Source: Thermosulfurimonas dismutans (GTDB taxonomy: Bacteria; Desulfobacterota; Thermodesulfobacteria; Thermodesulfobacteriales; Thermodesulfobacteriaceae). Taken from it: DNA of 32,000 bases. The stretch lies in assembly GCF_001652585.1 (NCBI RefSeq), contig NZ_LWLG01000001.1, positions 120,001 through 152,000 of the forward strand. Direction: 5' to 3'. Below, in pieces: positions 1 to 32,000 of this stretch (position 1 is its first letter; every line of letters starts with the position of its first letter). The position numbers and the translations under genes were made by a program. The notes under the pieces were generated by a model. That model did not search any database and was not told the origin of the DNA. It saw nothing but the letters and a program-made list of their open reading frames with translations.

Positions 1-2647
1 CCTCCCAAAGGACTTCCTTTTCTCCAGGCTCGGGTAGGCTCTCCACCACCTTGAACGAGGATACAATGGCCAGGTATTCCCAGTAGGCGGGATCCGCAAA
101 AATGGGACGCTTTTCCGCCGGAACCGCCGCCAGGACTTCGGCTTCAAGAGAACTCCTTATAAGCTTGGTTTCTTGCCGGGCCTTCTCAAGGGCCTTGGTG
201 ATCTCTCCCCTTATGAGAAGCCGCCTCTCCCAGGACTCAACAAATTCTTCGTCCGGCTCGGGCCAACTTATTTCGGGGAATGAAAGGAGGTGTACGCTCT
301 CCGCTTCCCGTGGAAAAGGATAATATTGGTAGATATCCTCGGCCGTAAAGGAAAGAATAGGTGCCATGAGGCGCACCAAGGCCTCTAGGGCTTCATAAAG
401 TATGGTTTGCGTAGCTCTTCGCAGTCGATCCTCAGGGTGGTCGCAGTAGAGCCGGTCTCGGTTGATGTCAATGGCCAGCGCCGAGAGTTCCACCACACAA
501 AAGCGGTGTATCTCCTGGACTACAATATGAAATTGGTACTCCTCATACGCCCTGCGTACCCGTTTTATGAGTTGTCCAAGACGATAAAGAAGATACCGCT
601 CAAATTCCGGAAGTTCTTCCCAGGGAACCCGATGTTTTTGAGGTTCAAAATCGCAGAGGACGCCTAAAAGATAGCGACAGGTATTACGGATTTTGCGATA
701 GGCTTCCACCAGGCGCTTCAAGATCTCGTCTGAGAGTCTGATGTCCTCCCGATAGTCCTCGGAAGCTACCCAAAGTCGCAAGATCTCGGCCCCGTATTTT
801 TTGATAATGTCCTGAGGATGGACCACGTTACCCAGGCTCTTTGACATCTTGCGCCCTTGACCGTCCACCACAAACCCGTGGGTAAGGACGGACTTGTATG
901 GCGGCACACCTCGTGTGCCTACGGCACAAAGGAGGGAGCTTTGGAACCAGCCCCGGTGTTGGTCCGAACCCTCTAGATAAAGGTCCGCCGGAAAGGCCAG
1001 TTCCGGACGTCTCTCAAGCACGGCCGCGAAAGAGACCCCGGAATCGAACCAGACATCAAGTATATCTTCCTCCTTACGGAACTCTTCGTTTCCACAGACC
1101 GGACATCGCGTGCCTTCAGGCAAGAGTTCCTTCGGCTCCCGCTCGAACCAAAGATCCGTGCCCTCCTTCTCGAAGAGGGCCAAGACCTTTTGGTAATACT
1201 TTTCTTCCCTTAAAAGCTCGCCACATTTTTTACAGACAAAAACAGTAATAGGTACGCCCCAGGCCCGCTGACGCGAAAGACACCAATCCGGCCGTTTTTC
1301 CACCATCCCTCGAATACGCTCCCGTCCCCAGCGGGGGATCCAGGTTACTCGCTCTATAGCTTGCAGGGCTTTTTCTCTCAGGCCCGCCTCCTCCATGGAA
1401 ATGAACCACTGCTCGGTGGCCCGAAAAATAACCGGTTTCTTGCACCGCCAGCAGTGAGGATAGCTGTGTTCTATCTCCGAGGCGTAAAGTAATCGCCCCT
1501 TTTCGCGAAGGACTTCGATAATCTCTTCATTGGCGGAAAAAATCTCCTTTCCACCGAAAAGGGGCATATCTTCTTCAAAATGGCCGGTATCATCCACCGG
1601 AGAATAAACCTCAAGACCGTATTTAAGACCGCTTTCGTAGTCCTCCTCACCGTGGCCGGGAGCAATGTGAACGCAACCGGTTCCGGCCTCAAGGGTCACG
1701 TAATCGGCCAGGATGAAAAGGGATTCCCGGTCGTAAAAGGGATGGCGAGCATGCCGACCCTCAAGCCTCCGGGGATCGAAACGGCAAAGGATCTCCGGAA
1801 GATCCCGGTCAAGCTCGGCACAAAGGGCCGAAAGGCGACCTTCAGCCAGCAGCAGAATCTCTTCGTCCCATTTCACCGCTACGTACTCAAATTCCGGGTT
1901 GAGCGCCACGGCCAAGTTGGCTGGAAGAGTCCAAGGAGTAGTAGTCCAAATAACCACTGAAACCGGGGCCTTAGGAAGATCCGGAAGGGCCGCCCGGGCA
2001 TCCTCTGCCAGAGGAAACTTGACATAAATAGAAGGGGAACGGTGGTTTTCGTATTCCACTTCGGCCTCGGCCAGCGCCGTCACACAGTGTGTACACCAAA
2101 AAACCGGTTTTTTGCGGCGATAGACCTGTCCGGAAGCTAGAAACTTCACAAACTCCCTGGCGATGGTGGCCTCATATTCAGGGGTCATGGTGAGGTAGGG
2201 ATTATCCCAGTCTCCTAGTACGCCCAGGCGTCGGAATTCCTCCCGCTGGATGTCTATAAAACGGTGGGCATAGGCCCGACAATTTTTACGAATTTCGTTT
2301 TTGGGAAGTTCTCCACGCCGAACACCCAGCTCCCGTTCCACATTGAGCTCGATGGGCAACCCGTGACAGTCCCAGCCCGGGACATAGGGGGCTCGATAGC
2401 CCATCATTCGCCGGCTCTTAAGGATTATGTCTTTCAAGACCTTGTTTAGGGCCGTGCCCATATGAATGTGTCCATTGGCGTAAGGGGGTCCATCGTGAAG
2501 CACGAAAACCGGCCCTTGGCGTTGATTAAGCCTCTCATAAAGCCCGATTTCCTCCCAGAACTTGAGAAACTCCGGCTCCCTCTCTGGGAGTTTACCTTTC
2601 ATGGGAAAGTCCGTCTTCGGCAAATTGAGAGTCTCCTTCCAGTCCAT
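1..2647 (-). CDS. ileS: isoleucyl-tRNA synthetase, N-terminal ~882 codons (3' end lies beyond window start)
   Basis: Own translation of the minus strand from ATG at 2647: MDWKETLNLPKTDFPMKG... It has the HIGH motif PYANGHIHMGTA, the KMSKS motif GRKMSKSLGN and editing-domain-like WTTTPWTLPAN. The frame has no stop down to position 1, which explains its absence from the ORF track. Confidence 0.9.
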   Translation of the reverse strand, partial: MDWKETLNLPKTDFPMKGKLPEREPEFLKFWEEIGLYERLNQRQGPVFVLHDGPPYANGHIHMGTALNKVLKDIILKSRRMMGYRAPYVPGWDCHGLPIELNVERELGVRRGELPKNEIRKNCRAYAHRFIDIQREEFRRLGVLGDWDNPYLTMTPEYEATIAREFVKFLASGQVYRRKKPVFWCTHCVTALAEAEVEYENHRSPSIYVKFPLAEDARAALPDLPKAPVSVVIWTTTPWTLPANLAVALNPEFEYVAVKWDEEILLLAEGRLSALCAELDRDLPEILCRFDPRRLEGRHARHPFYDRESLFILADYVTLEAGTGCVHIAPGHGEEDYESGLKYGLEVYSPVDDTGHFEEDMPLFGGKEIFSANEEIIEVLREKGRLLYASEIEHSYPHCWRCKKPVIFRATEQWFISMEEAGLREKALQAIERVTWIPRWGRERIRGMVEKRPDWCLSRQRAWGVPITVFVCKKCGELLREEKYYQKVLALFEKEGTDLWFEREPKELLPEGTRCPVCGNEEFRKEEDILDVWFDSGVSFAAVLERRPELAFPADLYLEGSDQHRGWFQSSLLCAVGTRGVPPYKSVLTHGFVVDGQGRKMSKSLGNVVHPQDIIKKYGAEILRLWVASEDYREDIRLSDEILKRLVEAYRKIRNTCRYLLGVLCDFEPQKHRVPWEELPEFERYLLYRLGQLIKRVRRAYEEYQFHIVVQEIHRFCVVELSALAIDINRDRLYCDHPEDRLRRATQTILYEALEALVRLMAPILSFTAEDIYQYYPFPREAESVHLLSFPEISWPEPDEEFVESWERRLLIRGEITKALEKARQETKLIRSSLEAEVLAAVPAEKRPIFADPAYWEYLAIVSSFKVVESLPEPGEKEVLWE

Positions 2648-2781
2648 AAATAAGCCCTCCTGCGCCTTCAAACTTGTTAATACTTAACCCACATACGCCT
2701 TCAATTTCAAGGAAATATCCGATTCTATAATAACACCGAATCCCTAAATTAAGGGGGGCTAAACTGAAATAAGAAAAGAAG

Positions 2782-4554
2782 TTAGTATTCCTCAGAAGGC
2801 CACATATCCGGAGTAAAACGTACTACCCGATTGCGCCCCATTTCTTTGGCCTTGTAAAGAGCCACATCCGCATACTTGATGGCTTCCCAAGCCCCCTGGG
2901 CATCAACTGGAAATTCACTTACCCCGATGGATATGGTTCGCTGCAAAACGCCTTTAGGAGTTTCAAACCTGTGAGCTTCTACAAGACTCCTTAACTTCTC
3001 TGCAATTTTGACACTTTCACCCTCTTTGACATCCACCAAAAGGATCAGGAACTCCTCGCCCCCAAATCTCACTACTAGATCGGAAGCCCTCACATTGGTT
3101 TTCAGAATCTGAGCCGTCTCCCTTAAGACCTTGTCGCCCACGTCGTGGCCATATTTGTCGTTTACGGACTTAAAGTAATCCAAGTCTGCCATAAGGATCC
3201 CAAGAACCGTGCCCCGGCGCAGAATTCCGGCCACTATATTATCCAAGGCCTCCTCAAGGAACCTACGATTGTAAAGTCCAGTCAAAGGATCTTTTAGGGT
3301 TTGCTCTTTAAGGGATTCAGCGTATCTTTTGGCCTCAATTACCGGTACTGCTTCTCGAATATATCTTTCAGCCAGCTTCAACTTTTCATGAATCTTTTTG
3401 GATTTCCTGGTCTCCTGGGTTTTGGGCAGAATGATTTGGGCCACCCCTACACATCGACCACCGCTCATGAAGGGCACACAGTAGTGCTCGGCTTCCTCTT
3501 TCCAAAGGAAAAGCCGACACACGCCGGGCTGCCCAATGGAACTCACCAAATGACCGGTCCTTTTGGCCCGACAAAGATCGGCATTAAAGAGTTTTTCGGA
3601 ATTTACCTCTAGATCTGGATTCGAAAGTTGCATAATGCGCATGGAATTCTGGGAGTTTGAAACCTGATAAAAAGCAAAAGTCTTCAAATCAAGTTTTTCT
3701 TTAAAAACTTCGGCTAACCTTTCGTAAACTTCCTCTACAGTTTGATCCTCTTCGATAGTATGTTTAAATTGGGCTAGTTCTCCATAGCTACGAAGCAAAT
3801 CTCTTACCGCCGACGAGAGACGACCTATCTCATCGTTAGCGTAATATTTCAGCTTGCAGCGTTCAGGATCATCCAAACACAAAGACTCTCCCTCGATAAG
3901 AAGCCTTTGAATTTGTGAAACAATGCGATCCAAAGGTCTTTTAACAATGAAAAAGAATGCTAAGGCCCCCCATATGAGGAAAAATCCCAAAATCAGGAAA
4001 AGCAAAATATAGAGATAGTCCGTTCTTTCAGAAAGATTCCTTAATTCCTTTTGTAAGATCTCTTCTTGGTTTATAGCCCATTTCAAAACCATATCCCAGT
4101 TTTTACGGACTTCAGGAATAGAAAAATTTTCGATTATGGCCTTCAGAGCCGCCTGAATCTCTTCGTCAGAAGCGGTTTTATAGATCTTTACTAGTTCTCG
4201 CCCATCCCTTTCATAGACTCCCCCTCTGAGGCCTATCCGGGCTAATTCTTTTATGGAAGCTTCCAAAAGCAGACGTTCGGCACTTTGAGAAGGGAGTTTT
4301 TCCCATTTTTCTAGCAATAAAAGGCCTTCTTGGGCCAAACTTTTATAAGCATAGAAGGGCGCTTCTTCTATATGTTTTCTTAAGTGGTTTAACCTTTCGT
4401 AAAAATAAAAGGCTATGAGGGTATTTATAAGAACACAGCTGCCAATTACAAAACCTATCTTCCAGAATAAACTTAAATCCAGAAGATACTTTAAGGGTTT
4501 AAGAATGTATTTCCTAAAATTTTCTGTCATAGATAAGTTTCTGAAAATTTTCAT
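2782..4554 (-). CDS. membrane-bound diguanylate cyclase (two TM segments flanking a ~130-aa extracytoplasmic region, Cys-containing GAF-like middle region, C-terminal GGDEF)
   Basis: 590-aa ORF with the active-site motif RFGGEEF. An RxxD I-site (RASD) lies 5 residues upstream. Hydrophobic stretches occur near residues 30-50 and 185-205. Confidence 0.85.
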   Translation of the reverse strand: MKIFRNLSMTENFRKYILKPLKYLLDLSLFWKIGFVIGSCVLINTLIAFYFYERLNHLRKHIEEAPFYAYKSLAQEGLLLLEKWEKLPSQSAERLLLEASIKELARIGLRGGVYERDGRELVKIYKTASDEEIQAALKAIIENFSIPEVRKNWDMVLKWAINQEEILQKELRNLSERTDYLYILLFLILGFFLIWGALAFFFIVKRPLDRIVSQIQRLLIEGESLCLDDPERCKLKYYANDEIGRLSSAVRDLLRSYGELAQFKHTIEEDQTVEEVYERLAEVFKEKLDLKTFAFYQVSNSQNSMRIMQLSNPDLEVNSEKLFNADLCRAKRTGHLVSSIGQPGVCRLFLWKEEAEHYCVPFMSGGRCVGVAQIILPKTQETRKSKKIHEKLKLAERYIREAVPVIEAKRYAESLKEQTLKDPLTGLYNRRFLEEALDNIVAGILRRGTVLGILMADLDYFKSVNDKYGHDVGDKVLRETAQILKTNVRASDLVVRFGGEEFLILLVDVKEGESVKIAEKLRSLVEAHRFETPKGVLQRTISIGVSEFPVDAQGAWEAIKYADVALYKAKEMGRNRVVRFTPDMWPSEEY

Positions 4555-4601
4555 CCTCTATTAGCAAAATAGCTCCTAATAGTCAAGCCTTGGTGACAAT
4601 A

Positions 4602-5207
4602 TCAAGATAATTTCCGTTCAAAAGCCAAAACAAAGATTTCTCGACTTGAGGAACGGGTGCTTTTAGGACGAAACAATTTGATTCTCTTAAAATGTCTGGC
4701 GACCTCTTCTCTAAAAACCGGAAACCGCTCCCCCTCAAAGACCTTGACCATGAAAACTCCTTGAGGAGAAAGAAGTTCACAGGCTAATTCTAAGGCTCTT
4801 CGGGCCAAATGCAGGGAGCGAAAATGATCACCAGAACGATCTCCTGTAGTCTTGGGAGCCAGATCGCTCAAGACCGCATCATAGAAGTCCTTGGGAGAAA
4901 GCGCCCGTAATTCTTCGGAAGAAATCTCGAACACATCCTTTTGCAGGAAAACAAAATGGGCCGTTTTCAAAGACACTTGACCGAGATCCAAACCTACCAC
5001 CAATCCTTTAGGTCCCACAATCTTTAGGGCATATTTGCTCCAGGCCCCCGGAGCACAGCCCAGATCAAGGACCACATCTCCGGGTTTAAGCAAGCGGTAT
5101 TTGCTCTGGGCTTCCTTGAGCTTATAGACCGACCGGGCAGGGAAACCTTCCTGTTTGGCCTTGCGGGTATAATGATCCGCCCAAGGATTCTTCTTTTTCC
5201 GGGCCAT
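4602..5207 (-). CDS. rlmE: 23S rRNA 2'-O-ribose methyltransferase (FtsJ/RrmJ family)
   Basis: RSVYKLKEAQSKYRLLKPGDVVLDLGCAPGAWSKYA is typical of FtsJ/RlmE. I prefer the ATG at 5207 (MARKKKNPW), 4 nt after the proC stop. The track start at 5225 is the alternative. Confidence 0.85.
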   Translation of the reverse strand: MARKKKNPWADHYTRKAKQEGFPARSVYKLKEAQSKYRLLKPGDVVLDLGCAPGAWSKYALKIVGPKGLVVGLDLGQVSLKTAHFVFLQKDVFEISSEELRALSPKDFYDAVLSDLAPKTTGDRSGDHFRSLHLARRALELACELLSPQGVFMVKVFEGERFPVFREEVARHFKRIKLFRPKSTRSSSREIFVLAFERKLS

Positions 5208-5211
5208 AAGT

Positions 5212-6021
5212 TCAATCCTTACCAAGTTCCCTTGATCGCCTAGTGGCTGCCGATACGGCCTCCATAACTGCGCCGTGAAAACCCCGGTCGGCCAGGGCCT
5301 TGAGACCGGTGATGGTAGTCCCTCCAGGAGAGGTCACCATCGCTTTAAGGGCATAGGGGTCCTTTCCGGTCTCTTTCATGAGCTTGGCCGCCCCGAGCAC
5401 GGTCTCAACCGCGAGCTTCTCCGCCACCTCCCTAGGGAGCCCCTCCTTGACGCCCCCATCCACTAGGGCCTCTATAAAGGCAAAAACGTAAGCCGGACCG
5501 CTTCCTGAAAGTCCGGTCACGGCGTCGAATAGAGTTTCCGGTAGCCTTACTACCTCTCCTAGGGCGGAAAAGATCTTCTCGGCAGTCTTCAGATCATCCT
5601 CGCTAGCCCCTGGGCCTTTACAGAGAGCGCTCACACCGGCCAGAACCAAGGCCGGCGTGTTGGGCATAACTCGCACGAGGCGAGCCCCTTCGCCCAAGAA
5701 TTGGGTCATCTGCGAGAGGGTCACGCCTGCAGCGATTGATATCAAGAGGGGTTGGTGTTCCTCCACCTTCGTACGAATCTCAGAAAGTACCTGAGGAACG
5801 ATTTGAGGTTTGACCGCCAGAATCACCACCGCGCATTTTTCAATAAGCTTGAGATTGTCAAATAAGACCTCAACTCCATATTTTTCGGCCAGAAAGGCCC
5901 TGCGGGACTCACTAGGCTCGGAAACCACCACTTCCTCTCCCTTAAAGACAGCAGCCGCAAGACCGCCTTTTATGATGGCTTCGGCCATCTGCCCCCCACC
6001 GATGAAGCCCACTTTCTCCAT
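5212..6021 (-). CDS. proC: pyrroline-5-carboxylate reductase
   Basis: MEKVGFIGGGQMAEAII Rossmann N-terminus and P5CR-like C-terminus (SPGGTTITGL). The ATG at 6021 has GGAGGAGG 6 nt upstream. The track start at 6039 adds 6 codons without an SD. Confidence 0.9.
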   Translation of the reverse strand: MEKVGFIGGGQMAEAIIKGGLAAAVFKGEEVVVSEPSESRRAFLAEKYGVEVLFDNLKLIEKCAVVILAVKPQIVPQVLSEIRTKVEEHQPLLISIAAGVTLSQMTQFLGEGARLVRVMPNTPALVLAGVSALCKGPGASEDDLKTAEKIFSALGEVVRLPETLFDAVTGLSGSGPAYVFAFIEALVDGGVKEGLPREVAEKLAVETVLGAAKLMKETGKDPYALKAMVTSPGGTTITGLKALADRGFHGAVMEAVSAATRRSRELGKD

Positions 6022-6131
6022 CCGAAACCTCCTCCACAAGGTCTCAAGTTAGTATACCACCTTTTTCCGATAATTATTTAGATGGCGGCCCTAATGACAA
6101 TTTTCCTTCAATCCCCTGACTTCCATAAGAC

Positions 6132-6186
6132 GGCCCCTCTTCAAAGTTACGGAGGAAATTTGCTGTGGTACCTCCCTTTGAAGGCC
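6132..6186. other. long bulged hairpin (about 16 bp, 15-nt loop) between tRNA-Leu and the proC promoter region
   Basis: GGCC/GGCC, TTCAAAG/CTTTGAA and GGAGG/CCTCC pair around the loop AAATTTGCTGTGGTA. There is no U-tract on either strand. Confidence 0.4.
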
Positions 6187-6206
6187 GCGAAGGACTTACT
6201 ATGCTT

Positions 6207-6293
6207 GGTGCCGAGGGCGGGAGTCGAACCCGCACGGGGGTAAACCCCAGCGGATTTTGAGTCCGCCGCGTCTGCCAGTTCCGCCACCTCGGC
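6207..6293 (-). tRNA. tRNA-Leu (anticodon CAA), long variable arm, encoded CCA
   Basis: The reverse complement GCCGAGGTGGCGGAACTGGCAGACGCGGCGGACTCAAAATCCGC...GCGGGTTCGACTCCCGCCCTCGGCACCA folds as a cloverleaf. Anticodon loop is CTCAAAA. T-arm is GCGGG/TTCGACT/CCCGC. Confidence 0.9.
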
Positions 6294-6406
6294 TTATTCC
6301 AAATTTTAAAATTATAGCTCCCATTGCGCAAGCGGGGGATTGCAGCCTCACCAAAAGAATTATCTTTTGAATTAAAGCCCCAAGGTGTTATGTTAAATGC
6401 CTACAG

Positions 6407-6937
6407 ATGTTAACCATAAAAAGGTTTAATACCCTCTCCAAGGAGCTCCTGGCGGCCCTGGTGGATCTTTACCAGGAAGCCTATCGGGATGATCCCACTT
6501 ACGCTTACCGGGAGCGTAAACGAATAAAGAGTTACCTTAAATGGCTTCTGCGCCACGCGCGGGGTGGTTTTTTTGTAGCCTTTGAGAAAGAAAAACCCGT
6601 AGGGTTCCTCGCCCTTGAGGAAATGGCCCCGGCGCCGGAAATTCATGAGATCGTAGTTCTTCCGGAATTTAAAGGCCAACACCTGGCCGAAAAGCTCATG
6701 GCCGAGGCTCTCTCTTACCTTCAGGCCAAGGGTTATTCGCGGGTGGCCCTGTGGGTGGGCGAACATAATCTAAGGGCCCAACGGTTTTACGAAAAATTCG
6801 GTTTTAAAAAGATCGGAAAGGACGGGATCTGGATTCGCATGGAAAAGAATCTTCAGGAGAAAGACTTGACGAGTTCCCACAAAACTGCAAAGGCTTCTTC
6901 CACCTCGGAAAGAGAGATGGTCTCCTCCGGGGTATGA
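6407..6937 (+). CDS. GNAT-family N-acetyltransferase
   Basis: The acetyl-CoA binding-like core is IVVLPEFKGQHLAEKLMAEAL...RFYEKFGFK. The last ~27 codons overlap the convergent M20 peptidase gene. Confidence 0.75.
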   Translation: MLTIKRFNTLSKELLAALVDLYQEAYRDDPTYAYRERKRIKSYLKWLLRHARGGFFVAFEKEKPVGFLALEEMAPAPEIHEIVVLPEFKGQHLAEKLMAEALSYLQAKGYSRVALWVGEHNLRAQRFYEKFGFKKIGKDGIWIRMEKNLQEKDLTSSHKTAKASSTSEREMVSSGV

Positions 6938-7926
6938 CAGAGGGTCAAATCCCCCGGTCCGAAAACCACGGCTTGGGTACCAGCCGCTGCTAGATGGGCA
7001 GCGTCCGTCCAGCTGGGCATCCCGGAAAGAATGGCTTCTTTGCAAAGGGCCTTCCCAATAGCCCTTTCCAGGGCCACGACTATCCGAGAATTCTTATCAA
7101 CATAGAAGGCCTCCGAAATATCCTTTATACGATAAGAAACCCAGGTGTATCTGTTTAACACGGCCTCAATGTCGGCGATAATACCCTTCAAGTCTTGTCC
7201 AGGAAGTATCCGGAACTCCAGTTCCAGTTCGGCCTTTTCGGGAACCCTTAAGAGCCCGTCCCCCCCGGAAAACTTTTCGATGTTGAGCCCTGCCGGCCCT
7301 ACCAGAGGATGTTCCTCGTAGAGAAAGGACAATCTCTTAAGCTCTCCAATGAGCTCTATAGCCCGTTCAATGGCGTTTGCTCCCCGGTAAGCCAGGCTCC
7401 CGTGAACGGAACGCCCCCTGACTTCCACCTCAAATTCCACGGACCCCCCTTCGGCAATGGCCACGGTGAGACTGGTGGGTTCAAGGACCACCGCATAGGG
7501 AAACCGGTATTCCTCGGCCAGCTTTGCCGAACCTCGGCCCTCATTTTCCTCATCTACCAGAAAGGCCAGGGCCACCGGGGGCTTCAGGCCTTCGGCTACA
7601 AGCCTCTCAGCCAGAACCATAAGGAGGGCCACTCCGGCCTTGGCGTCGCACACCCCTACCCCGAAGAGGCGGTCTTCTTCGGCTTTAGGCGGGAAGAGCC
7701 CCAGAGATAAAGGAACGGTATCCACATGGGTAGCCAAAAGCAACTCCGGCTGCTCGGAAAAAGATACATAGAGATTGGGAGAACAGCCCGGAACTTCCTG
7801 AAGACGATAAGGAATTCGCAACCGGGAAAGGTAATCCCCTATAAAGCGAAGGACCGCCTCTTCTTTTCCACTTTCACTGGGAATAGAAGCCAGACTTAAA
7901 ATAAGATCCTTAAAATAGGTCTTCAT
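6853..7926 (-). CDS. M20-family metallopeptidase / deacylase (ArgE/DapE-like)
   Basis: ATHVDTVP, GVGVCDAKAG and LVDEENEG are metal-ligand-like motifs of the M20 family. The start at 7926 (MKTYFKD) gives an ATGA overlap with the upstream stop. The track start at 7959 is less likely. Confidence 0.75.
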   Translation of the reverse strand: MKTYFKDLILSLASIPSESGKEEAVLRFIGDYLSRLRIPYRLQEVPGCSPNLYVSFSEQPELLLATHVDTVPLSLGLFPPKAEEDRLFGVGVCDAKAGVALLMVLAERLVAEGLKPPVALAFLVDEENEGRGSAKLAEEYRFPYAVVLEPTSLTVAIAEGGSVEFEVEVRGRSVHGSLAYRGANAIERAIELIGELKRLSFLYEEHPLVGPAGLNIEKFSGGDGLLRVPEKAELELEFRILPGQDLKGIIADIEAVLNRYTWVSYRIKDISEAFYVDKNSRIVVALERAIGKALCKEAILSGMPSWTDAAHLAAAGTQAVVFGPGDLTLCHTPEETISLSEVEEAFAVLWELVKSFS

Positions 7927-8672
7927 TTCCCTGGAGGCCCAAAAGTAATCAAAGGGCAATTACGACAGATATCTTCCCCCACAAGCCTAGGGCCTCCTAA
8001 GAAGGAAACCTTCCCCTCACGGGCTTTTTCCTCAAGGACTCTCAGTACGATCTTGAAGGCCTCGCCAGGAAAGGCCAAAATGAGCTCTCCTCTATCCATC
8101 TTTCCAGAAGAGAAGGCCCCCGGACAGGGGAAACTCATAACCGGATAACCCGTAAGGTAGGCCTTCACCATACTGCCACAGACCGCAGCGTTGGGATAGT
8201 GTGAAAGCGGAATTTCCGTCAATCCAGCCCCATAAAGATAAAAATCCAGAAGATGGGCGGCCTGCAGGGTATCCACCACCATGAGAACGACCTCTGGGTC
8301 CCGATAGGCCTTGGCAAGCGGCACAAATCCGAAGCCCCTAAACTCTCCCTCTTTTAGACGAGGCCTTTCCCGATAGAGTCTTTCCGCAGCCTCCGGCTGC
8401 AGAAACTTATGTAGAGTCTTCATGACGTTCTGTTCCCGATAGGGAAACCCCACCACAAAGGCCGCCGTCTGACAATGAAGATTCTCAGGAAGAAGGAGGA
8501 GGCTCTCCCCAACCTCCCTTACATGGGCCAGATACTGGCAGATGGAGAGCCGGTTTTTGGGCCGAGCCTCCGGCCGAAACTCTTCGTCTCCCCGGAGGAA
8601 AAAGACCGCTACGGGATCGTGATAGAGCCTCAGGGTCTTTAAAAGAAGTTCGGCGGCCTCATCCCAGCGCAT
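7923..8672 (-). CDS. DUF169-like protein of unknown function
   Basis: The N-terminus LRLYHDPVAVFFLRGDEEF...SICQYL resembles the DUF169 family from memory. The ATG at 8672 has GGAGGTG 5 nt upstream and overlaps the metG stop as TAATG. Confidence 0.6.
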   Translation of the reverse strand: MRWDEAAELLLKTLRLYHDPVAVFFLRGDEEFRPEARPKNRLSICQYLAHVREVGESLLLLPENLHCQTAAFVVGFPYREQNVMKTLHKFLQPEAAERLYRERPRLKEGEFRGFGFVPLAKAYRDPEVVLMVVDTLQAAHLLDFYLYGAGLTEIPLSHYPNAAVCGSMVKAYLTGYPVMSFPCPGAFSSGKMDRGELILAFPGEAFKIVLRVLEEKAREGKVSFLGGPRLVGEDICRNCPLITFGPPGK

Positions 8673-10567
8673 TAGCCCACCTCCGCTCCGCAAGCTATTT
8701 CTCCCTCTGGAACAATAAGTTTAAGTCCCTGGGCGTCCTTGGCCGCAAGGACCATTCCCTGGGAAACCACACCCCGGATCTTGGCTGGCTTGAGGTTGGC
8801 CACCAAAACTATCTTCTTGCCCACCAGAGTCTCCGGCGGATAGTATTCCGCAATACCGGCTACCACCGTCCTCTCCTCTGGGCACTTTACAGTCAGCTTG
8901 AGCAACCGATCCGTGCCCGGAACCCTTTCGGCGGCCACTACTTCGGCCACCCGCAAATCCCATTTCTTGAACTCCTCAATGGGATAAGTCTTATCTTCCA
9001 CGGTGGTTTCCTCCTTAGTTTTTTCGGATTCCGCTTTAAAGTCTGGCATCTCTAGCCTTGGAAAAAGGACTTTCCCCCTCTGGGTCTTTCCTCCGGGAGC
9101 AAGTAGGCCCCAGCTAAGGGCCCTTTCGAAGCGCAATTCTTCTTCCGGTGAAAGGCCAAGATTTATCAGGATCTTTTCCGAGGCCTTCGGCATCACCGGC
9201 GAAAAGGCCACCGAGAGAACCCGCAAGGCCTCAAGCAAGGTATAGAGTACCCGGGCAAGTCTTTCCTTGCGGCCTTCCTTGTTCAGCTGCCAAGGTGCCT
9301 GACGATCGATGTACTGATTGGCCGCCCCCACGGCCTCGGAAAGGGCCCCGAGCGCCCGATGGAATCGGAAGCCCTCCATCTCGCGGTCATAAGTTTTTAC
9401 GGCTGAAAGGATGGTCTCTCGGAGCGCACGATCCTCGGGGACCTCCTCACCGGGTTCAGGCACTTCGCCCCCGAAATATTTTTTTACCATGGTAAGCGTC
9501 CGATAAACCAAGTTTCCGAAGTCGTTAGCCAGCTCGGCGTTTAGGCGTCGAATTAGGGCCTCCTCGCTGAACTCGGCGTCGTAGCCGAAGGCCATCTCCC
9601 GCAGAAGGAAATATCGCACCTGATCTGCACCGTAGCGAGCTACCAAATCGTCCGGACGTACCACATTCCCGAGGCTCTTGGACATCTTGGCCTGGTTGAG
9701 ATTCCAGTAACCGTGGACATGAAGCCGTTTGAAGATCGGAAGTCCGATAGCCCGGAGCATGATGGGCCAGTAAAGGGCGTGGGGTTTCAAGATGTCCTTA
9801 GCGATAATGTGTTCGGCCGAGGCCCACCACTTCTGCCAGTTCGGATCCTCGGGGTAACCAATCCCGGAAAGGTAGTTGAGTAGAGCATCAAACCAGACGT
9901 AGGTCACGTATTCGGAATCAAAGGGGAATTCTATCCCCCAGGAAAGGCGACTCTTGGGACGTGAGATGCAGAGACGATCCAAAGGATCTCTCAGGAGCCC
10001 TAAAACCTCCTCCCGATAGTGGGGAGGCTGAATGAGATCCGGATTTGCCTTCAGATAATCCCTAAGCCAGTCCTGATACTTGGAGAGATCAAAGAAGTAA
10101 TTACTTTCTTTAAGCGGCGTTGGAGGGATTTTGTGATCTGGGCACTTTCCGTCTTCGAGCTCCTTTTCGGTGAGGAAACGTTCGCAGCCAAAACAATAAA
10201 GCCCTTCGTATTCACCAAAGGAAATATCTCCCTGATCGTAAAGTTTCTGGAGAACTAGCTGGACCACCTTTTGGTGATAGGGTTCGGTAGTACGAATAAA
10301 ACGGGAGTAATTAATATGTAATATGGGCCAAGTTTCTCGAAACTTTTGGGAGATCCGATCAACGTATTCTTTGGGGGTAAGGCCCTGGGCTTTGGCAGCC
10401 TTGACGATCTTGTCACCGTGTTCATCAGTCCCAGTAAGGAAGAAGACCTCTTCGCCTTTGAGGCGCTTGAACCGGGCCACTACATCCGCTACCACCGTGG
10501 TGTAGGCGTGCCCCAGGTGAGGCTCGGCGTTTACGTAATAGATAGGGGTAGTCACGTAAAAGGCCAT
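8672..10567 (-). CDS. metG: methionyl-tRNA synthetase with C-terminal tRNA-binding (EMAP/Trbp111-like) domain
   Basis: MAFYVTTPIYYVNAEPHLGHAYTT (HIGH region), AKMSKSLGN (KMSKS), and a C-terminal KWDLRVAEVVAAERVPGTDRLLKLTV OB-fold tail. Confidence 0.92.
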   Translation of the reverse strand: MAFYVTTPIYYVNAEPHLGHAYTTVVADVVARFKRLKGEEVFFLTGTDEHGDKIVKAAKAQGLTPKEYVDRISQKFRETWPILHINYSRFIRTTEPYHQKVVQLVLQKLYDQGDISFGEYEGLYCFGCERFLTEKELEDGKCPDHKIPPTPLKESNYFFDLSKYQDWLRDYLKANPDLIQPPHYREEVLGLLRDPLDRLCISRPKSRLSWGIEFPFDSEYVTYVWFDALLNYLSGIGYPEDPNWQKWWASAEHIIAKDILKPHALYWPIMLRAIGLPIFKRLHVHGYWNLNQAKMSKSLGNVVRPDDLVARYGADQVRYFLLREMAFGYDAEFSEEALIRRLNAELANDFGNLVYRTLTMVKKYFGGEVPEPGEEVPEDRALRETILSAVKTYDREMEGFRFHRALGALSEAVGAANQYIDRQAPWQLNKEGRKERLARVLYTLLEALRVLSVAFSPVMPKASEKILINLGLSPEEELRFERALSWGLLAPGGKTQRGKVLFPRLEMPDFKAESEKTKEETTVEDKTYPIEEFKKWDLRVAEVVAAERVPGTDRLLKLTVKCPEERTVVAGIAEYYPPETLVGKKIVLVANLKPAKIRGVVSQGMVLAAKDAQGLKLIVPEGEIACGAEVG

Positions 10568-11403
10568 CAGTTCTCGCCTCCGGCCGAAAGGATTTCCTTG
10601 AGTTCCTCTACCGGGATTTCTACCTCCCGCCCTTCCTGATTTTCAAGCACAATGGTGCGTCGAAAAATATTGTAACGCACCACCCGACAGGGGCCCACCG
10701 GGGTCTGAAGCTTTTTGCCAATCTTTGGAAGACTTCGAGAAAGTTCCTCATAGATATGATATTCATAGAGCAGACAACAGAGGAGCCTACCACAAAGACC
10801 GGAAATCTTGTTAGGATCAAGGGGAAGGCTTTGTTCCTTGGCCATTTTGATGGAAACCGGAGCAAATTCTTTAAGGAAGGCCGCACAGCAAATCTCTCGG
10901 CCGCAGCAGCCGAGGCCTCCATGCAAGCCGGCCTCGTTCCGCACTCCTATCTGACGCATCTCAATCCTGGTCCGCAGGGCCCGGACCAACTGCTTTACCA
11001 ATTCTCGGAAGTCGATCCGACCCTCAGCAGTATAATAGAAAATGACCTTGCTCCGATCAAAAAGCCGCTCCACCCGGGTAAGTTTCATCTCTAGGCCCAG
11101 CTCCTCGGCAAACTGCCGACAAAAACTCTCGGCCTTTTTCTCGAATTCCAGATTTTCCCGGTATTGCTTGATTTCCTTTTGATTGGCAAGTCGCAAAACT
11201 CGTGGAAGAGTGCCAGGTTTCAAAGGTAAAGATAGACTATAAGAGACGGTCCTCAAGACCTCCTTCCTTTTCTCCGGGAAAGAAACCAAGACATAACTGC
11301 CTGGTCGGATCCTAAAGGAAGACTCTACATGCAGCCCCGGATATCCCTCTCTTAAAACCGCTTCCGTTACGAAATACCCCTTTTCGGAACGGCGTTTTTT
11401 CAT
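10567..11403 (-). CDS. PSP1 domain protein (YaaT/RicT-like)
   Basis: The Cys clusters GLGCCGREICCAAFL and GLCGRLLCCLLYE are typical of the PSP1 C-terminal domain. Its stop overlaps the metG start. Confidence 0.8.
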   Translation of the reverse strand: MKKRRSEKGYFVTEAVLREGYPGLHVESSFRIRPGSYVLVSFPEKRKEVLRTVSYSLSLPLKPGTLPRVLRLANQKEIKQYRENLEFEKKAESFCRQFAEELGLEMKLTRVERLFDRSKVIFYYTAEGRIDFRELVKQLVRALRTRIEMRQIGVRNEAGLHGGLGCCGREICCAAFLKEFAPVSIKMAKEQSLPLDPNKISGLCGRLLCCLLYEYHIYEELSRSLPKIGKKLQTPVGPCRVVRYNIFRRTIVLENQEGREVEIPVEELKEILSAGGEN

Positions 11404-11482
11404 GAATCATGAAATTAATCCCAAAAAACCTCTTTGTTAAGAGCAACTTTTAAGACCGATATCTTCGGATATAATCGATTTC

Positions 11483-12844
11483 ATGAAAAAATGGAAACAG
11501 ATACTTCGCATCCTCTTCATCCTAGATCTAGAAGATGGCCGTCTAAATCTCTTTGAATCCTTCCCGTTCATCAAACGTTTCTTTTACAACCGTAAATATT
11601 TCGCATGGATTCGGACTTTTGGAGACTTGGTTTTCGTAATTCTTATCCTTCTGGGGCTTTTGGGGCCTCAAGATCCCCAGCGAAATGTAATGCTTTTCCT
11701 GGCCTGGGGTATCTGGTGGACCAGCGTGGTCCTTTCCTGGTTTTTCGTAGGCCGAATGTGGTGTGCCTTTTGTCCCTTTCCAGGACTCGGAAGGCTACTT
11801 CAAAACCTGGGACTCTCCCGTTTCAAAAACCCTCCCAAATGGCTGACCTGCAAAGGCCTACATTTGGCCACGGCTCTCTTCTTTCTCATCATATGGGCCG
11901 AAACTGTTACCGACATGAAACACTCTCCTTTCTTGACGGCTCTTTTGCTGCTTTCCATCGTTCTGGGAGCTACGCTTATGGGAGTCCTGTACCGAGGCTA
12001 CACTTGGTGCCGCTATCTGTGCCCTTTTGGAAAAATCACCGGTTCCGCAGCCACTATGGCTCTTACCGAGTTTCGGTCCGACTACGAAAAATGCAAGGAT
12101 TGTAAGACCTTCTCTTGCCGACGGGGCAGGGATAAGATCCGTCCCTGTCCAGTTTTTTTAGGGGCTTACCACGCTAAAAACAATCTAGTCTGCCTGGTTT
12201 GCGGACACTGCCTTATCCTGTGCGAGAGAGATTCACCGGCTCTTTATCTTCGTCATCCTCTGCGGGAACAGATCATCAACAAGGGACGCTACATTACCTG
12301 CGGCTATGTTATTCCCCTCCTTATGGGCTCTCAGTTGGCCCGTTTCATTTATGAAACCCCTTACTTCACCTGGTTCGAAAATCTTCTCGGTTTCGGTAAG
12401 GCCGTCACCTTCACTTTCCTGTTCGCTGTAGGGACCTTGTTCTTCATAGAACTTATTAAAGGAGGTTCCATTCTTTTTACTTACTATGAGGACGAGCTTT
12501 TTGGACGCTTTTCGCCTATGGTTCCGGTAGTTATGCCTTTGGCTTTCACCGGAGAGCTCGTCTATCGCCTTCGATATTTTCTCGAGGAATTGGGCAACTT
12601 TTTACCTACCCTTGGAAGACAATTCCATATTTCCTTCTTGATTTCCTATCAATTCGAAGTCCCTCCTTTTTGGATAAAAACAATTTCCTATTTTCTAATC
12701 TTTTTGGGCCTTACCGGCGGATTCTATGTAGCTTGGTATTTTTACAAAAAAGAATTTGAAGGCTTAGTGCCTTTTAAAAATTACCTTTTTATCAATCTTC
12801 TACTCGTTTTTTGCGGAGGCCTCTACCTTTTCTTCCAGCCTTAA
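11483..12844 (+). CDS. polytopic membrane protein with NapH/polyferredoxin-like Fe-S binding motifs
   Basis: WCAFCPFPG and WCRYLCPFG are membrane-edge CxxCP motifs. They are followed by CKDCKTFSCRRG...CP and CLVCGHCLILC ferredoxin-like clusters and then extra C-terminal TM helices. No SD is present. A perfect TATAAT at 11470-11475 ends 7 nt before the ATG, so the mRNA may be leaderless. Confidence 0.7.
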   Translation: MKKWKQILRILFILDLEDGRLNLFESFPFIKRFFYNRKYFAWIRTFGDLVFVILILLGLLGPQDPQRNVMLFLAWGIWWTSVVLSWFFVGRMWCAFCPFPGLGRLLQNLGLSRFKNPPKWLTCKGLHLATALFFLIIWAETVTDMKHSPFLTALLLLSIVLGATLMGVLYRGYTWCRYLCPFGKITGSAATMALTEFRSDYEKCKDCKTFSCRRGRDKIRPCPVFLGAYHAKNNLVCLVCGHCLILCERDSPALYLRHPLREQIINKGRYITCGYVIPLLMGSQLARFIYETPYFTWFENLLGFGKAVTFTFLFAVGTLFFIELIKGGSILFTYYEDELFGRFSPMVPVVMPLAFTGELVYRLRYFLEELGNFLPTLGRQFHISFLISYQFEVPPFWIKTISYFLIFLGLTGGFYVAWYFYKKEFEGLVPFKNYLFINLLLVFCGGLYLFFQP

Positions 12845-12889
12845 AAAACAACCTCTATGAAACCCCTTCATTTTATAAATAAAATCAAT

Positions 12890-12917
12890 TTGACCATAGA
12901 TTCTGTCTATTTATAAT
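12890..12917 (+). promoter_or_regulatory. sigma-70-like promoter TTGACC-N16-TATAAT for the exported DsrE-like gene
   Basis: TTGACC at 12890-12895 and TATAAT at 12912-12917. AGGAGG and the ATG at 12952 lie downstream. Confidence 0.5.
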
Positions 12918-12951
12918 GGCCCCTAAAAAACCTAAAAAAGGAGGTGCTAGG

Positions 12952-13350
12952 ATGAAAAGGTGGGTAGGGTTGTTGTTAGGTTTGTTTTTGTTGGTAGCTT
13001 TCCCTTTCACCAATGCCAAGGCCGAGGGCTCACATTGGGTTATAGTTATCTCTACCAAGGAGAAAGAGACGGCCTGGAACGCTCTCAGGGTAGCCGACTT
13101 CGCTTTGAAGCAAGGGGCCAAGGTCTCTGTTTTCTTATTGGGTGAGGGAGTTAAGGCCTCGGTAATAGAAGATGAGACCTTCAATGTAAAGAAGGCCCTT
13201 GAACATTTTGTTAAAGAAGGAGGTAAGGTTTATGCTTGCAGAGCGTGCCTGAAGATTCACCATTTAAAACCTACTGAAACCTGCCCGGTTGGAACACGAA
13301 AGATCCTTTATGATCTAATCTCGCAGGCAGACCGCATTTTAACCTTTTAA
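12952..13350 (+). CDS. exported DsrE/TusD (YchN-fold)-like protein, Cys form (paralog 1)
   Basis: MKRWVGLLLGLFLLVAFPFTNAKA is signal-peptide-like. The mature part aligns with the ORFs at 29404 and 29755, with the motif GGKVYACRACLK. The ATG at 12952 has AGGAGG upstream, and the track start at 12916 sits inside the -10 box. Confidence 0.8.
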   Translation: MKRWVGLLLGLFLLVAFPFTNAKAEGSHWVIVISTKEKETAWNALRVADFALKQGAKVSVFLLGEGVKASVIEDETFNVKKALEHFVKEGGKVYACRACLKIHHLKPTETCPVGTRKILYDLISQADRILTF

Positions 13351-13995
13351 TTTAAGTTCTACCTCTGAAAATCGGTGGGGCACGTCGCGAAGACTCTTCA
13401 AGAAGCCTTCTATTACCCCCCAAAGGGCCCGTCTTACGTAACGGCTTAGCCCCACCGGCCTTCCATCCACCAGAAGCCCAACTTCAGGCTCGAAGACTCG
13501 ATAGAACCTTTCCAAAATAAAGTTCGCAATCCCTTCAATATCCTGAAGGTCAAAAACCGGTATCGACACTTGGGGTTTGAAGTCCGAAACCAGGGCCACC
13601 ACCCCCGGAACTTCTTCCAACAGGAGTCTTTGAGAAACCTCCTTGCGAGCTACTTCTATCTTGGGGAGAAAGGCTAGGCTTTTGAAGCCTTCCGCAATTA
13701 CTAAGGCGCAATCCGAAAAGTTGCGAAATATGAAAGACCAAAATTCCGTTTCCCGGGGCTGAGCCTCCCGATAAACAACGATTTCCTCTTGGGCCCATAA
13801 AGCTACGGGATTAGCCCCCGCGGCCCGATAGCGGAAGGTGTCCGTCCCGGGTTGGTCGGTCTCTCCCCTTTGCTCTTTGGTAGATTTGATCACCCCAATC
13901 TTGAGACCTTTGGCCTTTAGAACTTCGACAACTTTAACGACAAGGGTGGTCTTTCCTACAGCATGCGGACCGATAAAAGAAACTACCGGAACCAA
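13339..13995 (-). CDS. mobB: molybdopterin-guanine dinucleotide biosynthesis adapter MobB-like P-loop protein with ~60-aa C-terminal extension
   Basis: VVSFIGPHAVGKTTLVVKV is a P-loop and GVIKSTKE...GTDTFRYRAAGA is typical of MobB. Confidence 0.7.
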   Translation of the reverse strand: MVPVVSFIGPHAVGKTTLVVKVVEVLKAKGLKIGVIKSTKEQRGETDQPGTDTFRYRAAGANPVALWAQEEIVVYREAQPRETEFWSFIFRNFSDCALVIAEGFKSLAFLPKIEVARKEVSQRLLLEEVPGVVALVSDFKPQVSIPVFDLQDIEGIANFILERFYRVFEPEVGLLVDGRPVGLSRYVRRALWGVIEGFLKSLRDVPHRFSEVELKLKG

Positions 13996-14001
13996 GGCCT
14001 C

Positions 14002-14694
14002 TTATTCTCCGAAACGAAAGCTCTCCCCGGGTGAAAGAACCTTAACCAAGACCTCAAGGCCGGCCTCAGAAAGGGCCTTCTCTAAAGCCTCCGGCGTCCC
14101 GGTAAGGAGGGGGAAGGTACCATAGTGCATGGGAATGACCACTTTGGGTTTAAGAAGCTCACAGGCTTTGGCGGCCTCTCTTGGCCCCATTACGTAGTGA
14201 CTCCCTATAGGGAGCAGGACCACTTCAGGCCGGTAAAGTTCTCTGATCAGCACCAGGTCGTAAAAGAGCCCAGTATCTCCGGCATGATATAGAGTCCGAC
14301 CGTCTTCCATCTCCACTATAAACCCGCAGGCATCTCCACCGTAGCTTCCATCCTGGAAGGAAGAACTGTGCACGGCCTGCACCATAGTGATCTTGAGCCC
14401 CCGGGTCTCGTAAGTACCACCGATGTTCATACCGGTAACCTTGGGAAGACCCCTGGCCATGAGATACTGCTGGATCTCATGGATGGCCACCACCTCCGTA
14501 GCTGCCGTACGGGCGATCTCAAGCACGTCCCCTAAGTGATCCCCGTGGGCGTGCGTGATGAGGATCAAATCATAAGGTCCCCGATCAACCTCAGAAGGTG
14601 CTTTGGGATTGGAAAGCCAGGGATCGATAAGAATTTTTACCCCACGAGGAGTTACGACCTTGAAGGTAGCGTGCCCGTAGAAGGTTATCTGCAT
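14002..14694 (-). CDS. metallo-beta-lactamase-fold hydrolase, UPF0173 family
   Basis: [13 protein letters not shown]...[13 protein letters not shown] contains the HxHxDH motif, with a full-length UPF0173-like layout. Confidence 0.8.
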
Positions 14695-14717
14695 CTTTTT
14701 TCTCTACAAAATAAAAG

Positions 14718-14793
14718 TGGAGCGGGAAACGGGACTCGAACCCGCGACCTCCACCTTGGCAAGGTGGCGCTCTACCACCTGAGCTATTCCCGC
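14718..14793 (-). tRNA. tRNA-Gly (anticodon GCC), encoded CCA
   Basis: The reverse complement is GCGGGAATAGCTCAGGTGGTAGAGCGCCACCTTGCCAAGGTGGAGGTCGCGGGTTCGAGTCCCGTTTCCCGCTCCA. Anticodon loop is TTGCCAA. Confidence 0.92.
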
Positions 14794-14840
14794 TCCGTTG
14801 TCTATAAAATTAAAATCCTCGGAGCTCTCCTGTCAAGCCC

Positions 14841-15782
14841 TTAGAGACACTCCGCGAGCTTAAGCAAGCGCTCGTATTCCGCATCTACCCTCTGCTGAAT
14901 GGCCCGGATCTGCTCCTCGGCGAGATGCCGGAAACGACGCTGACGCTTCAAATATTCCTCCACCGGTTTCGGTTTCGTAATCTTACGGGTGATATAGTAC
15001 TTACCCTCGATGACCTCGTAAAGCGGAAATATCCTGGTTTCCACGGCAAGCTTTGCCAACATAATGGACTCTTCGCCTTTAGTCCCCCAACCCGTAGGAC
15101 AGGGAGCAAAAATATGCACGTAAGCCGGCCCATCTACCAAAGCGGCCTTCTTCACCTTATTCATGAGATCCAGGAAGAAGGCTGGGGTAGCCGTGGCCAC
15201 ATAGGGAATACCATGAGCCGCAGCAATGGCCGGCACGTTTTTCTTCCAGGTCATCTGTCCGAAGGACTTTTCCCCCGGAGGACTGGTGGTTGTCATAGCC
15301 CCATAAGGGGTACAACTCGAACGCTGGACTCCGGTGTTCATGTAAGCCTCGTTATCAAGGCAGATGTAAACGAAGTCATGACCCCGTTCAAGCGCCCCGG
15401 AAAGGGCTTGGAGACCGATATCGGCCGTGCCTCCGTCTCCAGCGAAGACCACCACATCCACCCGTCTGTTTTTGGGAAAACGTCCCTTTCTCTTTAAGGC
15501 TTTTAAAGCCGACTCTACTCCAGAGGCCACCGCAGCTGCATTCTCAAAGGCAATGTGGATCCAAGGCACCCGCCAAGAGGTGTAAGGAAAAGGACTGGAG
15601 ATGATCTCCATGCAACCGGTGGCACTCACCGCAATGACATTCATTCCCAAGGCCTTTAATGCCAGCCTCAATGCTAAGACCTCTCCACACCCCTGACAGG
15701 CTCGGTGTCCAGGAGCAAAAGGTTCTTCTTTAGGAAGATTCTTAGCGCTAAACCCTTTGAATTTGGCTAGTTCCTTCAGCAT
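14841..15782 (-). CDS. porB: 2-oxoacid:ferredoxin oxidoreductase beta subunit (TPP-binding; pyruvate- or 2-oxoisovalerate-type)
   Basis: CQGCGE, GDGGTADIGLQALSGA (TPP motif), and position in a gamma-delta-alpha-beta operon. Confidence 0.85.
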   Translation of the reverse strand: MLKELAKFKGFSAKNLPKEEPFAPGHRACQGCGEVLALRLALKALGMNVIAVSATGCMEIISSPFPYTSWRVPWIHIAFENAAAVASGVESALKALKRKGRFPKNRRVDVVVFAGDGGTADIGLQALSGALERGHDFVYICLDNEAYMNTGVQRSSCTPYGAMTTTSPPGEKSFGQMTWKKNVPAIAAAHGIPYVATATPAFFLDLMNKVKKAALVDGPAYVHIFAPCPTGWGTKGEESIMLAKLAVETRIFPLYEVIEGKYYITRKITKPKPVEEYLKRQRRFRHLAEEQIRAIQQRVDAEYERLLKLAECL

Positions 15783-15786
15783 GGCT

Positions 15787-16962
15787 CTACTCCTTTACCC
15801 CGATCATTTCATAGGGTTCTTTGGGCTTCTTCTTCATGTAAAAGTAAGCCTTATCGGCCATTTCCTCGAAATCTTCAACGGTTACATCTCGTCCACCGAG
15901 CCCAGCAATGAAGTTCACTACCCGAGGGCGTCCCGGAACCTGATAGAGGGCCGAACGGGCCTCCACCGCCACCGGTCCCCCGGTAGCCCCAATCGAAAGG
16001 GCCCGGTCAATTACGGCTAGCATCTTCACGCCCTTAACGGCCTTCACAAAATCCTTGAGAGGGAAAGGCCGCCAAAGCCTGATCCGCACAAGACCTACTT
16101 TCTTTCCGGCTTCCCGCATCTTGTCCACCGCAGTCATCGCGGTTTCGGCCAGCGACCCCATGATGAGAAGCGCTACTTCGGCGTCTTCCATCCGATAGGT
16201 CTCAACAGGATTGTAACGGCGCCCGAAGATCCTTTCGAACTCGTCCCAGGCCTTGACGACAACCTTATAGGCGTTCTTGAAGGCCTCGTCCTGGGCCTTC
16301 TTGGCCTCTATATAAATCTCGGGAATCCCCACCGGCCCCATGCTTATGGGCTTACGGGGGTCAAGTTTGTATTTAGGCTTGAAGGGCGGAAGATACTGAT
16401 CTACCAACTCCTGATCCGGAAGCTCGATGGGCTCGATCATGTGGCTAAGATTGAAGCCGTCGATGTTCACGATAAACGGGAACATCACCCGGCGATCCTC
16501 TGCCACGCGAAAGGCATGATAAACCAAATCTACAGCTTCCTGACCGTTTTCGGCAAAGGTCTGGATCCAACCGATATCTCGTTCGGCCATAATGTCGCTG
16601 TGGTCGTTCCAAATACTGATGGGGGCTGAAAGAGCTCGATTGGCCACCACCATGACCACCGGAAGCCTCAGGGCCGGGGCAATGAAAAGGATTTCATGCA
16701 TAAGAGCCAATCCCTGAGCACTGGTGGAGGTAAAAGTACGAGCCCCGGTGGCCACCGAACCCAAACAGGCGCTCATGGCCGAATGCTCGGATTCCACGGT
16801 GACATATTCGGCATCAAGCTCCCCACTGGCCACCAATTCACTTAGATGTTCCACAATATGGGTCTGGGGCGTGATAGGATAGGCCGCAATCACATCGACC
16901 TTACATTGTTTCACAGCTTCGGCGATGGCTATGGACACTTCTTTGGCTATGCGCTTACCCAT
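15787..16962 (-). CDS. porA: 2-oxoacid:ferredoxin oxidoreductase alpha subunit
   Basis: MGKRIAKEVSIAIAEAVKQCKVDVIAAYPITPQT is a typical PorA N-terminus. The ATG at 16962 has GAGGAGG upstream, and the track start at 17028 would overlap porD. Confidence 0.88.
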   Translation of the reverse strand: MGKRIAKEVSIAIAEAVKQCKVDVIAAYPITPQTHIVEHLSELVASGELDAEYVTVESEHSAMSACLGSVATGARTFTSTSAQGLALMHEILFIAPALRLPVVMVVANRALSAPISIWNDHSDIMAERDIGWIQTFAENGQEAVDLVYHAFRVAEDRRVMFPFIVNIDGFNLSHMIEPIELPDQELVDQYLPPFKPKYKLDPRKPISMGPVGIPEIYIEAKKAQDEAFKNAYKVVVKAWDEFERIFGRRYNPVETYRMEDAEVALLIMGSLAETAMTAVDKMREAGKKVGLVRIRLWRPFPLKDFVKAVKGVKMLAVIDRALSIGATGGPVAVEARSALYQVPGRPRVVNFIAGLGGRDVTVEDFEEMADKAYFYMKKKPKEPYEMIGVKE

Positions 16963-16964
16963 GA

Positions 16965-17264
16965 TTAAACCTCCTCTACCACCATGGTAATGGCCCCCTT
17001 GGGACAAATGTTGGCACAGATCCCACACCCTTTACAGTAGGTGAGATCCACAATGTAATACCCTTCCTCATCAGCTTCATAGGCCGGCTCTGGGCACATG
17101 ATGTAGCACTGACCGCACTTGATACACTTTTCTTTGTCCAATACCGGACGAAAGGACCTCCAGTCGCCGGTCTTGAATTTCACGGAATTTCCCGGCTCAA
17201 GGATATAGCACCCGAAGGGGACCTCTTTCCAGCTCATAAGGGCAGTGTCTTTTCCTTTAGGCAT
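16965..17264 (-). CDS. porD: 2-oxoacid:ferredoxin oxidoreductase delta subunit (2x[4Fe-4S] ferredoxin)
   Basis: CIKCGQCYIMCP and CKGCGICANICP motifs. Confidence 0.88.
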   Translation of the reverse strand: MPKGKDTALMSWKEVPFGCYILEPGNSVKFKTGDWRSFRPVLDKEKCIKCGQCYIMCPEPAYEADEEGYYIVDLTYCKGCGICANICPKGAITMVVEEV

Positions 17265-17280
17265 GGCTCCTCTCCTTCTA

Positions 17281-17829
17281 CTAATAGATCTTGGTTTCTT
17301 TAACGGCCCGGGCCATGGCCTTCTTATTCTTTTCTGCCAGACGCCCGAACCTCTCCGTTAAGGCCTCCTCAAGATAATCCCGATCCACCAGACCGGTAGC
17401 CTTGAGGAAAGCCCCCAGCATGGTGGTGTTGGTAATGGGAAGACCAAGTTCCTCTAGCGCAATTTTGGTGGCATCCACCACGGCAAGTTTCCCCTGCCAG
17501 CCCCCGAGCATCTCCCGTAAAGTTTTTTCATCCTTGTTGGAGTTTACGATCACCAAGCCGGACTCTTTGAGACCCGCAGTGACCTTAACGATGGCCGGAA
17601 GCGAAGGGTCAAGCACCAGGATAACATCCGGAGCGTAGATTTTTTCCCGGGTCCGTATGGGGTCCTCGCTCACCCTGACGAAGGCCATCACCGGGGCCCC
17701 ACGTCTTTCAGGGCCAAAGCTAGGGAAAGCCTGTGCGTATTTCCCCTGATTGATGGCGGCTACGGCAATGAGTTCGGCCGAAGTAACCGCCCCCTGACCT
17801 CCTCTACCGTGAAGTCTTACCTCTATCAT
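17281..17829 (-). CDS. porG: 2-oxoacid:ferredoxin oxidoreductase gamma subunit
   Basis: MIEVRLHGRGGQGAVTSAELIA is the hallmark gamma-subunit N-terminus. Confidence 0.88.
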   Translation of the reverse strand: MIEVRLHGRGGQGAVTSAELIAVAAINQGKYAQAFPSFGPERRGAPVMAFVRVSEDPIRTREKIYAPDVILVLDPSLPAIVKVTAGLKESGLVIVNSNKDEKTLREMLGGWQGKLAVVDATKIALEELGLPITNTTMLGAFLKATGLVDRDYLEEALTERFGRLAEKNKKAMARAVKETKIY

Positions 17830-17961
17830 CTTCCCTCTCCTTTTTTGGCGGGTATGTCAATGACTTAGAACCCTATTTACATACATCTGAAGATCTGTCA
17901 ACAACATCGTTAAGGCCCTCCTCTTTACATTCCGGAAAAGTTCGATAACTTATTTCTGAGT

Positions 17962-18036
17962 TCCGGGGTCGTCTAACTGGCAGGACATGGGACTTTGGCT
18001 CCCAGAATCCTGGTTCGAATCCAGGCCCCGGAACCA
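17962..18036 (+). tRNA. tRNA-Gln (anticodon UUG), encoded CCA
   Basis: TCCGGGGTCGTCTAACTGGCAGGACATGGGACTTTGGCTCCCAGAATCCTGGTTCGAATCCAGGCCCCGGAACCA. Anticodon loop is CTTTGGC. Confidence 0.88.
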
Positions 18037-18046
18037 ACGATATTAT

Positions 18047-18625
18047 CTAACTAGTTTTCTGCGCTATAAGGAGCCAGAACCAATCGCTTAGAGAAGAACT
18101 CCTGAGAATTTCAAAGCCAACTCTGTTAAGGACTCTAATAACTTCATCTTCCGAAAGTCTTTCCTCTACAGGAGGGCCCATATCGGTCTTTTTCTTCTGC
18201 CACTCGAGAACAAAAAGTTGGCCTCCGGGTTTGAGGAGTCTCCGGATTTCCGAAAGAAATTTTGCCCGCTCCTCAACCTCATGAAGGACAAAGGCAAGTA
18301 AGGCTTTTTCCGCTAATCCTGAAGGAAGTGGAATTTCATAGGTATGAGATTTTATGCATTCTATATTTGTTAAACCGGACTTTTCAGCCCGGCTTTTGAG
18401 TTCGTTGAGCAATTCCCTTGAAATATCCACGGCATAAACCTTACCGGAAGGGCCTACCAGTCTGCCGGCCGGAAGGGTAAAATATCCCGTACCGCAACCG
18501 ATATCGAGAAACCAATCCCCTTTCCTGAGCCCGAATTCTTTTAAAATGGCCTCCGCCGGAAGACGTCTTTTTCTTTCTGGGGAATCGAGTTTATGTTTAT
18601 CTCTGGGATTAAATACGTGGGCCAT
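18047..18625 (-). CDS. class I SAM-dependent methyltransferase, substrate unknown
   Basis: FLDIGCGTGYFTLPAG (motif I) and LKPGGQLFVLEW (post-II). It starts 1 nt after the thyX-like stop. Confidence 0.75.
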   Translation of the reverse strand: MAHVFNPRDKHKLDSPERKRRLPAEAILKEFGLRKGDWFLDIGCGTGYFTLPAGRLVGPSGKVYAVDISRELLNELKSRAEKSGLTNIECIKSHTYEIPLPSGLAEKALLAFVLHEVEERAKFLSEIRRLLKPGGQLFVLEWQKKKTDMGPPVEERLSEDEVIRVLNRVGFEILRSSSLSDWFWLLIAQKTS

Positions 18626-18626
18626 T

Positions 18627-19595
18627 CTATAAATAAGATTTCAGGGCCTCCGCGAGCAACCGGATCTCCCACTGGGCTTTAGGATGAGCCCTTTTTTCTA
18701 CGAAGTCCTTCCAGACGAAATAAGGCCCGGTAGCAAGCACTGTGGTTGAAGCCCCTTGTGGAGTAAGAAAGCGGGCGTCCTCTTTCTTGACTCCAGAGGA
18801 TATTAGCGCCCGGTAAGCCGAAAGCCCCCGCTCTATCTCTTCCCTATAAAGTTCTCGGGCTTCAGGGGCTTTCTCAAAAGAAGGGGGTATTACAAACTGA
18901 TCCACGGAGGTGTAACGGTGGGAGCGCTGATTGAAGTTGAGCCAGGTATGCCGCACAAACTGGTGAGAGAAGATCCTGGAAAAACCCTCTACGATAACAG
19001 CATACCAGCCGAAAGGCTCGGTCTCTGGCACCCGGATCACGGTCACCCTGCGGGTGGCCAAAAGATCGGTTTCCCTGAGGTTTTCAAACCGGGGGAGCAG
19101 ATCTTTCAAAGCTCCGGAAAAGATGAGTTTAAGCTCCGCTCCCTCAAGATACCAGGCCTCAAATTCAAGAAAGCTCTCATCCATTACCCCGGGGCCGATG
19201 AGGGCTTCAAAATCTCCATCTTCCATGACCTCGGCAAAGTGCCGGAGGTTGAGCTGGAGCTTCCGGCTTTCGGGATCAAACCAGGCCTTATAAAGGCTTG
19301 CAAGGAGTTCAGGATCGGGATCGCCGCTCTTGAATTCCCAGATCAAGGGCGAGTGAGCAAAGACGCTTCCGTGCCCTGCGGATTTAAGACGAAGAAAGAA
19401 GGCCTTAAGTTTTTCTGGATCCCGAAAGCGCTCCTCGGCAAAGAGGGAAAGAGGGGGAGTCTCGGCGTAACAGATCCGGGCTCCGAGGAAACTCAGGAAG
19501 AGCGTCTTGCGAAAGGCCTCTCCACCGAGCTCTTGAAATATCTCATGGATCAAAGCCTTTTGTTTCGAGTAATAAACCGCTCGCAGGTCCTTCAA
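18627..19595 (-). CDS. thyX: ThyX-family (flavin-dependent thymidylate synthase-like) protein, atypical: ~110-aa insertion and altered ThyX motif
   Basis: GHGSVFAH, VRHTWLNFNQRSHRY (canonical is RHRxxSxNExSxRY) and KRAHPKAQWEI (canonical is R..S.AQWEI). It is 322 aa versus the usual ~220-250. Confidence 0.6.
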   Translation of the reverse strand: MKDLRAVYYSKQKALIHEIFQELGGEAFRKTLFLSFLGARICYAETPPLSLFAEERFRDPEKLKAFFLRLKSAGHGSVFAHSPLIWEFKSGDPDPELLASLYKAWFDPESRKLQLNLRHFAEVMEDGDFEALIGPGVMDESFLEFEAWYLEGAELKLIFSGALKDLLPRFENLRETDLLATRRVTVIRVPETEPFGWYAVIVEGFSRIFSHQFVRHTWLNFNQRSHRYTSVDQFVIPPSFEKAPEARELYREEIERGLSAYRALISSGVKKEDARFLTPQGASTTVLATGPYFVWKDFVEKRAHPKAQWEIRLLAEALKSYL

Positions 19596-20035
19596 CGGTA
19601 ACCCCCTGTGCTACCAAAGCCTCCACGAGAGATCGACCGGGGAGGACGAGGGACTTCCCGAAGCTTTACCTCGGTGGCCACGGCGAGCAGGACTAGCTGG
19701 GCAATCCTCTCTCCGGCCAACACCTTGACCGGCTCCTCTCGCAAATTTAGGACCAGTATTTTGAGCTCGTCCTCCTCGCCACAGTAATCGAAATCGATGA
19801 CACCTGCGGAGTGGGGAAAGATGAGGCCCTTCTTTCGGAAGAGACTGGAACGGGGAAAAACAAACATAGCGTAAGGTCTTGGGGCCTCGATCACGAGACC
19901 AGTCCGTATAAAAGTAGGTTCCCCGGGAAGTATTTCCTGATCTTCAAGGGCAAAGAGATCGAACCCTACGGCTCCTTCGGAGGCCTTTTCCGGGAGACGA
20001 GCCCGCGGATCCCTGCGCCAGACCTTAAGTTCCAT
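19592..20035 (-). CDS. dut: dUTP diphosphatase
   Basis: GAVGFDL, PRSSL, GVIDFDYCGE and the C-terminal RGGFGSTG motif. It overlaps the thyX-like start by 4 nt. Confidence 0.88.
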   Translation of the reverse strand: MELKVWRRDPRARLPEKASEGAVGFDLFALEDQEILPGEPTFIRTGLVIEAPRPYAMFVFPRSSLFRKKGLIFPHSAGVIDFDYCGEEDELKILVLNLREEPVKVLAGERIAQLVLLAVATEVKLREVPRPPRSISRGGFGSTGGYR

Positions 20036-20046
20036 ATCTTCCCTTT

Positions 20047-20100
20047 TATGTCAGGTTGTCGAAAAAGTCTAGTCTATGTACAGGTTGCCGAAAAGTCTAG
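20047..20100. repeat. two tandem imperfect 26-nt direct repeats (28-nt period) immediately upstream of dut
   Basis: Plus strand: TATGT-CAGGTTGTCGAAAAAGTCTAG (20047-20072) and TATGTACAGGTTGCCGAAAA-GTCTAG (20075-20100). The second copy covers the stop of the 93-aa ORF. Confidence 0.7.
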
Positions 20101-20378
20101 GCCCTTCTTTTATGGGCCCAAAGCATAAAACTTCGGGGGAACTCCCGGGCAAAGAGCCTCTCAGCAAGCTTGAAAAGCTCCTTCTCCGGGACCTCAAAGT
20201 CCTCCCTAAAAAAGCCCCGTTCCTCCACCAGAAAACCTTCTCCTTTTCGGATGATCCTCACCAAACGGTTCCGCTTCTTACACAGAAAATCCAAACACTC
20301 TCCTTCCCGGAGTCCCGGAAGTCTTTCCGAAAGCCAGCGTAAGGCTTCTTCCTTCCTTATGCGGGCCATAGCTTGCAT
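20097..20378 (-). CDS. hypothetical 93-aa protein
   Basis: Open frame only. There is no convincing SD and I recognise no family. Its position upstream of dut is the only support. Confidence 0.35.
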   Translation of the reverse strand: MQAMARIRKEEALRWLSERLPGLREGECLDFLCKKRNRLVRIIRKGEGFLVEERGFFREDFEVPEKELFKLAERLFAREFPRSFMLWAHKRRA

Positions 20379-20622
20379 TTTAATCTCTTTGAAGCTACAA
20401 AAAAGACGTGAGAACCCTTCGCTGGCAATATGTCTGCTTTCCCCTTCCAGTTCTCGGCCCTAAATTGAAAGGAAACCGTCGAAAGAAGAGGTGAAATATT
20501 GGCCTCGGCTAATCCTCCCTAGAAGAAATCTCTCCTCAGGGCCAGGCCACGGGCTACCTCGAGCTTACTTCCTAAAAGTCCAAGATTTTTACCATTAAAG
20601 TGATCATCGAATATCCATACTC

Positions 20623-20651
20623 TTGACCAATCTCCCAAACCTTCATAAGCT
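20623..20651 (+). promoter_or_regulatory. candidate promoter TTGACC-N17-TAAGCT for the zapB-like/zapA/6S unit
   Basis: Hexamers at 20623-20628 and 20646-20651. AAGGAGG and the ATG at 20672 follow. Confidence 0.35.
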
Positions 20652-20671
20652 TGTTATAGAAGGAGGCGGAG

Positions 20672-20911
20672 ATGGAAATGGAGATCCAGGAATTACGGCT
20701 TCTTGAGGAAAGGATCGAAAGGCTTCTGCAATTGATAGGGCGTCTTAAAGGCGAAAAAGAGGAACTTTTGGCCAAACTTCAAGAAAAAGAAGCCGAAAAT
20801 TCTCGGCTTAAGGAAGAGCTTAACCGCAGGGAGGAAGAAAGGAGGGCCATCAAAGAAAGGATTGGTACGCTTATAGAACGGCTCTCCCAGTTCTCCGAGG
20901 GAGGAGAGTAA
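20672..20911 (+). CDS. small coiled-coil protein, ZapB-like
   Basis: 79 aa, heptad-rich E/K/L sequence, strong SD, directly upstream of zapA. Confidence 0.5.
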   Translation: MEMEIQELRLLEERIERLLQLIGRLKGEKEELLAKLQEKEAENSRLKEELNRREEERRAIKERIGTLIERLSQFSEGGE

Positions 20912-20915
20912 CTCC

Positions 20916-21212
20916 TTGGCCGAAAGGCTTATCGAATTCAATTTTGCAGGAAACAGCTTTACCTTCCGGGCCAATCTCCCGGAAGATGAAATAGAGGCTA
21001 TTTTGAAGTATTTGGAAGAAAAAAAACAGAGGCTCAACGGCCAAAAGAAACTTTCGCCTTTAAAACAGGCGGTGCTCATGTTATTAGAGGTGGCCTCGGA
21101 TTTAGTAAAACTTGAGAAGGAGCATCGTCTTCTCTCGGAGAAGATAGGGAGAGAAGCTATAAGGCTTAGAGAAACTATAGATCGGGAGCTAGAATGCCTG
21201 GGGTGTGCGTGA
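20916..21212 (+). CDS. zapA: cell division protein ZapA-like
   Basis: LIEFNFAGNSFTFRANLPEDEIEAILKYLEEK is a ZapA-like N-terminus followed by a C-terminal coiled coil. TTG start at 20916. Confidence 0.65.
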   Translation: MAERLIEFNFAGNSFTFRANLPEDEIEAILKYLEEKKQRLNGQKKLSPLKQAVLMLLEVASDLVKLEKEHRLLSEKIGREAIRLRETIDRELECLGCA

Positions 21213-21371
21213 TTGGCCTTGAAGCCCGCCGAGGCAACATTAATCAAAGAGGGGGATTCCTCTCCATCCTGGTGCAAGCTCCGGTGAATCTCACCGGAGA
21301 AGCCGAAGGGATGGACGAATCCCCCACCTTAGGCCAACGGTCCTCGAAGCGGGCCGGCTAACACGGCACCC
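21203..21371 (+). ncRNA. ssrS: 6S RNA candidate
   Basis: An extended closing stem pairs 21203-21234 with 21342-21371. A symmetric central bubble has 16 nt on each strand (21235-21250 and 21326-21341). The internal helices are GGGGGATTC/GAATCCCCC and CCATCC/GGATGG, and the apical hairpin is CTCCGGTGA-atc-TCACCGGAG. G-U pairs favour the plus strand. The position just after zapA matches the zapA-ssrS synteny known in other bacteria. Confidence 0.65.
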
Positions 21372-21437
21372 CGGGTTCCTTTTCCTTTTAATTCCCTCCT
21401 GTTTCCTTCCTGCGGAAAAAATAAAGGAGGTTCTAAT

Positions 21438-23000
21438 ATGGAAGTGGTGGTAGCTCTGCTGACCCTCATTTTGGGAGGGGCGATCGGATTTCTGATAGCT
21501 TACAAGTTGAGGCGCAAGGAAGAGGTCCGCGAAAAGCTTGAAGCCGAAAGGGAAGCTCAGATCATCCTTGAAAGGGCCCGCCGAGAAGCGGAAACCATTA
21601 CCCAAGAAGCCCGTATCAAGGCTAAAGAAGAGCTCCTTAAGGCCAAAGAAAAACTTGAGGAGGAAAACCGCCGGAAGTTAAAAGAGTTGGAATCCCGAGA
21701 GGATAGGCTTTCTCAGAAAGAAGAGGCCCTTGCCCGACGAGAGGACGAACTCAAAAAGATGGACGAGGCCCTCCGGGCCAAGCTAGCTGAGGTCGAAAAG
21801 ACCCAGGAGGAAATTTCCCAAAAGGAAGAAGAACTCAAGGCCTTAATCGAAGAGGAAAAGAAGAAACTTGAAGAAGTTGCCCACATGAGCGAGGAAGAAG
21901 CTCGGGAATTGCTCCTTTCCCGGGTAGAAGAGGAGGCCCGAGAGGAAGCCGCTCGCATCCTCATGCGGGTTGAAGCCGAAACCAAGGAAGAGGCTAAACG
22001 CAGATCTCAAGAAATACTGGCTCTAGCGGTCTCCCGGTGTGCGGCCGAATTCGTTACCGAAAAGACGGTCTCAGTGGTGCCCCTCCCCAGTGAGGAAATG
22101 AAAGGCCGCATTATAGGAAGGGAAGGTCGGAACATCCGAGCCTTTGAGGCCGCCACCGGAGTAGATGTCCTCATAGACGACACCCCGGAGGTAGTGGTCC
22201 TTTCCTGTTTCAATCCCATTCGTAGGGAGATTGCCCGCATCGCCCTTGAGAGACTAGTGGCCGACGGCCGCATTCATCCGGCCCGCATCGAAGAGGTGGT
22301 CCGAAAAGTGGAAGAAGAGATGGAGGTTACCATTAAAGAAACTGGAGAGAAGGCCGCCTTTGACGTGGGAGTTTACGGGCTCCACCCCGAACTCATAAAA
22401 CTCCTCGGCAAACTCAAATATCGTACCAGTTACACCCAAAATGTCCTCCAGCACTCCATCGAAGTAGCCTTCATCTGTGGAGTCATGGCCGGAGAACTTG
22501 GGCTAGACGTCAAGAAGGCTAAAAGGGCGGGCCTGCTTCACGATATAGGCAAGGCCGTGGACTACGAACAGGAAGGTCCCCACGCCCTCATTGGTGCGGA
22601 CCTAGCCCGTAAGTATGGAGAGGACGAAGAGATCGTAAATGCCATCGCCGCTCACCACGAAGATGTTGAAGCAAACTCGGTGCTTGCAGTCCTAGTCCAG
22701 GCCGCGGACGCCGTTTCTGGTGCCAGACCTGGGGCCCGTAGGGAACTCTTAGAAACCTACATCAAACGTCTTCAAGACCTAGAAAATATCGCCTACTCCT
22801 TTGAAGGCGTGCAGAAGGCCTACGCCATCCAGGCAGGCCGGGAAGTACGGATCATGGTGGATAGCGGCAAAATCTCAGATGAAGAAGCCGTGCTTCTTGC
22901 CAGAGACATCGCCCAAAAGATAGAATCTGAGATGAAATTCCCCGGAATAATCAAGGTCACGGTGATCCGGGAGACCAGGGCTGTGGAGTACGCCAAATGA
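21438..23000 (+). CDS. rny: ribonuclease Y
   Basis: N-terminal TM helix, long E/K coiled coil, KH motif [15 protein letters not shown] and HD domain LLHDIGKA. Confidence 0.92.
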
Positions 23001-23776
23001 GAATTCTTTTCCTCGGAGACATCGTAGGAAACCCCGGCCGTCGGGCGGCAAAGCTCTTCCTGCCGGAGCTTAAGAAGGAGTTCCTCCCGGATTTCGTGAT
23101 CGGAAACGCGGAAAATGCTGCCGGGGGCTACGGCTTAACCGAAAAGATTACCGAGGAACTTTTGGACTTGGGTTTTGATCTCCTTACTTCCGGAAATCAC
23201 ATCTGGAAGCGAGAATTCCTGCCCTATCTCTCAAAGAGCGAAAAGGTCCTCAGACCCGCAAATTACCCGGAGGAAGCTCCGGGAAGAGGGCACGCTCTGA
23301 TAGAAAAGAATGGCCTAAAGCTCGGGGTCATAAACCTTGAAGGTCGGGTCTTTATGAGGCCCTTATTGTGTCCCTTTAGGACTGCCGAGCGTCTGAGCAA
23401 AGAACTACAGAAGGAAACCTCCTGCATCCTGGTGGATTTTCACGCTGAGGCCACTTCGGAAAAGATCGCCCTCGGCTGGTGGCTTGACGGCAGGGTCTCG
23501 GCTCTCCTAGGAACGCACACCCACGTCCAGACCGCGGACGAAAGAATTCTTCCCGAGGGCACGGCCTATATCTCGGATGTAGGCATGTGCGGTTTGGCGG
23601 ACGGGGTTATCGGTATGCGGCGGGAGCAGGCCCTGGAAATGTACCTCACCCAAGTGCCAAGAAAACTTGAAGTCCCCAAGTCCGGTAGGGTCAAGCTTGA
23701 GGCGGTCTTTCTTGAAATTGAGCCTCAAACGGGCCGGGCCCTTCGAATAGAACGTATTAGGCGAGAAGAATGCTAA
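22997..23776 (+). CDS. ymdB: YmdB-family metallophosphoesterase (2',3'-cyclic-nucleotide phosphodiesterase-like)
   Basis: [15 protein letters not shown] and GNHIW motifs. ATGA overlap with the rny stop, matching the conserved rny-ymdB pairing. Confidence 0.85.
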
Positions 23777-24387
23777 TCCTTGTTCCCACGGAGCTTGAAG
23801 CTGCTCCTTTAAGAGACCTTGGGCTCAGGATGGAGATCATAGGCATGGGCCCGGTTGAAGCCGCGGTTTCAGCCTACGAGATTTTTCAGCAAGAAAAGTC
23901 CCAAGTAGCGTTTCTGGCCGGGCTTGCAGGGGCCTATCCCGAAAGCGGTCTTTCGGTGGGAGACCTGGTGCTCGCAATTGAAGAAGCCTTCGGGGATCTG
24001 GCCATCTGTTATCCCGAAAGGTTGGGGACCTTCGGCAAAAAGCTCCCGGTAAAGAATCGTCTTTCTCTGAGGTCTCCCTATCTGGAAAAAGCCGTGTGTA
24101 TCCTGGAGGAAAATGAGTTCCATCCGGAAGTAGGTCCTTTGGTTACGGTTTGTTGCGCCACCCGAGACCCTGAACGAGCCCTTCTTTTCGGAAGACGTTA
24201 TGCCGCCCTTGCGGAAAACATGGAGGGTTTCGGAGTGGCCCTGGCGGCGGAGAAAGCCGGTGTTACCTTGATCGAACTTCGAACAATAAGCAATCTCCTC
24301 GAAAAACCGGAGGATCCCTGGGAGACGGAGAGGGCCCTTTCGGCCTTAAAGGAGGCTTTGAGGTGTCTTTCGAAAAACTGGAGATAG
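23770..24387 (+). CDS. mqnB: futalosine hydrolase-like nucleosidase
   Basis: PNP/MTAN-fold-like [11 protein letters not shown]...ENMEGFGVA. It is adjacent to and overlaps mqnD. Confidence 0.6.
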   Translation: MLILVPTELEAAPLRDLGLRMEIIGMGPVEAAVSAYEIFQQEKSQVAFLAGLAGAYPESGLSVGDLVLAIEEAFGDLAICYPERLGTFGKKLPVKNRLSLRSPYLEKAVCILEENEFHPEVGPLVTVCCATRDPERALLFGRRYAALAENMEGFGVALAAEKAGVTLIELRTISNLLEKPEDPWETERALSALKEALRCLSKNWR

Positions 24388-25187
24388 CCATCTCCCCTTG
24401 CCCGAACGACACCTTCATCTTCGGGCCTCTTGTGCTCGGGTGGATCAAAGTTCCCTTCCGGATGGAGTTCTACTTTGAGGACATAGAAACCCTTAACCGT
24501 ATGGCCCTTACGGGCGAAGTCCCGGTCATCAAGCTCTCTTTTGCGGTCCTTCCCGAGGTAGCCGAGAGATATCTAGTTCTTCCGGTAGGGGCGGCCTTGG
24601 GGCGAGGGGTAGGCCCGCTTCTCGTGGCCCGTAAGCCTTATACTCCCGCAAAAGTCCCAGAACTAAGGGTCCTCCTCCCTGGGGAACACACCACCGCCCA
24701 CCTCCTCTTCCGCCTAGCTTTTCCGGGAGCAACGCGAAAGGCCTTTGTGCCCTACCATGAAATAATGCCCAGACTCCAGGACGGTGAGGCCGAGGCCGGG
24801 GTCATTATCCACGAGGGACGGTTCGTCTTCCGGGACTACGGTCTTTACGAAATTCTTGATCTCGGGGCCTGGTGGGAAAGAGAGACCGGACTTCCAATTC
24901 CCCTTGGGGGCATCTTTGCCCGCAGGGATCTCCTCCCGGAGAGACTTCAAGTATTGACTACAGCTATCCGGCAAAGCCTTGAACTTGCCCGGGAGCGTTT
25001 CGAAGAACTTTACCCCTTCATCGCCCAAAAGGCCCGCGAACTCTCCCGCGAAGTAATCGAACGTCACATCACTACCTATGTCAATGACTTCACTTGGGAC
25101 CTTGGCCAGGAAGGCCGGAAGGTCCTCAAGGTTCTGGCCGAAAAGGTCAAACCCGACGCCCAAATCCTCGTCTGGGAGGAAAAATGA
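24363..25187 (+). CDS. mqnD: 1,4-dihydroxy-6-naphthoate synthase (futalosine pathway)
   Basis: The ISPCPNDTFIFGPLV N-terminal signature is typical of MqnD. GTG start overlaps the mqnB end. Confidence 0.7.
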   Translation: MSFEKLEIAISPCPNDTFIFGPLVLGWIKVPFRMEFYFEDIETLNRMALTGEVPVIKLSFAVLPEVAERYLVLPVGAALGRGVGPLLVARKPYTPAKVPELRVLLPGEHTTAHLLFRLAFPGATRKAFVPYHEIMPRLQDGEAEAGVIIHEGRFVFRDYGLYEILDLGAWWERETGLPIPLGGIFARRDLLPERLQVLTTAIRQSLELARERFEELYPFIAQKARELSREVIERHITTYVNDFTWDLGQEGRKVLKVLAEKVKPDAQILVWEEK

Positions 25188-25879
25188 GTTTCTGGCACCT
25201 GATCCTATCTGCGGGACCAGTAGGCAAATTGACTCTCCTTGTCCTTTTTTTTCTTTCGGTCTTCACCTGGGCAGTCATCATAGTGAAGTTTCGAGGTATA
25301 AGGGAAAGCCGTAAGGGTCTTGAGGAACTGGCAGAACTGATTGATAAGAGTACGAATCTAGTAACCCTGGCGGAGGGGCTCAAAAGTATCCCCGAGGGTC
25401 TGGCCAAACGGACCGTAAGGGAATATCTTCTGGTCTATTCCCGACTCAAAAAGGACTTTCCTGCTCCGGAAAAACCAGAACTCCGGGGACTATGGTTCTC
25501 TTCCCTGAAAGGCCTCCTTCTTCAGGAATGGGAGCGCCTACGTGAAGAAAAGACGGCTTCCTTTCCGGTTTTCCTGGGTTTTCTCGCTACGGTGGGGAAC
25601 ACCGCCCCCTTCATCGGACTTTTCGGCACGGTCTGGGGCATCATGGCTGCCTTTCACCGTATAGGCCTTAAGGGAAGCGCAAGTCTTGCCACGGTAGCCC
25701 CCGGGATAGCCGAGGCCCTGATTGCCACCGCCATGGGACTTTTCGCCGCTATTCCTGCAGTGGTGGCCTATAACTACTTCACACGCGCGGGAGAGGCCGT
25801 CCTCGAAGACCTCTCCCGGATAGAAAAGAGATTGGTCTATCTATGCGAAAAAGATCTCCTCGAGGATGTTCTTTCCTAG
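25184..25879 (+). CDS. MotA/TolQ/ExbB-family proton-channel protein with no TolR/ExbD partner in the window
   Basis: The channel core is GNTAPFIGLFGTVWGIM...APGIAEALIATAMGLFAAIPAVVAYN. The ATG at 25184 (MSFWHLIL) overlaps the mqnD stop as ATGA. The track's 30-codon N-terminal extension lies inside mqnD. Confidence 0.8.
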   Translation: MSFWHLILSAGPVGKLTLLVLFFLSVFTWAVIIVKFRGIRESRKGLEELAELIDKSTNLVTLAEGLKSIPEGLAKRTVREYLLVYSRLKKDFPAPEKPELRGLWFSSLKGLLLQEWERLREEKTASFPVFLGFLATVGNTAPFIGLFGTVWGIMAAFHRIGLKGSASLATVAPGIAEALIATAMGLFAAIPAVVAYNYFTRAGEAVLEDLSRIEKRLVYLCEKDLLEDVLS

Positions 25880-26394
25880 GCCTCTTGGGCCAAGAGATTT
25901 AGATCGAGAACTCGGCCGGCAAGCTCTCGGTCGATATGAAAAAGCCCCTGAGGAGAATCCTTGATCAGTTTCATCTGATTGACTATCCGGCCGAAGGAAT
26001 CTTCCTCCTCCACCTGTTCGGAGACAAACCACTGGAGAAAGATCTCCGTGGCGTGGTCTCCTTCCTCTTTGGCAAAATCCATGAGTCTGTTGATCCGCTT
26101 GGTGACCTCCCTTTCGTGATTCAGGGCGTATTCCATGGCCGCAAGCGGAGATTCCCACTCTATCGGAGGTTGAGGAATTTCCTGAAGCCTGACCCGACCG
26201 CCGCGCTCGTTTACAAACTTATAGAACTTCATGGCATGCATCGTCTCCTCGGCAGTCTGGGATTTCATCCAATGAGCAAAACCCTCAAGTCCCAAGTCCT
26301 CAAAATAAGCCGCCATCGAAAGATAAAGATAGGCCGAATAAAACTCCCACTTAATCTGCTCGTTCAGGGCTTCCTCCATCTTGGGCGTAAGCAT
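25876..26394 (-). CDS. ftn: ferritin
   Basis: LNEQIKWEFYSAYLYLSMAAYF...EETMHAMKFY...HEREVT are ferroxidase-centre residues. Confidence 0.88.
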   Translation of the reverse strand: MLTPKMEEALNEQIKWEFYSAYLYLSMAAYFEDLGLEGFAHWMKSQTAEETMHAMKFYKFVNERGGRVRLQEIPQPPIEWESPLAAMEYALNHEREVTKRINRLMDFAKEEGDHATEIFLQWFVSEQVEEEDSFGRIVNQMKLIKDSPQGLFHIDRELAGRVLDLNLLAQEA

Positions 26395-26455
26395 TTCGTA
26401 TTCCTCCTTTTAAAATTTATATTTGTTTGAAAGCTATCTAAACAAGTTTTGACTG

Positions 26456-27640
26456 TCAAGATTTCAAAATTTCCCGAAGAATTTCGTAAACCGCATCTAT
26501 TTCACGATAGGCCACGGTAAGAGGCGGGGAAAAGCGGATCACCTCCGTTTTGGGAGCAGTCGCAAGCACCCGTCTTTCAAACAGGGCCTGCACCACATCG
26601 CCTGCCGGGATCCGGACCTCAAGACCCAGAAGAAGGCCGAGCCCCCTCACCCCGGAGACCTTGTCCGGGAACTCCTCCGCCAGAGCGGAGAGCCTTTTAC
26701 GCAAGGCCTGGCCTTTGAGCCTTACCTCTTCAAGGAAACCCTCGGAAAGCACTATTTTCATCACCGCTACGGCTGCGGCACAGGCCACGGGGTTTCCCCC
26801 GAAGGTGGAGGCGTGAGAGCCTGGAGTAAGGGCTGACATGACCTTTTCTTTGGCCAATATCGCCCCCAGGGGAAGTCCCCCCGCAAGCCCCTTGGCCAGG
26901 CACATGATGTCCGGCACAATACCATAGTGTTCATAGGCAAAAAGGTGTCCGGTACGGCCGATACCGGTCTGGATCTCGTCAAAGATGAGGAGGGCCTGAT
27001 AGCGGTCACAGAGGCTCCGGGCCTCAAGGAGAAACTCCCGGGAAAGGGGGATTACCCCTCCCTCACCCAGTACAGGCTCAAGGATCACGGCACAGGTACT
27101 CTCGTTTACGGCCTCCCGCAGGGCTTCACGGTCGTTTGGCGGAACGTGCACGAAGTCCGGAACCAGGGGCTCAAAGCCCTCCCAGTAGACAGGCTGGCCG
27201 GTAGCCGAAAGCGCCCCATAGGTGCGACCGTGAAAAGAATTTTCAAGGGCCACCATCTGGGTTTTGCCAGGACCGTGGTTAAGATAGCTCCAGCGGCGGG
27301 CGAGTTTCAGGGCCGCTTCCACGGCCTCGGCCCCGGAATTGCAAAAGAAGACCCTCTCGCCGAAGGAATTCTCTACCAGAATCTCGGCCAGTCTGGCTTG
27401 CGGTTCAGTCCAGTAAAGGTTTGAGACGTGGAGAAGCTTTTCGGCTTGCTCCTTGATGGCCGAGACCACGGGCTCAGGGGCATGCCCTAGGGTACAGACC
27501 GCAATCCCGGCACAGAAATCTAGGTACTCGCGTCCTTCCTCGTCCCAAAGTCGGGAGCCCTTCCCCCGGACAAAGGCTACCGGAAACCTCTTGTAATTTT
27601 GGGCTAGATAAAGCTCTCCCAGGTCTTTGATGATCGCCAT
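26456..27640 (-). CDS. argD: acetylornithine aminotransferase (class III PLP aminotransferase)
   Basis: NSGAEAVEAALKLAR, LIFDEIQTGIGRTG and HASTFGGNP motifs. Confidence 0.85.
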   Translation of the reverse strand: MAIIKDLGELYLAQNYKRFPVAFVRGKGSRLWDEEGREYLDFCAGIAVCTLGHAPEPVVSAIKEQAEKLLHVSNLYWTEPQARLAEILVENSFGERVFFCNSGAEAVEAALKLARRWSYLNHGPGKTQMVALENSFHGRTYGALSATGQPVYWEGFEPLVPDFVHVPPNDREALREAVNESTCAVILEPVLGEGGVIPLSREFLLEARSLCDRYQALLIFDEIQTGIGRTGHLFAYEHYGIVPDIMCLAKGLAGGLPLGAILAKEKVMSALTPGSHASTFGGNPVACAAAVAVMKIVLSEGFLEEVRLKGQALRKRLSALAEEFPDKVSGVRGLGLLLGLEVRIPAGDVVQALFERRVLATAPKTEVIRFSPPLTVAYREIDAVYEILREILKS

Positions 27641-27668
27641 TATTAGTATTCCTCTCTTTTAGAATTTG

Positions 27669-27690
27669 AAAATCTGTTATAAAAGATTTT
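27669..27690. promoter_or_regulatory. 7-8-7 inverted repeat AAAATCT-gttataaa-AGATTTT overlapping a TATAAA box just upstream of arsR (candidate autoregulatory operator)
   Basis: Perfect 7-bp arms at 27669-27675 and 27684-27690. TATAAA lies at 27678-27683. Confidence 0.4.
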
Positions 27691-27693
27691 GAC

Positions 27694-27987
27694 GTGGGAG
27701 GAAAGGGGCCCTTGAATCAGCTAACGCTCTTCTTCAAAACCCTTGGGGACGAAAACCGTCTGAAGATCCTTTACGAGTTGCAAAAGGAAAAAGAACTCTC
27801 CGTAGGTGAACTGGTAGAAAGGCTGGAGATCTCCCAGCCGCTAGCATCCCATCATCTGAGGGAACTAAAGATGTCCGGACTGGTAACAACCAGAAAAAAA
27901 GGACCCTACGTCTTCTATCGCCTTAAAAATCCCCGAATCTTTGAACTGATAGCCCTAGCCCAATCCATACTGGAGGAGCAAGCATGA
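27694..27987 (+). CDS. ArsR/SmtB-family HTH regulator lacking any Cys
   Basis: FKTLGDENRLKILYEL...SVGELVERLEISQPLASHHLRELKMSGLV. The start is ambiguous: GTG at 27694, or TTG at 27712, which has GGAGG 10 nt upstream. Confidence 0.85.
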   Translation: MGGKGPLNQLTLFFKTLGDENRLKILYELQKEKELSVGELVERLEISQPLASHHLRELKMSGLVTTRKKGPYVFYRLKNPRIFELIALAQSILEEQA

Positions 27988-28427
27988 AATCGAGACTCAA
28001 GCATCTCCTCAAGGAGGCCTCCCTGGAGGAAATGAAAGAAGCCCTATTTTTCCTTCTTTCTCAAATTTACGCCCTCCTCGACGAAAAGGAACAGCAAACC
28101 TTCTTCCTGGAAATGTTTAAAGGCGAGGAGGGTAAGGTCCCTTCCATGGTATATTACTGACTGGCCAAGTGTTTCGACGCGGGCGTGGACCCGCGTTCAG
28201 TTTGTCGGGGCATAGTTTCAGCGGTAGGCGAAAAGGAAAGTCTTCCGGAAGAAGTCCCTGAATCCCTGAAACTCCTTTTCGAGGAATGGTTAGACGAACT
28301 TACCGAGGAGGCTCGTCGAATTACTGCTCAAAGAGCCCCTCTGTCCACCCCAGAGCTAGCGAAATACTTACGTATCTCTAAAGAAGGTGCGGAATACATT
28401 AGAGAACGCCTTAAAAGAATCTCTTGA
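27984..28427 (+). CDS. candidate selenoprotein: 147-codon read-through ORF (in-frame TGA = Sec59, motif YY-U-LAKC) with an HTH-like C-terminus
   Basis: The ATG at 27984 (GGAGGA 6 nt upstream, ATGA overlap with the arsR stop) opens a 58-codon frame ending at TGA 28158-28160. The same frame stays open for 88 more codons, which the track shows only as a GTG-started ORF at 28185. Those codons contain no ATG, and the 28185 GTG has no SD upstream. A hairpin follows the TGA. Confidence 0.62.
28176..28197 (+). promoter_or_regulatory. SECIS-like hairpin 15-16 nt after TGA 28158
   Basis: (G)ACGCGGG-CGTGGA-CCCGCGT(T). This gives 7 Watson-Crick pairs plus a closing G-U, and the loop contains GU/GG. Confidence 0.55.
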
Positions 28428-28546
28428 TAGAAGATATCCTCCCGAAAAGCTCCTATTCGTCTCTCTTTGCTACCCAAAAACCCTAATTTTTTAGGAATTC
28501 TTACTTCCTGACATAAAAGATGCGACCAATGGTCCCATAGCAGGAC

Positions 28547-28575
28547 TTGACTATTTAAACAAATTTTTATATAAA
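28547..28575 (+). promoter_or_regulatory. sigma-70-like promoter TTGACT-N17-TATAAA for the Cys-rich/DsrE-like operon
   Basis: TTGACT at 28547-28552 and TATAAA at 28570-28575. The -10 box lies within an 8-8-8 A/T inverted repeat, ATTTTTAT-ataaatag-ATAAAAAT (28563-28586). Confidence 0.5.
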
Positions 28576-28648
28576 TAGATAAAAATACATTGATACATTA
28601 AAATGAGAAAGACCTTCTTAAACAAAACCGGTTGATGTCACCCAAAAG

Positions 28649-28666
28649 GTTCCCCAGTAGGGGAGC
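28649..28666 (+). promoter_or_regulatory. hairpin GTTCCCC-AGTA-GGGGAGC, 13 nt after in-frame TGA 28633 (possible third SECIS)
   Basis: 7-bp stem including one G-U, with loop AGUA. It sits between an ATG at 28603 and the GTG at 28687, which are in the same frame. Confidence 0.35.
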
Positions 28667-28686
28667 AAGCTTCCGAAAGAAAAAAG

Positions 28687-29382
28687 GTGCACTGTTCGAT
28701 TTGCGGTCAGCCTTTGATTTATCTTACCAAAGAAAGAAAAGAAAAATGCTTCTATTGCAAACAAGAAAAATCAGCCTATGTCGTATGCCCTGAAAACCAT
28801 TTTGTCTGCGACGACTGTCACGGGAACGAAATAAAAGCGGCCTTAAAACAAGAAGCATTCAAGGCTCAGACCCCCGACCCGATAAAACTATCTCTTCTTT
28901 GGCTTAAAAAGTACCCCTTCCCCATGCTAGGGTGTGAACATGCCTATTTAGCGGCGAGCTCATTATTAGGATCTCTGGTAGCTGCCGGTTTTAGCCTTTC
29001 GAAAGGAGACCTGGAAGAGGTGTTCTCCCGAATAGACCTCCAGGCTAGAGGTGGCTTTTGCGGGCTTACTGGCATTTGCGGCATAGTGCCAGCCCTAGGA
29101 GCCTCTCTCGCCATCCTTAACAGTTCACACTGCGGAACTGACCGAGAACAACGCGAAGTTATGGAACTTACAAGTGACCTCCTTAAGAAATTTGCGGAGT
29201 TAACCGGTCCTAGCTGTTGTAAAGCCTATCTTTGGGCAGGCTTGGAGGTTGTCACCAAAAGAATCAAGGCTTTTTATCCTCAGGTTAACCTCAGAACTTC
29301 CTCTCCCCTTTGCTTCTTCTCAAAGACGCATCCTCACGGTTGCAGACAAGAAAAGTGTCCATACTTTAACACGTTTAAATAA
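28687..29382 (+). CDS. Cys-rich protein with N-terminal zinc-ribbon (CxxC...CxxC...CPxxHxxCxxCH); resembles DUF5714 from memory
   Basis: MHCSICGQPL...CFYCKQE...CPENHFVCDDCHG, then GGFCGLTGICG, GPSCCKAY and a C-terminal HGCRQEKCPYF. The GTG start has a poor SD. A possible N-terminal extension reaches ATG 28603 through TGA 28633. Confidence 0.7.
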   Translation: MHCSICGQPLIYLTKERKEKCFYCKQEKSAYVVCPENHFVCDDCHGNEIKAALKQEAFKAQTPDPIKLSLLWLKKYPFPMLGCEHAYLAASSLLGSLVAAGFSLSKGDLEEVFSRIDLQARGGFCGLTGICGIVPALGASLAILNSSHCGTDREQREVMELTSDLLKKFAELTGPSCCKAYLWAGLEVVTKRIKAFYPQVNLRTSSPLCFFSKTHPHGCRQEKCPYFNTFK

Positions 29383-29403
29383 TATTTCTTAAGGAGGTAA
29401 GCC

Positions 29404-29724
29404 ATGAAACTAGGAATCATTCTTACAACCAAAGAACCCGAAAAGGCCTGGAATGCCATGCGACTGGCAAACTTTGCCCTCAAAGCTGGGGACGAGGTCA
29501 AGGTCTTTTTAACAGGAGAGGGCGTAGAAGCCTCGGAAGTGGCTGATGATAAGTTCAACATCAAACAAGAGATGAACAAGTTTCTAGAAGGGGGAGGCCA
29601 GATTCTGGCCTGTGGCACCTGTCTAAAATTACGCCACAAAGAGGCCTCGGAGATCTGCCCCCTTTCCACCTTGGAGGATCTTTATAGGTTAATTCTTCTC
29701 TCGGAAAAAGTTTTGACCTTTTAG
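29404..29724 (+). CDS. cytoplasmic DsrE/TusD (YchN-fold)-like protein, Cys form (paralog 2)
   Basis: MKLGIILTTKEPEKAWNAMRLANFALKAGDEVKVFLTGEGV...GGQILACGTCLKLRH. AAGGAGG lies 6 nt upstream and there is no signal peptide. Confidence 0.85.
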   Translation: MKLGIILTTKEPEKAWNAMRLANFALKAGDEVKVFLTGEGVEASEVADDKFNIKQEMNKFLEGGGQILACGTCLKLRHKEASEICPLSTLEDLYRLILLSEKVLTF

Positions 29725-29754
29725 ACCTAAATCTTACATAAGGAGGTGGAGACC

Positions 29755-30156
29755 ATGCGTGTTCCCAAATGGATCTTAGGATTCTGGTTGGTAGGCTGTC
29801 TCCTTTTATGGACTGGGGATCTTAAGGCCGACGAAGGTCGAAAGCTCCTCCTAGTGATCACCACCAACGAAACGGAAACGGTCTGGCAGGCTCTAAGACT
29901 ATCTAATTTTGCAATCTCTCAAGGTGACGAAGTGCGCATCTACCTTACCGGGAAAGGGGTTGAGCTCCTCAAAATGGACAATAGCCCTTTAGATGTAGCC
30001 CAAAAACTTGAAAGTTTTTTGAAAAATGGAGGCGAAGTCTATGGTTGAAAAAAGGCCCTTAAGATGCACGGTGTGCATTCCGAGAAAGTAAAACCTGCGG
30101 GCAAGAAGGCGTTTTACCAGATGATCTGGGAAAGTGAGAAAGTCCTGGTCTATTAA
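29755..30156 (+). CDS. exported DsrE/TusD-fold selenoprotein candidate (paralog 3; TGA 30046-30048 = Sec98 replacing the active-site Cys)
   Basis: The track ORF stops at TGA 30046. The same frame continues KKALKMHGVHSEKVKPAGKKAFYQMIWESEKVLVY to TAA 30154-30156. Gapless alignment to paralog 2 places the TGA on the first Cys of ACGTC. The post-TGA residues L, K, P and SEKVL are conserved with the paralogs. A hairpin follows the TGA. The ATG at 29755 has AAGGAGG upstream, and MRVPKWILGFWLVGCLLLWTGDLKA is signal-peptide-like. Confidence 0.82.
30064..30078 (+). promoter_or_regulatory. SECIS-like hairpin ATGCAC-GGT-GTGCAT, 15 nt after TGA 30046
   Basis: Perfect 6-bp stem with apical GGU. A possible lower stem CTT/GAG lies beyond an internal loop (30058-30084). 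Confidence 0.6.
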
Positions 30157-30164
30157 AATCATAA

Positions 30165-30239
30165 TGGCTGGGGGACCAGGATTCGAACCTGGACTGGCGG
30201 GTCCAGAGCCCGCTGTCCTGCCGATTAGACGATCCCCCA
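30165..30239 (-). tRNA. tRNA-Gln (anticodon CUG), encoded CCA
   Basis: The reverse complement is TGGGGGATCGTCTAATCGGCAGGACAGCGGGCTCTGGACCCGCCAGTCCAGGTTCGAATCCTGGTCCCCCAGCCA. Anticodon loop is CTCTGGA. Confidence 0.88.
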
Positions 30240-30260
30240 GCTGCCAAGCTTAATTATAAT

Positions 30261-31196
30261 TTAGCCCTCTTTGAGGTCAAGGGTTGCTATCTTGAGAGTG
30301 AGAAAGGGAGTAGCCTGAAGTTCATAATCCCGGGCCAGGGAGGCCGCCATCCCTAGAACTTTCCTGAGCCCTCCCAGGGTCAACCGGTCAAAATTTAGCC
30401 GGAGGCCACCTTCGGAGATCAGGGTTAGCTCTCCGGAGAAGCCCTCGATCTCAACCGGTACGGTCTCCCCGGGCTCAGGGAAGATCACCTCTCCCGAAAA
30501 CTCCTCTTCGAAATCCGAGGGATCGAGGACATTGAAGCTCACCTCTCCAAGCCGGTCAGAGAGACCGGCCTGATAGCGTAGTTTATTCAAAAGGGCTTCA
30601 GGATGGGGCAGGGTGTATGTCTTCCCGCTTTCAAAGGTACTCAGAAACTCCGTAGGTTTAAGGCGCCTCTTAGAAGTAGGATAGGGCAGGATCCCCGAAA
30701 GGGAGGCCAGCGTCTCTTCGGACACCCGCACCTGCCGAAACTCGGAAAGCCCGGCTTCGCGAATAGCTTCCCGCCAGAAACGATCACGCTCAAAATCCCG
30801 ACTCTCGTAGTCGTATTCGTAATAAACGGCTTTAATGCCTGCTGAAGCAATGAGTTTCAGGCACACGTAACAAGGGGCTAGGGTACAATAAAGTTCTGCA
30901 CCTTCCACCGAGATTCCAAACCGGGCCGCTTGGGCAATGGCGTTGGCCTCGGCGTGAGTGGCCCGACAAAAGTTGTATTTGTCTATGTCCGGGATCCCCT
31001 TTTCCCTGCGGAAGCAATACTCTGGCCCACGATCCGTGCAGTGCCAAGCCCCAGGCATAGGGCCATTGTAACCCGTGGCTAAAATTCTCTTGTCCTTCAC
31101 GATCACCGCGCCCGAGGGTCTAGAATTGCACCCCGAACGCAAGGCTACCATCTTGGCAAGCAACATGAAGTATTCTTGCCAGGGAGGTCGCTTCAT
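30261..31196 (-). CDS. dCMP deaminase (ComEB-type zinc deaminase) with ~150-aa C-terminal extension of unknown function
   Basis: WQEYFMLLAKMVALRSGC, THAEANAI and the PCYVCLKLI zinc motifs in the first ~150 aa. I recognise no family in the remainder. Confidence 0.8.
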   Translation of the reverse strand: MKRPPWQEYFMLLAKMVALRSGCNSRPSGAVIVKDKRILATGYNGPMPGAWHCTDRGPEYCFRREKGIPDIDKYNFCRATHAEANAIAQAARFGISVEGAELYCTLAPCYVCLKLIASAGIKAVYYEYDYESRDFERDRFWREAIREAGLSEFRQVRVSEETLASLSGILPYPTSKRRLKPTEFLSTFESGKTYTLPHPEALLNKLRYQAGLSDRLGEVSFNVLDPSDFEEEFSGEVIFPEPGETVPVEIEGFSGELTLISEGGLRLNFDRLTLGGLRKVLGMAASLARDYELQATPFLTLKIATLDLKEG

Positions 31197-32000
31197 CTAA
31201 CAGAGGTCCCGATAAACCGGAAATTCCTCGCAGAGACGACGGACTTTCTCACGAATCTCACGAAGAAGGCTCTCATTCTTGGGATCTTTGAGCACTGCAG
31301 ATATCCACCCCCCAACCATCTCCATTTCCCTTTCCTTGAGGCCCCGCGTGGTTACCGCCGGGGTCCCGATACGGATGCCGCTGGTAACTTTGGGAGGAAG
31401 GGGATCGAAGGGGATGGCGTTTTTGTTGACTGTAATCCCGGCCCGACCAAGGGCTTCTTCGGCTTCGGCCCCCGTGAGCCCTTGCTTGGAGAGATCCACT
31501 AGAATGAGGTGGTTGTCCGTGCCGCCGGAAACAAGTCGGAACCCTTCTGCCGAAAGGACCTCGGCCAATTTCCGAGCGTTGGACACCACTTGCTGCTGAT
31601 AAGCCTTGAATTTCGGAGAAAGGGCCTCTTTAAAACATACGGCCTTGGCCGCGATAATGTTCATGTGCGGTCCGCCCTGGATCCCAGGGAAGATAGTCTT
31701 GTCAATCAGTTTCCCGTAGCGTTCTTTGGCCAGAATGAACCCTCCTCGCGGACCACGCATGGTCTTGTGAGTGGTAGAGGTCACGAAATCCGCAAAGGGT
31801 ACCGGTGAAGGATGGATCCCGGCAGCCACCAGGCCCGCAATATGGGCCATATCCACCATGAGATAAGCCCCCACTTCCTGGGCGATAGTATAAAAGGCCT
31901 CGAAATCAATCACCCGGGGGTAGGCACTGGCCCCGGCCACAATCATCTTGGGACGGTGCTCAAGGGCCAGCCGCCTTACCTCCTCGTAATCAATGGTCTC
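31197..32000 (-). CDS. glyA: serine hydroxymethyltransferase, C-terminal part (5' end beyond window)
   Basis: [15 protein letters not shown] contains the PLP-lysine motif. The frame remains open upstream of the track's Met through 32000 ([27 protein letters not shown]). Confidence 0.92.

What the first reader, a model, noticed from the sequence alone, without database searches (positions are those of the whole stretch)
27669..30156. ArsR-headed locus with three in-frame TGA codons, each followed by a GC-rich hairpin at near-constant spacing: candidate multi-selenoprotein sulfur/selenium-handling system
The gene order on the plus strand is arsR (Cys-free), a translationally coupled read-through ORF, a 259-nt AT-rich promoter region, a Cys-rich zinc-ribbon protein, a cytoplasmic DsrE-like protein, and an exported DsrE-like protein. 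Three TGA codons (28158, 28633, 30046) separate frames that continue in phase. Each is followed by a 6-8 bp hairpin beginning 13-16 nt downstream (28176-28197, 28649-28666, 30064-30078). Each apical loop carries G and U (CGUGGA, AGUA, GGU). This matches the general layout of bacterial SECIS elements, a stem-loop a short fixed distance 3' of UGA with G/U in the apical loop. No hairpin is followed by a U-tract, so they are not intrinsic terminators. Standard ORF calling, as in the supplied track, truncates or splits all three genes. The DsrE/TusD fold is a persulfide-relay fold, so I infer a chalcogen (S/Se) relay or redox-detoxification module under ArsR-type control. The actual function is unknown.
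Basis: partly seen in the sequence, partly recalled or inferred. Interest (0 to 1): 0.9.

Follow-up and report, generated by a model that had tools for sequence, protein, structure and literature searches.

The report
Three-selenoprotein operon with ArsR-type regulator
This Thermosulfurimonas dismutans locus almost certainly encodes three selenocysteine-containing proteins that gene callers cut at UGA; it is an unannotated variant of the "Tso/MbdU/DsrE-like" selenoprotein families described in silico in 2004-2025, and its biochemical role is still unknown.

Summary
Three in-frame TGAs sit at 28158, 28633 and 30046, and each has a hairpin at exactly the stated coordinates. About 3% of window positions carry such a hairpin by chance.

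Comparative evidence from 20+ related loci supports Sec recoding.
- **TGA conservation.** The TGA is kept in all 16 TsoA-like genes, in all DUF5714 genes of this subfamily, and in all Sec-type DsrE genes.
- **Downstream selection.** Sequence after TGA-1 and TGA-3 is under strong purifying selection.
- **Hairpins.** The hairpins show compensatory changes or suppressed synonymous variation.
- **Cys/Sec pairing.** Sec aligns with Cys in DsrE homologs.
- **Normal stop use.** TGA is otherwise an ordinary stop in this window (10 of 27 genes).

TGA-2 is the weakest case, because the window has a GTG start downstream of it.

NCBIfam places the genes near known in-silico families: TsoR, TsoA ("LULAXC" selenoprotein) and MbdU. 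All score below the curated cut-offs. No TsoB or TsoC is found.

The TsoA family carries a U-x3-C…C motif plus a C-terminal winged-HTH. That makes it a candidate Sec-based sensor working with the Cys-free ArsR.

Function is inferred, not shown. The options are sulfane-sulfur/chalcogen handling or soft-metal handling. The genome's Sec machinery could not be checked.

Verdict: real, and a new variant of a known kind.

The parts
27669..27690 (.). 22-bp near-palindrome (AAAATCTGTTA/TAAAAGATTTT) directly upstream of the ArsR gene. It is a candidate operator overlapping a TATAAA box. This role is inferred, and the repeat is not conserved in the orthologs inspected.
   Evidence: 11/11 nt arms, 91% complementary; sequence
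27694..27987 (+). TsoR-like ArsR/SmtB repressor gene, 97 aa, with no Cys. Its stop TGA overlaps the ATG of the next gene.
   Evidence: Pfam HTH_5 3.3e-15. NCBIfam HTH_metalloreg 91 bits (cut-off 55); TsoR NF045707 87 bits (cut-off 115); BigR 53.7 bits. Syntenic in all related loci.
27984..28427 (+). TsoA-like selenoprotein gene, 147 aa with Sec59. Motif MVYY-U-LAKC-FDAGVDPRSV-C, plus a C-terminal winged-HTH-like domain.
   Evidence: NCBIfam TsoA NF045695 96.8 bits, cut-off 170. TGA conserved in 16 of 16 homologs. pN 0.12-0.26 vs pS 0.59-0.88 downstream. HTH evidence.
28158..28197 (+). UGA-1 (28158-28160) and its SECIS-like hairpin (28176-28197; 8 bp; loop CGUGGA).
   Evidence: The hairpin is identical in all the distinct LAKC-type sequences recovered. 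0 of 7 third-codon positions vary inside it against 6 of 8 outside, P=0.0056 on six of them. Other clades have a different stem under the same GG(Y)GUG apex.
28547..28602 (+). Promoter region of the effector genes. It has a TTGACT -35 box (28547-28552), a 13-2-13 imperfect inverted repeat (28551-28578, candidate ArsR-type operator) and an A/T-rich -10 region. The leader is short and lacks an SD.
   Evidence: Conserved CTTGAC...AAATA..TATGTT motif across 6 loci; inverted repeat; weak promoter-like hit at 28576-28604.
28603..29382 (+). DUF5714 / MbdU-like Cys-rich protein gene, 259 aa if read from ATG 28603 with Sec11 (KTG-U-CHP). The alternative start is GTG 28687 (231 aa, no Sec).
   Evidence: Pfam DUF5714 3.6e-35. 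NCBIfam MbdU NF045648 260 bits, cut-off 600, profile positions 31-268 of 468. N-terminal in-frame TGA in all 17 lineages; 11 of 17 lack any ATG/GTG/TTG before the first zinc-ribbon Cys. AF2 pLDDT 92.9 with no PDB fold match.
28633..28666 (+). UGA-2 (28633-28635) and its SECIS-like hairpin (28649-28666; 7 bp; loop AGUA).
   Evidence: A hairpin sits at the same distance in the 17 lineages apart from L010 (stem next to the TGA) and L027 (not in the MFE fold), while the peptide drifts near-neutrally. In the Desulfobulbales clade, 5 of 7 pairs have double changes and 0 of 500 shuffles reach the covariation score.
29404..29724 (+). Cytoplasmic DsrE-like protein, Cys form (106 aa; ...ILA-C-GT-C-LKLR...ICP...).
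   Evidence: Pfam DsrE 1.3e-10. Its first Cys aligns with the Sec of the next gene.
29755..30156 (+). Exported (N-terminal signal-like segment) DsrE-like selenoprotein gene, 133 aa with Sec98 (EVYG-U-KKALKMHGV). It has no resolving Cys.
   Evidence: Pfam DsrE 1e-8 over residues 30-132, i.e. across the TGA. TGA and C-terminus conserved in L001, L006, L009, L014; a cytoplasmic Sec form occurs in L002, L008, L017, L018. pN 0.07-0.15 vs pS 0.63-0.75 after the TGA. Sec/Cys column.
30046..30079 (+). UGA-3 (30046-30048) and its SECIS-like hairpin (30064-30078; extendable by a G·U pair to 30063-30079; loop GGU).
   Evidence: 93.9% of cells are paired; 3 pairs have compensatory double changes (G-C to C-G, A-U to C-G); 4 of 500 shuffles reach the covariation score.

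Best explanation
The locus (27669-30156, + strand; Thermosulfurimonas dismutans) is a selenoprotein operon of the TsoR/TsoA type.

**Shown or strongly supported**
- Three UGA codons are decoded as selenocysteine by SelB-dependent recoding, each directed by a stem-loop starting 13-16 nt downstream.
- The products are: (1) a 147-aa TsoA-like protein (Sec59 in U-LAK-C...C, with a C-terminal winged-HTH); (2) a 259-aa DUF5714/MbdU-like Cys-rich protein with an N-terminal Sec11; (3) a 133-aa exported DsrE-fold protein whose Sec98 replaces the first Cys of the A-C-G-x-C site of its Cys paralogs.
- My probabilities that each UGA encodes Sec are about 0.93 for UGA-1, 0.75 for UGA-2 and 0.93 for UGA-3.

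**Inferred**
- The Cys-free ArsR (TsoR-like) is translationally coupled to the TsoA-like protein. The two act as a regulator/sensor pair.
- The Sec/Cys triad of TsoA reacts with a thiophilic ligand. This relieves repression at the conserved promoter/inverted repeat upstream of the effector genes.
- The effectors are DUF5714(Sec), DsrE(Cys) and exported DsrE(Sec). They bind or relay that ligand in the cytoplasm and the periplasm.
- My preferred ligand class is sulfane sulfur/polysulfide, possibly selenium (about 0.4). A soft metal or metalloid is next (about 0.3).
For: **Source.** The window matches T. dismutans proteins at 99-100% identity.

**TGA conservation.** TGA is kept in 16 of 16 TsoA-like genes in four motif classes (YY*LAKC, NL*LAEC, EY*INEC, EH*IAEC). 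It is also kept in every DUF5714 gene of this subfamily and in Sec-type DsrE genes of 6+ lineages.

**Translation continues past the TGA.**
- LAKCFDAG is invariant at protein level despite synonymous changes, and no start codon intervenes.
- NG pN/pS after the TGA is 0.12-0.26 / 0.59-0.88 for TsoA-like and 0.07-0.15 / 0.63-0.75 for DsrE.
- The Pfam DsrE model aligns end-to-end across the TGA.

**Cys/Sec pair.** Sec aligns with the first Cys of ACGxC in 4 of 4 Cys forms. A further exported Cys paralog lies at 12916-13350.

**RNA structure.** Covariation is seen, and synonymous-site suppression in the TsoA hairpin gives P=0.0056. The chance rate of such a hairpin is about 3% per site.

**TGA is a normal stop elsewhere.** It ends 10 of 27 genes in the window, including arsR itself.

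**UGA-2.** 11 of 17 lineages have no alternative start before the near-invariant first Cys. Strong SDs precede the upstream ATG in several lineages. The MbdU profile covers the N-terminal 'CU' of a relative.

**Family links.** TsoR, TsoA and MbdU models hit the locus proteins. A Desulfocapsa TsoA that passes its cut-off (188.9 vs 170) is likewise followed by a Sec-type DsrE.

**HTH in TsoA.**

**Sec use in the species.** T. dismutans TDIS_RS01570 is listed as a Sec-type MccSep (PMC13510729).

**Sulfur link.** The evidence is the DsrE fold, TauE next to the module in L002/L015/L016, and hosts that are sulfur disproportionators or reducers.
Against: - No selA/selB/selD/selC could be looked for. 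No tRNA-Sec lies in the window.
- There is no experimental evidence of Se incorporation anywhere in these families.
- No Cys homolog was found at the TsoA Sec position: 18 hits in 1.84 billion representatives, and one has W there, probably TGA read as Trp.
- DUF5714 homologs with ordinary N-termini have no conserved Cys aligned to Sec11.
- The 17 codons after UGA-2 evolve almost neutrally.
- The window has a usable GTG at 28687 and no SD before ATG 28603.
- Single-sequence fold z-scores are weak, and no Rfam SECIS hit was found.
- All NCBIfam scores are below the curated cut-offs.
- Function: TsoR has no sensory Cys. Met-rich proteins and efflux pumps in Desulfobulbales loci, and the curators' name 'metal-binding', point to metals instead.
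- The T. marina copy of the DUF5714 gene and of the Cys-DsrE gene is decayed, so these two are dispensable there.
Confidence: 0.8

Rival explanations
1. Only two selenoproteins are made. TGA 28633 is the genuine stop of a short leader ORF (10 codons), and the DUF5714 protein starts at GTG 28687 as annotated (231 aa). The hairpin after the leader ORF would then be a regulatory or stability element.
For: - GTG 28687 lies one codon before the first Cys, and the public annotation uses it.
- There is no SD before ATG 28603.
- The peptide between the TGA and the zinc ribbon is nearly neutral in evolution.
- Non-Sec DUF5714 homologs have no conserved Cys at that column.
Against: - In 11 of 17 lineages no ATG/GTG/TTG exists between the TGA and the near-invariant first Cys, so the zinc ribbon would be truncated.
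- The TGA stays in frame despite an 18-nt indel in T. marina.
- A 'C-U' dyad is conserved in the Desulfobulbales and groundwater relatives and is covered by the MbdU profile.
- The hairpin covaries at SECIS-like spacing.
Confidence: 0.2
2. The same three selenoproteins are made, but the system handles a soft metal or metalloid (Hg, Cu/Ag, As or similar) rather than sulfur or selenium. TsoR/TsoA would be a metalloregulatory pair, and the Sec/Cys sites would be metal ligands.
For: - The ArsR/SmtB family and NCBIfam names: 'metalloregulator TsoR' and 'metal-binding double selenoprotein MbdU'.
- The review states that most of these new selenoproteins are implicated in metal or metalloid resistance (PMC13188914).
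- Met-rich proteins lie between ArsR and TsoA-like genes, and RND/ABC/OEP efflux genes sit next to DUF5714 relatives.
- Met-rich N-terminal variants of the TsoA C-terminal domain exist.
- AhpD/ArsM-type domains are fused to DUF5714 relatives.
Against: - Two of the four effector genes here have the DsrE fold, whose characterised members are persulfide carriers (established knowledge of TusD/DsrE).
- TauE permeases follow the DsrE module in three loci.
- The metal names are themselves in-silico inferences.
- No metal transporter lies in this locus.
Confidence: 0.3
3. The TGAs are real stops. The locus would consist of split genes or pseudogenes, and the hairpins would be coincidental or serve mRNA stability.
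For: - Standard callers and the public annotation treat them as stops.
- The T. marina locus does contain decayed genes.
- Single-sequence folding energies are not exceptional.
Against: - The TGA is conserved at the same codon in lineages whose synonymous sites are saturated.
- There is strong purifying selection after the TGA.
- The DsrE fold would lack its last helix and strand.
- Compensatory changes keep the hairpins.
- The decay in T. marina is by frameshift and deletion elsewhere in the genes, not at the TGAs.
Confidence: 0.03
4. TGA is reassigned genome-wide (code 4/25-like, Trp or Gly), so no SECIS is needed.
For: One database homolog shows W at the Sec position (P0116).
Against: TGA terminates 10 of 27 family-supported genes in the window, including arsR, whose TGA overlaps the next start codon.
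Confidence: 0.01

Closest known systems
Tso 'three selenoprotein operon' (TsoR regulator, TsoA, TsoB, TsoC; Haft & Tolstoy 2025, mSystems 10:e0141724; NCBIfam NF045707/NF045695/NF045694/NF045708)
   Same: - An ArsR/SmtB regulator is immediately followed by a small selenoprotein with U-L-A-x-C.
- The best NCBIfam hits of both genes are TsoR and TsoA.
- Several selenoprotein genes share one locus.
- The hosts are in Desulfobacterota/Thermodesulfobacteriota.
   Different: - Scores are below the cut-offs: 87 vs 115 for TsoR and 96.8 vs 170 for TsoA.
- The motif is YULAKC, not LULAxC.
- No TsoB (rhodanese/DsbD) or TsoC gene is in the locus or window.
- The effectors are DUF5714 and DsrE-type proteins instead.
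- The primary paper could not be read, so I cannot say whether it mentions this variant.
MbdU, 'metal-binding double selenoprotein' (NCBIfam NF045648; 'CU' motif, 2 Sec)
   Same: It shares the DUF5714 core (zinc ribbon plus Cys-rich helical domain) and a Sec within the first ~10-20 residues.
   Different: - Only profile positions 31-268 of 468 are matched (260 bits vs cut-off 600).
- The C-terminal half with the second Sec is absent.
- The dyad is 'UC' (TG-U-C), not 'CU'.
- The window has a possible non-Sec start.
DsrE-like selenoprotein family (Kryukov & Gladyshev 2004; Zhang & Gladyshev; PF02635, motif UxxC; listed in PMC13188914)
   Same: It shares the DsrE fold, with Sec at the position of the active-site Cys of Cys homologs.
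   Different: - The motif is U-K-K-A / U-G-K-[LI] with no second Cys, and the later 'CP' Cys is lost too.
- One form has an N-terminal signal-like segment (exported).
- No NCBIfam model recognises these proteins.
- They are rare: 7 hits in the 5.8-billion-protein search.
Persulfide-stress operons under ArsR-family or CsoR-family sensors (BigR, SqrR, CstR; recalled from the literature, not tested here)
   Same: An ArsR-family repressor (BigR model 53.7 bits) sits with DsrE-type sulfurtransferase domains. A TauE-type exporter follows in related loci.
   Different: - TsoR has no Cys, so it cannot sense by di- or tetrasulfide formation itself.
- No persulfide dioxygenase or SQR is present.
- The candidate sensor is a separate selenoprotein.
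YTD cluster (yedE-tusA-dsrE plus conserved hypothetical proteins) of sulfur disproportionators (PMC9676032, PMC12998232)
   Same: DsrE-related genes occur in the same organisms, including Thermosulfurimonas.
   Different: No yedE or tusA is in this locus. This is a different locus with a different regulator.
Canonical bacterial SECIS (E. coli fdhF/fdnG type; bSECIS model of Zhang & Gladyshev 2005, recalled)
   Same: A stem-loop lies just 3' of the UGA inside the coding sequence, with G (often GU) at the start of the apical loop. The UGA-to-loop distance is about 21-24 nt.
   Different: The stems are short (6-8 bp). No bulged U could be assigned. No Rfam or curated model matches. SelB binding is untested.

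Membership tests
Bacterial selenoprotein gene (UGA-Sec + bSECIS) | In-frame UGA conserved at the same codon in orthologs | tested here: met
   16 of 16 TsoA-like genes, 17 of 17 DUF5714 lineages and 8 Sec-type DsrE genes.
Bacterial selenoprotein gene (UGA-Sec + bSECIS) | Coding conservation (purifying selection) continues downstream of the UGA | tested here: met
   Met for UGA-1 and UGA-3: pN is far below the saturated pS. For UGA-2 the next 17 codons are near-neutral, but the essential zinc-ribbon Cys follows with no start codon in 11 of 17 lineages.
Bacterial selenoprotein gene (UGA-Sec + bSECIS) | Cys-containing homologs align with the Sec codon | tested here: inconclusive
   Met for DsrE, 4 of 4 Cys forms. 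Not found for TsoA, where the family appears to be Sec-only. Not met for the DUF5714 N-terminus.
Bacterial selenoprotein gene (UGA-Sec + bSECIS) | Stem-loop a short fixed distance 3' of the UGA, conserved as structure | tested here: met
   covariation; synonymous-site suppression.
Bacterial selenoprotein gene (UGA-Sec + bSECIS) | Genome encodes SelA, SelB, SelD and tRNA-Sec | not testable with these tools
Indirect support: T. dismutans TDIS_RS01570 is listed as a Sec-type MccSep (PMC13510729).
Bacterial selenoprotein gene (UGA-Sec + bSECIS) | Selenium demonstrated in the protein | not testable with these tools
   Requires 75Se labelling or mass spectrometry.
TsoA (NCBIfam NF045695, equivalog) | Score at or above the curated cut-off (170 bits) | tested here: not met
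   96.8 bits over nearly the full length. A Desulfocapsa homolog passes with 188.9.
TsoA (NCBIfam NF045695, equivalog) | LULAxC motif with Sec | tested here: inconclusive
   The window has Y-U-L-A-K-C. The U-L-A-x-C core is kept but the leading L is replaced by Y.
TsoR (NCBIfam NF045707, equivalog) | Score at or above the curated cut-off (115 bits) | tested here: not met
   87 bits. It passes only the generic ArsR/SmtB subfamily model.
Tso operon (tsoR-tsoABC) | TsoB (rhodanese/DsbD-like) and TsoC (NEPxGxxU) selenoprotein genes adjacent | tested here: not met
   The locus is bounded by an aminotransferase gene and tRNA-Gln. No TsoB or TsoC hit appears among the 25 window proteins scanned with NCBIfam; five further small window ORFs got only a Pfam scan.
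MbdU (NCBIfam NF045648) | Score at or above 600 bits; full 468-position architecture with two Sec ('CU') | tested here: not met
   260 bits, profile positions 31-268 only. There is a single candidate Sec in a 'UC' context.
DsrE-like selenoprotein (PF02635, UxxC) | DsrE domain above the Pfam threshold | tested here: met
   35.8 bits against a cut-off of 22.7, aligned across the TGA.
DsrE-like selenoprotein (PF02635, UxxC) | UxxC redox motif | tested here: not met
   The motifs are U-K-K-A here and U-G-K-L/I in the cytoplasmic Sec forms. The Cys paralogs have CxxC.
YTD cluster | yedE and tusA adjacent to dsrE | tested here: not met
   No such genes are in the locus.
Intrinsic terminators (rival reading of the hairpins) | G+C-rich hairpin followed by a U-tract | tested here: not met
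   No + strand terminator-like site in 27500-30400.

The most novel reading that the evidence does not exclude
The TsoA family may be a selenocysteine-containing DNA-binding sensor. In this reading, a U-x3-C...C chalcogen triad fused to a winged-HTH is made by translational coupling with a Cys-free ArsR repressor. Together they would form a two-protein switch in which Sec, not Cys, is the ligand- or redox-sensing residue. The family seems to have no Cys-only members, so expression of the regulon would also be gated by selenium availability. As far as the literature I could read shows, no Sec-dependent transcription regulator has been described.
Probability: 0.25. Interest if true: 0.8.

Novelty: new variant of a known kind. 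Interest (0 to 1): 0.55.

Why it matters
- **Annotation.** Three T. dismutans genes, and their orthologs in Thermosulfurimonas, Thermodesulfatator, Desulfocapsa and Desulfobulbaceae MAGs, are mis-annotated as fragments. The existing curated models miss them.
- **System definition.** The TsoR/TsoA pair is not tied to TsoB/TsoC. It recurs with two other effector sets: DUF5714/MbdU-like proteins and Sec-type DsrE proteins, with or without TauE. This redefines what the 'Tso' regulator pair controls.
- **Sulfur disproportionation.** The hosts are sulfur disproportionators whose first S0-activating steps are unknown. An exported DsrE-fold protein with a lone Sec is a concrete candidate for periplasmic polysulfide or sulfane-sulfur capture, in the same organism that carries a predicted homolog (TDIS_RS01570, assigned bioinformatically) of the Sec-dependent polysulfide reductase MccSep.
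- **Regulation.** The HTH domain in TsoA makes a Sec-based regulator directly testable.

Tried and rejected
- **Rfam** scan of 27600-30300 at E up to 10 found only tRNA-Gln and no SECIS family.
- **Terminator scan** found no + strand site in the locus, so the hairpins are not terminators.
- **Single-sequence folding z-scores** were uninformative.
Only the C-terminal 88 aa could be modelled.
- **Exact-sequence look-up** of U-containing products was rejected by the tool. I therefore could not check whether any database already holds the read-through proteins.
- **Haft & Tolstoy 2025** is not held under PMC id, DOI or PMID.
- **Search for further in-frame-TGA genes** in the window found none convincing.
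- **Cross-clade covariation for the TsoA hairpin** was rejected because the stems are out of register between clades (apex shifted by 3 nt). I used synonymous-site suppression within the clade instead.
- **Lipoprotein reading** of the exported DsrE (LVGC) was rejected because the Cys is not conserved in orthologs.
- **The palindrome at 27669-27690** is not evidently conserved in orthologs, so its operator role stays speculative.

Full report
**Observation.**
- A Cys-free ArsR gene (27694-27987) ends in a TGA that overlaps the ATG of the next ORF.
- In-frame TGAs at 28158, 28633 and 30046 separate frames that continue in phase.
- Perfect or near-perfect hairpins lie at 28176-28197, 28649-28666 and 30064-30078.
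- No + strand terminator-like site lies in the locus.
- Under one fixed hairpin rule, 3.1% of the 883 TGA trinucleotides and 2.9% of all window positions qualify, against 3 of 3 here. The rule was chosen post hoc and single-sequence fold z-scores are weak, so I rely on comparative data.

**Source and annotation.** The truncated products match Thermosulfurimonas dismutans entries at 99-100% identity. These are an 80-aa 'hypothetical', a 231-aa 'DUF5714 domain protein' and a 97-aa 'hypothetical'. Public annotation therefore splits or truncates all three genes.

**Family assignment.**
- Pfam gives HTH_5 for ArsR, DUF5714 for gene 3 and DsrE for genes 4 and 5. The DsrE model aligns right across TGA-3.
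- NCBIfam's best hits are TsoR (87 bits, cut-off 115), 'LULAXC motif selenoprotein TsoA' (96.8, cut-off 170) and 'metal-binding double selenoprotein MbdU' (260, cut-off 600; profile positions 31-268 of 468).
- A 2026 review lists these families, plus TsoB/TsoC/TsoX/TsoY and the older DsrE-like selenoprotein (UxxC). It calls Tso the 'three selenoprotein operon' and credits Haft & Tolstoy 2025 (PMC13188914). The primary paper is not held.

**Related loci.**
- Contig look-ups gave T. marina (L001), a fully syntenic Thermosulfurimonas MAG (L006/L007) and short metagenome contigs (L002-L005, L008, L009).
- A genome-collection scan with a TsoA-like alignment gave 15 more loci in Thermosulfurimonas, Thermodesulfatator, Thermodesulfobacteriaceae, Desulfocapsa, Desulfobulbus and Desulfobulbaceae MAGs.
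- tblastn shows two recurrent modules: ArsR→TsoA-like→DUF5714 (10 loci) and ArsR→TsoA-like→DsrE (6 loci). Desulfocapsa L018 carries one of each, and the window merges both.

**UGA-1 (TsoA-like).**
- All 16 homologs keep the TGA, within M-V-x-x-U-[LI]-[AN]-x-C-x-[DG]-x-G-V-[DN]-P...C.
- LAKCFDAG is invariant despite synonymous changes, and no start codon follows the TGA, so translation must pass the TGA.
- Downstream pN is 0.12-0.26 against pS 0.59-0.88.
- The hairpin is identical in all the distinct LAKC-type sequences recovered. In the six tested, none of its 7 third-codon positions varies, while 6 of 8 flanking ones do (P=0.0056).
- Other clades carry a different stem under the same GG(Y)GUG apex.
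- No Cys homolog was found. There are only 18 hits in 1.84 billion representatives, mostly post-TGA fragments, and one has W at the Sec column.

**UGA-3 (exported DsrE).**
- The TGA and the C-terminus (…HGV…VLVY) are conserved. A cytoplasmic Sec form (…KG-U-GKLMEIHGV…) occurs in L002, L008, L017 and L018.
- pN is 0.07-0.15 against pS 0.63-0.75.
- Sec aligns with the first Cys of A-C-G-x-C in four Cys forms. The Sec forms have lost the second Cys and the later 'CP' Cys.
- The hairpin is 93.9% paired across 7 sequences, with three pairs changed on both sides. The codons flanking H-G-V co-vary (M…H, I…D, L…E).

**UGA-2 (DUF5714).**
- Every lineage has an ATG, then 4-17 codons, then an in-frame TGA, then 11-31 codons before the zinc-ribbon CxxC.
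- 11 of 17 lineages have no ATG/GTG/TTG in between, and several upstream ATGs have strong SDs.
- Desulfobulbales and groundwater relatives have a conserved 'C-U-G' dyad, and the MbdU profile covers it.
- The hairpin covaries: 5 of 7 pairs have double changes, and 0 of 500 shuffles reach the score.
- Against this, the peptide after the TGA is nearly neutral. The window has GTG 28687 and no SD at ATG 28603. Non-Sec homologs have no Cys at that column.
- I give Sec decoding about 0.75 here.

**Genetic code.** TGA terminates 10 of 27 supported genes in the window, so reassignment is excluded.

**Sec machinery.** It is not in the window and could not be searched elsewhere. T. dismutans TDIS_RS01570 is listed as a Sec-type MccSep (PMC13510729).

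**What the proteins look like.**
- The TsoA C-terminus is a winged-HTH-type domain. 10 of 17 family members hit Pfam HTH_24 (best E 1.1e-6). The family profile hits Lrp/AsnC-type HTH chains (E 1.6e-4), FeoC, MntR and AdcR. The AF2 model superposes on HTH domains at about 1 Å over 40-47 residues.
- DUF5714 folds confidently (pLDDT 92.9) into a zinc ribbon plus a helical Cys-rich domain with no PDB match.
- The effector promoter has a conserved motif and a 13-2-13 inverted repeat.

**Function (inferred).** TsoR lacks sensory residues, and the co-translated TsoA-like protein has a Sec/Cys triad plus an HTH. I therefore propose a sensor/repressor pair controlling the effectors.
- Sulfur-side evidence: the DsrE fold, TauE next to the module, and sulfur-disproportionating hosts.
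- Metal-side evidence: Met-rich proteins, efflux pumps and AhpD/ArsM-type fusions in the DUF5714-type loci.
- I favour sulfane-sulfur/chalcogen handling (about 0.4) over soft metals (about 0.3).

**Verdict.** This is a real multi-selenoprotein operon. It is a below-threshold, differently composed variant of the TsoR/TsoA, MbdU and DsrE-like selenoprotein families, not a categorically new system.

Noticed in passing
window 11483-13350 (+): A second DsrE-like gene lies at 12916-13350. It is exported and is the Cys form (…VYA-C-RA-C-LKIHH…CP…), the closest in-genome Cys counterpart of the Sec protein. It sits directly after a 453-aa protein with a Fer4_5 (NapH/NosR-like) 4Fe-4S domain. The pairing suggests electron delivery to a periplasmic DsrE-fold CxxC protein. 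The region is low in G+C (0.43-0.46), like the finding's locus.
   Followed up: partly
L001 (T. marina CP042909) 6329-7200: In T. marina the DUF5714 ortholog has a ~50-codon internal deletion of the zinc ribbon plus a 1-nt frameshift. The cytoplasmic Cys-DsrE also has a frameshift. TsoR, the TsoA-like gene and the exported Sec-DsrE stay intact. This may be partial decay of the locus or assembly indels.
   Followed up: partly
L019 2148-3400 (Desulfobulbaceae MAG); also L012, L021: DUF5714 relatives here carry up to three in-frame TGAs: the N-terminal C-U-G, an AhpD-like G-C-E-P-U-TRHC, and a C-terminal …ACS[FS]-U-T-stop. This is more than the 'double' selenoprotein the MbdU name implies.
   Followed up: no
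L012 ~1139-1526; L021 7480-7803; L026 42-389; P0118, P0126: Methionine-rich small proteins (MxxM-type, such as MEMMEKMMGQTPMGDMMNGMM…) sit between the ArsR and TsoA-like genes in Desulfobulbales loci. TsoA C-terminal-domain homologs also exist with Met-rich N-termini in place of the Sec motif. This hints at Cu/Ag/Hg-type ligands.
   Followed up: no
L018 (Desulfocapsa MAG) 1962-3938 (-) and 5639-6803 (+): One contig carries both module types back to back: ArsR + EY-U-INEC TsoA-like + DUF5714, and ArsR + bona fide TsoA (LULAEC, 188.9 bits) + cytoplasmic Sec-DsrE. A true TsoA is therefore not always followed by TsoB/TsoC.
   Followed up: partly
P0116 (database protein, 152 aa): This is a full-length TsoA homolog with Trp at the Sec position (…MVHL-W-LAEC…). 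Most likely a pipeline translated TGA as Trp. It is a reminder that some metagenome protein sets hide selenoproteins this way.
   Followed up: no
window 28547-28605; L009 1-40; window 27678-27696: The effector promoter places its -10-like box so close to the ATG in L009, and the TATAAA box so close to GTG 27694, that leaderless or very short-leader mRNAs are likely. ATG 28603 has no Shine-Dalgarno sequence.
   Followed up: no
window 30165-30239 (-) and 17962-18036 (+): The locus ends directly at a tRNA-Gln(CUG) gene. This boundary is conserved in T. marina and the syntenic MAG. A second tRNA-Gln(UUG) lies at 17962-18036.
   Followed up: no
window 7923-8693 (-): A DUF169 (COG2043) protein of unknown function lies between an ArgE/DapE-family deacylase gene and metG. 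It has no NCBIfam hit.
   Followed up: no

What the first reader, a model, noticed from the sequence alone, without database searches (positions are those of the whole stretch)
27984..28427. ArsR-coupled small ORF reads through TGA into an ATG-less 88-codon frame: candidate Sec-containing HTH protein (YY-U-LAK-C)
A 58-codon ORF starts at ATG 27984, which has GGAGGA 6 nt upstream and overlaps the arsR stop as ATGA. At 58 codons it is too short to appear in the supplied track. It ends at TGA 28158. The next 88 codons are open in the same frame (28161-28424) and contain no ATG at all. The only alternative start, GTG 28185, lies inside a strong hairpin and has no Shine-Dalgarno site, unlike nearly every other gene here. 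The hairpin (G)ACGCGGG-CGTGGA-CCCGCGT(T) begins 15-16 nt after the TGA. The fused product would be MKSRLKHLL...GKVPSMVYY-U-LAKCFDAGVDPRSVCRG...LSTPELAKYLRISKEGAEYIRERLKRIS. That gives a U-x3-C redox or metal-binding-like motif plus a C-terminal segment resembling a helix-turn-helix. I do not recognise this as a described selenoprotein family.
Basis: seen in the sequence. Interest (0 to 1): 0.8.

Follow-up and report, generated by a model that had tools for sequence, protein, structure and literature searches.

The report
Unannotated TsoA-like selenoprotein gene
The "two small ORFs" behind the ArsR gene are one 147-codon gene whose in-frame UGA encodes selenocysteine; it is a divergent thermophile branch of the TsoA selenoprotein family described in 2025, so it is real but not a new family.

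Summary
The window is Thermosulfurimonas dismutans, where public annotation keeps only an 80-aa GTG-started fragment.

The fused 147-aa product matches NCBIfam NF045695 ("LULAXC motif selenoprotein TsoA") end to end across the TGA: E 1e-27, 96.8 bits, below the 170-bit equivalog cut-off. The upstream ArsR matches the TsoR model.

In 90 homologous genes from about 80 species the aligned codon is TGA 89 times and never Cys. True terminators of the same genes are TGA 36, TAA 33, TAG 15. The peptide after the TGA is conserved through synonymous changes.

The hairpin 28176-28197 meets all four bSECIS rules. It is frozen at synonymous sites: 0 of 7 codons vary, against 18 of 22 nearby.

A second selenoprotein gene (DsrE-like, TGA 30046) lies in the same cluster.

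This branch reads YY-U-LAKC and lacks TsoB and TsoC. Its C-terminus is a three-helix HTH without a wing.

Sec-free relatives carry a Met-rich segment instead and also always follow a TsoR-like ArsR gene. This suggests a thiophilic-ligand-binding partner of a Cys-free repressor, which is inference only.

Verdict: a real, unannotated variant of a known family.

The parts
27669..27690 (+). 22-bp palindrome AAAATCTGTTA|TAAAAGATTTT containing a TGTTATAAA extended -10-like core. Candidate promoter/operator of the tsoR-tsoA unit (inferred).
   Evidence: the repeat finder. The TGTTATAAA core is also upstream of tsoR in L009. No binding test was possible.
27694..27987 (+). tsoR-like ArsR/SmtB-family regulator gene. 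The ORF runs from GTG 27694; the likely start is TTG 27712, after GGAGGA 27697-702. The protein has no cysteine.
   Evidence: NCBIfam NF033788 91.4 bits (cut-off 55). NF045707 TsoR 87 bits (cut-off 115). Pfam HTH_5. Cys-free in 5 of 6 thermophile-branch orthologs.
27972..27977 (+). Shine-Dalgarno GGAGGA for tsoA, 6 nt before the ATG.
   Evidence: Read from the sequence.
27984..28427 (+). Single tsoA-like selenoprotein CDS: 147 codons (M1...Y58-U59-L60...S147) plus the terminal TGA. The start overlaps the tsoR stop (ATGA).
   Evidence: Translation. NF045695 TsoA match aa 8-145 to profile 4-142/144, E 1.4e-27. Full-length alignment with canonical TsoA puts U on the family's TGA column.
28158..28160 (+). 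UGA read as selenocysteine (U59) in the motif SMVYY-U-LAKC.
   Evidence: TGA in 89 of 90 homologous genes, never Cys, TAA or TAG. Flanking peptide invariant, with synonymous changes.
28170..28172 (+). Cys63 codon (U-x3-C partner).
   Evidence: Invariant Cys in 84 of 84 distinct sequences, using both TGC and TGT.
28176..28197 (+). bSECIS-type hairpin: 8-bp stem GACGCGGG/CCCGCGUU, loop CGUGGA (28184-89). The loop starts 23 nt after the UGA.
   Evidence: Fold. Meets the four bSECIS constraints quoted in PMC13188914. Invariant in 6 distinct thermophile-branch sequences: 0 of 7 hairpin codons vary synonymously against 18 of 22 neighbouring conserved codons, Fisher p=2e-4.
28203..28205 (+). Cys74 codon in GVDPxxxC. 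It is the only Cys shared by the Sec branch and the Met-rich Sec-free relatives.
   Evidence: Invariant column in alignments A2 and A6.
28260..28421 (+). C-terminal acidic long helix plus two helices (aa 93-146). This is a three-helix HTH-like domain with no wing.
   Evidence: AlphaFold model of aa 60-147, pLDDT 81 and 83-94 over this part. Foldseek superposes about 42-48 residues on the HTH domains of FapR, DeoR, Lrp/AsnC, Z-alpha and a sigma factor (SigF in 1l0o), rmsd about 1-1.4 A for most, prob up to 1.0, E 0.2-2. Weak hits to sigma70-ECF at profile positions 104-158.
28687..29382 (+). Downstream Cys-rich DUF5714 gene. It matches the N-terminal half of the 'metal-binding double selenoprotein MbdU' model; no Sec codon is supported in this copy.
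   Evidence: NF045648 258 bits (cut-off 600), profile 40-268/468. Pfam DUF5714 E 3e-35. The upstream in-frame TGA 28633 is not supported as Sec.
29404..29724 (+). DsrE-family gene (Cys form, motif ACGTC).
   Evidence: Pfam DsrE 41.9 bits.
29755..30156 (+). Second selenoprotein gene: a DsrE-like protein whose hydrophobic N-terminus looks like a signal peptide. Sec codon TGA 30046-48 (GGEVYG-U-KKALKMHGV), hairpin AUGCAC-GGU-GUGCAU 30064-78, stop TAA 30154-56.
   Evidence: Translation. Pfam DsrE 35.7 bits for the fused product. U aligns with the first Cys of the paralog's ACGTC. The TGA, the downstream peptide and the hairpin are conserved in L001, L009 and L010. A cytoplasmic DsrE-like Sec gene also follows tsoA in L002.

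Best explanation
Positions 27984-28427 are one gene for a 147-aa selenoprotein. It is a thermophile-branch homolog of TsoA.

How it is made:
- Translation starts at ATG 27984, coupled to the stop of the upstream ArsR-type gene tsoR.
- At UGA 28158 the hairpin 28176-28197 acts as a bacterial SECIS, so SelB and Sec-tRNA(Sec) insert selenocysteine instead of terminating (inferred from sequence).
- Translation ends at TGA 28425.

What the product looks like:
- It is all-helical.
- It carries a U59-x3-C63-x10-C74 cluster.
- This is followed by an acidic helix and a three-helix HTH-like C-terminus.

Most likely role (inferred, not shown): it is the thiophilic-ligand-binding partner of the Cys-free repressor TsoR. 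The ligand would be a soft metal or metalloid, or a reactive sulfur or selenium species. Together the pair would control or serve the adjacent DUF5714 and DsrE-like genes, one of which is itself a selenoprotein.

Confidence about 0.9 applies to 'one Sec-recoded TsoA-like gene'. The sensor-partner role stands at about 0.35.
For: - **Family match.** The TsoA HMM match spans the TGA. Canonical members score 187-220 bits and this branch 95-97 bits on the same model.
- **Codon use.** TGA sits at the aligned column in 89 of 90 genes. Terminal stops are a mix of TGA, TAA and TAG.
- **Coding constraint after the TGA.** The peptide LAKCFDAG between the TGA and the GTG is invariant despite AAG/AAA, TGC/TGT and TTT/TTC changes.
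- **SECIS.** The hairpin fits the bSECIS rules and has suppressed synonymous variation, p=2e-4. The canonical branch has its own hairpin at the same place. That hairpin is 99% paired, with a GC-to-AU compensatory pair (58 against 19 sequences) and an invariant AGGUG loop.
- **Standard code.** TGA is used as an ordinary stop by tsoR and by tsoA itself.
- **Sec use in this organism.** A second conserved Sec gene lies in the same cluster. T. dismutans is listed as having a Sec-type MccSep with a SECIS-like element (PMC13510729).
- **Role: pairing with the regulator.** tsoR is adjacent in 82 of 82 canonical loci and in all thermophile loci. TsoR lacks conserved Cys.
- **Role: Sec-free relatives.** Met-rich relatives share only Cys74 and also directly follow a TsoR-like ArsR gene in 5 of 5 contexts from different phyla.
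- **Role: fold.** The C-terminus is HTH-like.
Against: - No protein-level evidence exists: no 75Se labelling, no mass spectrometry.
- selA, selB, selD and tRNA-Sec are not in this window and could not be searched in the genome.
- The hairpin shows conservation but no covariation within the thermophile branch. Its shuffle z-score is modest, -1.3 to -2.0.
- The score is below NCBIfam's equivalog cut-off, and TsoB and TsoC are absent.
- The functional role rests only on gene neighbourhood, residue patterns and a short fold match with non-significant E-values. The central Sec region of the models has low pLDDT.
- The ligand is unknown. Neighbourhood clues point both to metals (HMA ATPase, ZIP, ars genes, MbdU-like) and to sulfur transfer (DsrE, rhodanese, TauE).
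Confidence: 0.85

Rival explanations
1. There are two independent small genes: a 58-aa protein ending at a genuine TGA stop, and an 80-aa protein started at GTG 28185. This is how public annotation has it.
For: Gene callers annotate it this way in T. dismutans, T. marina and many metagenomes. A GTG exists at 28185.
Against: - GTG 28185 has no SD and lies in the hairpin loop.
- The 8 codons between the TGA and the GTG are under amino-acid-level purifying selection.
- The 'stop' is TGA in 83 of 84 distinct sequences, while real stops vary.
- The frame is always continuous.
- One HMM covers both halves.
Confidence: 0.03
2. The gene is a pseudogene, or the TGA is a sequencing or assembly error in a once-continuous gene. 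The ancestral codon would have been TGC/TGT or TGG.
For: One homolog (L059) has AGA at this codon. JGI translations show W there.
Against: The same TGA appears in independent isolates and MAGs of about 80 species. No TGC, TGT or TGG was seen. The W entries are TGA translated under an alternative code, shown by the DNA of L006-L008.
Confidence: 0.01
3. The gene model is the same (a Sec-containing TsoA-like protein), but the protein is not a regulator's partner. It would be a carrier or chaperone that hands a metal, sulfane sulfur or selenium on to DsrE-like proteins here, or to TsoB and TsoC in the canonical operon. The HTH-like end would serve only as a protein-interaction module.
For: - The neighbours are sulfur or metal handling proteins: DsrE-like with Sec, DUF5714/MbdU-like, TauE, and rhodanese-DsbD-thioredoxin TsoB.
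- U-x3-C on one helix resembles carrier or redox motifs.
- The HTH match has weak E-values and no wing.
Against: - The only universally linked gene is the ArsR-type regulator, not any carrier or acceptor.
- Met-rich relatives often sit with only the ArsR gene and unrelated neighbours.
- TsoR lacks sensory Cys.
Confidence: 0.3
4. UGA 28158 is decoded partly as a stop. A 58-aa N-terminal peptide would then be a functional product when selenium is scarce, and the full protein would be made only when Se is available. This would be a Se-status switch.
For: Sec insertion is generally inefficient (established knowledge). The N-terminal 58 aa form two confident helices in the canonical model.
Against: There is no evidence for an independent function. 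The N-terminal part is the least conserved region.
Confidence: 0.1

Closest known systems
TsoA, 'LULAXC motif selenoprotein' (NCBIfam NF045695; Tso = three selenoprotein operon; Haft & Tolstoy 2025 as cited in PMC13188914)
   Same: - Full-length homology of about 30% identity.
- Sec at the same alignment column.
- ULAxC core and GVDPxxxC with the same Cys.
- Acidic LFExWLxEL helix and C-terminal HTH-like end.
- Sits directly downstream of a TsoR-type ArsR gene.
- A SECIS hairpin lies at the same distance from the UGA.
   Different: - Scores 96.8 bits against the 170-bit cut-off; canonical members score 187-220.
- The motif is YY-U-LAKC-FDAG rather than HL-U-LAEC-MGEG, and no ATG follows the motif.
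- No TsoB or TsoC in the window or in any of 6 related loci. DsrE-like selenoprotein and DUF5714 genes follow instead.
- TsoR is short (about 91-97 aa against 133-153).
- The hairpin is longer and more GC-rich: -13.5 against -7.2 kcal/mol.
Met-rich, Sec-free TsoA-like proteins (unnamed; P0011, P0141-P0199; some labelled 'FeoC-like' or 'winged HTH' by their sources)
   Same: - Same C-terminal domain and invariant P70, C74, L98, F99, W102 and E109.
- The TsoA HMM matches over the full length at 67-72 bits.
- Always directly downstream of a TsoR-like ArsR gene, 5 of 5.
   Different: - No Sec and no U-x3-C. Instead they carry repeated MMxxMMG / MSxEEK Met-rich segments.
- They have an extra C-terminal tail (GKIxL...) that could form a wing.
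- They are found in several phyla (Bacteroidota, Bacillota, Aminicenantes, Thermodesulfobacteriota).
ArsR-ArsD pair of ars operons (own knowledge, not tested here)
   Same: A small Cys-bearing second protein is encoded right after an ArsR-family repressor. It acts on the same operon as a metalloid-binding chaperone or secondary regulator.
   Different: ArsD has a thioredoxin-like fold with vicinal Cys pairs. It has no Sec and no HTH, and there is no sequence similarity. The analogy is functional only.
E. coli fdhF-type bacterial SECIS / bSECIS consensus model (PMC13188914, Fig. 2 legend)
   Same: The hairpin lies inside the coding region just 3' of the UGA. It has a 6-nt loop reading C-G-U-G-G-A, which fits N1-G-[G|U]-N-N2-N. 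It has an 8-bp stem, a 23-nt spacing, and MFE below -7.5.
   Different: No sequence similarity to fdhF. No bulged U was identified. SelB binding is untested. No Rfam family matches.

Membership tests
TsoA (NCBIfam NF045695, equivalog) | HMM match over the whole protein, continuous across the recoded UGA | tested here: met
   aa 8-145 match profile positions 4-142 of 144, E 1.4e-27.
TsoA (NCBIfam NF045695, equivalog) | Score at or above the curated cut-off (170 bits) | tested here: not met
   96.8 bits. T. marina scores 94.6 and L002 96.2. Canonical members score 187-220.
TsoA (NCBIfam NF045695, equivalog) | In-frame UGA at the family's Sec column | tested here: met
   U59 aligns with the TGA, or mistranslated W, of canonical members. 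TGA in 89 of 90 genes.
TsoA (NCBIfam NF045695, equivalog) | L-U-L-A-x-C motif | tested here: inconclusive
   The U-L-A-K-C core is present. The residue before U is Tyr, not Leu (YYULAKC), in all 10 thermophile-branch genes.
Tso operon (three selenoprotein operon) | TsoR-type ArsR/SmtB gene immediately upstream | tested here: met
   Adjacent with an ATGA overlap. NF045707 scores 87 bits, below the 115 cut-off. The generic ArsR model scores 91.4, above its 55 cut-off.
Tso operon (three selenoprotein operon) | Co-operonic selenoproteins TsoB (rhodanese/DsbD, UxxxxU) and TsoC (NEPxGxxU) | tested here: not met
   tblastn with L006 TsoB and TsoC finds nothing in the 32-kb window or in L001, L002 and L009-L012. 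They are found in 62 and 57 of 82 canonical loci. The rest of the genome could not be searched.
Bacterial SECIS (consensus model quoted in PMC13188914) | 3-9 nt apical loop and 4-16 bp upper stem | tested here: met
   6-nt loop, 8-bp stem.
Bacterial SECIS (consensus model quoted in PMC13188914) | G in the first two loop positions (N1-G-[G|U]-N-N2-N pattern) | tested here: met
   The loop reads CGUGGA: N1=C, then G, U, G, N2=G, A.
Bacterial SECIS (consensus model quoted in PMC13188914) | 16-37 nt between the UGA and the apical loop; MFE <= -7.5 kcal/mol | tested here: met
   23 nt between A28160 and C28184. MFE -13.5 kcal/mol for the hairpin alone.
Bacterial SECIS (consensus model quoted in PMC13188914) | Binds SelB and directs Sec insertion | not testable with these tools
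   Indirect support only: synonymous-site freezing, p=2e-4.
Selenoprotein (general) | The host has Sec machinery (selA, selB, selC, selD) | not testable with these tools
   None of these genes is in the window. Indirect support comes from a second conserved Sec gene in the window and from T. dismutans TDIS_RS01570 being listed as a Sec-type MccSep (PMC13510729).
Selenoprotein (general) | Cys-containing homologs align Cys with the UGA | tested here: not met
   0 Cys in 90 genes. The Sec-free relatives have a Met-rich segment at this place. This is unusual but not disqualifying.
Winged helix-turn-helix | Three-helix HTH core | tested here: met
   Helices at aa 93-116, 122-129 and 133-146. They superpose on Lrp/AsnC, DeoR, FapR and Z-alpha HTH domains at about 1.0-1.4 A over 42-48 residues, prob up to 1.0, but E 0.2-2.
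Winged helix-turn-helix | Beta-hairpin wing after helix 3 | tested here: not met
   The protein ends one residue after helix 3, and no strands are predicted.
DsrE-like selenoprotein (for the neighbour gene 29755-30156) | DsrE domain with Sec aligned to the active-site Cys; UxxC motif | tested here: inconclusive
   Pfam DsrE scores 35.7 bits, above the 22.7 cut-off. U aligns with the first Cys of the paralog's CGTC. The motif here is U-K-K-A, with no second Cys.

The most novel reading that the evidence does not exclude
TsoR-TsoA, together with the wider ArsR plus Met-rich TsoA-like pairs, is a two-protein regulatory switch. The ArsR-type repressor has no sensory cysteines of its own. A separate small HTH-bearing subunit supplies the ligand site, either Sec/Cys/Cys or a Met cluster plus Cys. 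TsoA would then be the first selenoprotein acting as a transcriptional co-regulator or sensor. In this sulfur-disproportionating thermophile it would gate a DsrE-like selenoprotein module.
Probability: 0.25. Interest if true: 0.75.

Novelty: new variant of a known kind. Interest (0 to 1): 0.42.

Why it matters
**Annotation.** T. dismutans, T. marina and hundreds of Desulfobacterota genomes carry this gene split into 55-58-aa and roughly 72-93-aa fragments labelled 'hypothetical'. Some fragments are even mislabelled 'F420-0:gamma-glutamyl ligase'. The thermophile branch falls below the NCBIfam cut-off, so current pipelines will keep missing it, along with the DsrE-like selenoprotein next to it.

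**Biology.**
- The thermophile branch shows that the conserved unit is TsoR-TsoA, not the three-selenoprotein operon.
- No Cys form exists.
- The Sec-free relatives swap the Sec/Cys motif for Met-rich repeats while keeping the ArsR partner.

Together these observations give a testable hypothesis for a family whose function is unknown: a thiophilic-ligand sensor or handler working with a Cys-free ArsR repressor. They also point to tractable cultured organisms (T. dismutans, T. marina) in which to test it.

Tried and rejected
- The fused protein (U to C) could not be handed to the search of protein representatives. It was therefore not submitted to structure prediction either. I used the 88-aa post-TGA window sequence and a canonical full-length member instead.
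- **Input format.** 'U' and '*' are not accepted by align_proteins, so C was substituted.
- **Primary paper not held.** Haft & Tolstoy 2025 is not in the library. What is said about Tso rests on NCBIfam names and the review PMC13188914.
- **Locus search.** Alignment A2, which included the Met-rich relatives, was too divergent for the search for related loci. A3 worked.
- **Sequence search of solved structures.** Only weak Lrp/AsnC HTH hits and a low-complexity artefact came back.
- **Rfam.** No RNA family matches at the hairpin.
- **A Sec codon in the MbdU-like gene: rejected.** The candidate was ATG 28603 plus TGA 28633. A TGA also occurs in L009, but the flanks are unconserved and the MbdU HMM does not extend to it.
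- **Genetic-code reassignment of TGA: rejected.** TGA terminates tsoR and tsoA themselves.
- **Classic ArsR alpha-3 CxC sensing by TsoR: rejected for this branch.** TsoR here has no Cys.
Full report
**1. Observation**

- ATG 27984 overlaps the stop of the upstream ArsR-type gene as ATGA and has GGAGGA (27972-77) 6 nt upstream.
- The ORF reaches TGA 28158-60 after 58 codons.
- The same frame is open for 88 more codons (28161-28424), contains no ATG, and ends at TGA 28425-27.
- The only ATG/GTG/TTG start downstream of the TGA is GTG 28185, inside the loop of the hairpin GACGCGGG/CGTGGA/CCCGCGTT (28176-28197).
- The hairpin alone folds at -13.5 kcal/mol at 37 C and is still predicted to fold at 74 C, at -4.3.

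**2. Organism and current annotation**

The 80-aa GTG-started fragment is 99% identical to a 'hypothetical protein' of Thermosulfurimonas dismutans. Only two other database proteins were found by the word-indexed search, both 81-aa C-terminal fragments. In T. marina and in four metagenome contigs, gene callers also report an ArsR gene, a 55-57-aa ORF and an 81-aa ORF. In all of them the two small ORFs are in one frame, separated only by TGA. The most conserved stretch of the whole protein straddles that TGA: GEEG[RK]VPSMVYY-TGA-LAKCFDAGVDPRSVC.

**3. It belongs to a described family**

The fused product (U written as C) matches NCBIfam NF045695, 'LULAXC motif selenoprotein TsoA'. The match covers aa 8-145 against profile 4-142/144, at E 1.4e-27 and 96.8 bits. 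This is below the curated equivalog cut-off of 170.

The upstream regulator matches NF045707, 'ArsR/SmtB-type metalloregulator TsoR', at 87 bits (cut-off 115). It also matches the generic ArsR/SmtB model at 91.4 bits (cut-off 55).

The review PMC13188914 lists TsoA (LULAxC), TsoB (rhodanese/DsbD fusion, UxxxxU), TsoC (NEPxGxxU), TsoX, TsoY and MbdU. It credits them to Haft & Tolstoy 2025 and explains Tso as 'three selenoprotein operon'. The primary paper is not in the held library.

**4. Evidence that the TGA is Sec**

*Homologs.* An exhaustive HMMER search with the 88-aa post-TGA sequence found mostly 72-88-aa fragments, plus one 152-aa protein reading ...SSMVHL-W-LAECMGEGVDP.... Searching with that protein gave more than 1000 relatives. 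Most are 86-93-aa fragments. Thirteen more are full-length JGI entries of about 139-167 aa, and all carry W at this position. The DNA of canonical loci shows that the W is TGA.

*Codon counts.* A scan of one genome per species found 245 relatives, of which 80 loci were kept. All are from Thermodesulfobacteriota or 'delta proteobacteria'. Across all 90 gene copies in hand, the aligned codon is TGA 89 times and AGA once. It is never TGC, TGT, TGG, TAA or TAG. Among 84 distinct sequences the internal codon is TGA 83 times, while the genes' true terminators are TGA 36, TAA 33 and TAG 15.

*Coding constraint.* Immediately after the TGA, Leu, Ala and Cys are invariant but use several synonymous codons: CTG/CTT/CTA/CTC, GCC/GCG/GCA/GCT and TGC/TGT. 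The 'spacer' between the TGA and the GTG is therefore translated.

*Standard code.* TGA is an ordinary stop for tsoR and for tsoA itself, so the genetic code is standard.

**5. The SECIS**

The hairpin fits all four constraints of the bacterial SECIS consensus quoted in PMC13188914.
- The loop has 6 nt (allowed 3-9) and the stem 8 bp (allowed 4-16).
- The loop CGUGGA fits the pattern N1-G-[G|U]-N-N2-N.
- There are 23 nt between the UGA and the loop (allowed 16-37).
- MFE is below -7.5 kcal/mol.

In six distinct thermophile-branch sequences the seven hairpin codons (D-A-G-V-D-P-R) show no synonymous change. By contrast, 18 of 22 neighbouring amino-acid-invariant degenerate codons do vary (Fisher p=2e-4).

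The canonical branch has a different hairpin at the same place: UGGGCGA/AGGUG/UCG(A)CCCA. It is 99% paired in 78 sequences, against 12-43% when the partners are slid. It has an invariant loop and one GC-to-AU compensatory pair, 58 against 19 sequences.

Two weaknesses remain. There is no covariation within the thermophile branch, and the shuffle z-scores are only modest, -1.3 to -2.0. The thermophile hairpin is much more stable than the canonical one, -13.5 against -7.2 kcal/mol. This fits growth at about 74 C (own knowledge of the species description).

**6. Sec use by this organism**

No tRNA-Sec or sel gene lies in the window, and the genome could not be searched. Two indirect lines support Sec use.

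*A second selenoprotein gene 1.6 kb downstream.* It is a DsrE-like protein whose hydrophobic N-terminus looks like a signal peptide.
- Coordinates: ATG 29755, TGA 30046, TAA 30154.
- Its U aligns with the first Cys of ACGTC in the adjacent Cys paralog.
- Its TGA, the downstream peptide KKALxMHGV...YQMIWES and the hairpin AUGCAC-GGN-GUGCAU are conserved in T. marina, a Thermosulfurimonas MAG and a Thermodesulfatator MAG.
- A cytoplasmic DsrE-like Sec gene follows tsoA in L002 as well.

*Published record.* PMC13510729 lists T. dismutans TDIS_RS01570 among Sec-containing MccSep representatives with a SECIS-like element.

**7. How this copy differs from canonical TsoA**

- *Identity.* It is about 30% identical to canonical members.
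- *Score.* The thermophile branch (window, T. marina, L002) scores 95-97 bits on the model, against 187-220 for canonical members.
- *Motif.* It reads SMVYY-U-LAKC-FDAGVDPRSVC instead of SMVHL-U-LAEC-MGEGVDPTQMC.
- *Operon.* Canonical loci read tsoR-tsoA-tsoB-tsoC. tblastn finds tsoB in 62 and tsoC in 57 of 82 canonical loci, but neither in the window nor in six thermophile-branch loci. tsoR is found in all.
- *Downstream genes here.* After a 260-bp AT-rich gap come three genes. The first is a Cys-rich DUF5714 gene matching the N-terminal half of the MbdU model (258 bits, cut-off 600). The second is a DsrE gene. The third is the DsrE-like selenoprotein gene.

Because a curated cut-off and the operon criterion are not met, I file it as a variant of the TsoA kind rather than as an equivalog member.

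**8. Structure**

An AlphaFold model of aa 60-147 has mean pLDDT 81, rising to 83-94 from aa 93 on. It is all-helical. The last three helices (aa 93-116, 122-129, 133-146) superpose on the HTH domains of FapR, DeoR, Lrp/AsnC and Z-alpha, and less closely on a sigma factor (SigF in 1l0o). For most matches the rmsd is about 1-1.4 A over 42-48 residues, with Foldseek probability up to 1.0. The E-values are only 0.2-2 because the domain is short.

Weak sequence hits agree: sigma70-ECF (profile positions 104-158) and HTH_17 for the window protein, and HTH_24 and FeoC for relatives. The protein ends right after helix 3, so there is no wing.

A full-length canonical model has pLDDT 70. It places the U-x3-C motif within a helix, which would put U and C one turn apart, but the confidence there is low. 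No solved structure is related by sequence.

**9. Clues to function (inference)**

- *The regulator is the constant partner.* The only gene always linked to tsoA is tsoR. In the window the two genes overlap as ATGA.
- *TsoR lacks a Cys sensor site.* TsoR of the thermophile branch has no cysteine. In the canonical branch, 31 of 79 TsoR cores have none either, so TsoR lacks a conserved Cys-based sensing site.
- *Sec-free relatives exist.* They score E 5e-6 to 3e-4 in a 1.8-billion-protein search, and 67-72 bits on the TsoA model over its full length. They replace the Sec/Cys motif with repeated Met-rich segments (MMxxMMG). The only Cys they keep is the one equivalent to C74, together with P70, L98, F99, W102 and E109.
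- *The pairing extends to those relatives.* In 5 of 5 contexts from different phyla, these relatives also lie directly downstream of an ArsR gene whose best NCBIfam hit is TsoR, at 81-87 bits, the same level as the window's TsoR. One of these pairs sits inside an ars-like cluster.

So an ArsR(TsoR-like) plus TsoA-like pair is a conserved two-gene module. Its variable part is a thiophilic ligand-binding segment, either Sec/Cys or Met-rich.

My best guess, at about 0.35, is that TsoA is the ligand-binding partner or co-regulator of TsoR. A carrier or chaperone role, at about 0.3, is the main rival.

The ligand is open. Neighbours point to soft metals and metalloids: an HMA ATPase and ZIP next to a canonical operon, ars genes, and the MbdU-like protein. 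They also point to sulfane-sulfur or selenium transfer: DsrE-like proteins, rhodanese-DsbD-thioredoxin TsoB, and TauE.

A 22-bp palindrome at 27669-27690, overlapping a TGTTATAAA extended -10-like element, is a candidate TsoR operator. It is untested.

**10. Verdict**

The finding is real and the recoding interpretation is very likely right, at about 0.9. The family is already known, since 2025. The window holds an unannotated, divergent thermophile variant without TsoB and TsoC, next to a second unannotated selenoprotein.

Interest is moderate. The annotation should be corrected. The TsoR-TsoA core, the absence of any Cys form and the Met-rich sister family together give a concrete hypothesis for an uncharacterised selenoprotein.

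Noticed in passing
window 29755-30156 (TGA 30046-48; hairpin 30064-78): A second, unannotated selenoprotein gene. It is a DsrE-like protein whose hydrophobic N-terminus looks like a signal peptide, reading GGEVYG-U-KKALKMHGV. U aligns with the first Cys of ACGTC in the Cys paralog at 29404-29724. The TGA, the downstream peptide and the GGN-loop hairpin are conserved in L001, L009 and L010. The motif is U-K-K-A, not the UxxC listed for DsrE-like selenoproteins. The hairpin is predicted to be unfolded at 74 C.
   Followed up: partly
L002 2979-3299: In the metagenome relative, tsoA is followed by a cytoplasmic DsrE-like gene with an in-frame TGA (GGILKG-U-GKLMEIHGV) and then a TauE-family permease. 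A DsrE-like selenoprotein thus accompanies tsoR-tsoA in all thermophile-branch loci that extend far enough.
   Followed up: partly
window 28603-29382: The Cys-rich DUF5714 gene (28687-29382) matches only the N-terminal half of the double selenoprotein MbdU. An in-frame ATG 28603 and TGA 28633 (..KTG-TGA-CHPKG..) lie upstream, and L009 also has an in-frame TGA there. The flanks are not conserved and the MbdU HMM does not extend to it, so Sec is not supported.
   Followed up: partly
window 27669-27690: A 22-bp palindrome AAAATCTGTTA|TAAAAGATTTT lies just upstream of tsoR. It contains a TGTTATAAA extended -10-like core that is also present upstream of tsoR in L009. It is a possible TsoR operator.
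   Followed up: partly
window 27694-27987; L001, L009, L010, L012: The TsoR regulators of the thermophile branch contain no cysteine at all. In the canonical branch, 31 of 79 TsoR cores are also Cys-free. This is unusual for ArsR/SmtB sensors of thiophilic ligands.
   Followed up: partly
L089 5001-5513, L090 5001-5510, L091 5001-5558, L092 4001-4519, L093 4001-4561: There is a Sec-free sister family with extremely Met-rich N-terminal repeats (MMxxMMGxMSxEEK) and the same C-terminal domain. In 5 of 5 contexts across phyla it lies directly downstream of a TsoR-like ArsR gene. In L090 the pair sits in an ars-like cluster with Acr3/SBF, ArsP, an LMW phosphatase and a methyltransferase.
   Followed up: partly
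L059 2620; L066 4178 and 5039: One canonical homolog has AGA (Arg) instead of TGA at the Sec codon. This could be an error, a pseudogene or a true loss. One MAG contig carries two tsoA copies about 860 bp apart.
   Followed up: no
database proteins P0009, P0022-P0034, P0054, P0070 and others: Full-length TsoA entries in JGI metagenomes carry Trp at the Sec position, which is TGA translated under an alternative code on short contigs. Several C-terminal fragments are mislabelled 'F420-0:gamma-glutamyl ligase'.
   Followed up: no
window 21192-21381: A 6S RNA (Rfam RF00013, 77.6 bits) lies on the + strand. The window also holds tRNA-Leu, tRNA-Gly and two tRNA-Gln genes.
   Followed up: no

What the first reader, a model, noticed from the sequence alone, without database searches (positions are those of the whole stretch)
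29755..30156. Exported DsrE/TusD-fold protein with TGA exactly at the active-site cysteine position (Sec/Cys pair with two paralogs in the same window)
Gapless alignment of the mature regions gives three forms. Paralog 2 reads ...FLEGGGQILACGTCLKLRH...SEKVLTF. Paralog 1 reads ...FVKEGGKVYACRACLKIHH...ADRILTF. This ORF reads ...FLKNGGEVYG[TGA]KKALKMHG...SEKVLVY. The TGA falls on the first Cys of the A-C-x-x-C motif. From memory of E. coli TusD (..LNICVAAALRRG..), this column corresponds to the persulfide-carrying Cys78 of TusD/DsrE. Homology continues for 35 codons after the TGA to a TAA at 30154. That TAA lies 9 nt before the convergent tRNA-Gln, so the extension fills what would otherwise be an unexplained gap. 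The hairpin ATGCAC-GGT-GTGCAT sits 15 nt after the TGA. The other two Cys of the paralogs are lost in this copy (A and K), as expected if a single Sec does the chemistry. The protein has a signal peptide, so it would be an exported selenoprotein. To my recollection, DsrE-like proteins appear in published computational selenoproteome lists, so the family-level idea may not be new. I could not verify that here.
Basis: seen in the sequence. Interest (0 to 1): 0.85.

Follow-up and report, generated by a model that had tools for sequence, protein, structure and literature searches.

The report
Unannotated exported DsrE-like selenoprotein gene
A gene of the sulfur-disproportionating vent bacterium Thermosulfurimonas dismutans, annotated as a 97-residue hypothetical protein, almost certainly reads through its TGA as selenocysteine to make a 133-residue exported DsrE-type sulfur-carrier protein, a new variant of a selenoprotein family known since 2005.

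Summary
ORF 29755-30156 (+) has an in-frame TGA at 30046-30048, followed by 35 more codons to TAA.

The read-through product matches Pfam DsrE across the TGA. The TGA column is the invariant first Cys of the paralogs' CxxC, and it corresponds to Cys78 of TusD and DsrE.

Five distinct orthologs (Thermosulfurimonas and Thermodesulfatator isolates and MAGs) all keep TGA at this codon. The downstream codons are under purifying selection (dN/dS 0.03-0.30). All five carry the hairpin UGCAC-GGY-GUGCA. A syntenic Cys (TGT) ortholog lacks that hairpin.

Two further conserved in-frame TGAs, each with a hairpin at the same spacing, lie in the same operon. One is in a TsoA-like gene and one is near the N-terminus of a DUF5714/MbdU-like gene.

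This is therefore a real but unannotated selenoprotein (WP_068668322.1 is truncated in databases). DsrE-like selenoproteins are already published with a UxxC motif. This clade differs: it has a single Sec (UxxA), both other Cys are lost, it has a signal peptide, and it sits in a TsoR/TsoA-like operon.

The proposed function, a periplasmic sulfane-sulfur carrier, is inferred and not shown. The Sec machinery genes of the organism could not be checked directly.

The parts
29740..29748 (+). Shine-Dalgarno AAGGAGGTG, 6 nt before ATG 29755
   Evidence: read directly
29755..30156 (+). Full coding sequence of the DsrE-like selenoprotein: 133 codons plus TAA, with Sec at codon 98. Databases annotate only codons 1-97 (WP_068668322.1 / OAQ21653.1, 'hypothetical protein').
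29755..29829 (+). Predicted Sec-type signal peptide, MRVPKWILGFWLVGCLLLWTGDLKA | DEGRK. All five orthologs have a basic n-region, a hydrophobic core and a small residue at -1, with little sequence conservation. The 106-aa cytoplasmic paralogs lack it.
   Evidence: Judged by eye; no signal-peptide predictor was available.
30046..30048 (+). In-frame TGA read as selenocysteine. It aligns with the invariant first Cys of CxxC in paralogs and with Cys78 of TusD/DsrE.
30063..30079 (+). SECIS-like hairpin: stem GAUGCAC/GUGCAUU with apical loop GGU (30070-30072). The optional lower stem is CUU 30058-30060 with GAG 30082-30084. The core UGCAC-GGY-GUGCA is invariant in five orthologs.
30049..30153 (+). 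35 codons after the TGA (KKALKMHGVHSEKVKPAGKKAFYQMIWESEKVLVY). By homology to the modelled paralog they encode helices alpha4 and alpha5 and the last beta strand of the DsrE fold.
   Evidence: dN/dS 0.03-0.30; Pfam alignment to profile position 115/116; paralog model
29404..29724 (+). Adjacent cytoplasmic Cys-type DsrE paralog (106 aa; C70xxC73...C85P). It is paired with the Sec gene in all orthologous loci.
   Evidence: AlphaFold model pLDDT 94.4; best PDB fold matches are all DsrE/YchN structures.
28603..29382 (+). DUF5714 / MbdU-like zinc-ribbon protein of the same operon, with a candidate N-terminal Sec (TGA 28633-28635) and a hairpin at 28649-28666. The mechanical ORF starts at GTG 28687.
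27984..28427 (+). TsoA-like selenoprotein gene of the same operon, with an in-frame TGA at 28158-28160 (motif YY-U-LAKC) and a hairpin at 28176-28197. Gene callers split it into 58-aa and 80-aa ORFs.
27694..27987 (+). ArsR/SmtB-type regulator, TsoR-like. Its stop overlaps the TsoA-like start.
30165..30239 (-). Convergent tRNA-Gln(CTG) bounding the 3' end of the gene. It is conserved downstream of the Sec-type orthologs wherever the contig reaches that far.

Best explanation
29755-30156 is one gene for an exported DsrE-fold selenoprotein.

**How the protein is made.** Translation starts at ATG 29755. At UGA 30046, SelB carrying Sec-tRNA(Sec) is recruited by the hairpin 15-33 nt downstream (apical loop GGU) and inserts selenocysteine. 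Translation then continues for 35 codons to UAA. The 25-residue signal peptide sends the protein through the Sec translocon. The result is a mature periplasmic domain of about 108 residues.

**Where the selenium sits.** Sec occupies the position of the persulfide-carrying Cys78 of TusD/DsrE, at the end of strand beta3 and the N-terminus of the next helix.

**Proposed chemistry.** Both other cysteines of the CxxC...C paralogs are gone. The motif is U-K-K-A, like C-V-A-A in TusD and DsrE. The protein therefore cannot act as an internal dithiol/disulfide redox protein. I propose it works as a carrier or transferase. The selenolate attacks sulfane sulfur (polysulfide, thiosulfate or tetrathionate) in the periplasm, holds it as an Se-S adduct, and passes it to a partner. 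This would be part of a conserved ArsR(TsoR-like)-controlled operon that is rich in selenoproteins.

**Status of each step.**
- Shown here: the gene structure, conservation, family membership and active-site column.
- Strongly inferred: Sec insertion (about 0.9).
- Inferred from sequence features: export.
- Hypothesis: the sulfur-carrier function (about 0.35).
For: **One continuous coding frame.**
- The Pfam DsrE hit spans residues 30-132 across the TGA.
- Five distinct orthologs on eleven contigs all have TGA at the same codon, plus 35 conserved codons.
- dN/dS after the TGA is 0.03-0.30 with near-saturated synonymous change, similar to 0.10-0.19 before it.
- The four codons between the TGA and the next ATG (KKAL) are invariant at protein level, and two of them vary synonymously.

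**TGA is normally a stop here.** It is the ordinary stop of 11 of 29 family-supported genes in the window, so any recoding is site-specific.

**The Sec/Cys pair.**
- The TGA falls on an invariant Cys column, equivalent to Cys78 of TusD 2d1p and DsrE 2hy5.
- P0035 is a 45% identical, full-length, exported Cys homolog.
- P0043/L023 is a syntenic ortholog with TGT and no hairpin.

**The SECIS-like hairpin.**
- It is the minimum-free-energy structure in all five orthologs, with loop GGU or GGC.
- Synonymous third positions are invariant in 5 of 8 codons at +1..+12, against 8 of 50 elsewhere (Fisher p = 0.010).
- Such a hairpin is expected at about 2% of positions.
- A blind six-frame scan found 50 in-frame TGAs with open frames on both sides. 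Only three passed the hairpin criterion, and all three lie in this operon.

**Sec use by this lineage.**
- The TsoA-like gene has a conserved TGA and hairpin.
- The literature lists T. dismutans TDIS_RS01570 as a Sec-type MccSep (PMC13510729).

**Fold.** The paralog model has pLDDT 94.4, with Cys70 at the beta3/helix junction. Its top PDB matches are DsrE/YchN structures.

**Function.**
- TusD and DsrE also read CxxA.
- T. dismutans appears to use soluble polysulfide as its real substrate (PMC4911364).
Against: - No selA, selB, selC or selD gene of T. dismutans could be inspected. None lies in the window.
- The hairpin shows no compensatory covariation, because its core is invariant.
- Its stability is unremarkable against shuffled sequence (z = -0.04 to -2.3).
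- With nearest-neighbour parameters at 74 C, the T. dismutans and L001 versions are predicted to be unfolded. The other two operon hairpins keep about -4 to -5 kcal/mol. The 74 C figure is my recollection of the organism's growth optimum.
- No Rfam family matches.
- Nothing here tests the sulfur-carrier function. The ArsR-type regulator and the MbdU-like ('metal-binding') neighbour point as much to metal or metalloid chemistry.
- The signal peptide was judged by eye only.
Confidence: 0.8

Rival explanations
1. It is a real exported selenoprotein, but its job is binding or trafficking a metal, metalloid or selenium species rather than sulfur. It would act within an ArsR/SmtB-regulated detoxification or handling operon.
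For: - The operon regulator matches the metalloregulator ArsR/SmtB family (91 bits, above cutoff) and is TsoR-like.
- The neighbour matches 'metal-binding double selenoprotein MbdU' (258 bits) and C_GCAxxG_C_C.
- The related CxxC+Cys DsrE-like family SaoD and its relatives sit next to metal transporters (bioRxiv 10.1101/2022.07.06.499078).
Against: - This copy has lost two of the three potential ligand cysteines, leaving a single Sec.
- Its motif matches the CxxA of the persulfide carriers TusD and DsrE.
- The regulator has no cysteine at all (translation).
Confidence: 0.2
2. It is a real selenoprotein that acts as a redox enzyme (for example a peroxidase or reductase) using an external thiol or a partner protein as the resolving group.
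For: - Published DsrE-like selenoproteins are classed with thiol-oxidoreductase-like UxxC proteins.
- The paralogs carry CxxC.
Against: - The resolving Cys is replaced by Ala in all five orthologs, and the third Cys is also lost.
- No reductase partner is evident in the operon.
Confidence: 0.12
3. The TGA is decoded by something other than Sec (near-cognate read-through inserting Trp, Cys or Arg). Alternatively, it is a true stop, and the 30-codon ORF from ATG 30064 is translated separately.
For: - Gene callers annotate a 95-98-aa ORF plus a 30-aa ORF in several loci.
- The hairpin is weak at high temperature.
- The Sec machinery was not seen directly.
Against: - The TGA sits exactly on the catalytic Cys column, which is the signature of Sec/Cys pairs.
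- The KKAL codons between the TGA and the ATG are conserved as coding sequence.
- Cys orthologs are single full-length ORFs.
- The hairpin is present only in the TGA forms.
- By the paralog model, a 72-residue mature fragment would lack two helices and the last strand of the fold.
Confidence: 0.05
4. It is a truncated pseudogene copy of a DsrE paralog, or a sequencing error.
For: It is annotated as a 97-aa hypothetical protein with no Pfam domain.
Against: - The same TGA occurs in eleven independent contigs from five species-level lineages.
- Purifying selection acts downstream.
- Operon position is conserved.
Confidence: 0.02

Closest known systems
DsrE-like selenoprotein family (Zhang, Fomenko & Gladyshev 2005, PMC1088965; Desulfovibrio vulgaris member in PMC1794560; listed as PF02635, UxxC, WP_014524487.1 in PMC13188914)
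   Same: - PF02635 domain.
- In-frame UGA paired with a Cys in homologs.
- Stem-loop with a G-containing apical loop just downstream.
- The Sec replaces the first Cys of the family's CxxC.
   Different: - The published motif is UxxC. This clade is U-K-K-A, with both other Cys lost.
- It has a signal peptide.
- It is so far found only in Thermosulfurimonas and Thermodesulfatator.
- It lies in a TsoR/TsoA-like operon.
- I could not retrieve a published member to compare sequences directly.
TusD (E. coli, 2d1p) and DsrE (Allochromatium vinosum DsrEFH, 2hy5) sulfur-relay subunits
   Same: - DsrE fold.
- The Sec column aligns to their persulfide-carrying Cys78.
- The motif shape is the same: CVAA against UKKA, a single chalcogen nucleophile with no resolving Cys.
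   Different: - They are cytoplasmic and work as TusBCD / DsrEFH heterohexamers with F/H-type (C/B-type) subunits, which are absent here.
- Sequence relation is only at family level (E = 0.04-0.24 with the profile; TIGR03012 does not hit the target).
- They use Cys, not Sec.
E. coli YchN (1jx7) and the standalone ~106-aa 'DsrE family protein' CxxC...C subfamily
   Same: - YchN is the best solved-structure relative by sequence profile (E = 3.9e-8).
- It is among the best by fold for the paralog model (TM 0.87, rmsd 2.1 A).
- The two Cys paralogs in the window belong to the standalone subfamily.
   Different: - The function of YchN and of this subfamily is unknown.
- They are Cys proteins, mostly without signal peptides.
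Tso 'three selenoprotein operon' neighbourhoods (Haft & Tolstoy 2025, cited in PMC13188914; NCBIfam NF045695 TsoA, NF045707 TsoR)
   Same: An ArsR-type regulator is followed by a protein with a U-L-A-x-C motif, with further selenoprotein genes adjacent.
   Different: - Both hits are below the equivalog cutoffs (TsoR 87 bits against 115; TsoA 96.8 against 170).
- No TsoB, TsoC, TsoX or TsoY match appeared among the operon proteins.
- No NCBIfam selenoprotein model hits the DsrE-like protein.
- The primary paper was not available to me.
[quoted passage not shown]
   Same: DsrE-like domains with a CxxC/CGxC motif plus another Cys, found in selenium- or selenoprotein-rich neighbourhoods.
   Different: - SaoD is 'never detected as selenoprotein'.
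- YedF carries an N-terminal SirA-like domain.
- The TIGR03527 hit to the paralogs is far below cutoff (17-20 bits against 110), and it does not hit the target at all.

Membership tests
DsrE/DsrF-like family (Pfam PF02635) | Full-domain HMM match above the gathering score | tested here: met
   With U written as C, the read-through product scores 35.8 bits against a cutoff of 22.7. Residues 30-132 match profile positions 2-115 of 116.
DsrE/DsrF-like family (Pfam PF02635) | Alpha/beta DsrE fold | tested here: inconclusive
   The target itself could not be submitted. The adjacent paralog (38% identical) models at pLDDT 94.4, and its best PDB matches are all DsrE/YchN-type structures.
DsrE/DsrF-like family (Pfam PF02635) | Nucleophile at the position of TusD/DsrE Cys78 | tested here: met
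   A family profile aligns the TGA/Cys column with C78 of 2d1p (chain residue 90, after a 12-residue tag) and C78 of 2hy5_A. The E-values of those two alignments are weak (0.041 and 0.24).
DsrE-like selenoprotein family (published) | In-frame UGA aligned with Cys in homologs, conserved in other organisms | tested here: met
DsrE-like selenoprotein family (published) | Bacterial SECIS-like stem-loop directly downstream, with a small apical loop containing G | tested here: met
   The hairpin lies at +18..+34 with loop GGU or GGC in 5 of 5 orthologs. Background frequency is about 2%. Synonymous sites are constrained. No covariation is seen, and stability at 74 C is weak.
DsrE-like selenoprotein family (published) | UxxC redox motif | tested here: not met
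   The motif is U-K-K-A in all five orthologs.
DsrE-like selenoprotein family (published) | Host genome encodes SelA, SelB, SelC and SelD | not testable with these tools
Indirect support comes from two more conserved TGA genes in the operon and the published Sec-type MccSep TDIS_RS01570.
TusBCD / DsrEFH sulfur relay | Adjacent genes for the partner subunits (TusC/DsrF and TusB/DsrH), and a cytoplasmic location | tested here: not met
   The neighbours are a second DsrE-like Cys paralog, a DUF5714 protein, a TsoA-like protein and an ArsR regulator. The target has a signal peptide. TIGR03012 does not hit it.
Tso three-selenoprotein operon | TsoR and TsoA equivalog-level matches, with TsoB and TsoC present | tested here: not met
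   TsoR scores 87 against a cutoff of 115, and TsoA scores 96.8 against 170. No operon protein hits TsoB or TsoC.
YedF selenium-metabolism protein (TIGR03527) | SirA-like N-terminal domain plus a DsrE-like CGxC domain, scoring at least 110 bits | tested here: not met
   There is no SirA domain. Only the paralogs hit, at 17-20 bits.

The most novel reading that the evidence does not exclude
The ArsR(TsoR-like) / TsoA-like / DUF5714 / DsrE-Cys / DsrE-Sec cluster would be a dedicated operon with three selenoproteins. Together these would form a selenium-based relay across the inner membrane. The exported single-Sec DsrE would capture polysulfide or thiosulfate sulfur in the periplasm as an Se-S adduct. 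That would feed the still unknown first step of sulfur disproportionation in Thermodesulfobacteria. The Sec-containing, HTH-bearing TsoA-like protein would act as the sensor.
Probability: 0.15. Interest if true: 0.75.

Novelty: new variant of a known kind. Interest (0 to 1): 0.5.

Why it matters
1. **Annotation.** It corrects the annotation of a gene that public databases truncate in two cultured strains, T. dismutans (WP_068668322.1) and Thermosulfurimonas sp. F29 (WP_221173603.1). Gene calls on the related metagenome contigs and MAGs truncate it too. It also exposes an operon in which up to three genes are split or shortened at UGA codons.

2. **Chemistry.** This is a DsrE-fold protein in which one selenocysteine, with no resolving cysteine, sits at the sulfur-carrier position and faces the periplasm. 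That makes a selenium-sulfur adduct carrier directly testable.

3. **Physiology.** The host disproportionates sulfur, probably via soluble polysulfide (PMC4911364). The entry step is not understood. A periplasmic Sec-dependent polysulfide reductase family (MccSep) has just been described with a T. dismutans member (PMC13510729). A periplasmic Sec-DsrE is a plausible companion.

Tried and rejected
**Searches blocked or limited by the tools.**
I used paralog 2 instead.
- The target alone gave no meaningful PDB sequence match. A 9-sequence profile reached only YchN weakly. The 48-sequence profile was needed to reach TusD and DsrE.
- The genome-collection scan returned only two already-known MAG loci, partly because one search pattern contained the Cys placeholder.
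- The metagenome scan, with X at the Sec column, returned only Cys-type 106-aa relatives and no new Sec orthologs.
- The family-profile protein search listed only Cys-type proteins among its best 120. It could not retrieve a published UxxC member.
- P0035 could not be located on a contig.

**RNA and machinery checks that led nowhere.**
- Rfam at gathering and at permissive thresholds found no SECIS family hit, only noise.
- RNAalifold found no compensatory pairs. The long-range GCCC/GGGC helix in the 66-nt fold is broken in two orthologs, so I rejected it in favour of the local hairpin.
- I looked for tRNA-Sec in the fetched loci and found none.
- I looked for Sec machinery among the window genes and found only housekeeping genes.

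**Literature gaps.**
- Haft & Tolstoy 2025 (PMC12013261) is not held.
- BSepDB has no text supplements.
- The Mardanov 2016 genome paper does not mention selenium or DsrE.

**Ideas rejected.**
- A lipoprotein reading of 'LVGC' in the T. dismutans signal peptide. The Cys is absent in all orthologs.
- The N-terminal TGA of the DUF5714 gene as one of the MbdU Sec sites. The MbdU model alignment starts only after it.
Full report
**What is in the sequence**

The window is from Thermosulfurimonas dismutans. The first 97 codons of the ORF are 100% identical to OAQ21653.1 / WP_068668322.1, a 'hypothetical protein' of that species.

Translating 29755-30156 (+) gives 97 codons, TGA (30046-30048), 35 more codons, then TAA (30154-30156). 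A strong Shine-Dalgarno sequence (AAGGAGGTG, 29740-29748) precedes the ATG. A convergent tRNA-Gln(CTG) starts 8 nt after the TAA.

They are 29404-29724 (106 aa, ACGTC...CP) and 12916-13350 (144 aa with an N-terminal hydrophobic extension, ACRAC...CP). All three proteins match Pfam DsrE above the gathering score. For the target, the match runs over residues 30-132, across the TGA.

In the multiple alignment the TGA falls on an invariant Cys, the first of CxxC. The other two Cys of the paralogs are Ala101 and Lys113 in this copy. There is one single-residue gap, so the alignment is almost but not entirely gapless.

**Is the TGA decoded?**

The protein database holds four other clusters of 95-98 residues that end at exactly the same place...(E/Q)(V/L)YG. 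The DNA says otherwise.

- I fetched ten contigs carrying the four other lineages; with the window they represent five distinct lineages: T. dismutans, a close relative of Thermosulfurimonas sp. F29, a Thermosulfurimonas MAG, a Thermodesulfatator MAG and an unnamed vent lineage.
- In every one the 'stop' is TGA. It is followed by 35 codons that translate to KKAL(K/R)MHGV(H/Q)S(E/D)KV.PAG(R/K)K.F..(M/L)I.ES(E/D)(K/R)VL(V/I)Y and then a true stop.
- Pairwise Nei-Gojobori estimates for the 35 downstream codons give dN/dS of 0.03-0.30, with synonymous sites close to saturation. The 68 codons upstream give 0.10-0.19.
- The four codons between the TGA and the next ATG (KKAL) are conserved in protein, and two of them vary synonymously. 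This argues against an independent 30-codon ORF.
- TGA is the ordinary stop of 11 of 29 family-supported genes in the window, and of the Sec gene itself in one ortholog. The genetic code is therefore standard, and the recoding is site-specific.

Pseudogene, sequencing error and two-ORF readings are thus effectively excluded.

**Sec/Cys pairing**

- An exhaustive HMMER search with paralog 2 found a modest family: 674 representative clusters at E <= 0.001. Most are 106-aa CxxC...C proteins.
- Among them, P0035 (133 aa) has a signal peptide and reads ACQTAMKMHGI where the target reads G-U-KKALKMHGV. It is 45% identical over the full length.
- P0043 (HFB83913.1, Thermodesulfatator sp.) reads ACGTAMKMHQ with a TGT codon. 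It lies in front of dCMP deaminase and SHMT genes on the opposite strand, the same genes that lie downstream of the target, with nrdR in between where the target has tRNA-Gln, so it is a syntenic Cys ortholog.
- A 48-sequence family profile searched against PDB sequences aligns the TGA/Cys column with Cys78 of E. coli TusD (2d1p) and Cys78 of A. vinosum DsrE (2hy5). The best hit is YchN (1jx7, E = 3.9e-8). The TusD and DsrE alignments are weak (E = 0.041 and 0.24) but mutually consistent.
- An AlphaFold model of the adjacent paralog (pLDDT 94.4) places that Cys at the end of strand beta3, at the N-terminus of the following helix. Its best PDB fold matches are all DsrE/DsrF/YchN structures.
- A product ending at the TGA would lack two helices and the last strand of the fold.

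**The SECIS candidate**

With an extra G-U pair it spans 30063-30079, and its apical loop is GGU.

- It is the minimum-free-energy structure of the 45-48 nt after the TGA in all five orthologs (-6.6 to -15.9 kcal/mol at 37 C). The core UGCAC-GGY-GUGCA is invariant.
- It fits the published description of bacterial SECIS elements: a stem-loop just downstream with a small apical loop containing G (PMC1088965). From my own recollection of the bSECISearch rules, it also fits the expected 16-37 nt spacing from UGA to apical loop.
- There is no compensatory covariation, and the z-scores against shuffles are unimpressive.

Three other lines of evidence support an RNA-level constraint.

1. Among codons whose amino acid is conserved, the synonymous third position is invariant in 5 of 8 within codons +1..+12. 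Elsewhere in the gene it is 8 of 50 (Fisher p = 0.010).
2. A hairpin meeting loose criteria (at least 6 bp, starting 14-21 nt from the U, G in the first two loop positions) occurs at only 1.8% of random positions and 2.5% of all TGA triplets in the window.
3. The syntenic TGT ortholog has no such hairpin.

One caveat remains. With nearest-neighbour parameters at 74 C, the T. dismutans and L001 hairpins are predicted to be open. The 74 C figure is my recollection of the organism's growth optimum. SelB binding or a lower insertion efficiency may compensate. This needs experiment.

**The operon context**

Scanning the neighbours against NCBIfam gave results I had not expected.

- *Regulator.* The ArsR-type regulator (27694-27987) is TsoR-like.
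- *TsoA-like gene.* The 58-aa and 80-aa ORFs after the regulator are the two halves of a 'LULAXC motif selenoprotein TsoA' homolog. Together, 27984-28427 is one frame with TGA at 28158-28160, reading ...SMVYY-U-LAKCFDAG. The joined product matches the TsoA model end to end at 96.8 bits, below the equivalog cutoff of 170. The TGA, the downstream protein and a strong hairpin (ACGCGGG-CGUGGA-CCCGCGU) are conserved in all five lineages.
- *DUF5714 gene.* The DUF5714 protein (28687-29382) resembles the first half of 'metal-binding double selenoprotein MbdU'. In all three lineages that have it, an ATG lies 9-10 codons before an in-frame TGA. That TGA sits exactly 20 codons before the first Cys of the zinc ribbon, and each has a GC-rich hairpin 16-17 nt after it. 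The hairpins differ in sequence but not in position. In two lineages, gene callers could find a start only by cutting into the zinc ribbon.
- *Specificity.* A blind six-frame scan of the window found 50 in-frame TGAs with open frames on both sides. Exactly these three sites passed the hairpin criterion.

The lineage therefore clearly uses UGA recoding in this operon. This is indirect support for Sec machinery. So is the published listing of T. dismutans TDIS_RS01570 as a Sec-type MccSep (PMC13510729). I could not inspect selA, selB, selC or selD themselves.

**How it probably works**

*Shown here:* one gene, DsrE family, the nucleophile column, conservation, and an operon partnership with a cytoplasmic Cys paralog.

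*Strongly inferred:* SelB/SECIS-dependent insertion of Sec at codon 98.

*Inferred from sequence:* all five precursors carry a poorly conserved N-terminal extension of 23-26 residues. It has basic residues, a hydrophobic core and a small residue at -1 (...LKA|D...SRA|G...GWA|A). The 106-aa relatives lack it. The mature domain should therefore be periplasmic.

*Hypothesis:* the clade has lost both other cysteines and reads U-x-x-A, like the C-V-A-A of the persulfide carriers TusD and DsrE. It should therefore act as a carrier that forms an Se-S adduct with sulfane sulfur, not as a CxxC-type redox protein. The host grows on sulfur enclosed in alginate beads, which implies soluble polysulfide is the real substrate (PMC4911364). 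A periplasmic polysulfide or thiosulfate carrier would make sense there.

The main rival reading is metal, metalloid or selenium handling. The ArsR/SmtB regulator, the MbdU-like neighbour, and the metal-linked SaoD relatives of CxxC DsrE-like proteins all suggest it.

**Comparison with what is known**

DsrE-like selenoproteins were reported in 2005 from the Sargasso Sea (two sequences, UxxC, with a predicted SECIS). They were then found in Desulfovibrio vulgaris, and they remain in the 2026 list of prokaryotic selenoprotein families. Sec at this position of a DsrE fold is therefore not new, and neither are exported selenoproteins.

What differs here:

- the single-Sec UxxA architecture;
- the signal peptide;
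- restriction to Thermosulfurimonas and Thermodesulfatator, as far as the genome, metagenome and protein searches reached;
- placement in a TsoR/TsoA-like, multi-selenoprotein operon.

No full-length version of the protein exists in the 5.8-billion-protein collection. No NCBIfam selenoprotein model recognises it. I could not read Haft & Tolstoy 2025, which defines the Tso neighbourhoods, so some overlap with their 'adjacent selenoprotein genes' cannot be excluded.

**Verdict**

This is a genuine, currently mis-annotated selenoprotein gene. It is a new variant of a known selenoprotein family. Interest is moderate (0.5), raised by the operon context and the testable Se-S carrier idea, and lowered by the age of the family-level discovery.

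Noticed in passing
window 27984-28427 (+), TGA at 28158-28160, hairpin 28176-28197: There is a second selenoprotein gene in the same operon. The 58-aa and 80-aa ORFs are one frame joined by TGA (motif YY-U-LAKC). Joined, the product matches NCBIfam 'LULAXC motif selenoprotein TsoA' end to end (96.8 bits, cutoff 170). Its C-terminal part resembles sigma-70 region 4 (an HTH). The TGA, the downstream protein and the hairpin are conserved in five lineages.
   Followed up: yes
window 28603-29382 (+), TGA at 28633-28635, hairpin 28649-28666; also L001 TGA 2207 and L008 TGA 3896: There is a candidate third selenoprotein. In three lineages the DUF5714/MbdU-like zinc-ribbon gene has an ATG 9-10 codons before an in-frame TGA. 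That TGA lies exactly 20 codons before the first zinc-ribbon Cys. Each has a hairpin at +16/17 that differs in sequence. In L001 and L008 the called starts cut into the zinc ribbon. The MbdU model does not cover this N-terminus. A weak promoter-like match (28576-28604) overlaps the proposed ATG.
   Followed up: partly
window 27694-27987 (+): The ArsR/SmtB regulator is TsoR-like (87 bits, cutoff 115) and also resembles BigR. It contains no cysteine at all. Its stop overlaps the start of the TsoA-like gene (ATGA), which suggests translational coupling.
   Followed up: partly
window 11483-13350 (+): The exported Cys-type DsrE paralog (12916-13350) sits directly after a 453-aa protein with Fer4_5 / weak NapH-like matches (11483-12844). 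This is a possible membrane polyferredoxin partner for a periplasmic CxxC DsrE-like protein.
   Followed up: no
window 30063-30079, and the same site in L001: The DsrE SECIS-like hairpin is predicted to be unfolded at 74 C in T. dismutans and L001. It is weakly stable in the other three orthologs, where a CGG/CCG extension adds three pairs. The other two operon hairpins keep -4 to -5 kcal/mol.
   Followed up: partly
protein P0077: A family member reads L-T-W-G-K-C, with Trp at the Cys/Sec column. It may be a UGA translated as Trp by a gene caller using code 4, which would make it a UxxC Sec form. I did not check it at the DNA level.
   Followed up: no
window 29797-29799 (Cys15 of the precursor): The T. 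dismutans signal peptide contains a lipobox-like L-V-G-C. None of the four other orthologs has a Cys there, so lipoprotein processing is unlikely.
   Followed up: yes
window 21192-21381 (+): There is a 6S RNA (Rfam RF00013, 77.6 bits) between a 194-aa ORF with no family match and RNase Y. It is unrelated to the finding.
   Followed up: no
L004 and L005 versus window, L001 and L008: The DUF5714 gene is present in only three of the five orthologous operons. The TsoR-like, TsoA-like, DsrE-Cys and DsrE-Sec genes are present in all five.
   Followed up: partly
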